A stretch of DNA of 61,436 bases, the filler included, from Sphacelaria rigidula (lineage: Eukaryota), in the NCBI GenBank assembly GCA_964200075.2. It is 7 parts of 7 records of this genome, joined end to end, with 100 filler letters (N's around TTAATTAATTAA, not from the genome) between each part and the next. Parts side by side here need not be neighbours in the genome. Positions count along the whole stretch, not along the records: positions 52,748 to 61,436 come from CAXNAA020010370.1; 6 more parts are not named here. One strand, given 5' to 3'. The translations under genes were made by a program, and so were the position numbers. Position 1 is the stretch's first letter; each line of letters begins with the position of its first letter. A model generated the notes under the pieces. That model saw only the letters and a program-made list of their open reading frames with translations. It was not told the DNA's origin and ran no database searches. This document shows positions 1 through 61,436 of the stretch, one piece after another.

Positions 1-929
1 GAAAGCACTGTTTTCGGCTTGAACCTCATCTCGGAGTTAAACCTCAATTCGCACAATTTGTTGTTAAAAGCAGCTTTGCACGGGATCTGACTAGCAGATA
101 AGTGCTAACGCCGTACCCAGCGGCGATGGTGATATATTATGCTGTAATGCTCTGCCATGTGGATCACCATAACGAACGGCACCGTATCATCATAGTACGT
201 TGCCGCTGTACTTACAGGGTGATACATAGCACTGCACTACTGAAACTCTTCTTGCGCACTATTTGTTCACTGCTCTCGCAATACCGACTGTGCCATCATG
301 TATCACCACACGGCATTGTCATGTACTGTGATGATGGCCTGTGATGATGGAGTGCCCAGGGCCGTATTACCCTAAAGTACCACGGGACGACACCGTATTC
401 GAAGGATTATTAACCCCCTACCTACTCTTCGGCTTCAAGACTACGCGAGACAGTACCACTCTCATGCAGAAGAGAGTGTAGAGAACTATTTCACAAATCT
501 GTGATACCGTGAAATGGTGGCCCCGATTTTGAGTTCGCGAATTTGAGATTCGTCGCCATAAAAGATTATGACAATATATCACCTACCCTGTATACATTGG
601 GTGGGCGCGTTGGTGTCGGGCATATGTTCTACCGAACCATCATGTTCAAGTAATATAGTCTACCCCGTCCTGAAAGTCATGCCGTCCAACGAATCTCTCA
701 TACATTGTAATTCAACAAGTAAATCATTCAATAGTTTTTCTGGCGAGCAGGATATTTATAAGGGAGCCATTTCGAATCAGCCCGAGAAGAAAAACGTGGG
801 CAAGAGTATTGCGTCGTCCCTTCGGGATACCTCGGAGTAATGTTTTGAGGAAACGTGATCCGATTCCTTAGCCACCTGACCCTTCGGCTGCGAGGTTACG
901 TTGGTGGATGAATCGGCATCACTCAGTGT

Positions 930-1087
930 TATGCCGCTTCTTATAGACTTGGAAACGCCTCTGAGAAAAGTCGTCGAAAACGACTTTTCCCAGAGACGTT
1001 TTCCAGAGAAATCAGTTTTCAAAGTCCCACCTTATTATAGTCTATGAAAACATCATGAGGATTTTTACATCCAGAGCCATCATCTAG
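930..1087 (-). repeat. Dispersed repeat fragment shared with 51558-51703
   Basis: The reverse complement (GATGATGGCTCTGGATGTAAAAATCC...AAGGTGGGACTTTGAAAACTGATTTCTCTGGAAAACGTCTCTGGGAAAAGTCG...TCTATAAGAAGCGGC) aligns by eye with 51558-51703 (GATGATGGCCTCGGGTGTACAAATTC...AAGGTGGGGTTTTGAAAACTGGTTTCACTGAAATGTCTCTCAGAAAAGTAG...TCTATGAGAAGCGGC). Confidence 0.7.
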
Positions 1088-1307
1088 CGTGCAGACAGCA
1101 CTACTAGCGGTCATCATTTGCCTTTTGAAAGCAGGATGCAGGGCCATCATTCGCATTTTGCATGGACGATCCAGGGTGGGCACCACGCTGCACCAGTTCA
1201 CCACTCACACCCACATCTGCACAGCAGTAGGCACCACGCAGCAACACACTTGTGTAAAATGCCTTCTTCATCATCGCCAGCACCATCGATCGTCATCCCG
1301 TGTTCAG

Positions 1308-4284
1308 AACTAGCACGTTGGTTCTTCGCCCGGCTTTCAGATCATTACGCTGGCATCCTCGGGGCAGCATGCCTGAAACAGCTGCAGGCGATGCCGGTAG
1401 TATACGCGGCTCTGTCTATGAAAAACAGCTCCGAGACCTTCCAATTTCAAAAACGCAACGCAATCGTGAAGGACACCTTCGCGCGCAGCGCTGTGCTCGG
1501 CTTCTTGCGTTGGTTGGTTGGCAATAAGGTCTGCTCACCGACAGGGCTGAACACCGAAATAATGATCCAGACGACGTTTCGGACGACAAAGATCCCGAAG
1601 AAAGGTAAGTGTTCCGGTTCTCCTGTGATGGTGTGATGGTGTCCTCCCTCCACCCCAGTACTGTAGGGCGCAACCCGTTGTGTCTTCAGCATGCGCATCG
1701 GACACAAGAGATGTAGGACTTCACCCATTGCCTGCGGCTTCTTCTCCCAAGCGATGGTGCACGGTATCCGTGCGCTTATTCAAAAATTATCGGACAGCTC
1801 GTACAGATAGTGAAAACCGGACGCAACTGCTGTCACCGTTTCGATATTTGAATCCGCGATCTTAAAATTTGAATCCGCTGTTCTAGGCGTGTTGGCATGT
1901 CCTCGTCTCCCAGGGTGGAGACGAACAGGTAGGTGCTGACTGTGGCATGCTCGTCGTGTGCATCATTTGTATTTTCGTTGTGGCACGTGGTATGCATTTG
2001 TGTTTTTCCACTGTGCACCATGTTCTGGTCCAGGTAATGAATTTTTGGAGCCAAAAAAGAACATCGCCGGAGAGCGATCGTGGGCGATGACACGGAACAG
2101 CCACCTTTTCATCAAGGATGATACCCGGATGATCAACTTTCTTGCATCCACCGCGATTCCTGGGCTTATGCTGGCATTCCTTCAGTTACTGGTAGTTTCT
2201 AGTAAGCACTGTATACCAAACAATAAATGGATCCCGGCAGCCGAAATGTTTGGACTGTCCGTGAAAAAGAAAACAGGATACTTTTGGATCCGGGACTGGA
2301 GAAAACGAGTATCGCTTGACGCGTAGCAACCAACTCGCCCGTCCGAATCCAGACCTCCCCACAATCCCACCCCCCTCGGGCGAGAGCTGAAAGAGAGTCT
2401 AGACGTCGGCGAAAGGGCGGTGGTGCCACTTGCACCCTCTTCGAAACGTCAGACCTGTTGCCGCCAATTTCCTCTCGTTCACATTGCACACGGGATGGAT
2501 GTCATTGTCTATTCGTGTCCGCGGCAACGTTGTCCCCCCCCGCGGCAATATCATGCACGTCGTATTACGGGAAGTACCGTACCATTAAAAAGTGCAACCG
2601 GGAATTCCTTGCACCTTTGCCGTGTGAGAACATCCCGGCTTTTTTACGCTGCTACTACTGCCGTCTTGCCTCCAGTCGACATGCCCGCAAACATTTGACG
2701 GCCGTCGCAAGCGGGTCGACAGCACGGAAGCCGTCCTCCCCGACCCCACGCCTCCACTATGCTGGTAGCCACACATGTTTCGACTGTAGCTAACTCTTTC
2801 CCCTCGTTCTTCCGTCTCGTGAATCATGCTGCCCTTCATTCAGGGAGGTTGAGTTGTCGGTTAACGACAGTCTGCCTTCGGGGGAGCAATCGATCGATTG
2901 CTTTGAGAGACTCGTGCAATTTGCATGGGTCAGGGCGCAGAAACGCAAGATTGTGGCTGCCAAGAAGGCCAAGTCGAAGGAAAATAGAGGGAAGGAGAAA
3001 GCCGCACGCGACGTGGATAGGTACCACGAGAACGACGACCTCGGTACTGAAGATGTGCCCGACGACGAGTGCTCCCCCATGCCGGAAACCTGCGTGCCCC
3101 CCAACATGCGTGTCTTCGCACTTTGGGGACCTTTCTGTGATGCTCCCGAGGTGGAGTTCAGCATGCCGGCATCCACCGGTCCCCGAAAACGCCGTCCCCG
3201 CGATGAAGTACAGGGGGGCGAAGGGATCGAAGGGGGCGAAGGAGGCGAAGGGAGTGGCGGCGACGACAAGCGCGCCGCTGTAACATGCCCAAATACCAAT
3301 AAAAAACTGGGCGAGACGGGCGGCATGCTGTCGCGGCGCGAAATCTCCAAACGGAAGAAAGAGGACAAGCAAGAACTGAAAAAACGCCGAAAAGCCGCTG
3401 ACGAGGCACGATCTCAAATCGCTTCTCCAGTGGGTATACTCGCTAATATGGGCAACAGCCTCGACCAACGCATACAAAACCTGCTAGTGCTACGGGAGTC
3501 GGAGGCACGGGTTTCGGCATTGAGGCAGACCCTCGCCCTCTACAAGTCTATCGGCGACGATGGAATGATCGCGGAAACCACTCGCGACCTGCTCCAAGAG
3601 TTGCGCGCATTGGCGACAAGAAAATCGGAGCATACGGGTTGCCTCCCTGTGAAAGCACCCGGGGTGACTGGCGCTGGTAGTGGAGACGACATCGGGAACA
3701 GCAACGACAGCATGCCCGTCTCTACCGTCGGTGGCGGTGGCGAGGGTGGAGGCGGTGGTGTTATCGGCGGCGGCGGTGGCGGCGACTCTGGCAGCAACAA
3801 TAGGGCAGTAACGGATGGGTCCAGCAATAACAATGTCGACGGAGGCGCCGGCAGTGGTGTCACGGATAGCAGCAACGGCGGTGACAACAATGACAGCATG
3901 GCCGACTCAAGTGACGGCTGCGGCGGAGATGACACCGGTAGTGATATTGCCGGTGGTGGCGGCGATCCGGAGAGTGCCCGGAGTGAGATGGCGGGTGGTT
4001 ACAGCGATAATGACGTTTGTGGAGATGCCGATGGTTGTGTTCTCGACGGCAGCGGCCGAGGTTCCGGGACAGGCGGCACAAGAGGTGGGGCCGGCGCCAC
4101 TGCATTCAGTCAGGGGGCAGGCGCCGGCGGTGGTGAAGTAGTGCGGCTAGACGCGGGCAGTGACGACGACGTCGACGACGGAGGAGATATCTGCAGTGAT
4201 GGAAGTAGTAGTATTGCCCGGATCCGCAGTATGATTGCGTGCGTTGATGACACAGATGAGGGTTTCGAGTTCCTTGTAGTTTGA
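1308..4284 (+). CDS. Putative spliced orphan gene or pseudogene with a basic/coiled-coil region and G/D/S-rich tail; possibly a transposon accessory protein
   Basis: Candidate exons 1308-1604 (cag|..., AAAG|gtaagt), 2034-2191 (ccag|GT, phase-consistent with the previous exon) and 2844-4284 (cattcag|, 476-aa open frame ending TGA). The exon 2/3 junction is one base out of phase unless a GAG acceptor at 2847 is used. No start exon identified. Confidence 0.45.
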
Positions 4285-5267
4285 CTGGCGAGTGTACCGA
4301 TCGACAACAGGTGTTTCATTGGGTTCGAGTGTACCGGCCGACAACAGGCGTTCCATTGAGTCGGAATTTCCGCTGTGAGATCATGATAGTTTGCGGGTGT
4401 ACTCATGATGATGCCTGAGTACACCCTGTCACAGCAGAGGGGGGGGGGAGCAGGATGGGGGGTTGGTGTGTAATACTACCTTACGTTTGGGAGGGATGCC
4501 GCCGTTGCACGTTTCATAGCCAACCGCGAGTAAAATGAGTCTGTGGATACTTTTTTCTGCACCCTGGCCCCCAAAGCACGTACCGCACTACCCCAAATCG
4601 ACTCCTCGGTGCGATTGGACGCAGGCGTAGTTTTTTTTGTCTCACTGGACGTCGCCCCGAAGCGTGAGCCGAATCTTTTATCGAACGGTGGCGTTGGACA
4701 AAATGCATGTCCCGCAGTTTGCGGAAACATGAGAGCAACATGAGGTTTAGAACGAAAAGAGGCAGCTGCCTGGAACGTGTCGGTCGAGAATTCGACAGAT
4801 CCAATAATATCTATCTCGAACAACGAGTCCAGTACCCGTCCTAATTTTTGTTCCATCACCAGGGACAATGACTCCAGCAGTCCAGCGCCCGCCCTAATTT
4901 GTTTTCCATCACCAGGGGCAATGACTCCAGCAGTCCAGTACTTGCCCTATTTTTCGTTCCACCGCCAGTAGTGGTCGACGCGAAACGCATTTCCTTCCCA
5001 TGGGTCGACACGAAACAATTGAATGTTTTTCCTTCTCAATCGTATCCTCTACCCTCAATCTCACGAGAACATCATCCTATGCAATTGGAGGCTCCCTCAT
5101 CATTTGTGCTTGTTTGTCCACGTCTACTCATTTTTCGCGGAGGGCAATATATACCTGCTCGATCGAAGCGGACAAAGCGTCGAGTGCTCGACCCGTGTAT
5201 TTGGTTCGCCGGCACATGTGGCAAAGGAGGGGCTCATGGATCGACACGAAACGCATTCAACTGTTCC

Positions 5268-5900
5268 CCCCACGAGCATGACTACCGTGCTTGACTACTT
5301 CATTTTTCCACGACCAGCATGACTCCAGTACTCGCTCCACAATATTTCACCTTCAGCAATGACTCTAGTCCTCGATGTATTCATTGTTTTTCACCACCAG
5401 CATGAGTCGCGTGCTCGAGTAGTGTATTTTCCCCACCACCAGTACGACTCCAGCACGCGCCCCACAATATATTTCACCTTCAGCAATGACTCCAGTCTTC
5501 GATGTATTCATTGTTTTCCACCATCAGTATGACTCGCGTGCCCGAGTAGTTTATTTTCCCCACCACCAGTACGACTCCAGCACGCGCTCTACTATATTTT
5601 TTCACCTTCAGCGATGAGTCCAATCCTCGACGCATTTATTGTTTTCCACCACCAGCATGACTCCAATACTCGGTTTACTACATGTTTCACCTTCAGCAAT
5701 GACTCCAGTCCTTGACGCATTCTTTTTCTTTTCCACCACCAGCATGACACGCGTGCTCGCGTGATTAATTTTTTCCACCCCCGGCATGAATCGCGTACTC
5801 GCTCCACTATAATTTTCACTTTTAGCAGTGAGTCCAGTCCTCCGTGCATGCATTTGTTTCCGCCACGACCATAACTCGCGTGCTCGAATAATTTATTTTT
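5268..5900. repeat. Tandem array of ~42-bp monomers (CACCWYCAGCA(A)TGACTC core) in a ~127-bp three-monomer higher-order pattern
   Basis: About 15 monomers start near 5268, 5309, 5348, 5392, 5434, 5475, 5519, 5561, 5603, 5647, 5688, 5734, 5776, 5817 and 5861. Related monomers occur at 4855-4970 and, inverted, near 54340-54370. Confidence 0.85.
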
Positions 5901-7629
5901 CATGTGCACAGGCCCTCAACAGTATCCGATCTGTTTTTCGTTTTTTTTGTTGATATCCTCGGCGGTTCTTGACTGAAGCACGCGTTTTGTTTTTCCAGTC
6001 GGTGCTCGAACCATGCGGCTGGATGGTCGGAATAATTCAGTCGGCCCCAAAACGGCCGGACTTCACGCCTTTCCACCCGGACGTATGACCATGGCAATGT
6101 CTACCGCCATTGCGTCGCGACCACCAGTCGATATCTCGGCCCCCCGTTTGCGGGGTGGGGGTGTGTTGGGGGGCGAGTGCATCGTTAGGATGGTGAAGTG
6201 GGAAGGCAGGGTACTAAGTTTGAATGCTCTCGAGAATTATTCGAGATGTTTTCGAGAATTCTCCAAAGCATTCTCCAAAAACCCGAAATAGACGAAAATA
6301 GGGTATATTTTCACCCTGTTACATATCTTCCGTTTTTTTCCTTTCTTCTCTAGCTTCGTCTTTGTTTTTCTCTTTTCAACGAGCCTGACTACATTATCCT
6401 AACTAACACGGTTGTTCTCACACGACGTGTTGCCCACGGGCACCCTTGCTTCCCAGACAGGTGAAGCATGTACTGGTTCGATGAAATGGGAACGAGCTTT
6501 GAAGCTTGAACCTTGCAGCTCGGAGATGTGCATGTCTACAGAGTTGAAGCTTGGACGTTCAACATCTCGGACCGCCTCTCCACAGTTATTTGCTTGTGGC
6601 ACTCATCGACCAAAGCCGTTCACCACGAGTGCTGATTGGTGTGATCGAGCCACCTATGTGTCCGCCACGGTGAATTATTCGTGCGCTCGAGTCAATCATG
6701 TTCCAACCACGACCGACGATTCCACTATTCGTCCCATCTTTAATTTTTTCTCCAAGAAATGACTGAGTTTTTGCCATCGCCAGCAGTGATTCGAGGGCAC
6801 CAGGGCCTCCAAATACACACAACGGTTAGCCGAACGAGTGCGAGTGCCACGGGTCATACTCGTGCTCACCCGGCGCATGGAACTTGCACAGGGAACGCAG
6901 GGTCGGGCCTCATCGCAGGCGACCATGCTTTCTCACAGCCGAGGTTCAAAACACGCGAAAAGGTGCTGATTCAGGGTTTACCCGGCCAGAACTGAAAGAA
7001 ACACGTCTGCTAGACTAAACGTAGCCTCAAGGGTAGGGCCTTACTGGAGCTGGTCGCACGATATCGGAAACAGGAGTCCAATCTTGGGAGAAGCCGGTAG
7101 CGCATGCACACACACACACTGAAAAGTCCGAGACCGGAAATAGAGTGGCGTGCAACGTCACAACAGATGTCTAAGGTTAAATGAAAAATAAAGATGTAAA
7201 CCATTCCTTTTCATATTTAATCTGGCAGGTGGAGACATGAAGTAGAAGAAAAAAAAAAACAATCCGAACAATCCAAGGGGTAATAACACGGTGAAGCTTG
7301 TCACACTCTCCCGACCAACATACCCCCTACAAAGGAACGGCAACAACGCACCGGTACTTGCACGCCCCCAACATATGCGACAGGAGAAGAGAACGTGGTA
7401 AAGAATAACAAGGTGGGGTGTATGCGTACTCCGGGGACACAGTCAAGCACCTTATAGGAGGGCATATTGATGACACTGCAGCCAATGGGATGAGCGACAT
7501 CAACAAAACAATCTGACTACAGAGGGTAGTGTCCGATTCACATGTTGTCGGCCATCTCCACCCTCATCCGTGGACAGATAGCACCCTGTGGGGCGCACTG
7601 TGCAGGGTCCGCACAGGGTCCTTCACAGT

Positions 7630-8425
7630 CTTTGTGAAAAAACCCTGACAGTGAAACGTCAAACCTGTATCCCTCGTAGCGTTTTGATAGGGGTTTCCCC
7701 AGGGTTGTATTTGCAGCCCTGTGTAGGCACGTCGGCAAAGCCCTGCACAGTCATGTGGTGGTGTTTTGGTAAAAAACCCTGACAGTTCTGCAAAATCTAG
7801 TACCCGTAGCATTTTGATAGGGTTTTCCCCAGGGTTGTATTTGCAGCCCTGTGTAGGCACGTCGGCAAAGCCCTGCACAGTCATGTGGTAGTGTTTGGGC
7901 AAAAAAGCCTGGCAGTTCTGCAAAATCTAGTACCCGTAGCGTTTTGATACGGTTTTCCCCAGGGTTGTATTTGCAGCCCTGTGTAGGCACGTCGGCAAAG
8001 CCCTGCACAGTCATGTGGTATTCTTTCGGTCAAAACCACTGACAGTTCTGCAAAATCTAGTCCCCGTCGTAGCATGGTGATAGGGGTTTTCTCAGGGTTG
8101 GGTTTACAGCCCTATGCAGGCTTGTCGGCAATGCCCGGTAAAGTCATGTGGCAGTGTTTCGGTGAAAAAGCCTGAGAGTTCTGCAGAATCTGGTGCCTGT
8201 AGCTTTTTGAAAGGGTTCCGCAGAGGGTTGGGTTTACAGCCCTGTGTAGGCACGTCGGCAATGCCCTATACAGTCATGTAGTAGTGCTTTGGTAAAACAC
8301 ACACTGACAGCTCTGCAACATCCAGTACCCGTAGCGTTTTGATAGCGTTTTCCCCAGGGTTGTAGTTGCAGCCCTGTGTAGGCACGTCGGCAAAGCCCTG
8401 TCCAGTCATGTGTTGGTGTCTGCGG
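7630..8425. repeat. Tandem satellite, ~130-bp unit, about 6 copies
   Basis: The unit GTTTTGATAGGGTTTTCCCCAGGGTTGTATTTGCAGCCCTGTGTAGGCACGTCGGCAAAGCCCTGCACAGTCATGTGG... recurs at 7681, 7811, 7941, ~8073, ~8203 and ~8336. Confidence 0.92.
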
Positions 8426-8692
8426 TAGTGATTTTTCTGCGATCCTACTCCTATCCGTGTACGTTGCGCTTGAGAAAGCCGGTTAGTTTCACCTTTTCAA
8501 CCCCTGCGGGGAGCCCGATGCAGGCTTCAAAATCGAGTACCTATCGCAGCCTTTCCCAGAGTATTTCTCGAGGCAATCTCGGCAGCCCCATCAGGGCCCG
8601 GGGACAATAACAAGCCCAGTCCAGCCATGCTGGCAGTGACTGCGGTAGTGTCCATTCTTCGATCGTACTCAACCCCCCCCCCCCCTCCCCCC

Positions 8693-8792
8693 NNNNNNNN
8701 NNNNNNNNNNNNNNNNNNNNNNNNNNNNNNNNNNNNTTAATTAATTAANNNNNNNNNNNNNNNNNNNNNNNNNNNNNNNNNNNNNNNNNNNN
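8693..8792. other. Artificial contig linker (N44-TTAATTAATTAA-N44)
   Basis: 100-bp spacer with stop codons in all six frames; identical at six positions in the window. Confidence 0.97.
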
Positions 8793-9811
8793 AGCGAAAT
8801 GTGGCCTACAAAAGGTAAGCGATTTCTGGAGGCGACATGTCCGTCTTCGCGTGCCCATATCTCTCGAGTAACATGCTGTTTATCGGGGGGTTTTCGAGTA
8901 CCGGATGCCAATGCCCCCCCACCGAATGACGTGCGTGAAAAATCCGGAGCGAAAACGGTCAAAATGGCGTGTTTGGCTGTTTTCGCGTTTCTGGTAATCT
9001 TTTGTACCTTTCTTAGGCAAAAACGAAAAGGTATACCTTTAAAAAGCCATTGCCCTAATACATCATTGTATTGTACATCATATATTATAAATATATAAAA
9101 AAATATGTCAACGAGCAGAAGCAAACATATAGCAAGGCCACCAAACTATTCGGATGTTGTCAATGTTCGTTGTTGATCGATTTCTTGCTACAAAGTTAAC
9201 AGAAAATATTGAAAACAGGATAAGTTTGATCGCCGGAAAAATGACCTCCGGCATCGGAGGTCATCGGGACAGAACGGGCAAGGAGCAGAAGCAGATATAC
9301 GAACCCCACAAAGTCCACCAGACGTTTCCGTTTTTGTCAACGTTTATTGATCAATTTCTTGTAACAAAAAGCAACAGAAATAATCAAAACAGTGTTTTTT
9401 GATCAATTCCTTACGAGAAACTTGACAAAAAAAATCGAAAAAGTCATGATAATTTTCGAAAATATGCCCTCCGGGAGGGGTGTGTGTGTGTGTGGCCCAC
9501 GTTTCCGATTTTTTTCGCTCGACATACGCTTGTAACATGGCATAAATTTGGAGTTGTACATGGATGTTGAAGTTGGCGTGGCCTTGGGGGTGTGCATCTC
9601 TACAACAGCACCCCAAAAGATATACTTCGTATAACATTAGCCGGCATTTTGACGAAACAAGGAAAGTGACGATCATTTCGTGATACAGAGATCGTGACGT
9701 GACGGATCACAATTTCATTATACCGAGAACTCACACACGCCGTTCCAATATAGGTGGGAAGACGAGTGATGCAATGACGGTGAGAGCACACGGATAGACC
9801 AGCGACTTCAC

Positions 9812-10066
9812 GCAGGGCGGTAATCACGCGCAAGGGTGTATGGGCATTGTCGCCTGTCAAAACGCTGACGGCCTCCCGATCGAGAAGGAGAAAAAGCAAT
9901 AGCAGCAGCAGCAGCTTTGCTACTAGTGGATATATCCGGCTGTGGGTGGGTCTCAATCAGCCGGTGCCGATACTGCTGCTGCTGCTGCTTTTCCTCGTGC
10001 GAGAGACGGTCCGCGTTCGATCGTGCGACAACGCCCACTCACCTTGCGCGTGATAGCCACCGTGCT
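9812..10066. repeat. Imperfect inverted repeat (~100-bp arms ending in (CAG)n / (CTG)n)
   Basis: 9812-9915 (ATCACGCGCAAGGGTGTATGGGCATTGTCGC...AAAAAGCAATAGCAGCAGCAGCAG) is the approximate reverse complement of 9973-10066 (CTGCTGCTGCTGCTGCTTTTCC...GCGACAACGCCCACTCACCTTGCGCGTGAT). Confidence 0.75.
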
Positions 10067-10499
10067 GGAAAGCGCTAGTCCGTACTACCCGCCGATGGGC
10101 CCGTGCTTGCTCACTCGGCGAAGTGCTGGGAGATATAGCTGTGCGCATCTCTCTGTGGGAGCTGCGCACGTCGAGTGTGTCTCACGCGTGGCAACTGCTG
10201 GTGATGCGAGTAAAGCCAGCGTGGCTACTGCTGGCGATGGGAACCAGCTGTGCGCCCGTGAATAGTCACGTGACCTTTATACTTCGTGTCAACAACATTG
10301 CATTTTCAACTTCGACAAGACGGCACTGCCAGCCAACTGCAGTTTTGGGTAATCCAGCAGGGACTAGACATGTTTGGCGCAAGGATTAAATACACGATTG
10401 TGCAGTGTGACAGGTGCAGCACACGAGAGAGCCGTCTGCGTGCGCTGTTGTACAACAAATCATGACATGTCCCATTTTACTTCTTGTGCCAACTCCTAA

Positions 10500-10597
10500 C
10501 CCTTCGACCGCGAGGTTAGTCTTCTGTTGAATCGGCATTAATTTCAAGTGAAAAAAAGTATGCATGATCCAGAAAGACTAATCTCGCGGCCTAAGGG
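10500..10597. mobile_element. piggyBac-like MITE (98 bp)
   Basis: TIR CCCTTCGACCGCGAG...CTCGCGGCCTAAGGG flanked by CTAA and TTAA; reverse-complement copy of 48280-48378. Confidence 0.8.
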
Positions 10598-11467
10598 TTA
10601 AACAGGTCCTCAAGCGTTCAGAATCGTCCCCCAATTCTGAACGCTTGGCCAAACTTTTGCATTTTTTTGGGTCTGTTCAGAATTTTGGAGGTCAAAATCT
10701 TGGCGATTTTGTTCCGTAGTGGTCGGTTTTATGACCACCTGTTCAAAAATTTGAGACATAAAATTCGAACGGCTCCCATTAGAGTCGGTCTTAGTTCTCA
10801 ATATTTTCGGAGGTGGCAGAATTCACCAAGCCTCATGTTCTTGGTTCACGCGAAAATCGACACTGAAAGATCAAAACTGGGCACCATATTTCGCACCGTT
10901 TCATTCCAACAGTCAAAGGGCTGTGTTTTCTCTGGTGGTTCCAGATGTCTCATCCCCCTGCGTAAAAATGAAGGAGGATTTTCACCACCCAACACACCCG
11001 CTCCATGAATATTGCTTGCTGATTACTCCGCAGACGAGACTATTTGAGGCCCCACACAAATCCGAACGATGGTGGGCATGAATTGACTACGAATTTGAGC
11101 AGCAGAGTCCGCGAAAATCATGCCGTGAAATTCCAACATGTCGATGAGCTAGATACAATTAAAAGTACGGGTAACGCATTACTGGGGCCAGACGCGCATG
11201 TCTTCGCAGTTGCATGTTCCGAACCCAAGCTTGTCACTGGTCTAGAGGCGGACACGATAAATGATCCGAAAAATGAAGGTTTCAGCAATCATTTTGGCGG
11301 GTTCCTCCTGTTTGAGAGGCCCATATTGTACTGCCTACAAGAGGAGCTTGGTGAAATTCATTTCGTCGCTTCGAAACTGTGGGACGTTCATCATCCCAGG
11401 TAACCGCCGCACTCCGAGGTGTAAGAAGAGGCACTACAGTTACAGTAGTCGGCTTCCCGTTCCCTCG

Positions 11468-11649
11468 TGTAATACGGGGGAGGACCGCGTGCTCGTTAGA
11501 TTGCGTCGGAGCCCTACGGTTGGGTTTCGGGTTAGCGTCAGGGGCGCGGTCCCTGCACGGACTGGCTGAAGGATCTTGATGAAAGTCGATCCGAGGGCGA
11601 TCAAATTCCTATGCGGCTCAAAAAGCACGCGGTCCTCCCACGCATTACA
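11468..11649. mobile_element. TGT...ACA telomeric-repeat MITE, degenerate copy 1
   Basis: TGTAATACGGGGGAGGACCGCGTGCT...AAGCACGCGGTCCTCCCACGCATTACA with a decayed GGGTT tract; no clear TSD. Confidence 0.8.
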
Positions 11650-11965
11650 CCTTTGCCCGCTGGCAGCGCGGGTGTCCATTTAGCAACGCATTCCATATCG
11701 TACCCAAAACAAACGAATGTGGAGGTTGTACCGCTCTCGACGTTTTAGTGTTGTCCGTTTATCCCACGTTATCGTCTATCGTCACATCAACGTTGTTGAT
11801 TATACCTGTTGGAGTGTTTACAAGATTCAGATCTCCAGGGGGGCAGCACACGCTCCAACTCGAGTATATGCAATGGGCGCACCTTCAAGCTTTGCCAAAG
11901 CAAGGGCACTTCGCACACCGCACGCATTCTCCTTACCCCGGGATTTCGCCCTCTGTTGAAGTCAA

Positions 11966-12846
11966 GCCTTTGAACTCGAGCATAGGTAATATGTTAAAAT
12001 AAGCATCAGTTTCACGCGAAAGAAGAGTGCATGATCAAATGACTCGACCTCACGGTCAAACAAAAGGGCTACCCTTAGACCACTATTATTTGGATAGCCA
12101 TCTGGATCACACCCTTTTCCCAAGTGAGATTGATGCCGATTCAGTAGGTGACTTACCCTCGCGATCAAGGGTTGTATCCTGAATTCGTTACTGTCGATGA
12201 TGTGATGACGTTCTCGCCGCTCGATATTCCCTGTGCTTCCAGTTTCCGTGCGGGTGGCGCAAAGGTAGGTATACAGTTACCCGTGCTTATGCTACGTCAA
12301 AGCACATGCAATGACGCTTTGATCTTATCAAATGTATCTATGAACTCGGGATTTCCATTATATTTCGCAGTAATTTAAAACTAAACATATCGAGAACCTC
12401 GAGTTTGAGATTCATTTTTTTTGCCGTGAAACCCTACCGCTGTGCGCCAGCCAAGAAATACGGTTCGATAAATTGCATCTTCGGGGGAGCTTTTCTCTTT
12501 TCGCCCATCAGCCAACACTGACGGTTCTCGTATCATCACTGAGTGGACAAACGGAACCCATCACAGAATAAAGCGCAGCCGCGCATACACTTTTACCTGC
12601 CCGACTATTGTCCCCTCCGAAAAATTCAAACCGCCCCTTTTGTTTTTGTGTAGGCATGTAGTGATACTACGGTGTGACACGCCCTTGTGATCAACTTAGG
12701 GGGTGCCACATCCGCACCGCCGGAGCCAAGAGATGCCCCACACTTTGAGTACTGCTCAACCCTTATAGTCAATCTTGATGGCACATGATCTTTCGGGTGA
12801 AATTGAGGCCGATTCAGCAGGTGACCTACCCTCGCGGTCCAAGGGG
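11966..12846. mobile_element. Degenerate copies of the piggyBac-like MITE (~11966-12070, ~12072-12171, ~12760-12846)
   Basis: Shared internal motif TGAAATTGATGCCGATTCA and ends resembling CCCTTAGACC...CTCGCGGTCYAAGGG. Confidence 0.55.
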
Positions 12847-13595
12847 CAAGTTTTGGTATCCTGGCGTCTCGAGCGATCTCCCCACAGGACATCACCCCAA
12901 CACGAGCACAACACTGCATGTACTATTCTGCAATGTAATCGACCTGCTTCTCACCGTTTGGAGCACCCGCTTAATGGGGAGAAACGCTCCCCTGATGCTG
13001 CTGCTCTCCACAGCAGCGCCTGTGCGTATCGACAATGAAGCCGCCGTGAATACGAGCGCTTTGTGTCGTCTCGAACGCATGACTTCGATGAATGACGAAC
13101 ACCCAAGACCCTCTGCTTGCTTCCAGTAATGTAGAAGGAGCACACTGGTTGGAGTATCAAATCAGCGAAACAGCTAGAGGAACGTAGGTTCCTCTCGTGG
13201 CGGGTGGCAAAATCTCGCACCTGAGCGCCTACGAGTAAAGTGTGAGAAACAGGAAGCAAGTAGTGTAGAGTGATCGAGGATGGCGGAGGCGTACGCTGAG
13301 AGAACAGCAGGTTTTGGATCTTTTCGAATATACTGAAATAATATCCAGCAGACATCCAGAATCCCACATTTATCAACAACAGGGAAACTTCTGTGGTTTC
13401 CAACATGTTCGATGAGAAAGGAATGGGAGAACCCAGAGCCCAGAGCGGGCTATTTATAAAAGCCTGACGCGCAGGAGTATGATCGATGGTCGAGTGACGC
13501 GCAGGAGCATGATCGATGGTCGAGTGAGCAGTGTCTTGACTTTCCTAGGGCATGCAGCATCGCGCATATACATCCACAAGACAGAACGAGTACGC

Positions 13596-13799
13596 TGTAA
13601 TGCGTGGGAGAACTACGTGCTTACGGGACTGCATCGGAGTTTCGACACCCATATGGTTAGGGCTAGGGTCAGTGTCGGGGTTAGGGTCAGGGGCGTGGTC
13701 CCTGTAGTGACTGGCCCGTTTGGTTTTTATAGCGTCGATCCTGGGGTGTTTTGACCTACGATGCAGTCCCCCAAGCACGCGGCTTTCCCATGCATTACA
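13596..13799. mobile_element. TGT...ACA telomeric-repeat MITE, degenerate copy 2
   Basis: TGTAATGCGTGGGAGAACTACGTGCTT...GGTTAGGGCTAGGGTCAG...GGGGTTAGGGTCAGGGG...AAGCACGCGGCTTTCCCATGCATTACA. Confidence 0.82.
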
Positions 13800-13807
13800 A
13801 TGAATAA

Positions 13808-14240
13808 CGGCGTTTTCGTGAGATTGAGAGTAGAGCGCTCATTGAGAGTGGCTTTGATCATTCGCTTGAATTTGGCCAATTTTACTCTGTGTGTGCTTTT
13901 ATTTGCCTCCATCGCTGGCGTATGCTTACAGCTACACGTCGATATCCTACTCGGGCATATTAAGGGCCTGAGTGGCAAAGCTACTACAGAAACCATATCG
14001 GGTGTCGTGGAGGAACATTTCGGAACTGATACGATTCATTCACTAATTGACCGCTTTTCACTTCCAGGCCGTGTCTGATCAAATTGTTCTTGTGTCGAAA
14101 ACGCGTGCGGTTGAGAAAGTGGATGCCGTGGACGTACCAGGTGAGAGCAAACGATTCCACCGTACCCTGTCGAGTCCAAGACAATTTGAGAAGGCACGGC
14201 CTCAATCGTATCCTCTGCTCTCAATCTCATGAAAACATTG
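13808..14240. mobile_element. Non-autonomous TIR element (CAGTGTTTTCGTGAGATTGAGAGTAGAG family) with a nested MITE
   Basis: Left end CGGCGTTTTCGTGAGATTGAGAGTAGAG, right end CTCTGCTCTCAATCTCATGAAAACATTG; internal homology to 18365-18656, 24791-25040 and 54603-55088. Confidence 0.8.
14067..14201. mobile_element. GGCC-ended MITE (PIF/Harbinger- or Zator-like) nested in the CAGTG-family element
   Basis: TIR GGCCGTGTCTGATCAAATTGT versus ACAATTTGAGAAGGCACGGCC; flanks CCA and TCA (3-bp TSD with one mismatch); absent from the other host copies. Confidence 0.65.
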
Positions 14241-14364
14241 TTGAATCCGCAGATTGTCCGACTCCACCAGAACATCTGATGGGTCGAATTGAATGATCTC
14301 GGTTCCGTACACGGCGAGTTTCAATCCTTTCACCGCCAGAGCGGGTCATCTGGGTCACGTAGCG

Positions 14365-14448
14365 CAGGTATCTCAACCTCGAGGTTCCCGGCGTATTTTT
14401 TTGTAAATTATCGTCAAATATACCAGGAACCTCGAGGTCGAGATTCTG
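14365..14448. mobile_element. Small (~85 bp) TIR element CAGGTATCTCAACCTCGAGGTTCC; second copy at 16846-16933
   Basis: TCTCAACCTCGAGGTTCC...GGAACCTCGAGGTCGAGA; an inverted homologous copy lies at 16846-16933. Confidence 0.65.
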
Positions 14449-14761
14449 TCTGCTGTCGTCCCATCTATTCTGGACGCCGGGCTACACCTTTTAGTATATG
14501 TGGTCGTACCAGCCGGGGTCACACAGGAGGAAGGTCAACGTAGGAGTTTTTTCTGTCTTGCTTTGTTTTAGTACTCCACCTTCCTTGTGCGGTGCTTGCC
14601 TTTTATGTTGATCACGAGGGGGGTTCAGCGGTCCCTTTTCCTCGTCAACCGTGAAATCGAATACTGTGTACCCACGGCATAAGTGCACTCCACTGTTGGG
14701 CATGAGAAAAAATCCCAGATCGCTCCGAGATTCGAACCCACGACGCAACCGTCACAAGGTA

Positions 14762-16673
14762 CAGGCTGGTTCACGGTGATCACCCAAAATTATGTCATCA
14801 GCACATGCCTTCCGCAACACGCACCCAATAGTCGCATATATGGTATCATACTGACCGCAATGAAGATACGAAGAGGGTGACATGGCCGGATTTTTGTTTA
14901 AGGCCGTAGCGGTGGCGCTATGGACGAAAATGTGTCTCAGACAATCAGCGCCCTTCAAGCTGTTCCGAGCTCGAAATTACGAGTACCANNNNNNNNNATC
15001 ACCCAATCTCTACATGCTTCAAATCGTAGTAACCGTCATCGACACGGGAATCTAACAAGAAAATTATATTTTTAAAACTGGTTACTACGGGGGTCGAATC
15101 ATACCCGAAACCGTGATGTTTCGGTAATGTCGGGTGTTGGCGTCGATTAATTTCCACTAATGATACGCACGAAAGACTCAGGGAGCGTCGTGACGGTATC
15201 CCCTATTATATCTGTTGTAGAAAAGCTCAGATCGCCCTCAAACTCGGCAGTTCCGTAGCTATTGATGCTCAAGAACGGGAAAAAAATGTATTCCTGACAA
15301 TATACCATGTTTTCTCCGTTCTCTACCGCCTTCCGGGGGTCCCAGCACGAAGACCCCCGGAAGACCGTACAGAATGCCTCAGAAAAAAATACTAAAATGA
15401 TGCGTCCCAAGAGAGTCCAAGGAATGAATACATGTACAAAGTTTGGGGGAGAAACTCGAAAACCTCATACAGTTTTTGTTGCCTTGATGTCAAATTCCAC
15501 CCCAAAGACGTTTCCATACTAAAACCAAGTAGTTAGGAAATGCACGTTTCAAGCCCACGTCCGCCACAAACGCGCAAACTTTTACGCTGTCATTAGGAAT
15601 TGGATCCTGAAACTTCGTAAAATTATGCTATGTATCATTACGCAACTTTCTATGGACGATGTTTTTGTACTTCTTGGGTTTTTCACCGTTTTTCGGAGGT
15701 CCGACGGGATCGAAGTCGTTTTGTCGAAGTAGTCTCCATTCTGGGACCCCAGAAAAACGGCACGACGATATTTTATTGTTTTTCCGCGAAGTATCTATCT
15801 CCGCATAATAACCCAAGGATGGGCTCCACAAATTTTGGTCACAAAACTTGATCAACTAACTGATGCTTGAACTGCCATGTTCACGCCAAAGAAGCCCCTA
15901 AAACGCCGTTTTGGTACTAAAATCAAGTAGTCTGCGGTTTCACCGCGGTACGGGAAACTTCATCGCACAAAGGCCAAAAACCTCACGCCATTTTAAGGAG
16001 TTAGACCCTGAAATTTGCACAACTGTGATTTGGGACATGACACAACTTCGGAGGAACGGCGCTTTTTCTTTTTTTGGTCACCGTTTTACGGGGGTCCGAT
16101 TGGGTCGAGGTTCCCCAACAAAACTGGGACCCCCCAAAAAACGGTGAAGAAAGAAAAAAGAAAAAAAAACGACCCATAGAACATTCGTGCAAAATTTCAG
16201 GGTCTGACTGTCATGAAGACAAGCCGCATTGAGTTTTGAATGCTCGAATCTTGGCTGACGGGTCTGATCGGAGGGTCAGATATAGTATGTACATCTATAA
16301 AAAGGGTAGGAGTAACAGCTCTCGTACACACCTCGGTACTGTTCTGAGCAACCAGGAGCTATCAACATCTGACTATTGTCCGATTGGTGAGCCACAAGCG
16401 TGGAAGAGCATTGAGCAGGAAGGAAAAGCATTCTATAAACAAGAGCCTTGAGTCAAGCAGACATCAACCTATTGTGCGTGAACCCCTCACGAGTTGTGCC
16501 ACAGACTTCGTGGAAGCATTCTATAAACAAGAGCCTTGAGTCAAGTAGACATCAGCCTAATGTGTGTGAACCGTTCCCGAGTCGTGCGGCGCGGACCTTG
16601 TGACATAACTCCTTAAAGCGGCGTGAGGTTTTGCCGATGAGTGTTTTTTGGGTGGTAAGCGTGAACCAGCCTG
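14762..16673. mobile_element. Non-autonomous Tc1/mariner-type DNA transposon (~1.9 kb, TA TSD)
   Basis: TA|CAGGCTGGTTCACGGTGATCACCCAAAA...TTTTGGGTGGTAAGCGTGAACCAGCCTG|TA; its right part is homologous to 50180-50800 in inverted orientation. Confidence 0.8.
16209..16605. mobile_element. Solo LTR (397 bp) with an internal ~89-bp tandem duplication
   Basis: TGTCATGAAG...CTTGTGACA termini; flanks TGAC and TAAC (4-bp TSD, one mismatch); TATA-like CTATAAAAAG near 16295; absent from the homologous host copy near 50245; duplication at 16426-16588. Confidence 0.7.
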
Positions 16674-17415
16674 TATCGAGGTTACCAACTGAGCCACCGC
16701 GGCGATCGACTTCGAGACTACCATTGTACTCTGCCTAAATCCTTCACGTATAAGTGTCGACCGATTCAACCCATGGCCGAATCTGCGGGGGCAAACAGCT
16801 TGTTGAACGTTATGAAGTCTCTCCGCCTCGAAGTTCACGTTTTTTCAGGTATCTCAAAATCGGGGTTCCTGATATATTTGACGGTCACTTACTGTGAAAA
16901 ATGCACCGGGAACTTTCGAGTGTGAGATACCTCGGATATGATAAAACGTGTGGTTGACACATACTTGTTTTTGTTGACCCCTAAGCCTATACTTCTGTAC
17001 TGCGTCCAGTCGCGGCCAACTTATGGACAGACGCGTGTGTGTGTCGCATGCGTAGCAGCCAGCACCGCGATGATATTCTCGTGGTACGGCGTGATTAACG
17101 GCGGCTTTCAAGCTGCAGCACTTGCGTGTCACTGTTGTGCTAGTCGTTTTCGGCGGTCGAGTTTTACAGGGTCAAGCTGGACATACTGGCAACTGTCGAA
17201 GCTGTCTGAACCCACACAAGTCCGTAGATAGCTCGTGCCGTTGTAGATTCAGCTACACCGCCCTGTCTGCAGATGAACATGTCACGTTTGCAGTCATCAG
17301 CACCGTTGGCGGTTTGGCGTTGCGGGGTGATCGAATGTGTCAGGTCATCCTCGATTTTCTCTGCGCACACAAGAAGGTGTCTGCGACCCAGATTGATCCC
17401 TTGATATATTACATA

Positions 17416-17484
17416 TTAACAACAAATTGTGCGAATTGAGGTTTAACTTTGAGATGAGGCTCAACCCTAAAACAGTGCTTTCCC
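17416..17484. repeat. Contig-terminal repeat end, reverse complement of 1-67
   Basis: TTAACAACAAATTGTGCGAATTGAGGTTTAACTTTGAGATGAGGCTCAACCCTAAAACAGTGCTTTC matches the reverse complement of 1-67 with a few mismatches. Confidence 0.8.
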
Positions 17485-17584
17485 NNNNNNNNNNNNNNNN
17501 NNNNNNNNNNNNNNNNNNNNNNNNNNNNTTAATTAATTAANNNNNNNNNNNNNNNNNNNNNNNNNNNNNNNNNNNNNNNNNNNN
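17485..17584. other. Artificial contig linker
   Basis: N44-TTAATTAATTAA-N44. Confidence 0.97.
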
Positions 17585-18364
17585 CACGACAGGGCGGTTT
17601 GTTTGTAAGACATCAGTGGCATATGTATCGCGGGCTGAGGGTTTGTCCCTCGTGATATACAGTGTTGACTTGATACTCGGAACAGTTGCGATACTTCATC
17701 GCTGCACTTGTCGAAACATTATTCGAGACTTGTCCTGTTACTGTTGTTAGCGGACTTTGCAGCCAAAAACGGATGAATGAACACGATCCTTGAGAATGTC
17801 TCGGTTTTCAACTAATGTCCTATCCAAGCATCTTCCTACGGAGATTAGGGAAGTATCACCAGTTAGCGCACCAGGATTCTCTAACGTCGCGACGAAGCGT
17901 TTTCGCATGAAACCCAGTGAAACATCAACAGGTTTGCCGGCAGGATTTTGCACCAATGTGCGAGGTAAGCGTTTTGTCCATTTATGATGCAGGCACGACC
18001 GGCCCCCCAAAGCCATGAAAAGCCTGCTCTCAAGCCTGCTCTCAATCGTATCGTACGTAGACTCTCAATCTCACCAAAACACTGTTTATTGCATTTGGTT
18101 TACGGGAAAATGTTGAAGTAATGCTACGATAAGGCAGCGGCGGTGGGGGGCGGGGGTAGTTTGGGCCACTGCATCCACGAAATTCCACCTCAAGTTGTCG
18201 TTGAAACCAGCAACGGTTGTTCGAAGGCACTTGTTACCGATAAAAAGCGCTCATTCATATTGCTTGACAGTGCTCTTACCCAAATACAAGCGCACCACAA
18301 GTGTGTTGAACGGTCTGACATACCCATGAGCCCTATTTTTTTCAACCCCTCCCGCTCCTATCAA

Positions 18365-18656
18365 CACTGTGTTCGTGAGATTGAGAGTAGAAGATACGAT
18401 TGAGAGTGAAAAGCCATCAATTGGTGAATGAATCGTTTCAGTTCCGAAATTCCCTTCCATGAGGTCCAATGTGCTTTATGTAGTAGCGTGCCACTGAGGT
18501 CCTTGATATCCCTGAGTAGGATATCGACGTGTAGTTGTAAGCACACGCCAGTGATGGAGGCAAAGACTTGCACACACGGAATGAAAAATTGGCTAAGTTC
18601 AAGACAATGATCAAGGCCACTCTTACCGTTCTACTCTCAATTTCACGAAAACGTTG
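18365..18656. mobile_element. CAGTG-family non-autonomous TIR element (~290 bp)
   Basis: CACTGTGTTCGTGAGATTGAGAGTAGAAG...TTCTACTCTCAATTTCACGAAAACGTTG; inverted homolog of 13808-14240. Confidence 0.8.
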
Positions 18657-20313
18657 TTCATCGTAGAATGACTCCTATATTCCAGGGTTTGAACATCAAG
18701 ATAGTGAATGGCTGTACAGCTTGTGACGGTACGATGCCCCCGGTTCAATCTACCGTTGAGGTTGGGCTCAGTAAACTACGGCGTATTAAGGTAGGCAACC
18801 GGCCATAGCATGCTGTTGTAGCGAACATAATAAGGAAAAGTAGTACCTCCAGTAGAATCCATTGTAAGGGCTGACAAACCTAGCTTATCAGCAGGAGGTT
18901 GCATCAAACGATACGGTATATTCTGACGTACGTGTTTTTGGGTTCTCCGAGAAAGACGGCAGCTTGATCCCATTGCCTTATTTTCCCCATTGCTAACACT
19001 TTTCCTATCCTCTCTCTGTTCTCTGCTTCGCGAAGAGACTGCGTCTTTCATTCTGTGGTGGTTGAATTGACGCCTGTGAACAACATCAACTCCTGTCTTT
19101 TTTTGCTGCACGACGCCCGTGAGTTTTACGACTGTTCTGTGCATCCTCTGCCAGTCCCCGTGAAGCCTTTCTACCCAGATAGCACCAAACCACGATTATT
19201 CTAATGGGTTACGAGCCTCCCGAGAGGCTCTACAATTAATAGTAACGGATGGCATCAATCTTCTGATGTACAAAACACAAGCCGAACCAACGGTTACCAC
19301 ATCTACCTGAAGCGGACACGATAATACCCCACTACGATAGGGTCTACCAACATTGACATAGACTGAACCAAACGTTCCCGCACGCCACATACATGAAACG
19401 CGGCCCAACGGTTGTACAATAAAACCAAGGTATACCGCACAATAAAAGCAAACTCGCTCGTCGGAAACGGCGTGACATGTCTACACACTCTAGCAACTGA
19501 ACACCCACAACAGATGCGCGGTGTTTTACAGAGCCGCCAACAACACAGACACACCATGTTGTTCCAAACACGTCCACGGAAATGACCCTTGAATACGGTC
19601 TCTTCCGACGAACTTCGTCGCTGCAAGGGTCATGTAAAGGTGGTGACATGCAAACGAACACAGGAGCACTCGCACTTCTACTTACACAGCGGTACCACTT
19701 ACCACCCTTGCACCTGTACAAGCCATTTGCACCTACTATTCTTGATCTTTACGACGACAGGAAACAATCAGGAACTCGACGAGCAGAGAGCTACTACCAA
19801 CACCAGCCACGTAGACAGAACCTACAAAGGAATTGTGCGTACGTTTCACACGTCCGGCAAGCGTGCACAGCAACCAATCAACAGTAGACACCTGTCAAGT
19901 TGCTGAAAGAGATGGGGCCAACCCCCCCTGAGCCAAAATGGACGACTATGGCTTCCTCTGTGACGCTGTCGCTATGGAGCACTGAAGTTAGTATGCCACA
20001 AATATGCATTGAATGAACGACGTGGTGTACGGAAGGGAGAAGACATACCCAATGATCATCATCTGATGCAACAAAATCTTCCAGCCACATGAGACGCCGA
20101 TAACCCATCTTACAGGTCTCGAGATACGTATGGTATGGTATGACTGCGTCATGGGCCTCATGACGTTCCATTTACACCTCCAATGAATGCCTCGAGATAT
20201 TCAAACAGAAACAAAATGAATCACGAGCCTCCACGAGATGCGACCAACACCCACGCCAGCATTTTCTAGATGAAGAGCAGACGGTCACCGTATGGAGTAC
20301 ACTGTGCAGATAT

Positions 20314-22271
20314 TCAGACGTAACCGCATTCTTCAGCAGATTCGGAAGGTAGTTCTAGCTGATCTTCGTAAAGGCCACCGAAGATGCTCCTGTCGGCGTC
20401 ACCATTGAAAACAAACAATTGTCGATGTGGCGGACGTAATCACGGGCGGCGATTGTGTCGTCGGATGTAGACAAAGTGATGAGGAGAAACATGTAGCGAG
20501 TTGGTCACGGTAAAGAGCGAGAGCACCCTCTTGCTGTTGTTCTTTTCACCATTCAAATAGAACACGCCACTCGGATTAGTGCTTCATGAACGCCCTCTGC
20601 ATGACAATCCTATCCCTCTCATACAGCTTGAGGGTTTGGGGCACATGTCGTAGAGCACTAAGGCATAAACTTGTTCCACGCTTGGTGTATCTACAGATTC
20701 GTTCCCAGATACCTTCACTTTGGGAGGACTTATTCGCAATGTCAAGACGCCACAAACTTTGATGAGGTTGTCAACGTTTAAACAAGCGCTGGAACCTAGG
20801 GCGCACGGAATTGGAAACACCCACGACAGTACCGTCTTGTGCGGTTTGAGTGAACGTTGACCAGCCACCCGCGGTATCAAGCGTTGCATTCTGAGCGTCA
20901 AGGTATCTATCTGGCCCCTTATGGTATCTTTCATACTCGTCATACTCGTAATGCGTAACTTACGGGGAGTTGTAGTTGCAGACAAGGATATCAGTTTCCT
21001 CGCCGTCGTCCGAGCAACTCGCGAATGCACAACCAAGCTCCGTGGAGTCCTTCCACAATACTTGGACGGCGTTTTGACCGTACCCAGTGACTGGTCCGTC
21101 ATCAACTTCGCTGTCATCTGTTTCAATTGAAATAGTAGAGCAAGACCACCGATCAGCTGGAAGTATGAGAAAATAGTGGTCGCAAAACCAAGCGCGGGAG
21201 AGAATAGTAGTGTGGTGCCTGTGCGTTCGGACAAACGTTTATTGCAGCAGATATAATTCCTTTGTAGTGGAGTATTGTTTACTTCAGTATCAGCGAATGT
21301 TCATGTACCGGGAGTAGAACAAACAGCACGGGAAACAAATGGAGTATCACGTCGTTACGACTCTGTCATTTACAATCATGAGGGATGAACACATGCGCCT
21401 TTCGCATGATCAGAGAAATGAGTGCTCTTTTGTCGCGTCCATGTTAAATCCTCCATGAATTTCTAGATCACGTGAGAATTCCTATAAGCCCCCCCGCTTC
21501 AATGATGACCATGCGTGAGTTGCACGAAAGATCTAATCACGTGTACTGCGGTACCGGTCGGGGTGGATTCGCGGAACCGAGCTGCCATACCGACAGCCTG
21601 CTATTGGTGTATTACGAATCATTTCAGGACATCATGTGCCGCTTCGGGAGGAAGTGATGCCGGTTTAATGCTTTTGCCACATTTAGATGTAACATCTTCA
21701 GCAGTGTACACATGACGGAGGCGAGCCTTGCAGTACCATGGCACCTCCACCTGTTGGGCGTCACCATGGGCTATGCACGTCACTGTGGAATATCTGCCTA
21801 AGATATCAGATCCACCTGGGATATGGACATCCATTCGGGATGTGAACCTCCGTCTGGAATGGCCATATGATATATCCATATCTCAGAGATGCCGCCGCGC
21901 CTCGGTGGTGTATCGGTCCGACTGTCACCGTAAGGGTGGAGAGGATGTAAGTTCGATTCCCGACATGTTGAGTTTCTTCTTCGACATATCTGACTTCCAC
22001 CGTCAAAAGCGTGAGTACGTGAGGAAACAAGAAGTGATTGACTGGGTTTGTTCGATGAAAGCTGACGCGGTGCGGCATTGAAGGGCTGACCCAATCCGCG
22101 AGACCCAAAATGTAAGGCTTGTACCGGGGAGAGATGGCTTAATCCTTTGATACCATGGACAAATCAATGGTAATGACAATAATGATAAAGTTGGATATCC
22201 CAGATGGATCTGATATCCAGGTAAATATCTTAGATAAACTTACATTTCGGATATCGACATCTCATTTGTTG

Positions 22272-22303
<32 letters not shown>

Positions 22304-25300
22304 GGTGGTGGTGGTGGTGGTGTTTTTTGTTGTTTTCGCTGCTCCCTTTCTTCCCTGTCTGAGGCCGTTGTTTCTGTCGTTTTCTGTTCTTTTCTTTCTG
22401 TTCTTTTCCTTTTTTTTATTATTATGTTCTATTTTTGCTGCTCCTGACCACGGGCTGGATTGTTGCAATCAGCTTATGTGAGATAATCAAGCAATCGATA
22501 AATAAATCTCAGAGAGAGATTCCACGATAACCGAAGGTGTGACTCAGCGGAATCATGTGAGTATTTTCCCGGTGTAAGGGTAATCGTGCGAGGTTGTTGC
22601 CCGATGCCGATATGATTATGTTTACGTGAAAATATCATATTGTGCTTTAGGCTCGAATATTGTCATACTAGGGTTGTGCCTGATCCGAAGATGGGCATGA
22701 AAGGCCTTGCCTTGCATGTGGAATGCCTCGGGAATAGTGACCCAATCATGGGAAATTACTCACAGAATGCTTGCATGGCGGCCTCTGGGCTGTAGCACCC
22801 GCCTCCGCCACCAAAGCACAGATACAGGTTCTCGCCGTAGTCGCTATCATCGGTGGAGCTCGCCAGCTGTCCACATTGATCGGGGCTGGCCAGCACCAGC
22901 GAGTGGGCCTGGAATGACAACAACGGGCGACGAGCAACTTATGCCCACGTGGAAGGGGGCCATGTCGACACGTCAAGAGAGGCCGACCTGAGAACCAGTG
23001 CCGTGTGATGGGTCGCGGTGCCGCGCGATGTTCACCAACACGCGGGTTTGGTGTGTACTATTCACGGGGGTGCACCACACCATGGCAACCGAAGATTGTA
23101 CCATTTCCCGTTTTCTGGAAATAGTGTTCACGCAGCTTTCTGTATGCTGGATACGCTCGGGATTCTGCCGCCTGTGGTACACTGAACACGAGACGCCGTA
23201 CTGCCCAGAAACTCGTGAAGAACGGCACACTGCACACAAAGTAACGGCCGCGTTCCATCGCCCTGATCAAGGTTGACCACCACGACGTAAAACCTCAAAC
23301 CGTATCCTGTCCGCTTTTTCAATGTTAATGCGATGTCAACTGTGGAGTATTGCCATCACGCGACAATACGGTCGTGCCACTGAACATCGATGTGTTTGAT
23401 TCAAGTACGACCCCGAATGGTTGAAGTACAATTGTGTGTAGACGTACTTGAGCGACGGCCTCCACGTCTGAGCTCCACACCATCGGATCCGCACCGTGCA
23501 TGCACCTGGTTTAAGGGGAGAAATACACGATGGCATGAGGCCGGAGCACGTCGGGAGCAAATCAGGGTGCGACGACAACAGGAAAGATATTCACAACAGA
23601 ATAGTCAGACCAAGCGACACTCGACCGGGAAAACAAGCCGACGGATTGCTTCGCACACGTTCATATAATCAAGCGGGCGATAGTAAATAGAGGCACGGTC
23701 GATGGAAGGAATTGCCGGTAGCGTAACTGAAACCCCAAAACATTGCGCGCCCCCCACGTGCTGGGCTATCATGGGAACATCTCCACCAAGCACGACTGTG
23801 CTCACAACAGCAGATTCGTTTTATGAACATAATGGGTAGTGCCCCCAAGACTATTGCCGAATCATTAATCCTGCCGCATTCAAAGGGTAGCTTTCTCAAA
23901 TTCTTTCTTCAACCACATCGAACTGATCCAGAGATGACAAGAGTATTGAAAAAAAAACTTCGACTAGGATAACATTTGACTGCAAGTCATTTGGGTGCAA
24001 TCCTCCAAGTACTCGGATTCTTTTTCAGTTCAAACTTCAGGTAAGTACTCCGGAATACTCGATACTTTCCATCAATCGACACTCCAGGTGCTCTGGAAAA
24101 CTCAGCAATCGCTCGTCAATACTCCAGGGACCCTGGAAAAATACCCCAAAAAGAGTACTTTCGGTATTGATACTTCAGGTATTCTGAAATGCTCAGCATT
24201 TTCAGCAGTTGATACTCCAAGTACTACTGTGGTATACTCAGTATGCTTGCCAGGCAATATTTCAATGTCTCCGGAATACTGATACGCTGAAAACCCGGAA
24301 AACCTGGGATATCGCTCTCTATCCTGAGCACTGCACTGTACTTCACCGTTTGCTGTTCTGAGGTTGTGCGGTATGTATGGTCATGTTTGTGAAATCAAAC
24401 CGGATGCCACCATTTATCATTTAACTTACTACTTGACTGGTGCACCTTTCATGTGTGTAATCACCACTACAACACTGGTTGTGAGAGACCACACGATGGA
24501 GTCAAGAAATATTCACACGACCAATTAATTGGTGTGATACAACGTACCGCGCAACGTTGACGCGCCGCCCCGGCTCAGCGTAAGTATTTCGAACTTTTGA
24601 GTAAAGTCAAAAATATGTGTATGAAACCAACAGAAACACATACTGCAAAACGACTTGCACCGCGTTGCAAGCTGATGTCTTATCATTACCCTATCCGCGG
24701 TGGTATTACATATGCTGCGTGTAGATTTTTTACCTGCGTGGTTCTTCCCCCCAGCGGTGTGTGATGAAGATTCTCGTTTACGGTGAAAAGCAGTGATTTG
24801 GTGAGATTGAGAGTTCAGCGTTGAGTTAGGGTGAGTGCTATTATTCGCCCTAACTTAGCCAATTTTTACAAACCTTAGTCAGGGATATTTTCAAAGGCTT
24901 CGTGGCAGTGGCAAGGTACTACTACAGGAAGTGTATCGGATCTCGTGAAGGGCCATTTCGGGACTGAAAGATTTCCTCCATGAATTGACCGCTTCTCACT
25001 CTCACTCGTAGCCCGGACTCTCAATCTCACGAAACCTTTTTCGAAACTACTCACAAATCGCGTAGTTTCGTCAGCGAACAGCGAAACATTTCACCACAGG
25101 AAGAGTCACAACCGACGTCCAGCTGCATCATCCCCGAAGCAAAGCGAATGCAACGCCATTGTTGTAGATTTTGAATTAACATTTACTCCCCCAAATCGAA
25201 TACCTGCTGCTACAAATGTGCTGTCCCTCGACTGAAAACATACGACTTTTTCCTCGAAAATCTCCAATGAGAGAACTTTGCAAATTGTGTTGAGAATCAG

Positions 25301-25871
25301 ACCCCAGTAGGGTTGCTCCACGACGTTCAGACCTGACTGCGTTGTGTAGTTCCAACAGTCTCTGCATATCTTCATCCGGTGTACCGGGTCCCGCTGAGGC
25401 TGTGGGCTCGGCCACTGGCTGACCAGTCCCAGAGGAAACAGGCACGGGGGTGCTGGAGACCGACTCAGGTGAGGGAGTCGCCGACGTAGAGGCGGGCGCC
25501 ACTGTTTCGGTAGGTGATGCTGGTTCAGGAGTGGGTGCTACAGGCTCAGCAGGAGTACCAACAGGTGCAACGGACTCAGGGGTAGGCGCCGGTTCTTCCT
25601 CGTTGACAGGGGATAGGGTCGGGAAGTATCCCGAGGGCGACACGGTGGGGGTCATGGCCGGGACGTCGTAGTTCTCGTTGAGGATGTATAGGTCATGCTC
25701 CCACACGCCGCCGCAGGTTACATCGGCGTTCCCTGGGCACGGGATGTTGCAGACACCATCGCCCCCGCACGTGTAGGGCTCGATTTCGGCGTCTTCGCCG
25801 CACCAGCAGAGGCGGCCAAACTGCAGCATCATCAGGGCTGCGCCCTTTTCGGCGCAGTGCAGGTAACATAC
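20314..25871 (-). CDS. WSC domain + P/T/E-rich linker + CAP (SCP/PR-1) domain protein; 5 exons, 5'-partial
   Basis: Phase-consistent GT-AG exons: 25871-25333 (VCYLHCAEKGAALMMLQFGRLCWCG...CNIPCPGNADVTCGG = WSC; linker; LLELHNAVR), 23505-23448 (CMHGADPMVWSSDVEAVAQ), 22908-22764 (...DYGENLYLC...AAMQAF), 21117-20964 (YDSE...QVLWKDSTELGCA...ILVCNYNSP), 20389-20314 (SIFGGLYEDQ...GYV*). HN..R, GENL, QVLW..ST.LGC and VCNY are CAP signatures. Confidence 0.9.
21790..22260. mobile_element. GATATC-rich inverted-repeat element inside an intron of the WSC-CAP gene
   Basis: GATATCAGATCCACCTGGGATAT (~21802) versus ATATCCCAGATGGATCTGATATC (~22195). Confidence 0.55.
22266..22322. repeat. Compound microsatellite (TTG)n(GTG)n
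   Basis: Read directly from the sequence. Confidence 0.95.
23995..24300. repeat. Degenerate short-motif array (ATACTC/TACTCC) in an intron
   Basis: TACTC/TACTT motifs recur every ~10-25 bp. Confidence 0.55.
24791..25040. mobile_element. CAGTG-family TIR element, degenerate, intronic
   Basis: CAGTGATTTGGTGAGATTGAGAGT...ACTCTCAATCTCACGAAACC; internal homology to 13808-14240. Confidence 0.7.
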
Positions 25872-26276
25872 CTAATTTTGTTGGGTCGTCGGAAGGAATG
25901 CATGTTGCGCACGGGAAATATCGAGGGAGGAAGTGGGACGGTAGGCAAACACCGGGGACACGGTGAACGAGGCAAGGAATGCGGGTGACGTCGGTGACCT
26001 GGATAAGGTCAGGGACATGAACTGGACCAGAAAGGGTGCTCATCACTCATGATAACCAAAAATGAAACAACGGAACGACCCTGGCACGACGATCGCAAAT
26101 TACCCAGGCTACCAATATGGAATAGTGACGACACGCGATACGACAATTCAAGCCTCGTTGTACGCACACTATACCCGCTGTCACGCATTACGCCCCCCCC
26201 CCCCCCCCCCCCCACCTCCCACGGAACCCCCCCCCCCCCCCCTCTCCCACGTCCCCCGCACCCCCCCCCACCCCCC

Positions 26277-26376
26277 NNNNNNNNNNNNNNNNNNNNNNNN
26301 NNNNNNNNNNNNNNNNNNNNTTAATTAATTAANNNNNNNNNNNNNNNNNNNNNNNNNNNNNNNNNNNNNNNNNNNN
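26277..26376. other. Artificial contig linker
   Basis: N44-TTAATTAATTAA-N44. Confidence 0.97.
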
Positions 26377-27462
26377 CGGTGTCCATCTCCGTTCTCGAGC
26401 AGCAAATTGCAGATCCGGCAACGGTCTGACGTTGCCGTCCCCGCATGATGCCGTTCGGGCTGGTATGTCGGTAAGATGTTCACCCATGTTCGTTGGATCT
26501 TCGTGAGGTCCGGCACACAAGGGACCTGTATGCATCGTTGGATCTTCGGGGTCTTCGGGCCAACCAACAGGGACGGTACACTCTTGTGGTCGTTGGGTTT
26601 CGGCCTTTTTTGGCGGGGTGGAGTTTTACCGAAAATGGCTATGGTTGTGATTGTTCGGCGTAATTTGTGCTGAGACGGCGGTACCGTCACCACTTCACAA
26701 AAAAGGGTCACCACTTGACAGATAAGGGACAACAGTAGGACAAAACAAACTAGATATACATTTTAGCAGAGGGCAGGGTGTACCCTCCTGTTTTGTTTAC
26801 AAAAAAGGCTACTCTGACAGGCTCTCATTTTCGGTGCGGTATTTCAGCCCAGTAACACTTGTGAAAGTGAAAACAAATAGTCGGATATGCTGCCCAGGAA
26901 CCTTGGGCGTGAGGCTGTAGGGCTGGAATGTGTTTTCGAGATGTTCAGCTAGCGTGCAGCGCCGCGCCCCAAAGCAAAAAATGCGCTACCCTTTCTGCTC
27001 CAAAAGCACGAGGGTGTACCCTTTTTTGTATATTGCCCATGATACTAGGTAGACAGCAGCTCCTAACACGGGATTTTACAGCTTGGGGATGGAGCTTTTT
27101 TTCGGGACTAAAACCCGGAGAAAACAAATCTTCGTATTCACACCAAATGTTTGAAGTACGCTTCCATTTTTTCACTTGCTGGTAGCTATTGACAATTACT
27201 ACACGCCATACAAATTTGAATTTCGATACCTGAAATGTCGGGGGTCCTAGGTGAAAAAACAATTTTGGGGGATTGTGAGTGTCCGATCAGATGCCGAAAT
27301 AATTTTTTCGCTTGGGACCCTAACATTCTGTTTAATGAAATCCAAACTTGTATGACGTGTAGTAGGTGTCAGTAGCTACCAGCACGTGAAAAAATGAAAG
27401 CATACTTCGGAGATTTGGTGTATATACGGAGATTTTATTCCTCCGGGTTTTCACCCCCAATG

Positions 27463-27645
27463 AAAGATCCATCCGCAATTCGTAAAATCCTGTGTCAGCT
27501 GCTGTGTGTCCAGGTGCCCCTCGGAGCAAGATGCGTTTAATTTTGGTTTGGCAAAGATCCATCCGCAATTCGTAAAATCCTGTGTCAGCTGCTGTGTGTC
27601 CAGGTGCCCCTTGGAGCAAGATGCGTCTAATTTCTGTTTGGCAAA
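27463..27645. repeat. Near-perfect 90-bp tandem duplication
   Basis: AAAGATCCATCCGCAATTCGTAAAATCCTGTGTCAGCTGCTGTGTGTCCAGGTGCCCC... starts at 27463 and 27553. Confidence 0.92.
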
Positions 27646-30445
27646 GTCATCCTCAAAAAGCCGAAATCAATAGGGGTTTTAGAGTGGGAAACTCTTTCAA
27701 CACGAACATCGCAAGAATCAAGTCGCAGAAATCGAGTCGCAAAAACGGCGTCGCAAAAAACCTTATGGTCGAATTTTTACCCGCAGCAGAAACCAACCCC
27801 ACTCTACGAAAATGGAATATGCATCAAGGTAACCCTCCGGCAACTGGTGTGAACTCCAACCAATGCAAACCCAGGAAGTTGGAAGGGAATACGGTAGGCA
27901 CTGCAAACAGTATTCTGTCCTTGCAAACCGCGAAAAAGATGGACATGCACAAGTCGAGAGATGGGGACACACGCAGAAATGAATACAACGCAGTGAACGT
28001 GTATTGGAAAGTTATCGATATCATCACACGTTACCTCTCACCATTCCTCCTCCACTAACGTACCCCCAGTCTCATTTTCTGCATCCAGTTCCACTGATAA
28101 TGGCACATCATGTTACATGCTTCTCGATTTGATTTGATTAGGGCGTGTCCTCGCACTTTTGTTTCCGATCTGAAAGGCCCACCGTATTTCTGTTCCTAGT
28201 TATCTTCAAATCTCTTTCATTTTTGGGCGTGGAGAAGAGTAGAAAACCATAGAGCCAAGCTTTTCCGATTTGAAACATGAGGTCCAAAGGCACGAGAGGG
28301 CACTTGACATCTCTGTCGTACAGACCACCACTCCAGATACCACCCGTTGAAATAACCATGCAAACCCCACGCAATTCATTCTCAGCTACCATCGCAACCC
28401 TGCAGCAGAGAGCACGAGTTTAGCACAGGGATAGATACGCTGCAGCGATTGGGTATGCTTTGTTCAACTGTTTTCGGCGCAATCTTGAGTATCGTCTGTC
28501 ATGGTGGGGAACAGCGTCGTGGGGTGGGCGACCGAGTTGCGTACACGATCATGGACAGTGCACGCAGTACAAAGCTGCACGCATTGTCCAAGTCCTTTTC
28601 ACGTAGCAGTGTACGCAGATATAACATATTGTACTAGGCTGTCTTCACTGCATGTTGCCGCCGTCTCTTCCACATCCTACTGTACAAACACGCACACTCG
28701 CACTCACGACGCACTGCATGCAAACAGTCCAGACAGTAGACTATCTGTGCTGTACACAAACGACCGTGCTCCGTTTCACGAGTTGCACTTCATTTATTCG
28801 AGCGAGAGCTTGAAAAATCGCTAGGACCCAACTTCGAAAATAAGCGAATTTCGCTCCAACTACTGAAAGAAAAGGTGGTGAGGCACCCCCTTACTTCAAC
28901 ATAAATACAGCAAACGAAAAGTTTACCAAAATCCGACACTCGGCACGCAAACTCCATGTATTCTAATATACTCTCCTGTATGCTTCGAACTTCTCGTTAA
29001 CCACACCTCCCACGTGATTCCGATATATTGTGTGAAAACCCGTGATCATACAAGGAAACGTATCATCTGATACCAACTCACGTTTCGTGCATTTAGATGT
29101 ACTTTACCACGAAGACCCGGGTGACCATGCAAAGGTGAGTACTACTATTGAAACTATCCATTCAAATGCTGTGTTCTCTGTACTCTACTAAAATTTGTTC
29201 TCCTATATGCTCTACTTTGATATAAACAAATTGATCTTACTCTCTTCAAATGAACCTCCGACCTGATTCCGAGTACTCTTCAAAAACTCGTCAACACGAA
29301 AATAAATCAATCTATGTCCTTGTCCCACTCTCAATACACAACGCAACGTCAAGTACAGCTGCGCAGAGCGGAAAGAAGTATACACAGTTATTTCATCAAC
29401 TAGCCAGCAAGGAACGTGATCCGCTTATAAATAGAGGTATTTTTTAACCCCCTGGGTTTGGATAGGTTCGAGCCCCGTCTACAAGTTTGAAGAGTTGCAA
29501 AAGTTAACTCAGTGCCTGATAGCAAACTTGTCAAATCTCAAGGCGCCCAAGCGAGCTTGTCCTCCGACAGTCACTACTGTACACCATGTTTCGAAAAAGG
29601 ACAACGTATTTGTCCAACACGAGGATCACAAATCGCCAACCAAAATATAATATATATATACAGATACAAACGATATTCGGAACCAAACCAGGGTTCGCAC
29701 TTCAGTCGTTGGTGAGTGCGGCACCGAAACGACATACGGCTTGACAAAAGCAAACATTCTCACTGTTGAACTACCAACACGAAATTATTGAAATGGGGGA
29801 CGAAATGCGGAATGAGAAGACAACACAAAGGTGATGAGAGCGGTATGCATCAAAGTGTAGTCTACATCTCAGTCACAAATGGAATCTGTTTCTTTCATTC
29901 TGCTCTTCCTTTGGGTAGTTTTATGTTTCGCTTTCATAATGCACGTGGACTTAAAAAGGGGCTAACTATCCCCGCTACCACTGCATGGCATGTCGAGTCT
30001 ACACTCAATACAGTAGTCAACCTTAGCATATACCGCAGCCTAATGCTCCTTCACCACCTTTTGCTACAAGAGATGCAACCAACAGCGTACATTTTTCAAC
30101 TCCGGCTGCCACACCTGAATCCTTTACGCTGCAACGGCTACAACGTACAGGATGTTCCCAGAACAGTTACATTCTCATTACCCGAGTGGTGGCGCTTTTC
30201 GACGGATAAATGGCTTCACGTGCCAAGATATCACCAGGGTCGTTTACACCAGCCACCTACGCGCGGTCCTCCCCACTGCAATTGTGTTCACTGGCTTACG
30301 TATTTGGACCGACGCTCACCCCAGTTTCAACATCAATATAATCTGAGCAGCATGATAATTGTCTTTGCGATAGTGCACAAGCGCATTTTCGGGACAGAAG
30401 AAAAAGAAACGCGATTGAGAAATCCATACTCTGCCATTTTGCAAC

Positions 30446-31675
30446 TCATGTGACTGTGGTTGACCCCAACCTCTGCAGTCGGAACATCGACACCCTTTGT
30501 TCACAGGTCACAGTGCCATGAGCACCGTCGCCATGCAGGAGCGGAATCACAACGCCCTGTCGATCATTGCCGCTACTAGTGTGAGAAAGGGCAATCTCGG
30601 CAGGGGAAAAAGGCGGGCAGGGGCGTGTGAACGCGAAAGTGTGGCCATCATTTTGGCTGCCGCCATCACCACCGGGAACCCTCAACGAACGCGAGTCTGA
30701 GCAAATCAACAAGTCGTCAGATTGACTCGCTGGTCTAGTCAAAGATATATCGGGTCGAATTTCTGACCGAATCAGTGACTTGCCACAGTGAATCAAAGAT
30801 TCCATTCCAGCATCGTAGCAACCCCTAGCGCTCTCAGCCTGCCGAGGAGATACGCCATCCCTCCGCCCTCTACCCAAATTCCCCGCCCCATCGCTCTCAC
30901 CAACTTGCCACCCGTTGCTCCGTCTTCCGGCCATCTCGCGAGGACGTTCCGGTGTATGACCGCTCCTGTTTTTGCGCACGTTCACCATGCCCTGTTGTGC
31001 GTGCTTCGCACAATACTCTGCCTTTTTGAACCCTTCCCAGCCGAACGACGGGTTCGTGCTGCAGCCATCACGGTTACAACGCCTTCGTTTCACGTCCACC
31101 ATGGCATGATCCGCATGAGTCGCGCAGAATTTTGCCTTCATTGTTCCTGGAAAGCCGAAAGACGGACTCTTGAGGCATCCCTCGTGGGAGCACCTTCTAC
31201 TAACCACGTCCACCATGTCTTCACTTGCGTGCTTGGAACAAAACACGGGCTTTCTCGTGTCTTTGAGGCCATGTGACGGATGTGTGGAGCAGCCCTCGTA
31301 CGAGCAACGCTTGCGGACCACGTTCGTCATACCCGGGTCTGCATGCCTTGCGCAAAACTCGGCTTTAGAGGACGATCCTGCCCAGCCATGCGACGCTTGC
31401 GTACAACAGTTCTCATGCCAGCACATTTTGCTCTTCACGTTGATCATACCCTTGTCTGCGTGCCGTGCGCAGTACTCGGCTCTTGTGGAACCCCGCCATC
31501 CGTACGCCGGGTACGTGCGGCAACCCTCTTGGGAACATCGCTTGCTTTTGACGTCCACCATCCCGTCCACGGCATGCTTAGAGCAAAAGATCGCGGTTTT
31601 GGTACCTTCCACCCCAAAAGACGGGTACTTATTGCAATGTTTCTCGAAGCACCTTCTTCCTCTAGGTTGCGCCAT
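30446..31675 (-). CDS. EsV-1-7 family cysteine-rich repeat protein (6 repeats), intronless, 409 aa
   Basis: Six ~38-aa repeats C-x4-C-x3-(P/A)-x2-G-x8/9-C-x2-H-x4-M-x-(D/N)-V (e.g. CSHEGCLKSPSFGFPGTMKAKFCATHADHAMVDV), followed by a low-complexity tail. Confidence 0.92.
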   Translation of the reverse strand: MAQPRGRRCFEKHCNKYPSFGVEGTKTAIFCSKHAVDGMVDVKSKRCSQEGCRTYPAYGWRGSTRAEYCARHADKGMINVKSKMCWHENCCTQASHGWAGSSSKAEFCARHADPGMTNVVRKRCSYEGCSTHPSHGLKDTRKPVFCSKHASEDMVDVVSRRCSHEGCLKSPSFGFPGTMKAKFCATHADHAMVDVKRRRCNRDGCSTNPSFGWEGFKKAEYCAKHAQQGMVNVRKNRSGHTPERPREMAGRRSNGWQVGESDGAGNLGRGRRDGVSPRQAESARGCYDAGMESLIHCGKSLIRSEIRPDISLTRPASQSDDLLICSDSRSLRVPGGDGGSQNDGHTFAFTRPCPPFSPAEIALSHTSSGNDRQGVVIPLLHGDGAHGTVTCEQRVSMFRLQRLGSTTVT

Positions 31676-32959
31676 TGCTGTTGCCCGTCAAAACTCGCAC
31701 ACCAGGAAAGGTGAGCCGGAGCCGGAGGTTGGAGCTATCTTCGTGACTTGCTGGTAGTGCCTTCAGGCAGGATTCATGCCTGTTACGGAACGGTACAAGT
31801 GTGCGCGGAAAGGTGGCGTTTCGATGGAGATGAGGACGAGGAGTGTGCAACTAAATTCACAAAATCCAGCAAAAGTGTAGTGAGGACAGAGGGGCCGCGA
31901 ATATGAAGGCACAGAAAATAACAGTGGACCCATACGTGAAAATTGTGCTAGCAACGCCTCGGGCTCGTTAAACCCACAACCGGCATCGAAGTACCTGTTG
32001 CAACAACACTGACCGATGGTGTCTGTGCTATTACTAGCGCTGAGATTGAAATTTGCATGGATTCGTCATGGATGGCAGCGAAGGACACCACGGATAAAGA
32101 AACAAACGCAGCAACGACGCAAAACACCGAGGTCATCACCGCAACTAGTAGTGGTGGAGGAACAGCACATGGCCCCCATCATGGGTAGGGCGAGAAATGA
32201 TTCTGAGCGGGTTACGATAGATATGCCGTCATGATGGCTTATGATTTTCCATGTAGGGCAGTTTTTGATTGACGAACAGGCGAGAAAAATCCCGTTGGCG
32301 AGGCGCACACAGTAGGGTACAGTCGAAATGTTAATGCCGGTTCGGTGGACCACGGGGCATGGCGTGGACGTCAAAAGCTCAATCGCAAGCAGCTTCAATG
32401 TAGAGAAACAGAAATGACTCAAGATGCACGGCTTTTGTACTATTCTCAATAATGCTACAGTTGTTGGTCTGCACGCAAGTAGGGGACATTCCATAATATG
32501 TTTACTGAAGGACCCAAACGCATATACGCATGAAGTGAGTACTGTTGTACAAACATGCCAATTAGGTCCATGAATCGAGTCATTCCGCTACGAATCTGAG
32601 GCTACTGCGTCGAGAGTTGCCGATCGGAGAGCTGCACCTTTAGCCAGAGGTGGACGCCCTTGAAAAACAACGGTTTAAAAAGGTTGTTGGAAACCCTCGT
32701 GGGCGTTTACCGGTTCCGTTTTCGTTTTTTCGAAATGATGTAATCGGTAAGGGAGGCGTTAGTCCGGCGGTCTAAAGGGTTTGGCCAAGTTGGCAGCGAC
32801 GGAGGGGTCTTTCGTGAAAAAGAGTGAAGTACTGGTGTTTGAGTAATAATGTCATACAGATTCATGTAAGACTGCGCGTAAATAGGCAAGCAAGTGAGCG
32901 TGCATTTCTGTTTATTCTGATATAGAGACTCCCTCTACTGCTCTCTTCCCTTCTCCCCG

Positions 32960-34990
32960 ACCGCCATCCGTGTGGGGTTGATTGTGTCGGGGCAGGCTAA
33001 CCCCCCATCGACAACCCACCCATGGGTAAGAGAGGGTAAGTTGGCCTACTGGCTTGCCTGCGTTTCGTGTCAGTGGTGATGCAACACACAGTCCAGGTAG
33101 TGGGTCATGCCGACAGTACCGATATCCAGGCTCAACCCTGCATCTCCGGAATTCTACTCTAGAATGGGAACCGAATTGAACCACGCAGCTGCAGTTTTTC
33201 ACGGCGTTGAGACACTGTCACGGAAAGTACGTTGATGGAGATGAGACACGTGTGAGCAAGAGTCAGATTCGGCGGACTGGATATAGCAGCCGACGCGGGA
33301 TGGGAAGACTGCACCCTCCCCGCGAGATCTACAAGCAAGGCAAGTACCGTGATAGACGCGCCAAATAAAAATCGGAGCAGAAAAAGCTCGCCCGCACAAT
33401 TAGGAGGCGGAACAGACCAAGACCGAGACCAGAGCAAAGAGAAAGACGCGTGAACATAGAAAAAGGTAAAGCTAGGTCGCGTAGCGGGGAGCTCGAAGTG
33501 GCTACCTATAACGTCCGTACACTGTAACTCTCGGGAAAGAACGGAGCTGGCCGTGCCGAGGCGGTCCTGCAAAAATGTCAGGGAGTCGGACGTGACGTCA
33601 TCGGGCTACATTAAACGAGGATATCAGGTCGATCCGAATCTTGTGCGGCCGGATATCGTGTCTTTGTGGTTGCATATGCCCCAACAGACACTACATAGTC
33701 AAGAGGGATGCTACGCTAGAGTTGCACTTTTTGAGCGAAAATGTTTCTCGGGGCGTTGCACGGATCATTTTGAGAACCGGCATCACTTTGGCTTAAAAAA
33801 AGACTGAAAATGATGCCGATTCACGAAAAGGCCCCTGTGTGCATCTCCATGTCCTGTCCCCGGATATTTGGGTTGCACAGTAAGCCCTATATATTTGGGC
33901 TCCTCCAAAAACGCGACCTAGAAACAAAAAATGCAACCCCTATCGTGGCACTGCTCTCAAAAGATGAGAGATATGTGTTCTGGGCAGAGTTAGACGGCAT
34001 TATGAACCGTGTCCCCCACGAACATCACCTGTTTATTTCAATGGACGCTAACGCGAGGACTGGAGCACGAACGGGCGAGGGGGAACGTAAAATTGCAGGA
34101 GCATACGGCCGAGACTCCCGATCCAACGACGGTAACGGCACATCTCCAACGTAATTTGCAAGCGACAACAGGCTTTCCCTGGTCAACACGTTCTTTTTCA
34201 CCCCAGAAGGAGTTACCTCGCGTACGTTCAACTGGGTTTGCAAATCGCCTCGCGGACAGAAAAAGCATCAACCACTACATCATCACACGGCAAAATCACC
34301 TCAGGTTTGTTCGCAATGGCACCGTCCACCTTTAACCCCCCAACTCGCCGGACGCTGACCACAACATCGTGTGCGCCCCAGTGCGACTCCTTGGTCGCTT
34401 CGCACACAACAGACCTACACAAATCCTAATTGGGCGTACCCCGATCAATAGACGGGCGATGGTACATGACCCCGATAGACGTGAGCAGCTCACCCAGGTC
34501 ATCATCAACGTGCTCAAACAGAGTATACATGGTGTAAAGGGAGGTCACTGGCTACAAACTTTGTCGACGCACTCTCGAGTGCCGCTGAAAAAATGATACC
34601 TCGTCTGATCCTAGCCACGTGCACCGGGGTGGTTCGAGAATGCTGGAATCAGAACGAAATTCCAACAGGCCTGGATGGAGAGGGGAAGGGCGAGATCAAC
34701 GGTGAGATTGGGATCATCCCGATAAAAACCCGCATACACACATTCCGAGCAGCATGCAAGAAGATTGAAGAGGTGATCCATGTTGGGGTGGACAAATATA
34801 TGGATGTGTATGCCAGAGAACTAGAGGAGTATACTCGACGGGAGAGAAGGGTACAGACATCTCAATGGAGCGTGAAGACTGTATGGACGACCAATCGAGA
34901 GTGAATAGTACATTCGCGACGAGGACGGCAATTTGCTGCGGGGCAAAGGTGTGATCACTGGGAGATGGGGAAGGTATGTTCATGTGAACA
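32960..34990 (+). mobile_element. Degenerate RTE-like LINE (5' region and APE endonuclease)
   Basis: LEVATYNVRTL*...DVIGL and FWAELD...LFISMDANARTG...GAYGRD...LSLVNTFF are APE motifs, with stops and frameshifts. The 5' region is homologous to 40010-40370 (CAGATTCGGCGGACTGGA). Confidence 0.85.
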
Positions 34991-35067
34991 GGTACACTGG
35001 GTAAACATGCACACGACGGATATAATTATGCGGATGTGCAGGTACTGGTAGTCGAGTGTGTGTGACT

Positions 35068-35167
35068 NNNNNNNNNNNNNNNNNNNNNNNNNNNNNNNNN
35101 NNNNNNNNNNNTTAATTAATTAANNNNNNNNNNNNNNNNNNNNNNNNNNNNNNNNNNNNNNNNNNNN
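35068..35167. other. Artificial contig linker
   Basis: N44-TTAATTAATTAA-N44. Confidence 0.97.
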
Positions 35168-35446
35168 TGGTATTTTTTCTCACACAAGGCCCAACAGTGG
35201 AGAGCGACCACGTCATGGGTACACAAAATTCGACTTGAGAGTCGACGAGGGAAAGGGACTGCTGAACCCCTTTCGCGATAAAAAATAAAGGCAAGCACCG
35301 CAGGAGGGAGGTGGAGAACTAAAACAAGAAAAAAAACTACCGTGTTGGCCATCCTCCAGAGTGACCCCGGCTGGTGCGTCCACACATACCCAAAGGTGTA
35401 GACTGGCGTCCAAAACAGATCGGACAACACAAACACACACAAACAC
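35168..35446 (+). mobile_element. SINE body and (CA)-rich tail, cut by the contig start
   Basis: GTCGACGAGGGAAAGGGACTGCTGAACCCC...AAGGCAAGCACCGCAG...GACCCCGGCTGGTGCG...GGCGTCCA...ACACACAC; homolog of 14449-14750. Confidence 0.85.
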
Positions 35447-35734
35447 ATGCTGAGCCATTTCACCAGAACATACTGTTCTGAATATTCGCCCCCTCAACAT
35501 ACCAAAACATCCGCAATACATTAGTGCCGTGGTGGCGCGGCCACCACACCAGGGCGCAGCCCAAGCGGAAACGCCTTTTCCCCAGCTGTTGAGGTGGTCC
35601 CAAGGGATGCGCCCCGGGGGCAGAAATAAATTCCGATTCCGCTCCATCTTTCTTGAAAGTCGACCTCTCTATTGACCACTGAACGGTAGCGTTCCATGCA
35701 CACGAAGGGGAATTTTGCACACGTCGGAAAAATC

Positions 35735-35895
35735 ATGAGTTAACTCGGTTATGCTGTATAACTTACCAACGTATTTACGCCGCTGAGCTATGTTGTATAA
35801 CTCAGAATATGTACCGCTGAGTTATGTTACCATAACTCACATGGGTGAGTTATAGGGAATAGCGTTAACTCGAGTTAACCTGAGTTGAGTTGTCG
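35735..35895. repeat. GAGTTA/TAACTC motif array
   Basis: About 10 direct and inverted copies of GAGTTA(T) in 160 bp. Confidence 0.6.
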
Positions 35896-38800
35896 TACAT
35901 GTGGAATTTTGCCAAGCACACTGGGACGATAAAAATTGATGAATAGAAAAGCAGGTTGCGCCCAGTATAATTTTTAGGATTTGCCGTCTATCTGTGCATT
36001 GCGAGAAACAAAATGCTGCTGGACGTGTTGTTCATGCCCCTGGTCTCCTGTTGCAGCAAGATCCTGTAGGCCCTTACAGTTGGATAGTGATCATTACGAA
36101 ACGATCATTGGATGACCATACCATGTGCACATTCAGTGGATGACGACCCATGTCAGTTTTGCGTAACAGCACATTGGTACAGCAGTGCCGATCAATGTCA
36201 TTACATTATATTGAATTGGCACTGATTTTTTCATCCATTTCACAGTCCTGTTCGGGATCCTTCCTCCGATCCACTTTCTCTCGTTCCCGTGGGTCATGAG
36301 CTCCGTCTCGAAAGGGATGCGTGGTCAATGGTCATACGACTAAGGCAAACAACAAATGAGTACGCCCCCCCCCCGTTGGTAATAATGTACATCCGCATCT
36401 ATCAGCGCATACCCGCATGTCTCTACTGACAACTTTGAAGCAAGACCGCCAAGAATACAAACGCGCTGAATCGTGTGTAGCACCTTGCCATGTGTTGATT
36501 GATACCCCGTCTAGTCTACCAACACTGAAGTCAAGTAATGTAGACTAGAAGTCAAGTAATTATCGAACTTCGCTCAAGCTTCAGTAGTCGAGACACTCGA
36601 CCCTGAAAATAAGTGGTGAGTACTAAAATGCCCCCCGCCCGGACACCGTCTGTTTCCCTCCCTGTTTTCGCTTCTATGAGCGTTTTTAGCCTACGCTGTT
36701 TTTCTTTCACCTTACCTACCCCTGTTTCTGTTTTTTGGCGCACTTTCAACTCCTCTGGACGAGTCCGTGGACTCAAACGGTCACCCCATCTATCTCTCCC
36801 CCAGATTGAAGAACCCTTGTGAATCCTTCTCTTCCCTCCCCCGCGCAGACGCTTTATAGTTCATAGATCCCATGGTTGCGGAAGAACATGAAAACAGTTG
36901 ACAATGCAACCATATGAGATTTGCTTACAGAGTAGACACCCCCGCGATGGTCGGGTCAGTTTCGTTCAAAAGTAACAAGCTGTGGGTGACTCGTGTCCAA
37001 TATACAGTTGTGATAATGTAGAAACATCGCCAGTTAAAGTCTGAAACTTTCATCCCTCGAGTCCTCAAACTTGTTGTTCTTAGTTCCCCAGTGCTGCACG
37101 TTACGTTTGTGTATGCCCCTCATCATGGCGACGTCATATACCATGACATGCAAAATTGCAAAACCTTGCTCTGTACTGTCTGTACTGCACAATACACGAT
37201 GCATGATATCGACGACCCTGTCAGCAAGTACCCCTCTTTCCGAGCTCGCGCCCCGAGCACGGTCTGTTGTACAGTTTGCAGTCTCTTATCACTTGTAAAA
37301 TAAGCGCGAAGGGCTATGTCGTGCTCTCTCTCCAGTCACTGTACCGCCAGCTGAGTCAACAGCCAAATCTTCGGTCTGTGACCGGACATATTATTTTCGT
37401 TCATCGCATAAAGGCGGCTTATCCTGAGAGTCATGTGGGTGTTTGCTCATGAATCCCCGCGTTTCGAAGATAATATTGGGTTCTGACGGTGAACATAGCA
37501 CTGCTGGGCCATGTGTATATCATGGTGCACGTATATGCTGTTGATTGTGCCGTTTATTGCATCGTCCGTGCGATGATGCAAGAACCGTCGACAGCATACC
37601 CAAAACAAATGTATGGATCCGGAAATGGGGCATCGTGTGTTGAAGTGAAGTTGCATGTGGCCCAGCTCCCGGCTGGGGGATATATGCGGGTACCAAAGGT
37701 AGCAAATCACTGTAAATGCAGTACAACGCCATGTGTAGGTTGCGTTATTTGCTACCGCACAGAGATTTTTCGATTGTTTGATTGGTTGATGCATTGATCG
37801 TTGCACTTGAACTGATCCCCCAAGAATCCAGCGGCGGTCGCATGATAGTAAGCATGTTTCGCTATCGCTGGGTGTTGATGAGTGTAAGCCTCCATACAGT
37901 GTGTGTATTTCGCTATTGCTGGGTGCTGATGATGGTGGGTGTACGCTTGGACGGAACTACTCAGTGTGGTTATACTACTGCCTCCCTGAAGTTACTTAGG
38001 TAAGGAGAGCAGCTCAATGGAAACAGAACAAGCGTGGGGTGCCTCCCTCGCTGCACATGCGGGTGATAGTGAGGATTTTGACGTCCAAACCTTTCAGGGC
38101 GCCGTCATCCTAAGTCACACGCAGTCATGTGGCCGCGCGTTGTCACCCTGGAGTACTTCGTTCATCACCCACTTGTAAAATCACCCTCGTGTGATCATTT
38201 TCCATACCGTAGCCATACAGTACCCACTACTGTCCCTCCGTATACAAACCTGAAGTGTGACAGGTGCAAGCTGTGCGTTTAGTCGTGATGCGCATGTAGT
38301 CATGGTTGTGTCGCCATCGAGAAACCGCGTGTATTTTTGTATCCTTGCCTGTAGGAAAAGAAGGCGTATTGTCATGAGAGTGATTCCAACTTGGGGCGGA
38401 AATGGTGGAAACTATCTTCCGTATCCCGACACCTTGAAGATCGTGGCTGGGTTCGTTCGAAACCTGTGGTCAGAGTATTGGAAATACTCGATTTATTTTA
38501 TTTTTACATATTTGGAATATTTTCGGATTTCGTTACGTCTCTCAACTTCGGCAACAAAAACGTTTGGGTTTTTTGGGAGTCTCTGATCACAGCTTTCGAA
38601 TAAGGTGACGCACGATATGTCGGGTGACGGATACACGAAGTATTGAATACGACATTGCACCATTTTCGGGGTCACGGATACTGTTGGAATTCCACAAATA
38701 TGTGAGCGCAGGGAGACTCCCCGCGCTAGGCCGTGGGACCAACCGACTAGTAGCCCATGCTGTGTCGAAGGGCTGTGGGGATTACGGTATGAACCTTCAC

Positions 38801-40009
38801 CTCCTAGATCCTTCGGCATTCGCGCTTGTTCTGTAGTGTCACCATGCCTTCTCGAGTACAGTTGTCCCGGACCAGCGGTCCGGGTACAGCCATGATGAGA
38901 TCATCACGTCATCATCCGCAGATATCATCAAGTGCAAATATACACCCCGCAGATCTCGGCTTGCACTTCGTACCCGCGTGGCATGCACGTATATTGTAGC
39001 ACAGGTGGCGGGAGGAATTCACGTCCTCGAGGAAACGTTGCACCTTTTTTTAACTCTGCCGTACGAGTTGCAGTATATACACTCAAACGTCCCGTCACAT
39101 TTCTGAAATCACCCAATTGCAGCCCGCCGCGGAAGATTGTGATCATTCGGTCAGCAGAAGTACTCAAAAGCCCACCAAACGGGGTGAAGGCAGGATAGGG
39201 TACGGGTACGGCTCAGGGCATGAGGTGCCCTGAAATACCCGGTCTTTTTTTAAGTCGATACCCATACTACCCTTGGACACTCGGTATTTCGACGGTCTAT
39301 ACCCGAGGTATCCTGGGGTGCTCGGTACTGCGGAAAAGGTTACCCTTGGGATGTGTTACTTTACCCTCATCACCATTGGAATCTACGTACGTACGTATGC
39401 CGCGGTCACGTGTTACGACGAGACTCCGCCGAACGTCAGGCCTGCTTCAGTGATGTTGGTGCCTTTCGGGAGGAGATGTCGCAGAAATAAGCTACAGTAT
39501 AGAATATATACGACAGCGTTTGTTGGCGCAGCTTGGACTCGGCGCCGATCGCCTCGATATGGCCATTACGTCCACCAGCTTGTGTCCGTAGATTGTAGCG
39601 TACTCTAATCACATCGTGTTGTCACCACCTAACCAAGGGCTGCGCCGGTCACCTCATAGGTAAGTCAGGTGTACCCAGAGGGAAAAGACTCTCCAGGAGG
39701 CTTCCCCCGTCGCTGTGTCAGAAGGATTTGAGAGTTGAATAGCTTTCTTCGCCCTTCCTAGAGCAGTTATGAGTGGCCCTTGTGAACATAGACACGGCCG
39801 TTTCACGCGGAGGATACTGCATCTGTCCAGGCGCTTCAATCCTGTGGGAGTTGTGATTCCACATGCTTTTGGTTGTGCCGTTGTCTGCTAGTTGCTTTTG
39901 ATTCCGCTGACCCAACCATCCCTAGTCTGGCGGGGGTCAGGGACGGGCATCAAAGGCAGGCAGGGCATCCCCAGTGTATCCACCACGACCGCCGACTGGT
40001 TCAGGATGG

Positions 40010-43000
40010 TTGTCCCGGGGAAACCCAACCCAACCAGCAGACAAACGACACAAACAAACGCACAAGGGAGAGGGGCACGATTCACGGACTAGCCTTCGTA
40101 CTCTGCAAGTTGTGATGCAACATGCAGGCTAGCCAGTGGGCCATGTCGACAGTGTTGAGCTCGAAGCACAATCTAACAGTGACGGAAGTTCTACCTCGCG
40201 CTGGTACCTTAAGTCAAACCCGCAGCTACGTTTTTTTACGCAGAGTTGAGAGGTTGTTACGGAAAACGCATTGATGGACGTAAAACAGGAGTAAGCGCCA
40301 GATTCGGCGGACTGGAGCCAGCGGCGGGTGCGGGCTGAGACGGCTGCACCCTGTCCGTGAGACTAGAACGGAAGACATGAGCCTAGATGAATGGACGAAG
40401 GAAAAAATGGAGCATGGATGAATCTACTCACACACAAGACTCGAAGTTGAAACCATGGAGATCAGAACAAAAAATGAAGCGTATAGATCTAGATAATGCT
40501 AGAGCTAGGGCTAGGTCTCACATTCGGGAGCCCATAGTGGCAACCTACAATATTCGTAGATTATTCCTGATGAGACAGAAAATAGGGGTCGGCCATGCTG
40601 AGATGGTGTTGTGGCCTGCAGGAGTACCAAGCGGTAGATTGTGCCATCATCGGACTGTCGGGGGCAAGGGAACCGGGCCGAACTGACTTCGCTGCCGTGA
40701 GATACCGCATCTTCTGCTGCGGGGCGAAAGGAGTAAGGAAAGAGCTGGACAGCATGAGGTTGGATTGGCGGTTAAGGAGTCGATCATCCACAGGGCTACT
40801 TGGACTCTGGAATTTGTCAGCGAGCGTCTCGTGTCTGCGACCTTGAACGTAGCAGAGACGTCGAACGCTGGCACATTTACAGTCGCCCATGCACCCGCAG
40901 ACACACCGAAGTCGAGAGAAGAGAGAGACATGACTCGGACTGAGTTGTACAGCACCGTGAGCCACGTCCCAACCACGACGAACTGTTCGTTTTTATAGAT
41001 GCTACAAGTAACGCTCCGACAGGAGTACAGACGGGAGCAGAAGATCGTAAATTTGTAGGGATATACGGCAGGGACTCCGGGGCAAGCGACAGCAACGGCA
41101 CCGCACTGCGAAAACTTGCAGCTGAGAACAGGCTTGCCCTGATGAACACACTTTTCTACCCCCACACGAGGCACATCGCGTACGTTAAGCGGTATTGCGA
41201 GCGGTCCTGCGGACAAGAAAGCTGTTGACTACATCATCACACGACAACCCCCCTGCCGGCTTGTTTGAACTGTCACCATTCACCTTCAACTACCCAACGC
41301 GCCGGACTTGAATCACAACACCGTATGTGCCACAGTACGACACCCTAGACGATTCGCACGCAATAGACACCGGCGACCCCCCACCGGGCGCAAATCCGTC
41401 AATAGGCGAGCAAAAGCGTTTGATACCGGCACATGTAAGCAACTCAATACAGCTCATCGTAAGGAATCTCCACGGGGTAAACCCGGAAGTGGTGTCCGTG
41501 AATCGGGTACACGTTTGGCGAGTAAGTTTCAAGACTCGCCGAGATGATCATCCCATGTCCAATTCGACCATCCTGTGTAGATTAGCGGTTCGCAGATGCT
41601 ACAGTCCGAACTGAGTCTGAAGAGACCGGGAATGAGCGAGAGGGGCCGAGGTTGGCGACACGAGCAGAGCCGAGAGGCTGCACCGTATGGTGCGCCTCGC
41701 GAGCAACGTGAGGAAGGCTCAAAGAGGTGATCTGACGTGGATTGAAAAGGAACCTAGATCTATATGCGGAGGAGCGGGAGGAGTACGTGAGAATTGAGGG
41801 GCATGGGAGGGTGATACGAGATGTATCTGAAAGAGGGATGGAGATTGGCGGGAAAAAAACGACAGAGAGAGAGCATTACAAAGGGCGAGGACAGGAAACT
41901 TCTGCGCTGCAAAGGCCCAATCTGTGAGAGTTGGGAATCATTACTTGTCTACTTTGCTGATTGAAACCTTCGCCACTCCGAGTCCCATCAACCCTGGATG
42001 AAGCAGAAGAGGCACTGAAAGCTATGACTAACAGCAAAGTGATGAGACGGCATGGGTCGCTCGCTGAACTCCTCGAGCTTAGATCGGTCGTAGAACCTTT
42101 GGAGATCTTGAATCACGTCCACGGGATTAGTGTTGCTGATTGACATGAGGAAAGGTGCCGCAGCAGTGGAAGGACGCCACTATGAAAATGCTACAAAAGA
42201 AGGATGGAGCCGAGTGTGGTAACTGTAGAAGCATATATCTCGTGGCTCATGGTTCCCCTCATCATCATGGCCAACAGGCATGGTATTTTCTGCGAAGAGG
42301 TGATTATTTTCTCGGAGGAACAGGGCGGATTCCGGCGCGAACGATCGGCCTCCGACATGATGTTCGTAGGCGTCGAGGGGAGACGCCGCGTTAGAGGATT
42401 CGGCTCACGATATGGGGAATGCTGCGCGCGTACGACGGTGGCATAACCTCGAGGTCCCCCCGACGGGCTAGCTAAGATGGCGACTGCGATAATCATGGTC
42501 TGCCAGAAGAACGGGCTAACCGCGTCGGAGAGCAAGACGGAGCCCGTTCGCCTCTAGGCAGTACCCAGCTCCCCAGCGACCGCATTGCACATCAAGGCGG
42601 CGGGCGAACGGTATAGCAGCAGCTCAATTTGTCTACCTGGGTGGCGCTATCAGTGCAGCGTATCTCTGTCGAAGTCACGCGGCACATGAGCGTTGAGGGG
42701 GCACGCCCCCGAAAGTATAGTTCCCAACGATATGATTGGCCTAATGCCCAACTTACTCTGAAAGTTCAGGTGCTCGAAGGTAATGTGCTCCAACTAACTA
42801 CTCAACCGAGCAATCAATCATCAATCGAAGCGGAGGTAGTGAAAGTTATACTGCGCTCAGAAAGCCTGCGTAATGTCCCCCACAAGCTTTTACTGCAAGC
42901 AGTGGGATTCTCCAGGAAGGGTCACAGTGGACACAAAACTCTGTCGCACACAGCTGTGCTCGAGATTACCCAATGTGAGCATGTCGAGACGCCCATCTGT
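40010..43000 (+). mobile_element. Degenerate RTE-like LINE (endonuclease and reverse transcriptase relics)
   Basis: IVATYNIR, LEFVSERL and GIYGRD (APE); VPQQWKDA...[29 protein letters not shown], and AYDGGITSRSP...GLTASESKTE (decayed YADD region) (RT). Many frameshifts. Confidence 0.88.
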
Positions 43001-43857
43001 CGAGGTAGTCCAAGGCTTCGAAGCTGGATTGACAGTCGTTTTCCCAGGATACAATCAAGTACGGCCTATGATTGTTGCCATGTGTTCCTCCGAGATTTGG
43101 ACTCGGCTCGACGGGGGAGTACTTCTCAGCATGTAATGTGGAGTCTGAACAAGATGTAAAGTGCATCCAAAGAACAAGACGGTAACTCATTATCACGTCC
43201 GCTTCAGTGGAGATTGAATCGTCCAAGAGCAAAGAGCAAATACAGATGCCCGAGAAGAAGAGGCCCCGAACCCTCAAGTGTAGTGTAGCTTTTATCACTC
43301 TCTACCGGACAAGCTGGCTGATGTCCCTCTAGATGGGTTAAAATGATGAAGTGGCGGGGATATACTCGTGATCTTGCATGCCGTAGGTGACAGAGGGGCG
43401 GGGACTGCGTAACAGGTTCTCAGACCCCCATCACCCGCACGTGATAACTCGTGGAATGTCTCGTCAGCTGGTCCCAATCCGCATACGTTGACCGGAGCAA
43501 TTATCCTTGAACCACCAGAGATTCCACACCATTTAGTTCAACGAAGCTGACTGAAGCTGACTGACCGCATGCCACGACGGATCACCCTCGAGTGACAAAC
43601 GCCGACAACAATCACAACCATTGGCCAAGGCGTCGTACGTCAGTCCGATGGCATCTTGAACCCCAGTAACGACCAAGTGCATAGGACCAGATGGTCACCT
43701 TCCCGGTAGAAAACGATGAAGAACTTGTATCCATCATATACATACGTATCTCTTCGTACCCTGCAAGATTTGAACCCCACATCTAACCGTTTGGCAATGA
43801 GGACCGACGCCCGGATGGGTAGGGTGACTCGTGTACAGAGTCGAGCTAGGGGACATT

Positions 43858-43957
43858 NNNNNNNNNNNNNNNNNNNNNNNNNNNNNNNNNNNNNNNNNNN
43901 NTTAATTAATTAANNNNNNNNNNNNNNNNNNNNNNNNNNNNNNNNNNNNNNNNNNNN
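43858..43957. other. Artificial contig linker
   Basis: N44-TTAATTAATTAA-N44. Confidence 0.97.
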
Positions 43958-43983
43958 CCCCGTCTCGTTGAATACGCTACAGC

Positions 43984-44217
43984 AGTATATTCGACTTAAC
44001 TGTCGACGAGGGAAAGTGGCTGCTGAACCCCTCTCGCGATAAAAAATAAAGGCAAGCACCGCAGAAGAAAGATCGAGTACTAAAAACAAACACACGAGGA
44101 AAAAACCACCTGTGTTCACCTTCCTCCTGTGTAACCCCGACTGGTGCGCCCACATATACCGAAAGGTGAAAGGTGTAGACCGGCGTCCAGAATAGATGGG
44201 ACGACAACTCACACACA
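43984..44217 (+). mobile_element. SINE 3' body
   Basis: GTCGACGAGGGAAAGTGGCTGCTGAACCC...GGCGTCCAGAATAGATGGGACGACAACTCACACAC; same family as 35168-35446. Confidence 0.85.
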
Positions 44218-47200
44218 GTATCGTTAACACAGTCTCCGGATACCAACCCGGCACAGTAGACAGCGTTGGGCACACAGGCAGTACACCTCCGTGCCCGCTG
44301 GTCATTCACAAGTGCTGCACATATCGGTCGCTATTAGAGCACTATTGAGTTGAGACAGTTGAGGGTTGTACTACTACTGTACTGTTGTTGCACTGCCTGT
44401 AGACAGTTTTGTATACTTTCGGTAGGAAGTGTTCTGCACTGTGCCACTCAGACTGTCTGTAGTACTGTACAACTGTTGTCTGTAGTACAAGTGTGTACAT
44501 GCCTATGTGTGTCCGCTTGCATACTTTGAGAAATTACAGTAGTTCTCGATAAAGGTTCACCACACGAGTCACCCTCGCTGCGTGAAGGCGAGAGGGGGAA
44601 CAGAGAGACACCTGTCGACCTGGCTTAAAATGACGTGGAAGGGCTGAAGTCGGCCACCCATGCAGCCGCTACGAGGATCTCGAAAAAATGGCCACCCAAC
44701 GGTGGTGTAACTGCGCGAGCTAACGCAAGCTTCTCGTTGGGTTGCCATTTCGTCAGGTCCTCATAGCAGCTGCTTGAGCGGCCGACTCCCGCCCTTTCGC
44801 ATCATCATAAGCCAGGTCGACTGGTGTCTCGGTTCCCCCGTTCGCCTCCAAGTGTTCCTCGTACTTTTGGGTCACTCTTGTGAACGAGCTGCCATCACCA
44901 GTGCTGTCGCGGGCGTTCACGACATCCGCCACCGCCTCACTTATGATATTTGTCCTACGGCTGTGTTCTGTAACCTTGGTCGTCGTGAGGCAGGGTGTCT
45001 AGTTCCGTTTCATAGCCCTGAGTTTGGCACCAACGCTTTGGGGTGTCTAGCAACTCGTTTTTTATTTTTTATTTGAAAATTACACCTGAGTTGCTGGGCA
45101 TGTCTCTTCTCAGGGTTCAGTTTTTGGGGTTTACCTAGGGGAATTCGTCATGTCCTGGCCTTGAATCCCAACTTTCTCAATAATCCCTGAGTTTTTCCTC
45201 ATCCTTGAGTTCTGATTTGTGTTTCCGAACCTCTCTATTGGAAAACCGCACGGCGACAACAGGAGTCGCGCGCGCAAGTAATGAAAAATCGCCCCAGATG
45301 AAGACGTTCACAAAATTCCCCAAAGTAGTGAATATTGCGCCTGACATAAATCATATCGGCTGTTGATTATGTTGTTCGATGACCGAACCGTGCCCACTGG
45401 TGTGTAACTGTACCTGCTCTGCTGCCCTCAATCCCTGAGGCTTTTGCTTTTTGTCATCATGTAATTTTAATTTTATCGCCCCTGCTCTTTACTTTCCTCT
45501 CATTTTCCTTTTTTCCGGTTAGGGTTAGGCATTAACTTCTGTGCTTTTCTTTTCTTGACCTTGTTTCTAATCGTCAATGGTTGATTGATTGATTGGTTGA
45601 CTGATTCTCGCACTTGAATAGTATTATTTTCTTACATATCACTGACATGTCGTTCTGGTCGACCTTCTGTTTTATCAGTTCCTTCTTTTGTTCAGCGAGT
45701 GTTTCAGTTTTTTTTTTTGGGGTACGTCCATTATGAGACCACGGCTAGATCCCTGGGGGGGTAAGTTAAAGTGCGACAATCAATCAATGCTTCAAATAGA
45801 GCAACTTCATGCTGGAATATCACCGGAACTAAACACGCCACACCACCGTCGTGCGCGCTTGTTACAGGGAGTGGCGCAGGTATTCACGTTGGAAAGGTGT
45901 AAAGATTTACCCGGTGTCCATGGGACGAAGGGCGCCGCAAGATGGCAAGGCATGACATTTGACGGGGGGAAGTGCGGCCGCAGGGACGGGGCAGATGAAG
46001 TTATGCGGTAGTAATGCCGGTCACCCCGTCATTCTGCCGCGCACATCCCAACGTCCGGACCCGGCGCCGAGAGTACTTCGCGGCCGTGGTGAATGCGCCA
46101 CGGCCCGCCCATCATGTCTGATGCCAAGCTAATTGTTGGGTGATAAGGTGGTGGCATTTGCGACGACGAAGACAGTTTGTGTGGAAGTGTGGAAGCGCCC
46201 AAATTTGCGGGCCGTGCGGTGCGACGGCATTTAGGCCGGGGCCGGGGCGGGTAGAGGCGAGGGTTTTGATGTGGCGCGGTGGCGCCGCCGTGCAGGGGTG
46301 TCGTTTGATCGTTCTCGCGGTGCTACACGGTAACACTCATTTCAGGTTGTATTAGTCACCGAGCGGTACGAAGCATGAAATTATTGAGGTGCGTTTTCGC
46401 GGCACACGGCGGCTGGGATATCATCGCGAGGGACGGGGAGGCACGCAGAACCTGTCGAGATTTGCGATATGTATGCTCGTGCGGTGTGCACGACTTGCTA
46501 GCGCGAAGCGATCGCGCGCGCGCCGACGACCCCCTGTTTTTGTCTCTTTTTTTTGTGTTGTAGTTGATTTGATACCACTTTCATTCGTTTTTTTCTGTTT
46601 TTGTATCGAATCTGCGTGGTTTGTTTGTAGCACGATTATTTTTTTAATTTCTTAAGCCTTATGTTTGGAATCTTTGCCTATTACCACGGGAAGCGTCCGC
46701 GTATTATGCCAAGTAGAAAGCGATGCGGTGATGTCGGAGCGGTTTCAACTTTGTAGACAACAACTACAACGACTACGACGACAAGTTAGGCGAATGGACC
46801 GTGCTTTACAGACAATCCACATCCCCATGAGTGCACAAACACCCATCGAAATGCTGATCGCCACAAATATTGGGGGGTCATGATAACGCGAGAGGGCAAA
46901 ATCCCTCCACAGGAGCAATGATACGGCAGGAGTGCACTTTTGACGCAAAATCTTGTCTGGTTCAGGGGGTCCGAACGACTCTAGATGCACAATAGTGTGG
47001 GTCAGGGCATCCTCGTTTGCAATTTCTTTCGGGATATTCTTCGTACTTTGAAATTACAAACCTGGCGCACTCTCACATATTTCATCAGTCGTGTTTTGGA
47101 TTAGATGAAGGCAAGAAAACAATTTTTGAACTCAGACAATAAAAGTACGCACCTACCGTAGTATCACCCCAGGCTTTCACAGCTGGTGCCTCGCGTGCGT

Positions 47201-48279
47201 GCACTTAAGCTGGGATAAGAAGCGATCCCAAACTGGCCACGAAAATCTCGCGCGTACCTGGGCTGAAACTTATTTTATCACATGACGCCAAGGATATTAA
47301 AGTTCTCCATATCCCAGCACCGCCGGAATGTGCGGTGAAAAGACTCGTGCGCCGTGTTTGCTTCAAATTACCTGTGACAGTCGATCGCGCTGCACGGTGC
47401 TGTCACCGTGCATCATCTCACGCGATAGGCTTCAATGTCTTACCCAAATTCGAAGCGATACATGTCCGTCACAACTACCGTCATCGCGGAGGACCCGCTC
47501 CACGGTGTTGCAGGGACTGCACCAGGAGTACCGATGGACATTACTGCCGCCAGATAGGTTTCTCTGTCCACGCTTCCTATTTATACCCGCGGTATTCCGT
47601 AGTGCACCCCTGGCATTTGCTCTGGACAAGTATACTGAATACAGTACGGAAAATGCGATCGCGGTACAAACGACGTACCATACTGTATGCAGTACACCTG
47701 TTGCGACAGGTGGCTGCCGGGGTGGGGGAAGTTGTATACCAGGATCAAATGAAAATGACGTCAACCCCGCGAAACGTCGACAGCGTGCCTGTCAGGGAAA
47801 TGTCAGTATGTTCACGTGGGATCAGCAAGACGCCGAATATCCGGCTGATTGCGATGGAAGAAAACTACAAGAACCCCCCCCTATCGTTTTCAGGCCGCCG
47901 TGATGAGGAGAACGGTCACTCTGGCACTGAAGGATAAGAGACGTTGCCCGCTGCCGGAGCAGGTTCGCAGTGCTCATCGGCTGAACATACTCTCCTCTTT
48001 GGCTACTCTGCGCGGCCCCGCTTTGCTCGACACGGCGCCTCAACCCCGACGGCATCTACCTCCAACATATAGAGAACCTTCACTGTCGAGCGATTCTCGT
48101 CTTGGTGCCAGCCTCGACCGACAGGGGGGCGATGTGTACAACAAGGCTGGCAAGATATTCCCCTGGCTCCGCACGGATTTGATACCATTACCCTCTAGAA
48201 ATGTCATTAGAAAGCGTTCTACTTTTCGGAACAGGTTCAGCATCGTCCAAACCCTTGTTTCAGGTCACGCCGCGCTTAA

Positions 48280-48378
48280 CCCTTAGACCGCGAGATTTGT
48301 CTTCCAGGATCATGCATACTTTTTTTTCACTTGAAATTGATGCCGATTCATCAGAAGGCTAACCTCGCGGTCTAAGGG
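48280..48378. mobile_element. piggyBac-like MITE (99 bp, TTAA TSD)
   Basis: TTAA|CCCTTAGACCGCGAG...CTCGCGGTCTAAGGG|TTAA; perfect 15-bp TIR. Confidence 0.9.
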
Positions 48379-49819
48379 TTAAAACGCTTCGGATCGCCGC
48401 AACTGCCGCGTCGACACATAGCTTCGGCTTCAACCCACATACACATCAACTTTCAGCTTCATCAGACGCCAGATGTGCGGTGTTGGGGCGCCTATTTCCC
48501 GAAAATACCGCCTCCATATTATTGGAAAAGAATAACACTGATATACGGGGTTTTGACAACTGAGGATCATCGACACCGGAGAAGGTACTGTACTGACTGT
48601 ACTGTTGTTGTAATGTGCCGTCTGTGATGTGCAGTGATTCCTCCGATAGGTCGGACAAGTGAGTGCTGGTCCTAGCTCGACGGATCCCTTGCCTGCCATC
48701 CTTCTTTAGCGGTACACGAGCCTTGTAAGGTAATCCGTTTTTGCACTGCATTCCTGCTGCGCTTGCACAAACGTTAAGAGCGAATATTTGAACACAGCCA
48801 ACACAGGTGCGGACAGAATACCGTAGACCGTGGAGCACAGCCCAACTCACGCGATGCACGTATGAGGCCTCTACACGCCGTGCAATACAACAACATCGCA
48901 CGTGAAAAACATTCAAGTACATGATGCCATCTCACCTGCAATGTAATACAGAAGCTTCACCAACCGCTGGGCCTGGAAACCCTGCTTGAGCTTGCAACTA
49001 TTGTGCAGCTGCGACCCCAATCTCTTTGTATTACATGTGTTGTGAGTAAGATGACATATGTACAGTAGTAAATAACGTAAGCCCCCAAACAGCGTTTCGC
49101 TGAGTTTAGTGTCACGTTCTTCACCACCCCCAAAAACGTGACTTGGTGGAGTGAAAAAAGTCGACAGGGCACCATAATGACATCCATGGTGATTTACAGC
49201 TGTATTACGTATCCTAAGCTACCCCTCCGTCGAAGTTCGGTTCAATTCCATCCTGTACAGCACACGAACAATCGATGGATGACCGACAAAAAAGGCGACG
49301 AAGTATGTACAAGCTCAAAAGTCATTTTCCAATATGGCCGACCTACGCACGATCGCAGCAGATAAGTCACGCTGGACGAACGCCAGCCAGCTGAAACTAA
49401 AGAGGCAGGTGATAATTGCTAGTAGCCATCGTTCAACATCAAAGTTGCACCAATTAGTTATCAGGATCGTGCGGAAATTGCAACAGATGGACATTACTAT
49501 ATGTCAACATTTCCATGTGAGACAAGGGTATGCGCAACCGCGACGTCGAGGGCTGATAGAGATGCGTCTTATCTACACAGAGCAATTTGATTTGTCGCTG
49601 CAACTGATGTGTCTAATGAGATATTGTCATCTCGGTACCGGGTGTTGACACATGAGATGCGGTGGAAGAGCGTATCAGGTACAACAGGACGAAGGAAGCC
49701 GGTATCCAAAACAAGCCGGGGGCAATTGCGCCGCGTGTAGGTGTGTTCGTAGTCGTACAATAGGTACAATATATTCTCCCACACCCTTTCGTGAACAACA
49801 ACAGCGTCGCCTGTCGGCA

Positions 49820-51030
49820 GAGGATGGTTCAGACATGAGCATGCCGCTATAGCTGCGGTGGCGCGCGAGATCGCTGCCCAAAACATAGCGTACACAGACA
49901 CGTATACTGTCGTTAGCCAGGCCGTGACCCCTCCGCCTCTAAGGTCACTTCTCATGGCAAACAAACAACGCAAAAAAATGCTGTACGAGCTGGTCCAGCT
50001 GACAGTGATTTGCGAATGTATCCGTGCCGGGCGGTGGGTAATTCGAAGCGTTGGGCGCTAAAATTTCGACTCAACATCTTTATCATCACAACGCACAACC
50101 TTATCGGGGATGCCAAGAAGGGAAAAAAAACATGCAGTTAAAGCGATTTGAAGTTTTTCAAAACCCAGAAAAATGCTACAGGCTGGTTCACGTCGACCTC
50201 CAAAAAACATTCATCGGCAAAACCTCACGCCGTTTCAAGGAGTTAGTTTTTTAGACCCCGAAATCTTGCACGAATGTTCTGCGGGTAGTTATGCCACTTT
50301 CGAAGGTTTTTGATTTTTACTTTTTGACGTTTTTCACCGTTTCTCGGGGGTCCCAGTGTTGGGGGGGAGACCTCGACCCAATCGGACCCCCGTAAAAGGG
50401 TAATATATATATATATATATATATCCATCCAAAGTTGCTTAATGACCCAAAGCACAGGTATACAAAGTTTCAGGATCTAACCCCTTAAAACGGCGTGAGG
50501 TTTTTCGCTTTTGTGCGATGAACTTTGCCGTGCCGCGGTGAAACCGCAAACTACTTGATTTTAGTACCAAAACGGCGTTTTGGGGCCTTCTTTGACGTAA
50601 ACATGGAAATTCAAGCATCAGTTGATCGAGTTTTGCCTCGAAAATTTGTGGAGCCCATCCTTGGGTTATGCCGAGGCAGATAGTTCGCGAAAAAATGGAA
50701 ACAAATCGTAGTGTCGTTTTTCTGGGGTACCAGAATGGAGACTACTTCGAAAAACAACTTCGATCCCGTCGGACCCCCGAAAAACGATGAAAAACTCAAG
50801 ACCAACAAGGATGCCGAGAGCCGAGTTCGGGACACCTCTGATAACAAATATTCCACATCCATGTCATGATGAGAGGAGCGAATCTCTGGAAACTTATAAA
50901 TGCCCAGGCAACGAGGTTTTTCCAAATCTCCCTGGCAAAAGCCATTGATTCCCAGACACGTTCTTCTGTCTGGGAATTGACGTTCCATCACACACTCCTC
51001 GCCTACAAGTGTAGTACAGTCAGTCCAAAA
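49820..51030 (+). pseudogene. Possible relic of an intron-containing hAT-like transposase
   Basis: Exon-like 49820-50034 (cag|...GWFRHE...PPPLRSLLMANKQRKKMLYELVQLTVICECIRAGR|gt) and 50870-51030 (ATRFFQISL...LLAYKCSTVSP) recall, from memory only, hAT-type RW, ELAxVVD and AFKAARLFxP segments. Not verified. Confidence 0.3.
50180..50800. mobile_element. Truncated copy (one TIR) of the CAGGCTGGTTCACG element
   Basis: TA|CAGGCTGGTTCACG...CATCGGCAAAACCTCACGCCG; continues as the reverse complement of ~15670-16210 joined to 16606-16673. Confidence 0.85.
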
Positions 51031-51393
51031 GTGGTCGTGCATGTTGTATGTACAGTACCGTGGGGACAGACATTACAGTACAGAGCTTTTTTCGTCGACA
51101 ACTTTCCCACTCTAAAATAGCACGATGGCGCTCATGCTGGCTATGTTGACTGCTCGCATCGTGTATTAGTCGTCGTGCCCGCCACCGATTTCGAACTCTG
51201 AAGTATTCTGTGTACTGAGAAGGTCGCTACCGCACTACTGACTGTCACGTGAGTATGTTGTGTGCGTTATTGCACAAACCGTATGCTGCATACACTGCAC
51301 CGCTTGCGACACTACAACTGTACCAAGCGGCGGTCGGCTGAAATAAGAGTTGATACGCCTGTCATTTCGTTTATTTTAATACCTTTAGTTACT

Positions 51394-51407
51394 GTGCGTG
51401 TGCGTGC

Positions 51408-51444
<37 letters not shown>

Positions 51445-51460
51445 CATCCCATCTATCCTG
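51394..51460 (-). repeat. (GT)n microsatellite and SINE tail remnant
   Basis: (GTGC)n(GT)n followed by ATCATCCCATCTAT, like the SINE 3' end at 14455-14470. Confidence 0.65.
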
Positions 51461-52012
51461 TACCTCGACGAGATTATTTACGTATCAGTTCACGGCAGTT
51501 AGGACGAGCACCAAATGCAAATGATGACCACGATAATATACCACCGTCTTCACGCGGGCTTGATGATGGCCTCGGGTGTACAAATTCAACGATTTTCTAC
51601 AAACTAAAAGGTGGGGTTTTGAAAACTGGTTTCACTGAAATGTCTCTCAGAAAAGTAGTCCCGAATGACTTCTCTCAGAGATTGTCAGTCTATGAGAAGC
51701 GGCCTCACAAAAATCATCATTTCTCAATATAGGTTCTGAACAGATTTGGCAAGGCCACGCACAACGTGCACAGCTGATGAGCAGCTACGCATATGCCACA
51801 CATGTCGAAATTATTGCCGCCCAACAATTGTACGATCTTCCATTCTTGTTACTCAAGTTGGTCAACCTTATCCGGAGCCACCATCCGATGTTTTGTACAG
51901 CCACGATCACTACTATACATGGAGATACAGCAGCCTATCTTGACCATATATTTTCGACTTGCGTCACCCCCGGGAGGCCCGTACCAACCTCCCGAAGGGG
52001 AACCTTGTATCA

Positions 52013-52494
52013 CATGTTATTATGAACCCAAATTCGGAATACCTTTGGAAGCGAAAGAGTTCGTTTCCTCAAAGTACGTCGACATGGTTGAAATGACTCT
52101 CCTTATCCGGGGGAAAGTGTCCGCTTTGGGTCCGTTCAAGCGCTCGAACATAGTGTCGAACGGCATTATGAATCTTTTCTGACACTGGCATCTGCAAATC
52201 AATACAGTACCATCACGAATCGACAATTTAACGTTCTTCTTAGAAACCAACGGGCATCAAAGTGTTTGCAGTTTGGAATACGGACATTTTCATAGACCAG
52301 AAACTCTGTGTTCCCCCGTAGCCGTTAAAGACCGGTCTCAAAAACTATGTTGTCCTTCTTTCAAACTTGGCGGACGGACGGGGAAGCCGCAATCCCTCGG
52401 GTAAGGAGTGTCATTCCAACAATGTCGACGTACTTTGAGAAAGCGAACTCTTTCGTTTCCAAAGGTATTCCGAATTTGGGTTCATAATAACATG
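52013..52494. mobile_element. MITE with ~95-bp TIRs (possible TA TSD)
   Basis: CATGTTATTATGAACCCAAATTCGGAATACCTTTGGAA...GTACGTCGACAT at the left end and its reverse complement at ~52397-52494; flanks CA and TA. Confidence 0.85.
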
Positions 52495-52647
52495 TAATAT
52501 TATTACCGAGTGTGACCTCTATAGGCAGACGTCTGTAGACGGGAGGCAGTCAGTGGAGTTCATCAACGAAAGCTCCAGATCGCAGCTGACGCACCCCTCT
52601 GCACGATGCTAGCAACAGTTAGGTCACCACCATAGGTATCTTTTTTC

Positions 52648-52747
52648 NNNNNNNNNNNNNNNNNNNNNNNNNNNNNNNNNNNNNNNNNNNNTTAATTAAT
52701 TAANNNNNNNNNNNNNNNNNNNNNNNNNNNNNNNNNNNNNNNNNNNN
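52648..52747. other. Artificial contig linker
   Basis: N44-TTAATTAATTAA-N44. Confidence 0.97.
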
Positions 52748-52859
52748 GCTAGAACGAACCCAAGCGTGAGAATTCCCAGCTTCTCGTCGTGTTCGGCTTT
52801 TCCCACTTCGATTTACGTGAAGATTTTGCCTCCAAAACTCATGCGCTTTATGGGGGGGG

Positions 52860-54303
52860 GCTATCGTAGAAAGTGTCGTCGGAGGATGCTGGGTTTCGAT
52901 ACATTTTGGTAATCATGGATGATTCGAACAACTTTGTGGCTCTGGAACCAGTAGCAGTGCGTACTGCTAAATCGACCGCTGAATCTTTGCTGAATTGGTG
53001 CAAAACGTTGGGGGTGCCGCGTGTGTGGGTGAGTGATACCGTCACGCATTTCAAGAATGCGATCTTGGCCCGATTGCGAGAGGCTTTGCGCGTTGATCAC
53101 CCGTCTGCGGTAGCGTGTTCTTCGTGGTCTAACAGTACGTGCGAACGCATGGTCAAGGAAGAAATTCGTGCTCCTCGCTCAATTCTTCTCGAGCAGCGTA
53201 GAGCGGTTTCAGAGTGGGTGGACGTGGTGCCGGCGGTGCAATGGGCGCTTAATGCAGTGTATCGTCGCCGTTACGGTAGTACGCCGTACCACGTGATGCT
53301 TGGTCGTGCTCCTCGGATGTCTTTTTCGGTGCTGGCGTCTTCGTCGGCGGGGGAATGGAAGTGTGATGTCCTCTACGATGTTCAAATTAATCGTGCATTG
53401 CAAGACGTCTTGGACTTGCAAGAACGTTTCCACGTTCAAGTGCAGGAACGTGTTGCCGCTGAACGTGCGCGCAGACGTGAGGGGGCCTCGTCGGGGCTGG
53501 AATTGCCGAATTTTGAGGTAGGCGACTATGTATTGTATGCACGCGTGCGTCGTCCGGGTGTTCCGCCCAAGTTGATGGCGACTTGGACGGGTCCATGGAG
53601 AGTGGTTGTTGCTCATCACCCGCACGTGTTCGAGATTCAAAACATTGTTTCGGGTCGTGTTCAGACCGCCCATGTACCTCGTTTTCGTTTTTTCGCAGAC
53701 CCGTAGCTTACTGTCACGGCTGACGTTAAGGACGTAGTCCAGCATGCTTTCAATCAGGGGCTATTTCAAATGGCTGGTATTGTCCGGGTGGCAGAAGCAA
53801 ATGATCGTGCGTTGATCGTGTTGGTCGACTGGGTTGGTCTCAAAGTTGAGGAGCGTACGTGGGAGCCTTTCAAGGACATTTTTGAGGCCGCTCCGGACTT
53901 TCTTACGAAGGAGTTGCGTAAATTGTGCGTGACTCGTGCCGTTGCTACTCGCATCACGCGTGAGTTTGGTATTCAATTGTGACTTACTCATCGTTTTGGC
54001 GTTTTCTGTGTGTCAAGCTTGTTGATCGATTTTCGTCCACACGCTTTGGGGGTGCTGTGACGAGAATACGTCGTTGCATTGAGTTGGTAGGGACGATATG
54101 GATAATGACCGTTGGTAGCGATGATCTGGATAATGACCGGGGATTCTAGGTTGATACTCTGGCGTGTCTAGGTCGGTGCCTTGGAAGGGCACTCATGAAT
54201 AATGAGAATGTTGTAAAGGCTGACAGCTGAAACTGAGGCCAGTAAGACCGGGGGGCCCCTCAACCGTAGTGATCCAGCAATGCTTCCACTGGCTGGCGTC
54301 ATA
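52860..54303 (+). mobile_element. Ty3/Gypsy (chromodomain-containing) retrotransposon 3' part: integrase, GPY/F motif, chromodomain, PPT-like tract and 3' LTR
   Basis: Integrase YILVIMDD...WVSD...CER; WTGPW; chromodomain LVDWVG...RTWEP in the same frame after one in-frame TAG (53704-53706); stop at 53982; G-run at 54048-54052; LTR TGTGACG (54056)...CGTCATA (54303). Confidence 0.92.
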
Positions 54304-54602
54304 GACTATGATGAAAAAATAAAACATCTTCCGAAACTCACTAATGACTCGAGCACACGAGTCATGCTCATTGTGTTTTCAAAAATCATCCACGAGTGCA
54401 CTCGTTTCAACGAGTAATGACTCGTCTGACGTGTGAACTCCCCAGCTGCCGTGGCGCCAGTTTGTTTTGCCTCCATCCAGCCTACATTAAGTCACGGTGC
54501 AACGACTGATGCTTTGGCGATTCATTAGCGTCGCTTACGTGTTTCAAAGTGTGCATTTCGACCGAAAGAGAACATGTTTGTTCAACATATGATTATATAT
54601 AA

Positions 54603-55088
54603 CAGTGTTTTGGTGAGAGATTGAGAGTAGAGGACACGATTAAGAGCGGTCAAATAATTAGTGAAAGAATTTCAGTCCCGAAATGCCCCTCCACGAGGCC
54701 CGATGTGATGCGTGAGAGGACCGCGTGCTCAAGAGGACCGCATCGTAGCTCGAAACACCTCAAGGTCAACGGCTTTCAAAACTAATCGGGCCAGTCCTCG
54801 CAGGGACCACGCCCCGGAATCTAACCCCAACCCTGGCCGTAACCCTAACCCTAACCCCAGGAATGTTCAAATTCCGATGCGGTCCTCTAAGCACGCGGTC
54901 CTCTCACGCATTACACCCGATATGCTTCCTGTAATAGCCTGCCACTGAAGCCCTTGATATCCCTCAGTAAGATATCGACGTGTGGCTGTAAGCATACGCC
55001 AGCTTGACAGGCACAAAGCACATCAATTTACAGCGGATGATAGCACCCACTCTCAATCGACGCTCACTCAGAATCACAAAAATATCGT
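54603..55088. mobile_element. CAGTG-family TIR element interrupted by a telomeric-repeat MITE
   Basis: Left end CAGTGTTTTGGTGAGAGATTGAGAGTAGAG; collinear with 18365-18656 once 54704-54920 is removed. Confidence 0.8.
54704..54915. mobile_element. TGT...ACA telomeric-repeat MITE, copy 3 (TSD CCCGA)
   Basis: CCCGA|TGTGATGCGTGAGAGGACCGCG...AACCCTAACCCTAACCCC...GCGGTCCTCTCACGCATTACA|CCCGA. Confidence 0.92.
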
Positions 55089-56514
55089 AATATATTACTA
55101 GACTACTATTTCGCAATTACTCGTGCTGGCATCTTCTTTACCATTGTTCCCTTTTGTACATTTTGCGCCAAGTATATGCCCAATACCTGCTAGTCTTCCC
55201 GGTACACCACAGGACATCCCCAGCTGACACCTTTGTTTCGTCATCCGTCATCACACCACACCACCGCCATGTTACCAGAACACCGGCAAAAACCACTGTT
55301 TTGAGACATGAGCGAACACTAACATAACTCCTTTTACTGCTATACGATGGATACTAAAGCTTCTCGGATTCTTGTTTATACCCCTAGCATACTATTATGC
55401 TGAGACGAGCACAGAAAAAGATACGAAAGGCGAGACGCGAGATGGCGCAAGAATATTCCAACGACACTACGAGTACTACTTGATGGCGCACAAATTGGCA
55501 GCACAAAGGATCCTTTAGAAGAAACCTTACGCGTACAACAAAAGACCAAGCAAGCGACGTGAGACCCGCATGGATGAACGTCACGTTTCAGTCACAAATA
55601 TCACCCGCTGTGTTTTCTGTTCCCGTCAACACGACCGCGCGGAACCCATACACGTAAAGCGGCCTTTCCTCACATCTATGCATCAAGTTCTATGAAAGCT
55701 CCACGGAAGAAGGTAACATTCGCACGAGAGCGCCGCCACCGGACGACACGATACCATCAGCAAAATATCAGTTGAAGAATACCCTGTAAAGGAAATAAAG
55801 GAGCAAAACCCACAACACATAACCAACACGATCACCGCCCCCCTCGACCAGCTACTTTTCCACGCACACACAGGGACTGAGCGTTAGAACGCTGGTCTTC
55901 ACCCTTCGGCGCTGTGAGTACCATCATGCGCGCGTGCGATACCATGACCACGGACAAAAACGACACGACAACACAGTAGTATCACAACAAGAAAGCGATG
56001 GTCATGCGTGTACACGCCACAGCAGAGCACTTGCCCACGAGCAAGCTCGAAAGCTTTACACTATATTATATATGCAACAGCATTATTATGAATATGCAAC
56101 GAGCGACCGCACTCTTCTATCACGTCACCGTCCTCTTCCCCACTCTGTCCACATTGAACCCCCGCATGTCATTCACACCAACACGCACTCACGGCAGAGA
56201 ACAAAGCGTAGTCGACACCATCCTGTGTACATTCATCTCACACCCTGCATAATTATGACAAATAGATTACGTTGTCGAGAAAGTGTACCGCGTGCAGTAT
56301 ATGGAATATATATTGTCCATTATTGCCATAGACGCAATAGTAGATACTGTACGCAGTGCACTCGTGGACAAAATGTAGCGTATTGTCATGTTATCCAGGG
56401 TGTGATACATTTCTCCGACAAAAATGTAAATAAGGAAGATACTGAGATACATGCGGCAGCACGGTTGCCGTGCCCAACCGCAAAATATGATGAAACTATC
56501 ACGCAATACACCGT

Positions 56515-56737
56515 TGTAATGCGTGAGAGGACCGCGTGCTTAGAGGACCGCGCCGTAGTTCAAAATACCTCAGGATCGACGTTTTTCAAAACCAATCGGG
56601 TCAGTCCCTGCAGGTACCACTCCCCTGACCCTAACCCCAACACTAACCCTAACCCTAACCCTAACCCTAACCCTAATCATAGGGATGTCCAAATTCCGAT
56701 GCGGTCCTCTAAGCACGCGGTCCCCTCACGCGTTACA
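56515..56737. mobile_element. TGT...ACA telomeric-repeat MITE, copy 4 (TSD CCGT)
   Basis: CCGT|TGTAATGCGTGAGAGGACCGCGTGCTTAGAGGACCGC...(CCCTAA)5...CACGCGTTACA|CCGT. Confidence 0.93.
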
Positions 56738-57132
56738 CCGTCACTCGAAGCATGCAGCACAACATCACACCACAGCACTTGGATCAATAAATGGGCACAA
56801 CAGAATTCACAACACGCTTTCACACATCATAGTACGCCCCAAACCACGTCGTGAGATGTCTACACGTCATCACACTACGTCGCCGTCATTTGTCGTGACG
56901 ATTCTTCGCGCACAACACAGGGCAAGCAAGCACATTCTTTCCAGACTCACACTCACCATCCCAACACCAAAAGTGCACAAAATATTGTAAAATAAATATG
57001 TCGCGTCGGCAAGGATAAAACACACCACCACCAGTAACATGCACAAAATCTTGATATATATGTAATGTATGATTTCCCAACTCGCGACAAACAGTAAGCA
57101 GCACAAAGGACAGGCACAGCAGTCCCTACTGT

Positions 57133-60100
57133 CTACTGGCCAACGGGGATGCACTGAGCGAAGTAGTCGCCCCTTCCGACGCACTCGGCACCGTCATCGC
57201 AGCAGGTGGGCCCATCCCAGTCCGTCCCACCACATTTTTCCCAAACCGCGGAGCACCCGCCATCGACATCCTCACTGAAAGGCTCGGCACGCTCTTCGTC
57301 GGTCTGAGTCTCGGTCCTCTTCCCGGACTTTTCAGGCTTCCTCTTCGTGCTCCGCTCAGTCTCAGGCGACGACATAGTGCTCAGTTCCGAATCGGTCGAT
57401 GTCGATTCGCCCTCTATCGACCCGCCCTCCATCGACTCGCTTTCCATTGACCCGCTCTCCATCGACTCGCCCTCCATCGACTCGCCCTCCATCGACTCGT
57501 AAGAAGGAGGATACTTGTCAGTTCCCGACGAGTAGGAAGGCGAGTCATCCATCTCCAATGGTTCAGCTGTGGGCTCGGGCATAGGCTCGGTTGCTTCCGG
57601 CTCCGGCTCGGGGGCTGTGGGTGCAGGGGCGAGCTCGGGCTTCGGTGAGGGTCCGGTGGATCCGCCTGGCACGGGAGGATGGGGAAATGGGGCGCAAGGA
57701 CACGGGAAGGACGGGGGAGGGGGGGCGTACTCATTTGTTGCTTGCCTCGATCGTTTGGCATTGAGGGAGGACGACGGGTCAGTAGCTCGCCGCTGAAGAG
57801 GCTACTTCACGCCGGTCGAAGAATGTGTATTTTTGATGCGCAAGCTGTCGCTGACAGAAAACAAGCGACAAGACGCTCCGGAACGATAAGAGAAAAACAT
57901 GGATGAAAAAAACGCACCAGAGGTGATGGAGACATCGGCGCAGTTCCAGAACTCCTCAGGGTAACTGTCGCCAACACCGCACATCCCGGGGTCCAGAGTG
58001 ATCCAGTCCTCCTTGTTGGGTGCGCACTCACTTGGCCACGAGGGAGGGTTGAACCCCTCGTACCCAGGGTGGTAGCACGAGTTGCCAGTGTCTACAAGAT
58101 GTCACGAGAGGTAGGAGGGGCGTGGCGACGACAGAGGGGTGACAGGTTTGTGGAAAACAACACACAAAAAAGAAAAGAAGACACGAATGTGACGCGTAGT
58201 AAAATAGCTGTGCCCCAGGCCACGCGGACGTGAAAACCTGAGCCCCGAACCGCGAATCAACTCACTTCACATGTCTGTTCCTGTAATGCGTGAGAGGACC
58301 GCGTGCTTGGAGGACCGCATCGGAATTTGAACATCCTTATGGTTAGGGTTAGGGTTAGGGTTGGGGTTGGGGTTATGATCAGGGGCGTAGTATTTTTTTC
58401 AACTACGGCGCAGTCCTCCAAGCACGCGGTCCTCCCACGCATTACAGTGCCGATAAAGTTGTGAAGCAGCTTACAGCCATCTACAGACAAACGAGTAGAG
58501 TAGTACAGGCTGCAACCGCTCAGTACCACCCTGACTCCACATCGAGCGCTCATGTAGCCGTACACCACGTCTGATTTCCCCGATTAGCACAACTCACAGT
58601 AAACCATCTGGATGGTGCATCTCTCGCACGTCAGACCCTTGGGCAGCTGGTAGCGCGCGGTAACTACATCCCCGGTGGACGTTCCCTCGGGCTTCGACTG
58701 GTCTGTCTCTGCGGCCCGGCACGGTGGGTCCACGTAGTAGCGGCCCGGGTGGTCCGGATCTATGGGGCTAGCGTCCCCGTCGTCATCGGCCCGGTCGAGC
58801 GGGTACTTGTTGAAGCAGCTCTGCGTGACAGGACCATCGGGCCCGCCCGGGAGGTCATCGGCGTTACAGACGAAGAACTCCAGATGGCCCTGTTGTGCGA
58901 CCCGGTCGGGGAGCCGGAAGGGGTAAGGGAAACGGGGAAGAGGGGGGGAGGGGGGTACTCATGATCGTGTACGTCGTAATCATGTGACCAATGACCTCGT
59001 ATTCCAACAAAGCCGGGACAAAGCACGCCGGGTTTCGTCGGACCAGGCTCGCTATCAATCACGAAGCGCCAAGTATCGTGATGTATTCGGCGAGTCGAAT
59101 GAAGGATGAGCTGCATCCTGCCAAGATTTCTCGGCCCGCAGCGTACTGGATCGTTGTGCATGTGCATGGCAGCCTCGAATGAGTTGCTTCATTTTCTGGT
59201 ATCGCGACTTCCAGATACAGTAAGGGGTTACACATTGCGTCATGGGTGTCACACGGGGGGTGGGGGGGGGGGGCGTACTCATTGGTTGCTGGCCTCTGTG
59301 GTTTGACCATTGACCACGCATCCCCTTCGAGACGGAGCATTTATAGTTGGGGGGGGGGGATGCCATGCGCTGAGAGGTGCTGAGAAAATTGGTATCAAAG
59401 TCTCATCGATGTGGTCCACCTTGACCAACAGAGACCGTCGGCGCTATGCTTTATATGTAAGTCCACAGGACCCTGTCGGTTAGAAAGGGGCTGCGGCACA
59501 GGGCTATCGAAAACCCCATCAGAGTTAGAGTTGAAAAAACAAATGCTTTAGTATCATTCGGCAGAGCGGGGGCGGGGTGTAATGTGTGAGAGGACCGCGT
59601 GCTTAGAGGACCGCGCCGTAGTTCAAAATACCTCAGAATCACGTTTTTCAAAACCATTTGGGTCAGTCCCTGCAGGTACCACGTCCCTGACCCCAACCCC
59701 AACCCCAACCCTAACCAGAGGGGTGTTCAAATTCCGATGCGGTCCTCCAAGCACTCGTTCCTCTCACGCATTACACGGGGGGCGAGGGGAAAACTTCGTC
59801 AGCTCAGGGTGGCACCTGTAGTGCATGAGAGGACCGCGTGCTTAGAGGACCGTGCTGTAGTTCAAAACACCTGAGGATCGACGTTTTTCAAAACCAATCG
59901 CGCCAGTCCCTTCAGGCACCACGCCCCTGACCCTAACCCCAACACTAACCCCAACCCTAACCATAGAGGTGTTCAAATTCCGATGCGGTCCTTCAAGCAC
60001 ACGGTCCTCTCATGCATTGCAGCACCAACGAATCGCTTGCCCGTGGTGTACCGTGAGGAAACAACTTTACGGTTGGTTGAGAGCGCAACAAGGCCTATAC

Positions 60101-61001
60101 GTACCTGACTGTAGTGTAGCGACTGGAGGAAGTCAAAATCGTCACGCGAGGCCGACAGACATGATAAAACCTGAGACTAGGTCCTAAACCTGGATACCCT
60201 GACCGATGCCAGCTGTATTTCAGTGCCACGCAATATCAATCGGTCGCAACTGGCCGTGTCAATCACTCGCCGCCACACGTATGTGCCCTAGTTGGTACAT
60301 GGATCATCTTGGAGCTGATTAGGGCGGGGTTCGCTGCTCGCACGGGAAGATGTGATCCCTTTCCGAGTAGAACCTTATTTATGTCATTAAACTTTGACGA
60401 AGAGTCACTCAAGTCCTGTTTACATCCTTATCGGGAATTGATTTGACGACGAAATGATGAGTTTTCACACCGAAACAAAAATGCCAAAGCCCCTGAACCA
60501 TCAGAGCATCTATTCTATTCTTGAAAAACACGCAACGGGGAGGGTCTACGCGGGGAGAAGCGATTGAGAACAGGGATATTTGAGCTCTTATCCACGCAGC
60601 TATATATGTGAACGAACAACCCCTGGAAATTCGCACACTCAGGGAAAGTGGCGCGCGGGGGTTGGGGATGCCAAGGGTTCCCCTGTAACCGAGGCAATGT
60701 GAGTACGGTGTAGCACGGTAGCAGTACTTGTAGAAACTTCAAGGTGTACATGGATTATCGGGGGGCAGTGAGTGAGTGACCCAGAGGTGAACGTGTTGTG
60801 TGTCAGCAAAGGTGTAATGCTTGCTCCTCAAAGCACTCTCATGCCGCAAGTAGAGGGCGGAGACTCAAATCAATCAAGGCTCACCCAGTGGTACGTGGAC
60901 ATGACGACCTTCATCTCCACCACGGAGCCCTCCGCCAGGGTCTCGAGGACGGGGTATACGCTGTTGTCCTGCGCGTACTTGTTATCGCCTTCGGGCTGAG
61001 T
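57133..61001 (-). CDS. AA15-like lytic polysaccharide monooxygenase + acidic P/E/S linker + C-terminal CBM1; 4 exons, 5'-partial
   Basis: Phase-consistent exons: 61001-60885 (...ETLAEGSVVEMKVVMSTYHW), 58889-58598 (GHLEFFVC...TQSCFNKYPL...YQLPKGLTCERCTIQMVY), 58091-57918 (TGNSC...PEEFWNCADVSIT), 57665-57133 (linker; CSAVWEKCGGTDWDGPTCCDDGAECVGRGDYFAQC = CBM1; stop). HxGxxEFxxC, LPxGLTCxxC and ExFxNCAD are AA15-type motifs. Confidence 0.88.
58282..58446. mobile_element. TGT...ACA telomeric-repeat MITE, copy 5 (intronic, internally deleted)
   Basis: GTTCC|TGTAATGCGTGAGAGGACCGC...(TTAGGG)3(TTGGGG)2...CGCATTACA|GTGCC. Confidence 0.92.
59578..59775. mobile_element. TGT...ACA telomeric-repeat MITE, copy 6 (TSD CGGGG, intronic)
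   Basis: CGGGG|TGTAATGTGTGAGAGGACCGC...CTCACGCATTACA|CGGGG. Confidence 0.93.
59817..60021. mobile_element. TGT...ACA telomeric-repeat MITE, copy 7 (TSD GCACC, intronic)
   Basis: GCACC|TGTAGTGCATGAGAGGACCGC...CTCATGCATTGCA|GCACC. Confidence 0.92.
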
Positions 61002-61028
61002 CTGCGTTGCGTGTATTCAGGTCGCGCG

Positions 61029-61239
61029 TGTAATGCGTGAGAGGACCGCGTGCTTAGAGGACCGCATCGGACTTCGAATACCCCTATGGTTAGGGTTAGG
61101 GTTAGTATTAGTGTTTGGGTTGGGGTCAGGGGCGTGGTACCTGCAGGGCCTGGCCCGATTGGTTTTGGAAACCGTCGATCCTGAGGTGTTTCGAGCCTCG
61201 GCGCGGTCCTCTAAGCACGCGTTCCTCTCACGCATTACA
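61029..61239. mobile_element. TGT...ACA telomeric-repeat MITE, copy 8 (TSD GCGCG, intronic)
   Basis: GCGCG|TGTAATGCGTGAGAGGACCGCGTGCTTAGAGGACCGC...(TTAGGG)n...CTCACGCATTACA|GCGCG. Confidence 0.93.
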
Positions 61240-61436
61240 GCGCGGACGGCGGACGGCGGAGGGAGGAGGAGCTCACATACATGCAGGGGGTTGGGACACC
61301 GAAGAACACGTATGAGTATAGATATCAACGAACAGGCCGTGTACACCGTATATTTTGAGACCCGATATGATGCCTGCGTTTGCTTCGCTATTGTTTTCAT
61401 TTACCACCGCAAGTGCATGGCATGGGGTGCTTTTCC

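Follow-up and report, generated by a model that had tools for sequence, protein, structure and literature searches.

The window analysed here, 61,436 nucleotides of DNA from the brown alga Sphacelaria rigidula, contains eight copies of a short element with terminal inverted repeats (TIRs) that is, with near certainty, a MITE, i.e., a non-autonomous cut-and-paste class II element without coding capacity. The explanation that best accounts for all observations, and to which we assign a probability of roughly 55%, is that these copies belong to a high-copy MITE family that is moved in trans by an integrase-type enzyme of the Ginger/TDD kind and that carries its telomere-like hexamer tract as a passenger. 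In itself, the MITE of S. rigidula is an ordinary kind of element.

Copies, termini and target sites

The window consists of seven separate pieces of ~8.69 kb joined by spacers (N44-TTAATTAATTAA-N44), and because of this construction the eight copies are confined to two pieces, two on piece 2 and six on piece 7 (Table 1). A blastn search of the copies against the whole window returned exactly eight intervals of 165–223 bp, the number and sizes given in a preliminary description of this DNA, and no solo ends or fragments; the end of copy 7 was corrected to 60021. The 37-mer of the TIR has 10 matches with at most three mismatches in the window, compared to 0 in 100 shuffles. The divergence of the copies from their consensus ranges from 3.8 to 27%, so the MITE went through several waves of activity. 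The window has 148 stop-to-stop ORFs of at least 95 aa; a Pfam scan revealed no transposase among them, and no ORF overlapping a MITE copy matched any Pfam family.

Table 1. Positions of the MITE copies and associated features in the window
Feature	Position	Strand	Remarks
MITE copy 1, oldest	11468..11649	-	182 bp; 27% off the 8-copy consensus; TSD decayed, CCTCG/CCTTT (3/5); TIR 28/37
MITE copy 2, old	13596..13799	-	204 bp; 17% off consensus; TSD 0/5; TIR 30/37
MITE copy 3	54704..54915	+	212 bp; within another interspersed repeat; TSD CCCGA
MITE copy 4, nearest consensus	56515..56737	+	223 bp; 3.8% off consensus; 4-bp TSD CCGT; TIR 35/37
MITE copy 5	58282..58446	-	165 bp; lacks ~46 aligned internal columns; TSD GTTCC/GTGCC
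MITE copy 6	59578..59775	+	198 bp; TSD CGGGG
MITE copy 7	59817..60021	+	205 bp; TSD GCACC
MITE copy 8	61029..61239	-	211 bp; TSD GCGCG
Left TIR, reference copy 4	56515..56551	+	37 bp; TGTAA end; GAGGACCGC at 13 and 29
Right TIR, reference copy 4	56701..56737	-	37 bp; 2 mismatches to the 37-mer
Hexamer tract, copy 4	56623..56676	+	CCCTGA-CCCTAA-CCCCAA-CACTAA-(CCCTAA)5; homologous tracts align in all copies
Paralogous empty site	13905..14120	-	single CCCGA
Paralogous empty site	18340..18560	+	TCCAA at target position
Paralogous empty site	24890..25010	-	TCCGA
LPMO_10 + CBM_1 gene, 5'-partial	57136..61004	-	exons 61004-60867, 58895-58599, 58089-57916, 57666-57136

Within each of the eight copies the two TIR arms match at 28–36 of the first 37 nucleotides, and the identity between arms falls to 6–12 of 23 in the next 23 nucleotides. 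As the preliminary description had it, the 37-bp TIR contains the box GAGGACCGC twice; five of the eight left arms have the pair, with one box at position 13 and the other at 29 (at 30 in copy 54704). In each arm the boxes are spaced by 16 bp; they are putative binding sites of a transposase, which an autonomous element at another genomic locus would provide in trans. TGT occupies positions 1–3 in 15 of the 16 arms; the terminal pentamer is TGTAA in 13 arms, and TGTGA, TGTAG and TGCAA (the latter in the right arm of copy 59817) in one arm each.

Perfect target-site duplications (TSDs; 5/5) flank the four copies with CCCGA, CGGGG, GCACC and GCGCG, a match that random window positions show with a probability of 0.0014. 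GTTCC/GTGCC agree at 4/5, copy 56515 has just the 4-bp CCGT, and the two old copies score 3/5 and 0/5. In this sample of eight copies, 24 of 29 TSD bases are G or C, compared to a GC content of 50% in the window (binomial p = 2.7e-4). The list of GC-rich TSDs drawn up earlier is accurate, the duplications of the two old copies having decayed. On insertion, the MITE duplicates 5 bp (once 4 bp) of a GC-rich target. Unoccupied sites, whose search had been proposed as a check, were found in two ways: the repeat that hosts copy 3 also occurs at three paralogous sites of the window without the MITE and with one target pentamer each (alignment A1; Table 1), and in run X5 22 contigs pass from 54704 straight to the right flank, with CCCGA present just once at the unoccupied site.

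The family is a high-copy one with many loci. In all four public runs the bins within the MITE are ~100- to 1000-fold deeper than the unique flanks, a depth that does not equal copy number; in run X1, for example, the summed contig depth, again not a copy number, is ~34,000–308,000 in MITE bins versus ~70–870 in unique bins. Low-agreement loose ends coincide exactly with the termini 54915 and 56515, where the flanks diverge, and each run lists 62–95 contigs at one or both of these termini. A separate observation is a joint from 56251 to 56747 that is present in four of the four runs; this joint does not amount to a precise empty site but might mean that the relative lacks copy 56515.

The enzyme that moves the MITE

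Judging from the termini and from the length of the TSDs, the MITE-moving enzyme has about an even chance of being a DDE transposase of the retroviral-integrase type, as in Ginger/TDD elements. Ginger elements end in TGTNR and have TSDs of 4 bp in Ginger1 and of 4 or 5 bp in Ginger2/TDD (PMC2836005, as far as its available text goes). The combination of TGTNR ends and 4–5-bp TSDs favours this kind of enzyme: 15 of the 16 MITE arms have TGTNR termini, and five copies show a TSD length of 5 bp, a sixth one of 4 bp. Long TIRs are a further likeness to Ginger1 and to Ginger2/TDD (TDD-4 and TDD-5 of Dictyostelium), and the CCGT target of Ginger1 is the TSD of one MITE copy. However, Ginger1 inserts strictly with 4 bp at GC-rich CCGG/CCGT and Ginger2 at AT-rich RTATAY (PMC2836005), whereas the MITE has mostly 5-bp, varied GC-rich TSDs, with CCGT in one of six, CCGG in none and an AT-rich target in none. 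The 37-bp TIR is also slightly shorter than the published Ginger ranges of 40–270 and 50–180 bp (PMC2836005). The earlier claim of a Ginger-like element is supported by the ends and by the length of the TSDs; the targets fit neither Ginger1 nor Ginger2.

An autonomous partner or an integrase-type transposase was found neither in the window nor by TIR scans of three contig collections. The scans gave 0 matches in viral contigs and 0 in genome contigs, and two in metagenome contigs that we attribute to chance, as they comprise 19–21 nt in bacterial contigs of 72% GC. The only rve ORF of the window (52870-53703), ~1 kb upstream of copy 54704, is not a Ginger transposase but a fragment of a Ty3/gypsy pol gene, as its full-length relatives (84% identity, 911–1661 aa) combine rve with RVT_1 and RNase H. 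It is followed by a Chromo domain that is below the cut-off (E 2.3e-4), and it lacks its upstream part because of the piece boundary and not for biological reasons.

Other DNA transposon superfamilies generally have TSDs of TA, 3, 4, 6–7 or 8 bp. A distinctly less probable explanation is that the MITE belongs to a superfamily without an integrase-type enzyme, be it a DDE lineage that is undescribed or not yet classified, or a known lineage whose duplications are atypical here. The MITE would then be comparable to the 51 'DNA/Unknown' families of Ectocarpus. The MITE has no linked transposase, its GC-rich 5-bp target matches neither published Ginger group, and orphan non-autonomous families are common in the Ectocarpus library (available part of PMC12477816); all three points agree with this explanation. 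However, TGT..ACA ends combined with 4–5-bp TSDs are a hallmark of integrase-related elements (PMC2836005), and eight curated Ectocarpus DNA families (KDZ, MuDR and DNA-N orphans) have, in the portion of that paper at hand, TSDs of 2(?), TTAA, 8 and 9 bp, with DNA5-N1 as the exception (PMC12477816).

This exception, DNA5-N1_Ec32 of Ectocarpus sp. 7, resembles the MITE in that it is a brown-algal, non-autonomous element with a 5-bp TSD and, according to the accessible text, without an autonomous partner; its TGTTG-CAACA ends are of the same TGTNR type, and its curators marked it 'possible Ginger?' (PMC12477816). Compared by description only, it differs in its length of 502 bp, its 9-bp imperfect TIR and in that the available text notes no telomere-like tract. 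A point against the Ginger assignment is that the same paper lists ten DNA superfamilies in its main text without any mention of Ginger (PMC12477816). In a motif-string search of the literature, none of the papers listed deals with the MITE or with algae, by title and abstract, and the TIR sequence does not occur in the texts searched; none of the publications listed mentions Ginger1/2 together with brown-algal names. The preliminary description had left open whether the family is undescribed; a comparable orphan, DNA5-N1_Ec32, has already been curated (PMC12477816, in the part available).

Movement by a RAG1-like transposase, as in Transib elements, is unlikely. Transib elements have 5-bp TSDs at GC-rich targets and 38-bp TIRs (PMC1131882), very close to the 5-bp GC-rich TSDs and the 37-bp TIR of the MITE, and positions 4–7 of the MITE TIR read AATG, as they do in the Transib heptamer CACAATG. 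However, according to the available text of PMC1131882, CAC at positions 1–3 is perfectly conserved in all Transib families, and the MITE has TGT there in nearly every arm. The MITE also does not have the A-rich nonamer found at positions 30–38 of Transib TIRs; its positions 29–37 are GAGGACCGC. Nor does the main text of the Ectocarpus study refer to Transib elements (PMC12477816).

Even less probable is that no dedicated type of transposase exists for the MITE and that it relies on a Ty3/gypsy or copia integrase, its TGT..ACA ends mimicking those of an LTR. The copies do not have direct LTR-like repeats, no primer-binding site or polypurine tract was seen by eye, and the 37-bp TIR with its two internal boxes resembles the site of a dedicated transposase. 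To our knowledge, there is also no route by which a TIR element could leave the chromosome as blunt linear DNA for an integrase to use. On the other side, a gypsy fragment adjoins the MITE cluster, LTR elements with TGT ends and 4–5-bp TSDs are abundant in brown algae, and the Ectocarpus curation, in its available text, has no autonomous Ginger element (PMC12477816).

The possibility that the copies are solo LTRs or other retroelement remnants, which the preliminary description had raised against its own reading, can be dismissed despite the TG..CA ends, the 5-bp TSD and the nearby gypsy fragment: it is contradicted by the TIR structure, as the ends match each other as inverted repeats over 37 bp in elements of only 165–223 bp, and the window contains neither direct pairs flanking an internal region nor a longer relative.

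The hexamer tract and the host gene

All eight copies contain a CCCTAA-like tract at a fixed position, which varies in length and is degenerate in the two oldest copies. The earlier reading of this tract as hexamers with five perfect units in a row is exact for copy 4 (Table 1), and the unit is of the telomere type; TTAGGG is the telomere repeat reported for Ectocarpus (bioRxiv 10.1101/2024.05.11.593484, available text). No tandem CCCTAA/TTAGGG is present in the 59,299 window bases outside the MITE copies. The tract is probably an internal microsatellite of ancestral origin, expanding and contracting through replication slippage, and most likely it is a passenger and not a functional module. 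Other MITEs with microsatellites or hairpins, described in pineapple (PMC8449440) and for human Made1/mir-548 (PMC1784062), likewise combine a short TIR element, a simple repeat and a long hairpin; as far as these descriptions go, the MITE of Sphacelaria differs from them in that its microsatellite is a telomere-type hexamer.

We consider it improbable that the tract was retained as a functional module that recruits telomere-binding Myb proteins, forms G-quadruplexes or serves as a seed for telomere healing. Its ancestral presence at the same position in eight of eight copies and the absence of such tandem repeats from the rest of the window would agree with a function, as would the proposal that telomere-like motifs in the subtelomeric satellites of Ectocarpus act as seeds (bioRxiv 10.1101/2024.05.11.593484, available text). 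However, the number and the sequence of the units vary freely among copies and decay in the old ones, and with respect to the host gene the two orientations occur 2:2. The canonical G-quadruplex motif (G3+N1-7)x4 is kept by only three of the eight copies.

The host gene encodes a protein with LPMO_10 and CBM_1 domains. Its exons were located by tblastn with P0013, a protein of 372 aa with the domains PF03067 and PF00734 that is named partial and comes from Sphacelaria rigidula, and the identity per exon is 91–100%. The piece that carries the gene lacks coding sequence for the N-terminal 78–124 residues of the homologues. Intron 1 contains copies 6 and 7 and intron 2 contains copy 5; copy 8, ~20–25 bp upstream of the first exon on the piece, is probably intronic as well. 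The claim that the MITE inserts within genes is borne out by these four copies in the LPMO_10-CBM_1 gene, with the qualification just given for copy 8. Copy 4 is located ~400 bp downstream of the stop codon.

The RNA of copy 4 folds into a hairpin with a predicted energy of -112.3 kcal/mol (z -8.84), and the intronic copies, once transcribed, would fold into long hairpins. Rfam hits of the copies to MIR8643 (51 bits, compared to a cut-off of 135), MIR5638 and MIR1437 were rejected as homology and are structure-only matches between hairpins; all score 40–51 bits versus cut-offs of 135–168, and the MIR8643 match is lost in a search of the entire window. Among the papers listed for MIR8643, it appears in plant studies only, according to titles and abstracts.

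Implications for brown-algal genomes

The most far-reaching interpretation, that an uncharacterised brown-algal lineage of Ginger/TDD-like transposons with 5-bp duplications at GC-rich targets has MITEs that spread thousands of intronic (TTAGGG)n arrays as protein-binding, G-quadruplex or healing-seed modules, appears quite improbable to us. If the partner of the MITE is integrase-like, then this MITE and DNA5-N1_Ec32 would extend the range of Ginger-type DNA transposons to brown algae; in the part accessible in PMC12477816, the curated library for Ectocarpus lists no autonomous element of this type. Because the MITE is abundant and intronic, with one copy ~20 bp away from a 3' splice site, it is relevant to the annotation of genes, the masking of repeats and the assembly of brown-algal genomes. 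Moreover, it generates many telomere-like tracts at interstitial positions, which could be mistaken for telomeric or subtelomeric signal.

Copies, ends and target duplications

The element is a genuine, abundant MITE family (short, non-autonomous, with TGTAA...TTACA ends) that combines integrase-style ends with an unusual telomere-type microsatellite. As the preliminary description had it, there are eight copies of 165-223 bp; a blastn search of the window with the copies as queries returns these intervals and no others, and no solo ends or fragments were found. The 37-nt terminal inverted repeat (TIR) has 10 matches at ≤3 mismatches in the window versus 0 in 100 shuffles. Within each copy the left and right arms match at 28-36 of their first 37 positions and at only 6-12 of the following 23, and this collapse puts the TIR length at the 37 bp first proposed. 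The motif GAGGACCGC, described as occurring twice per TIR, does so at positions 13 and 29 (spacing 16 bp) in five of the eight left arms, but not in all copies; in copy 54704 (copies are named by their start) the second motif lies at position 30, owing to a one-base insertion.

Target site duplications (TSDs) are perfect pentamers in four of the eight copies (CCCGA, CGGGG, GCACC, GCGCG), differ by one base in another (GTTCC/GTGCC), and consist of a 4-bp repeat alone in a further one (CCGT). Pairs of sites drawn at random from the window, at the same distance, match 5/5 at a frequency of 0.0014. The claim of GC-rich 4-5-bp TSDs holds in that 24 of the 29 bases are G or C, compared to a window GC of 50% (p = 2.7e-4). 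In the two oldest and most diverged copies the flanking pentamers match at 3/5 and 0/5. Divergence from the eight-copy consensus is 3.8-12% in six copies and 17% and 27% in the other two; this spread means long-lasting activity of the family.

Insertion sites and abundance

The comparison of empty and filled sites at copy 54704, which is nested in another interspersed repeat, is proof of insertion. The filled site carries CCCGA on each side of TGT...ACA, and three paralogues of the host repeat in the window continue uninterrupted across the insertion point with one pentamer each. The host repeat has high depth in public runs; its paralogues, at 79-84% identity, are found on three other pieces. 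Four public runs, of which one is labelled algae metagenome and the others are from one organism, gave independent support through their Logan contigs; the unique parts differ from the window by 0-8%, which suggests that the runs may be from a relative rather than the source strain. In one run (X5), 22 contigs pass from 54704 straight to the right-hand flank.

Loose contig ends fall exactly at terminus 54915 in all four runs (36-95 contigs per run) and exactly at terminus 56515 in the three runs listing it (62-75 contigs). Flank agreement at these ends is just 0.32-0.36, which indicates many different loci. Summed depth in run X1 is ~34,000-308,000 in element bins versus ~70-870 in unique bins, with similar ratios in the other runs; summed contig depth is not copy number, and all that is taken from these values is a range of hundreds to thousands of copies.

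The copies are confined to two of the seven pieces of the window (two in piece 2, six in piece 7). The 61,436 bases of the window are thus not a continuous genomic stretch. The pieces descend in size (8692, 8692, 8692, 8691, 8690, 8690 and 8689 bp) and are joined by 100-nt spacers (N44-TTAATTAATTAA-N44). They have the appearance of individual contigs from a fragmented assembly, and pieces side by side here may lie apart in the genome; two of them have a poly-C end. A second interspersed repeat is even more abundant than the MITE. At its start it has a poly-G run with CGTACTCAT(T/G)..., and it extends ~80 nt. In run X1 it reaches a summed depth of 840,000, and many contigs link 57747 to 59301; this repeat may explain contig breaks at poly-G/C.

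Features of the window
Feature	Position	Strand	Details
Element copies	11468-11649, 13596-13799, 54704-54915, 56515-56737, 58282-58446, 59578-59775, 59817-60021, 61029-61239		
Repeat hosting copy 54704	54612-54703 + 54916-55003		paralogues 13811-14062; 18405-18653; 24906-24993
Empty-site paralogue	18340-18560		target pentamer TCCAA
Empty-site paralogue	14120-13905	reverse	target pentamer CCCGA
Empty-site paralogue	25010-24890	reverse	target pentamer TCCGA
LPMO_10 + CBM_1 gene, 5'-partial	57136-61004	-	tblastn of P0013
Ty3/gypsy pol 3' part	52870-53982	+	integrase core, GPW/GPY-like motif, chromodomain in another frame
Second interspersed repeat	57714-57757, 58940-58965, 59262-59352, 36300-36374 (minus)		
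EsV-1-7 open frame, 413 aa	30449-31687	-	six cysteine-rich motifs, PF19114, E 4e-84
Inverted-repeat structure	52008-52114 / 52393-52499		107-nt arms, 92%
Inverted-repeat structure	44605-44680 / 44755-44830		76-nt arms, 82%
Near-perfect hairpin, ~60-80 nt	939-1017	-	weak matches, several unrelated miRNA families, E 0.01-0.3
Tandem arrays	7631-8419 and 5270-5900		period ~130 bp, unit identity 77-87%
Spacers	8693-8792, 17485-17584, 26277-26376, 35068-35167, 43858-43957, 52648-52747		

Transposase and classification

A domain scan found no transposase domain in the 148 window ORFs of at least 95 aa, and the TIR was not found in viral and prokaryotic-genome collections; two metagenome matches were dismissed as chance hits. 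The weak rve ORF at 52870-53703 was rejected as the transposase: it is a Ty3/gypsy pol fragment, its 5' part cut off by the piece boundary, and its relatives (84% identity) are polyproteins of 911-1661 aa, some named from Ectocarpus, that carry RVT_1, RNase H and rve. Because no transposase was found, classification depends on the ends and duplications.

Ginger elements have TGTNR termini, with 4-bp TSDs at CCGG/CCGT and TIRs of 40-270 bp in Ginger1, 4-bp TSDs at AT-rich sites in Ginger2, and 5-bp TSDs in TDD-4/5 (PMC2836005; PMC10045372). The Ginger-like origin put forward in the preliminary description agrees with the end motif and TSD length; however, the targets match the preference of neither Ginger1 nor Ginger2, and the window ORFs offer no transposase. 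We give an integrase-type partner enzyme a probability of about one half. With these mismatches on one side and the shared end motif on the other, membership in another or unknown superfamily appears somewhat unlikely. The curated account of Ectocarpus transposable elements lists Dada, Harbinger, KDZ, Mariner-Tc1, MuDR, PiggyBac, Sola-1, Sola-2, hAT and EnSpm, and 51 unknown DNA families besides; its main text names neither Ginger nor Transib (PMC12477816). The closest described element is an Ectocarpus orphan from the same source, DNA5-N1_Ec32 (502 bp, TGTTG-CAACA ends, 9-bp imperfect TIR, 5-bp TSD, "possible Ginger?"), likened by its table description alone and not by sequence. A literature text search with the TIR strings gave no algal or transposon paper among the matches listed.

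Transib elements have GC-rich 5-bp TSDs and 38-bp TIRs in which the terminal CAC is invariant and an A-rich nonamer occurs (PMC1131882); the element shares the TSD features but lacks the invariant terminus, and a Transib-type origin is improbable. That the element borrows the integrase of LTR elements is highly improbable.

Telomere-like tract and intronic copies

The in-register hexamer tract, reported earlier as varying between copies, is confirmed by the sequence at 56623-56676, CCCTGA-CCCTAA-CCCCAA-CACTAA-(CCCTAA)5, and by the alignment of all copies, where it keeps its register, with a degenerate form in the two oldest copies. It is ancestral to the family. The 59,299 bases outside the elements hold 14 single hexamers and zero tandem pairs, against 18 hexamers within the elements. 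Three of the eight copies carry a canonical G4 motif, and the Ectocarpus telomere unit is reported as TTAGGG (bioRxiv 10.1101/2024.05.11.593484). A functional role would fit the persistence of the tract in the family, but its unit number varies and it decays with copy age like a microsatellite, which makes this role quite unlikely; since nothing except persistence supports function, we treat the tract as what it very probably is, a passenger.

The element was also said to lie within genes, and the gene model bears this out. With a 372-aa query ("partial [Sphacelaria rigidula]"; LPMO_10 and CBM_1 domains; P0013), tblastn gives four minus-strand exons (61004-60867, 58895-58599, 58089-57916, 57666-57136) at 91-100% identity per exon. 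Copies 59578 and 59817 are within intron 1, copy 58282 within intron 2, and copy 56515 lies ~400 bp past the stop codon. Copy 61029 ends upstream of the first exon present on piece 7, at a distance of ~20-25 bp, and as the N-terminal 78-124 residues of homologues are not encoded on this piece, we infer that it too is intronic, near the 3' splice site. In orientation relative to the gene, the copies in its introns split 2:2. The linker of this gene has six 15-nt tandem units (57393-57512) encoding SMEGE-like repeats.

Elsewhere in the window, the inverted-repeat structures at 52008 and 44605 may be further foldback or MITE-like elements, and the hairpin at 939-1017 is probably a mere palindrome. 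The EsV-1-7 cysteine-rich family is typical of brown algae; WSC and CBM_1 domains were found alongside its motifs in the ORF scan. Together with the Ectocarpus names of the gypsy relatives and the Sphacelaria rigidula name of the 372-aa protein, this identifies the source of the window as a brown alga.

Rfam returns sub-threshold matches of the element copies to three long-hairpin miRNA families, which reflect structure and not homology, and miRNA-family homology was rejected; MIR8643 was confined to plant papers among the matches listed. The RNA fold of copy 56515 has an energy of -112.3 kcal/mol (z = -8.84), with equal stability in 0 of 200 shuffles. It is possible that intronic copies of the element would give rise to small RNAs by putative processing.
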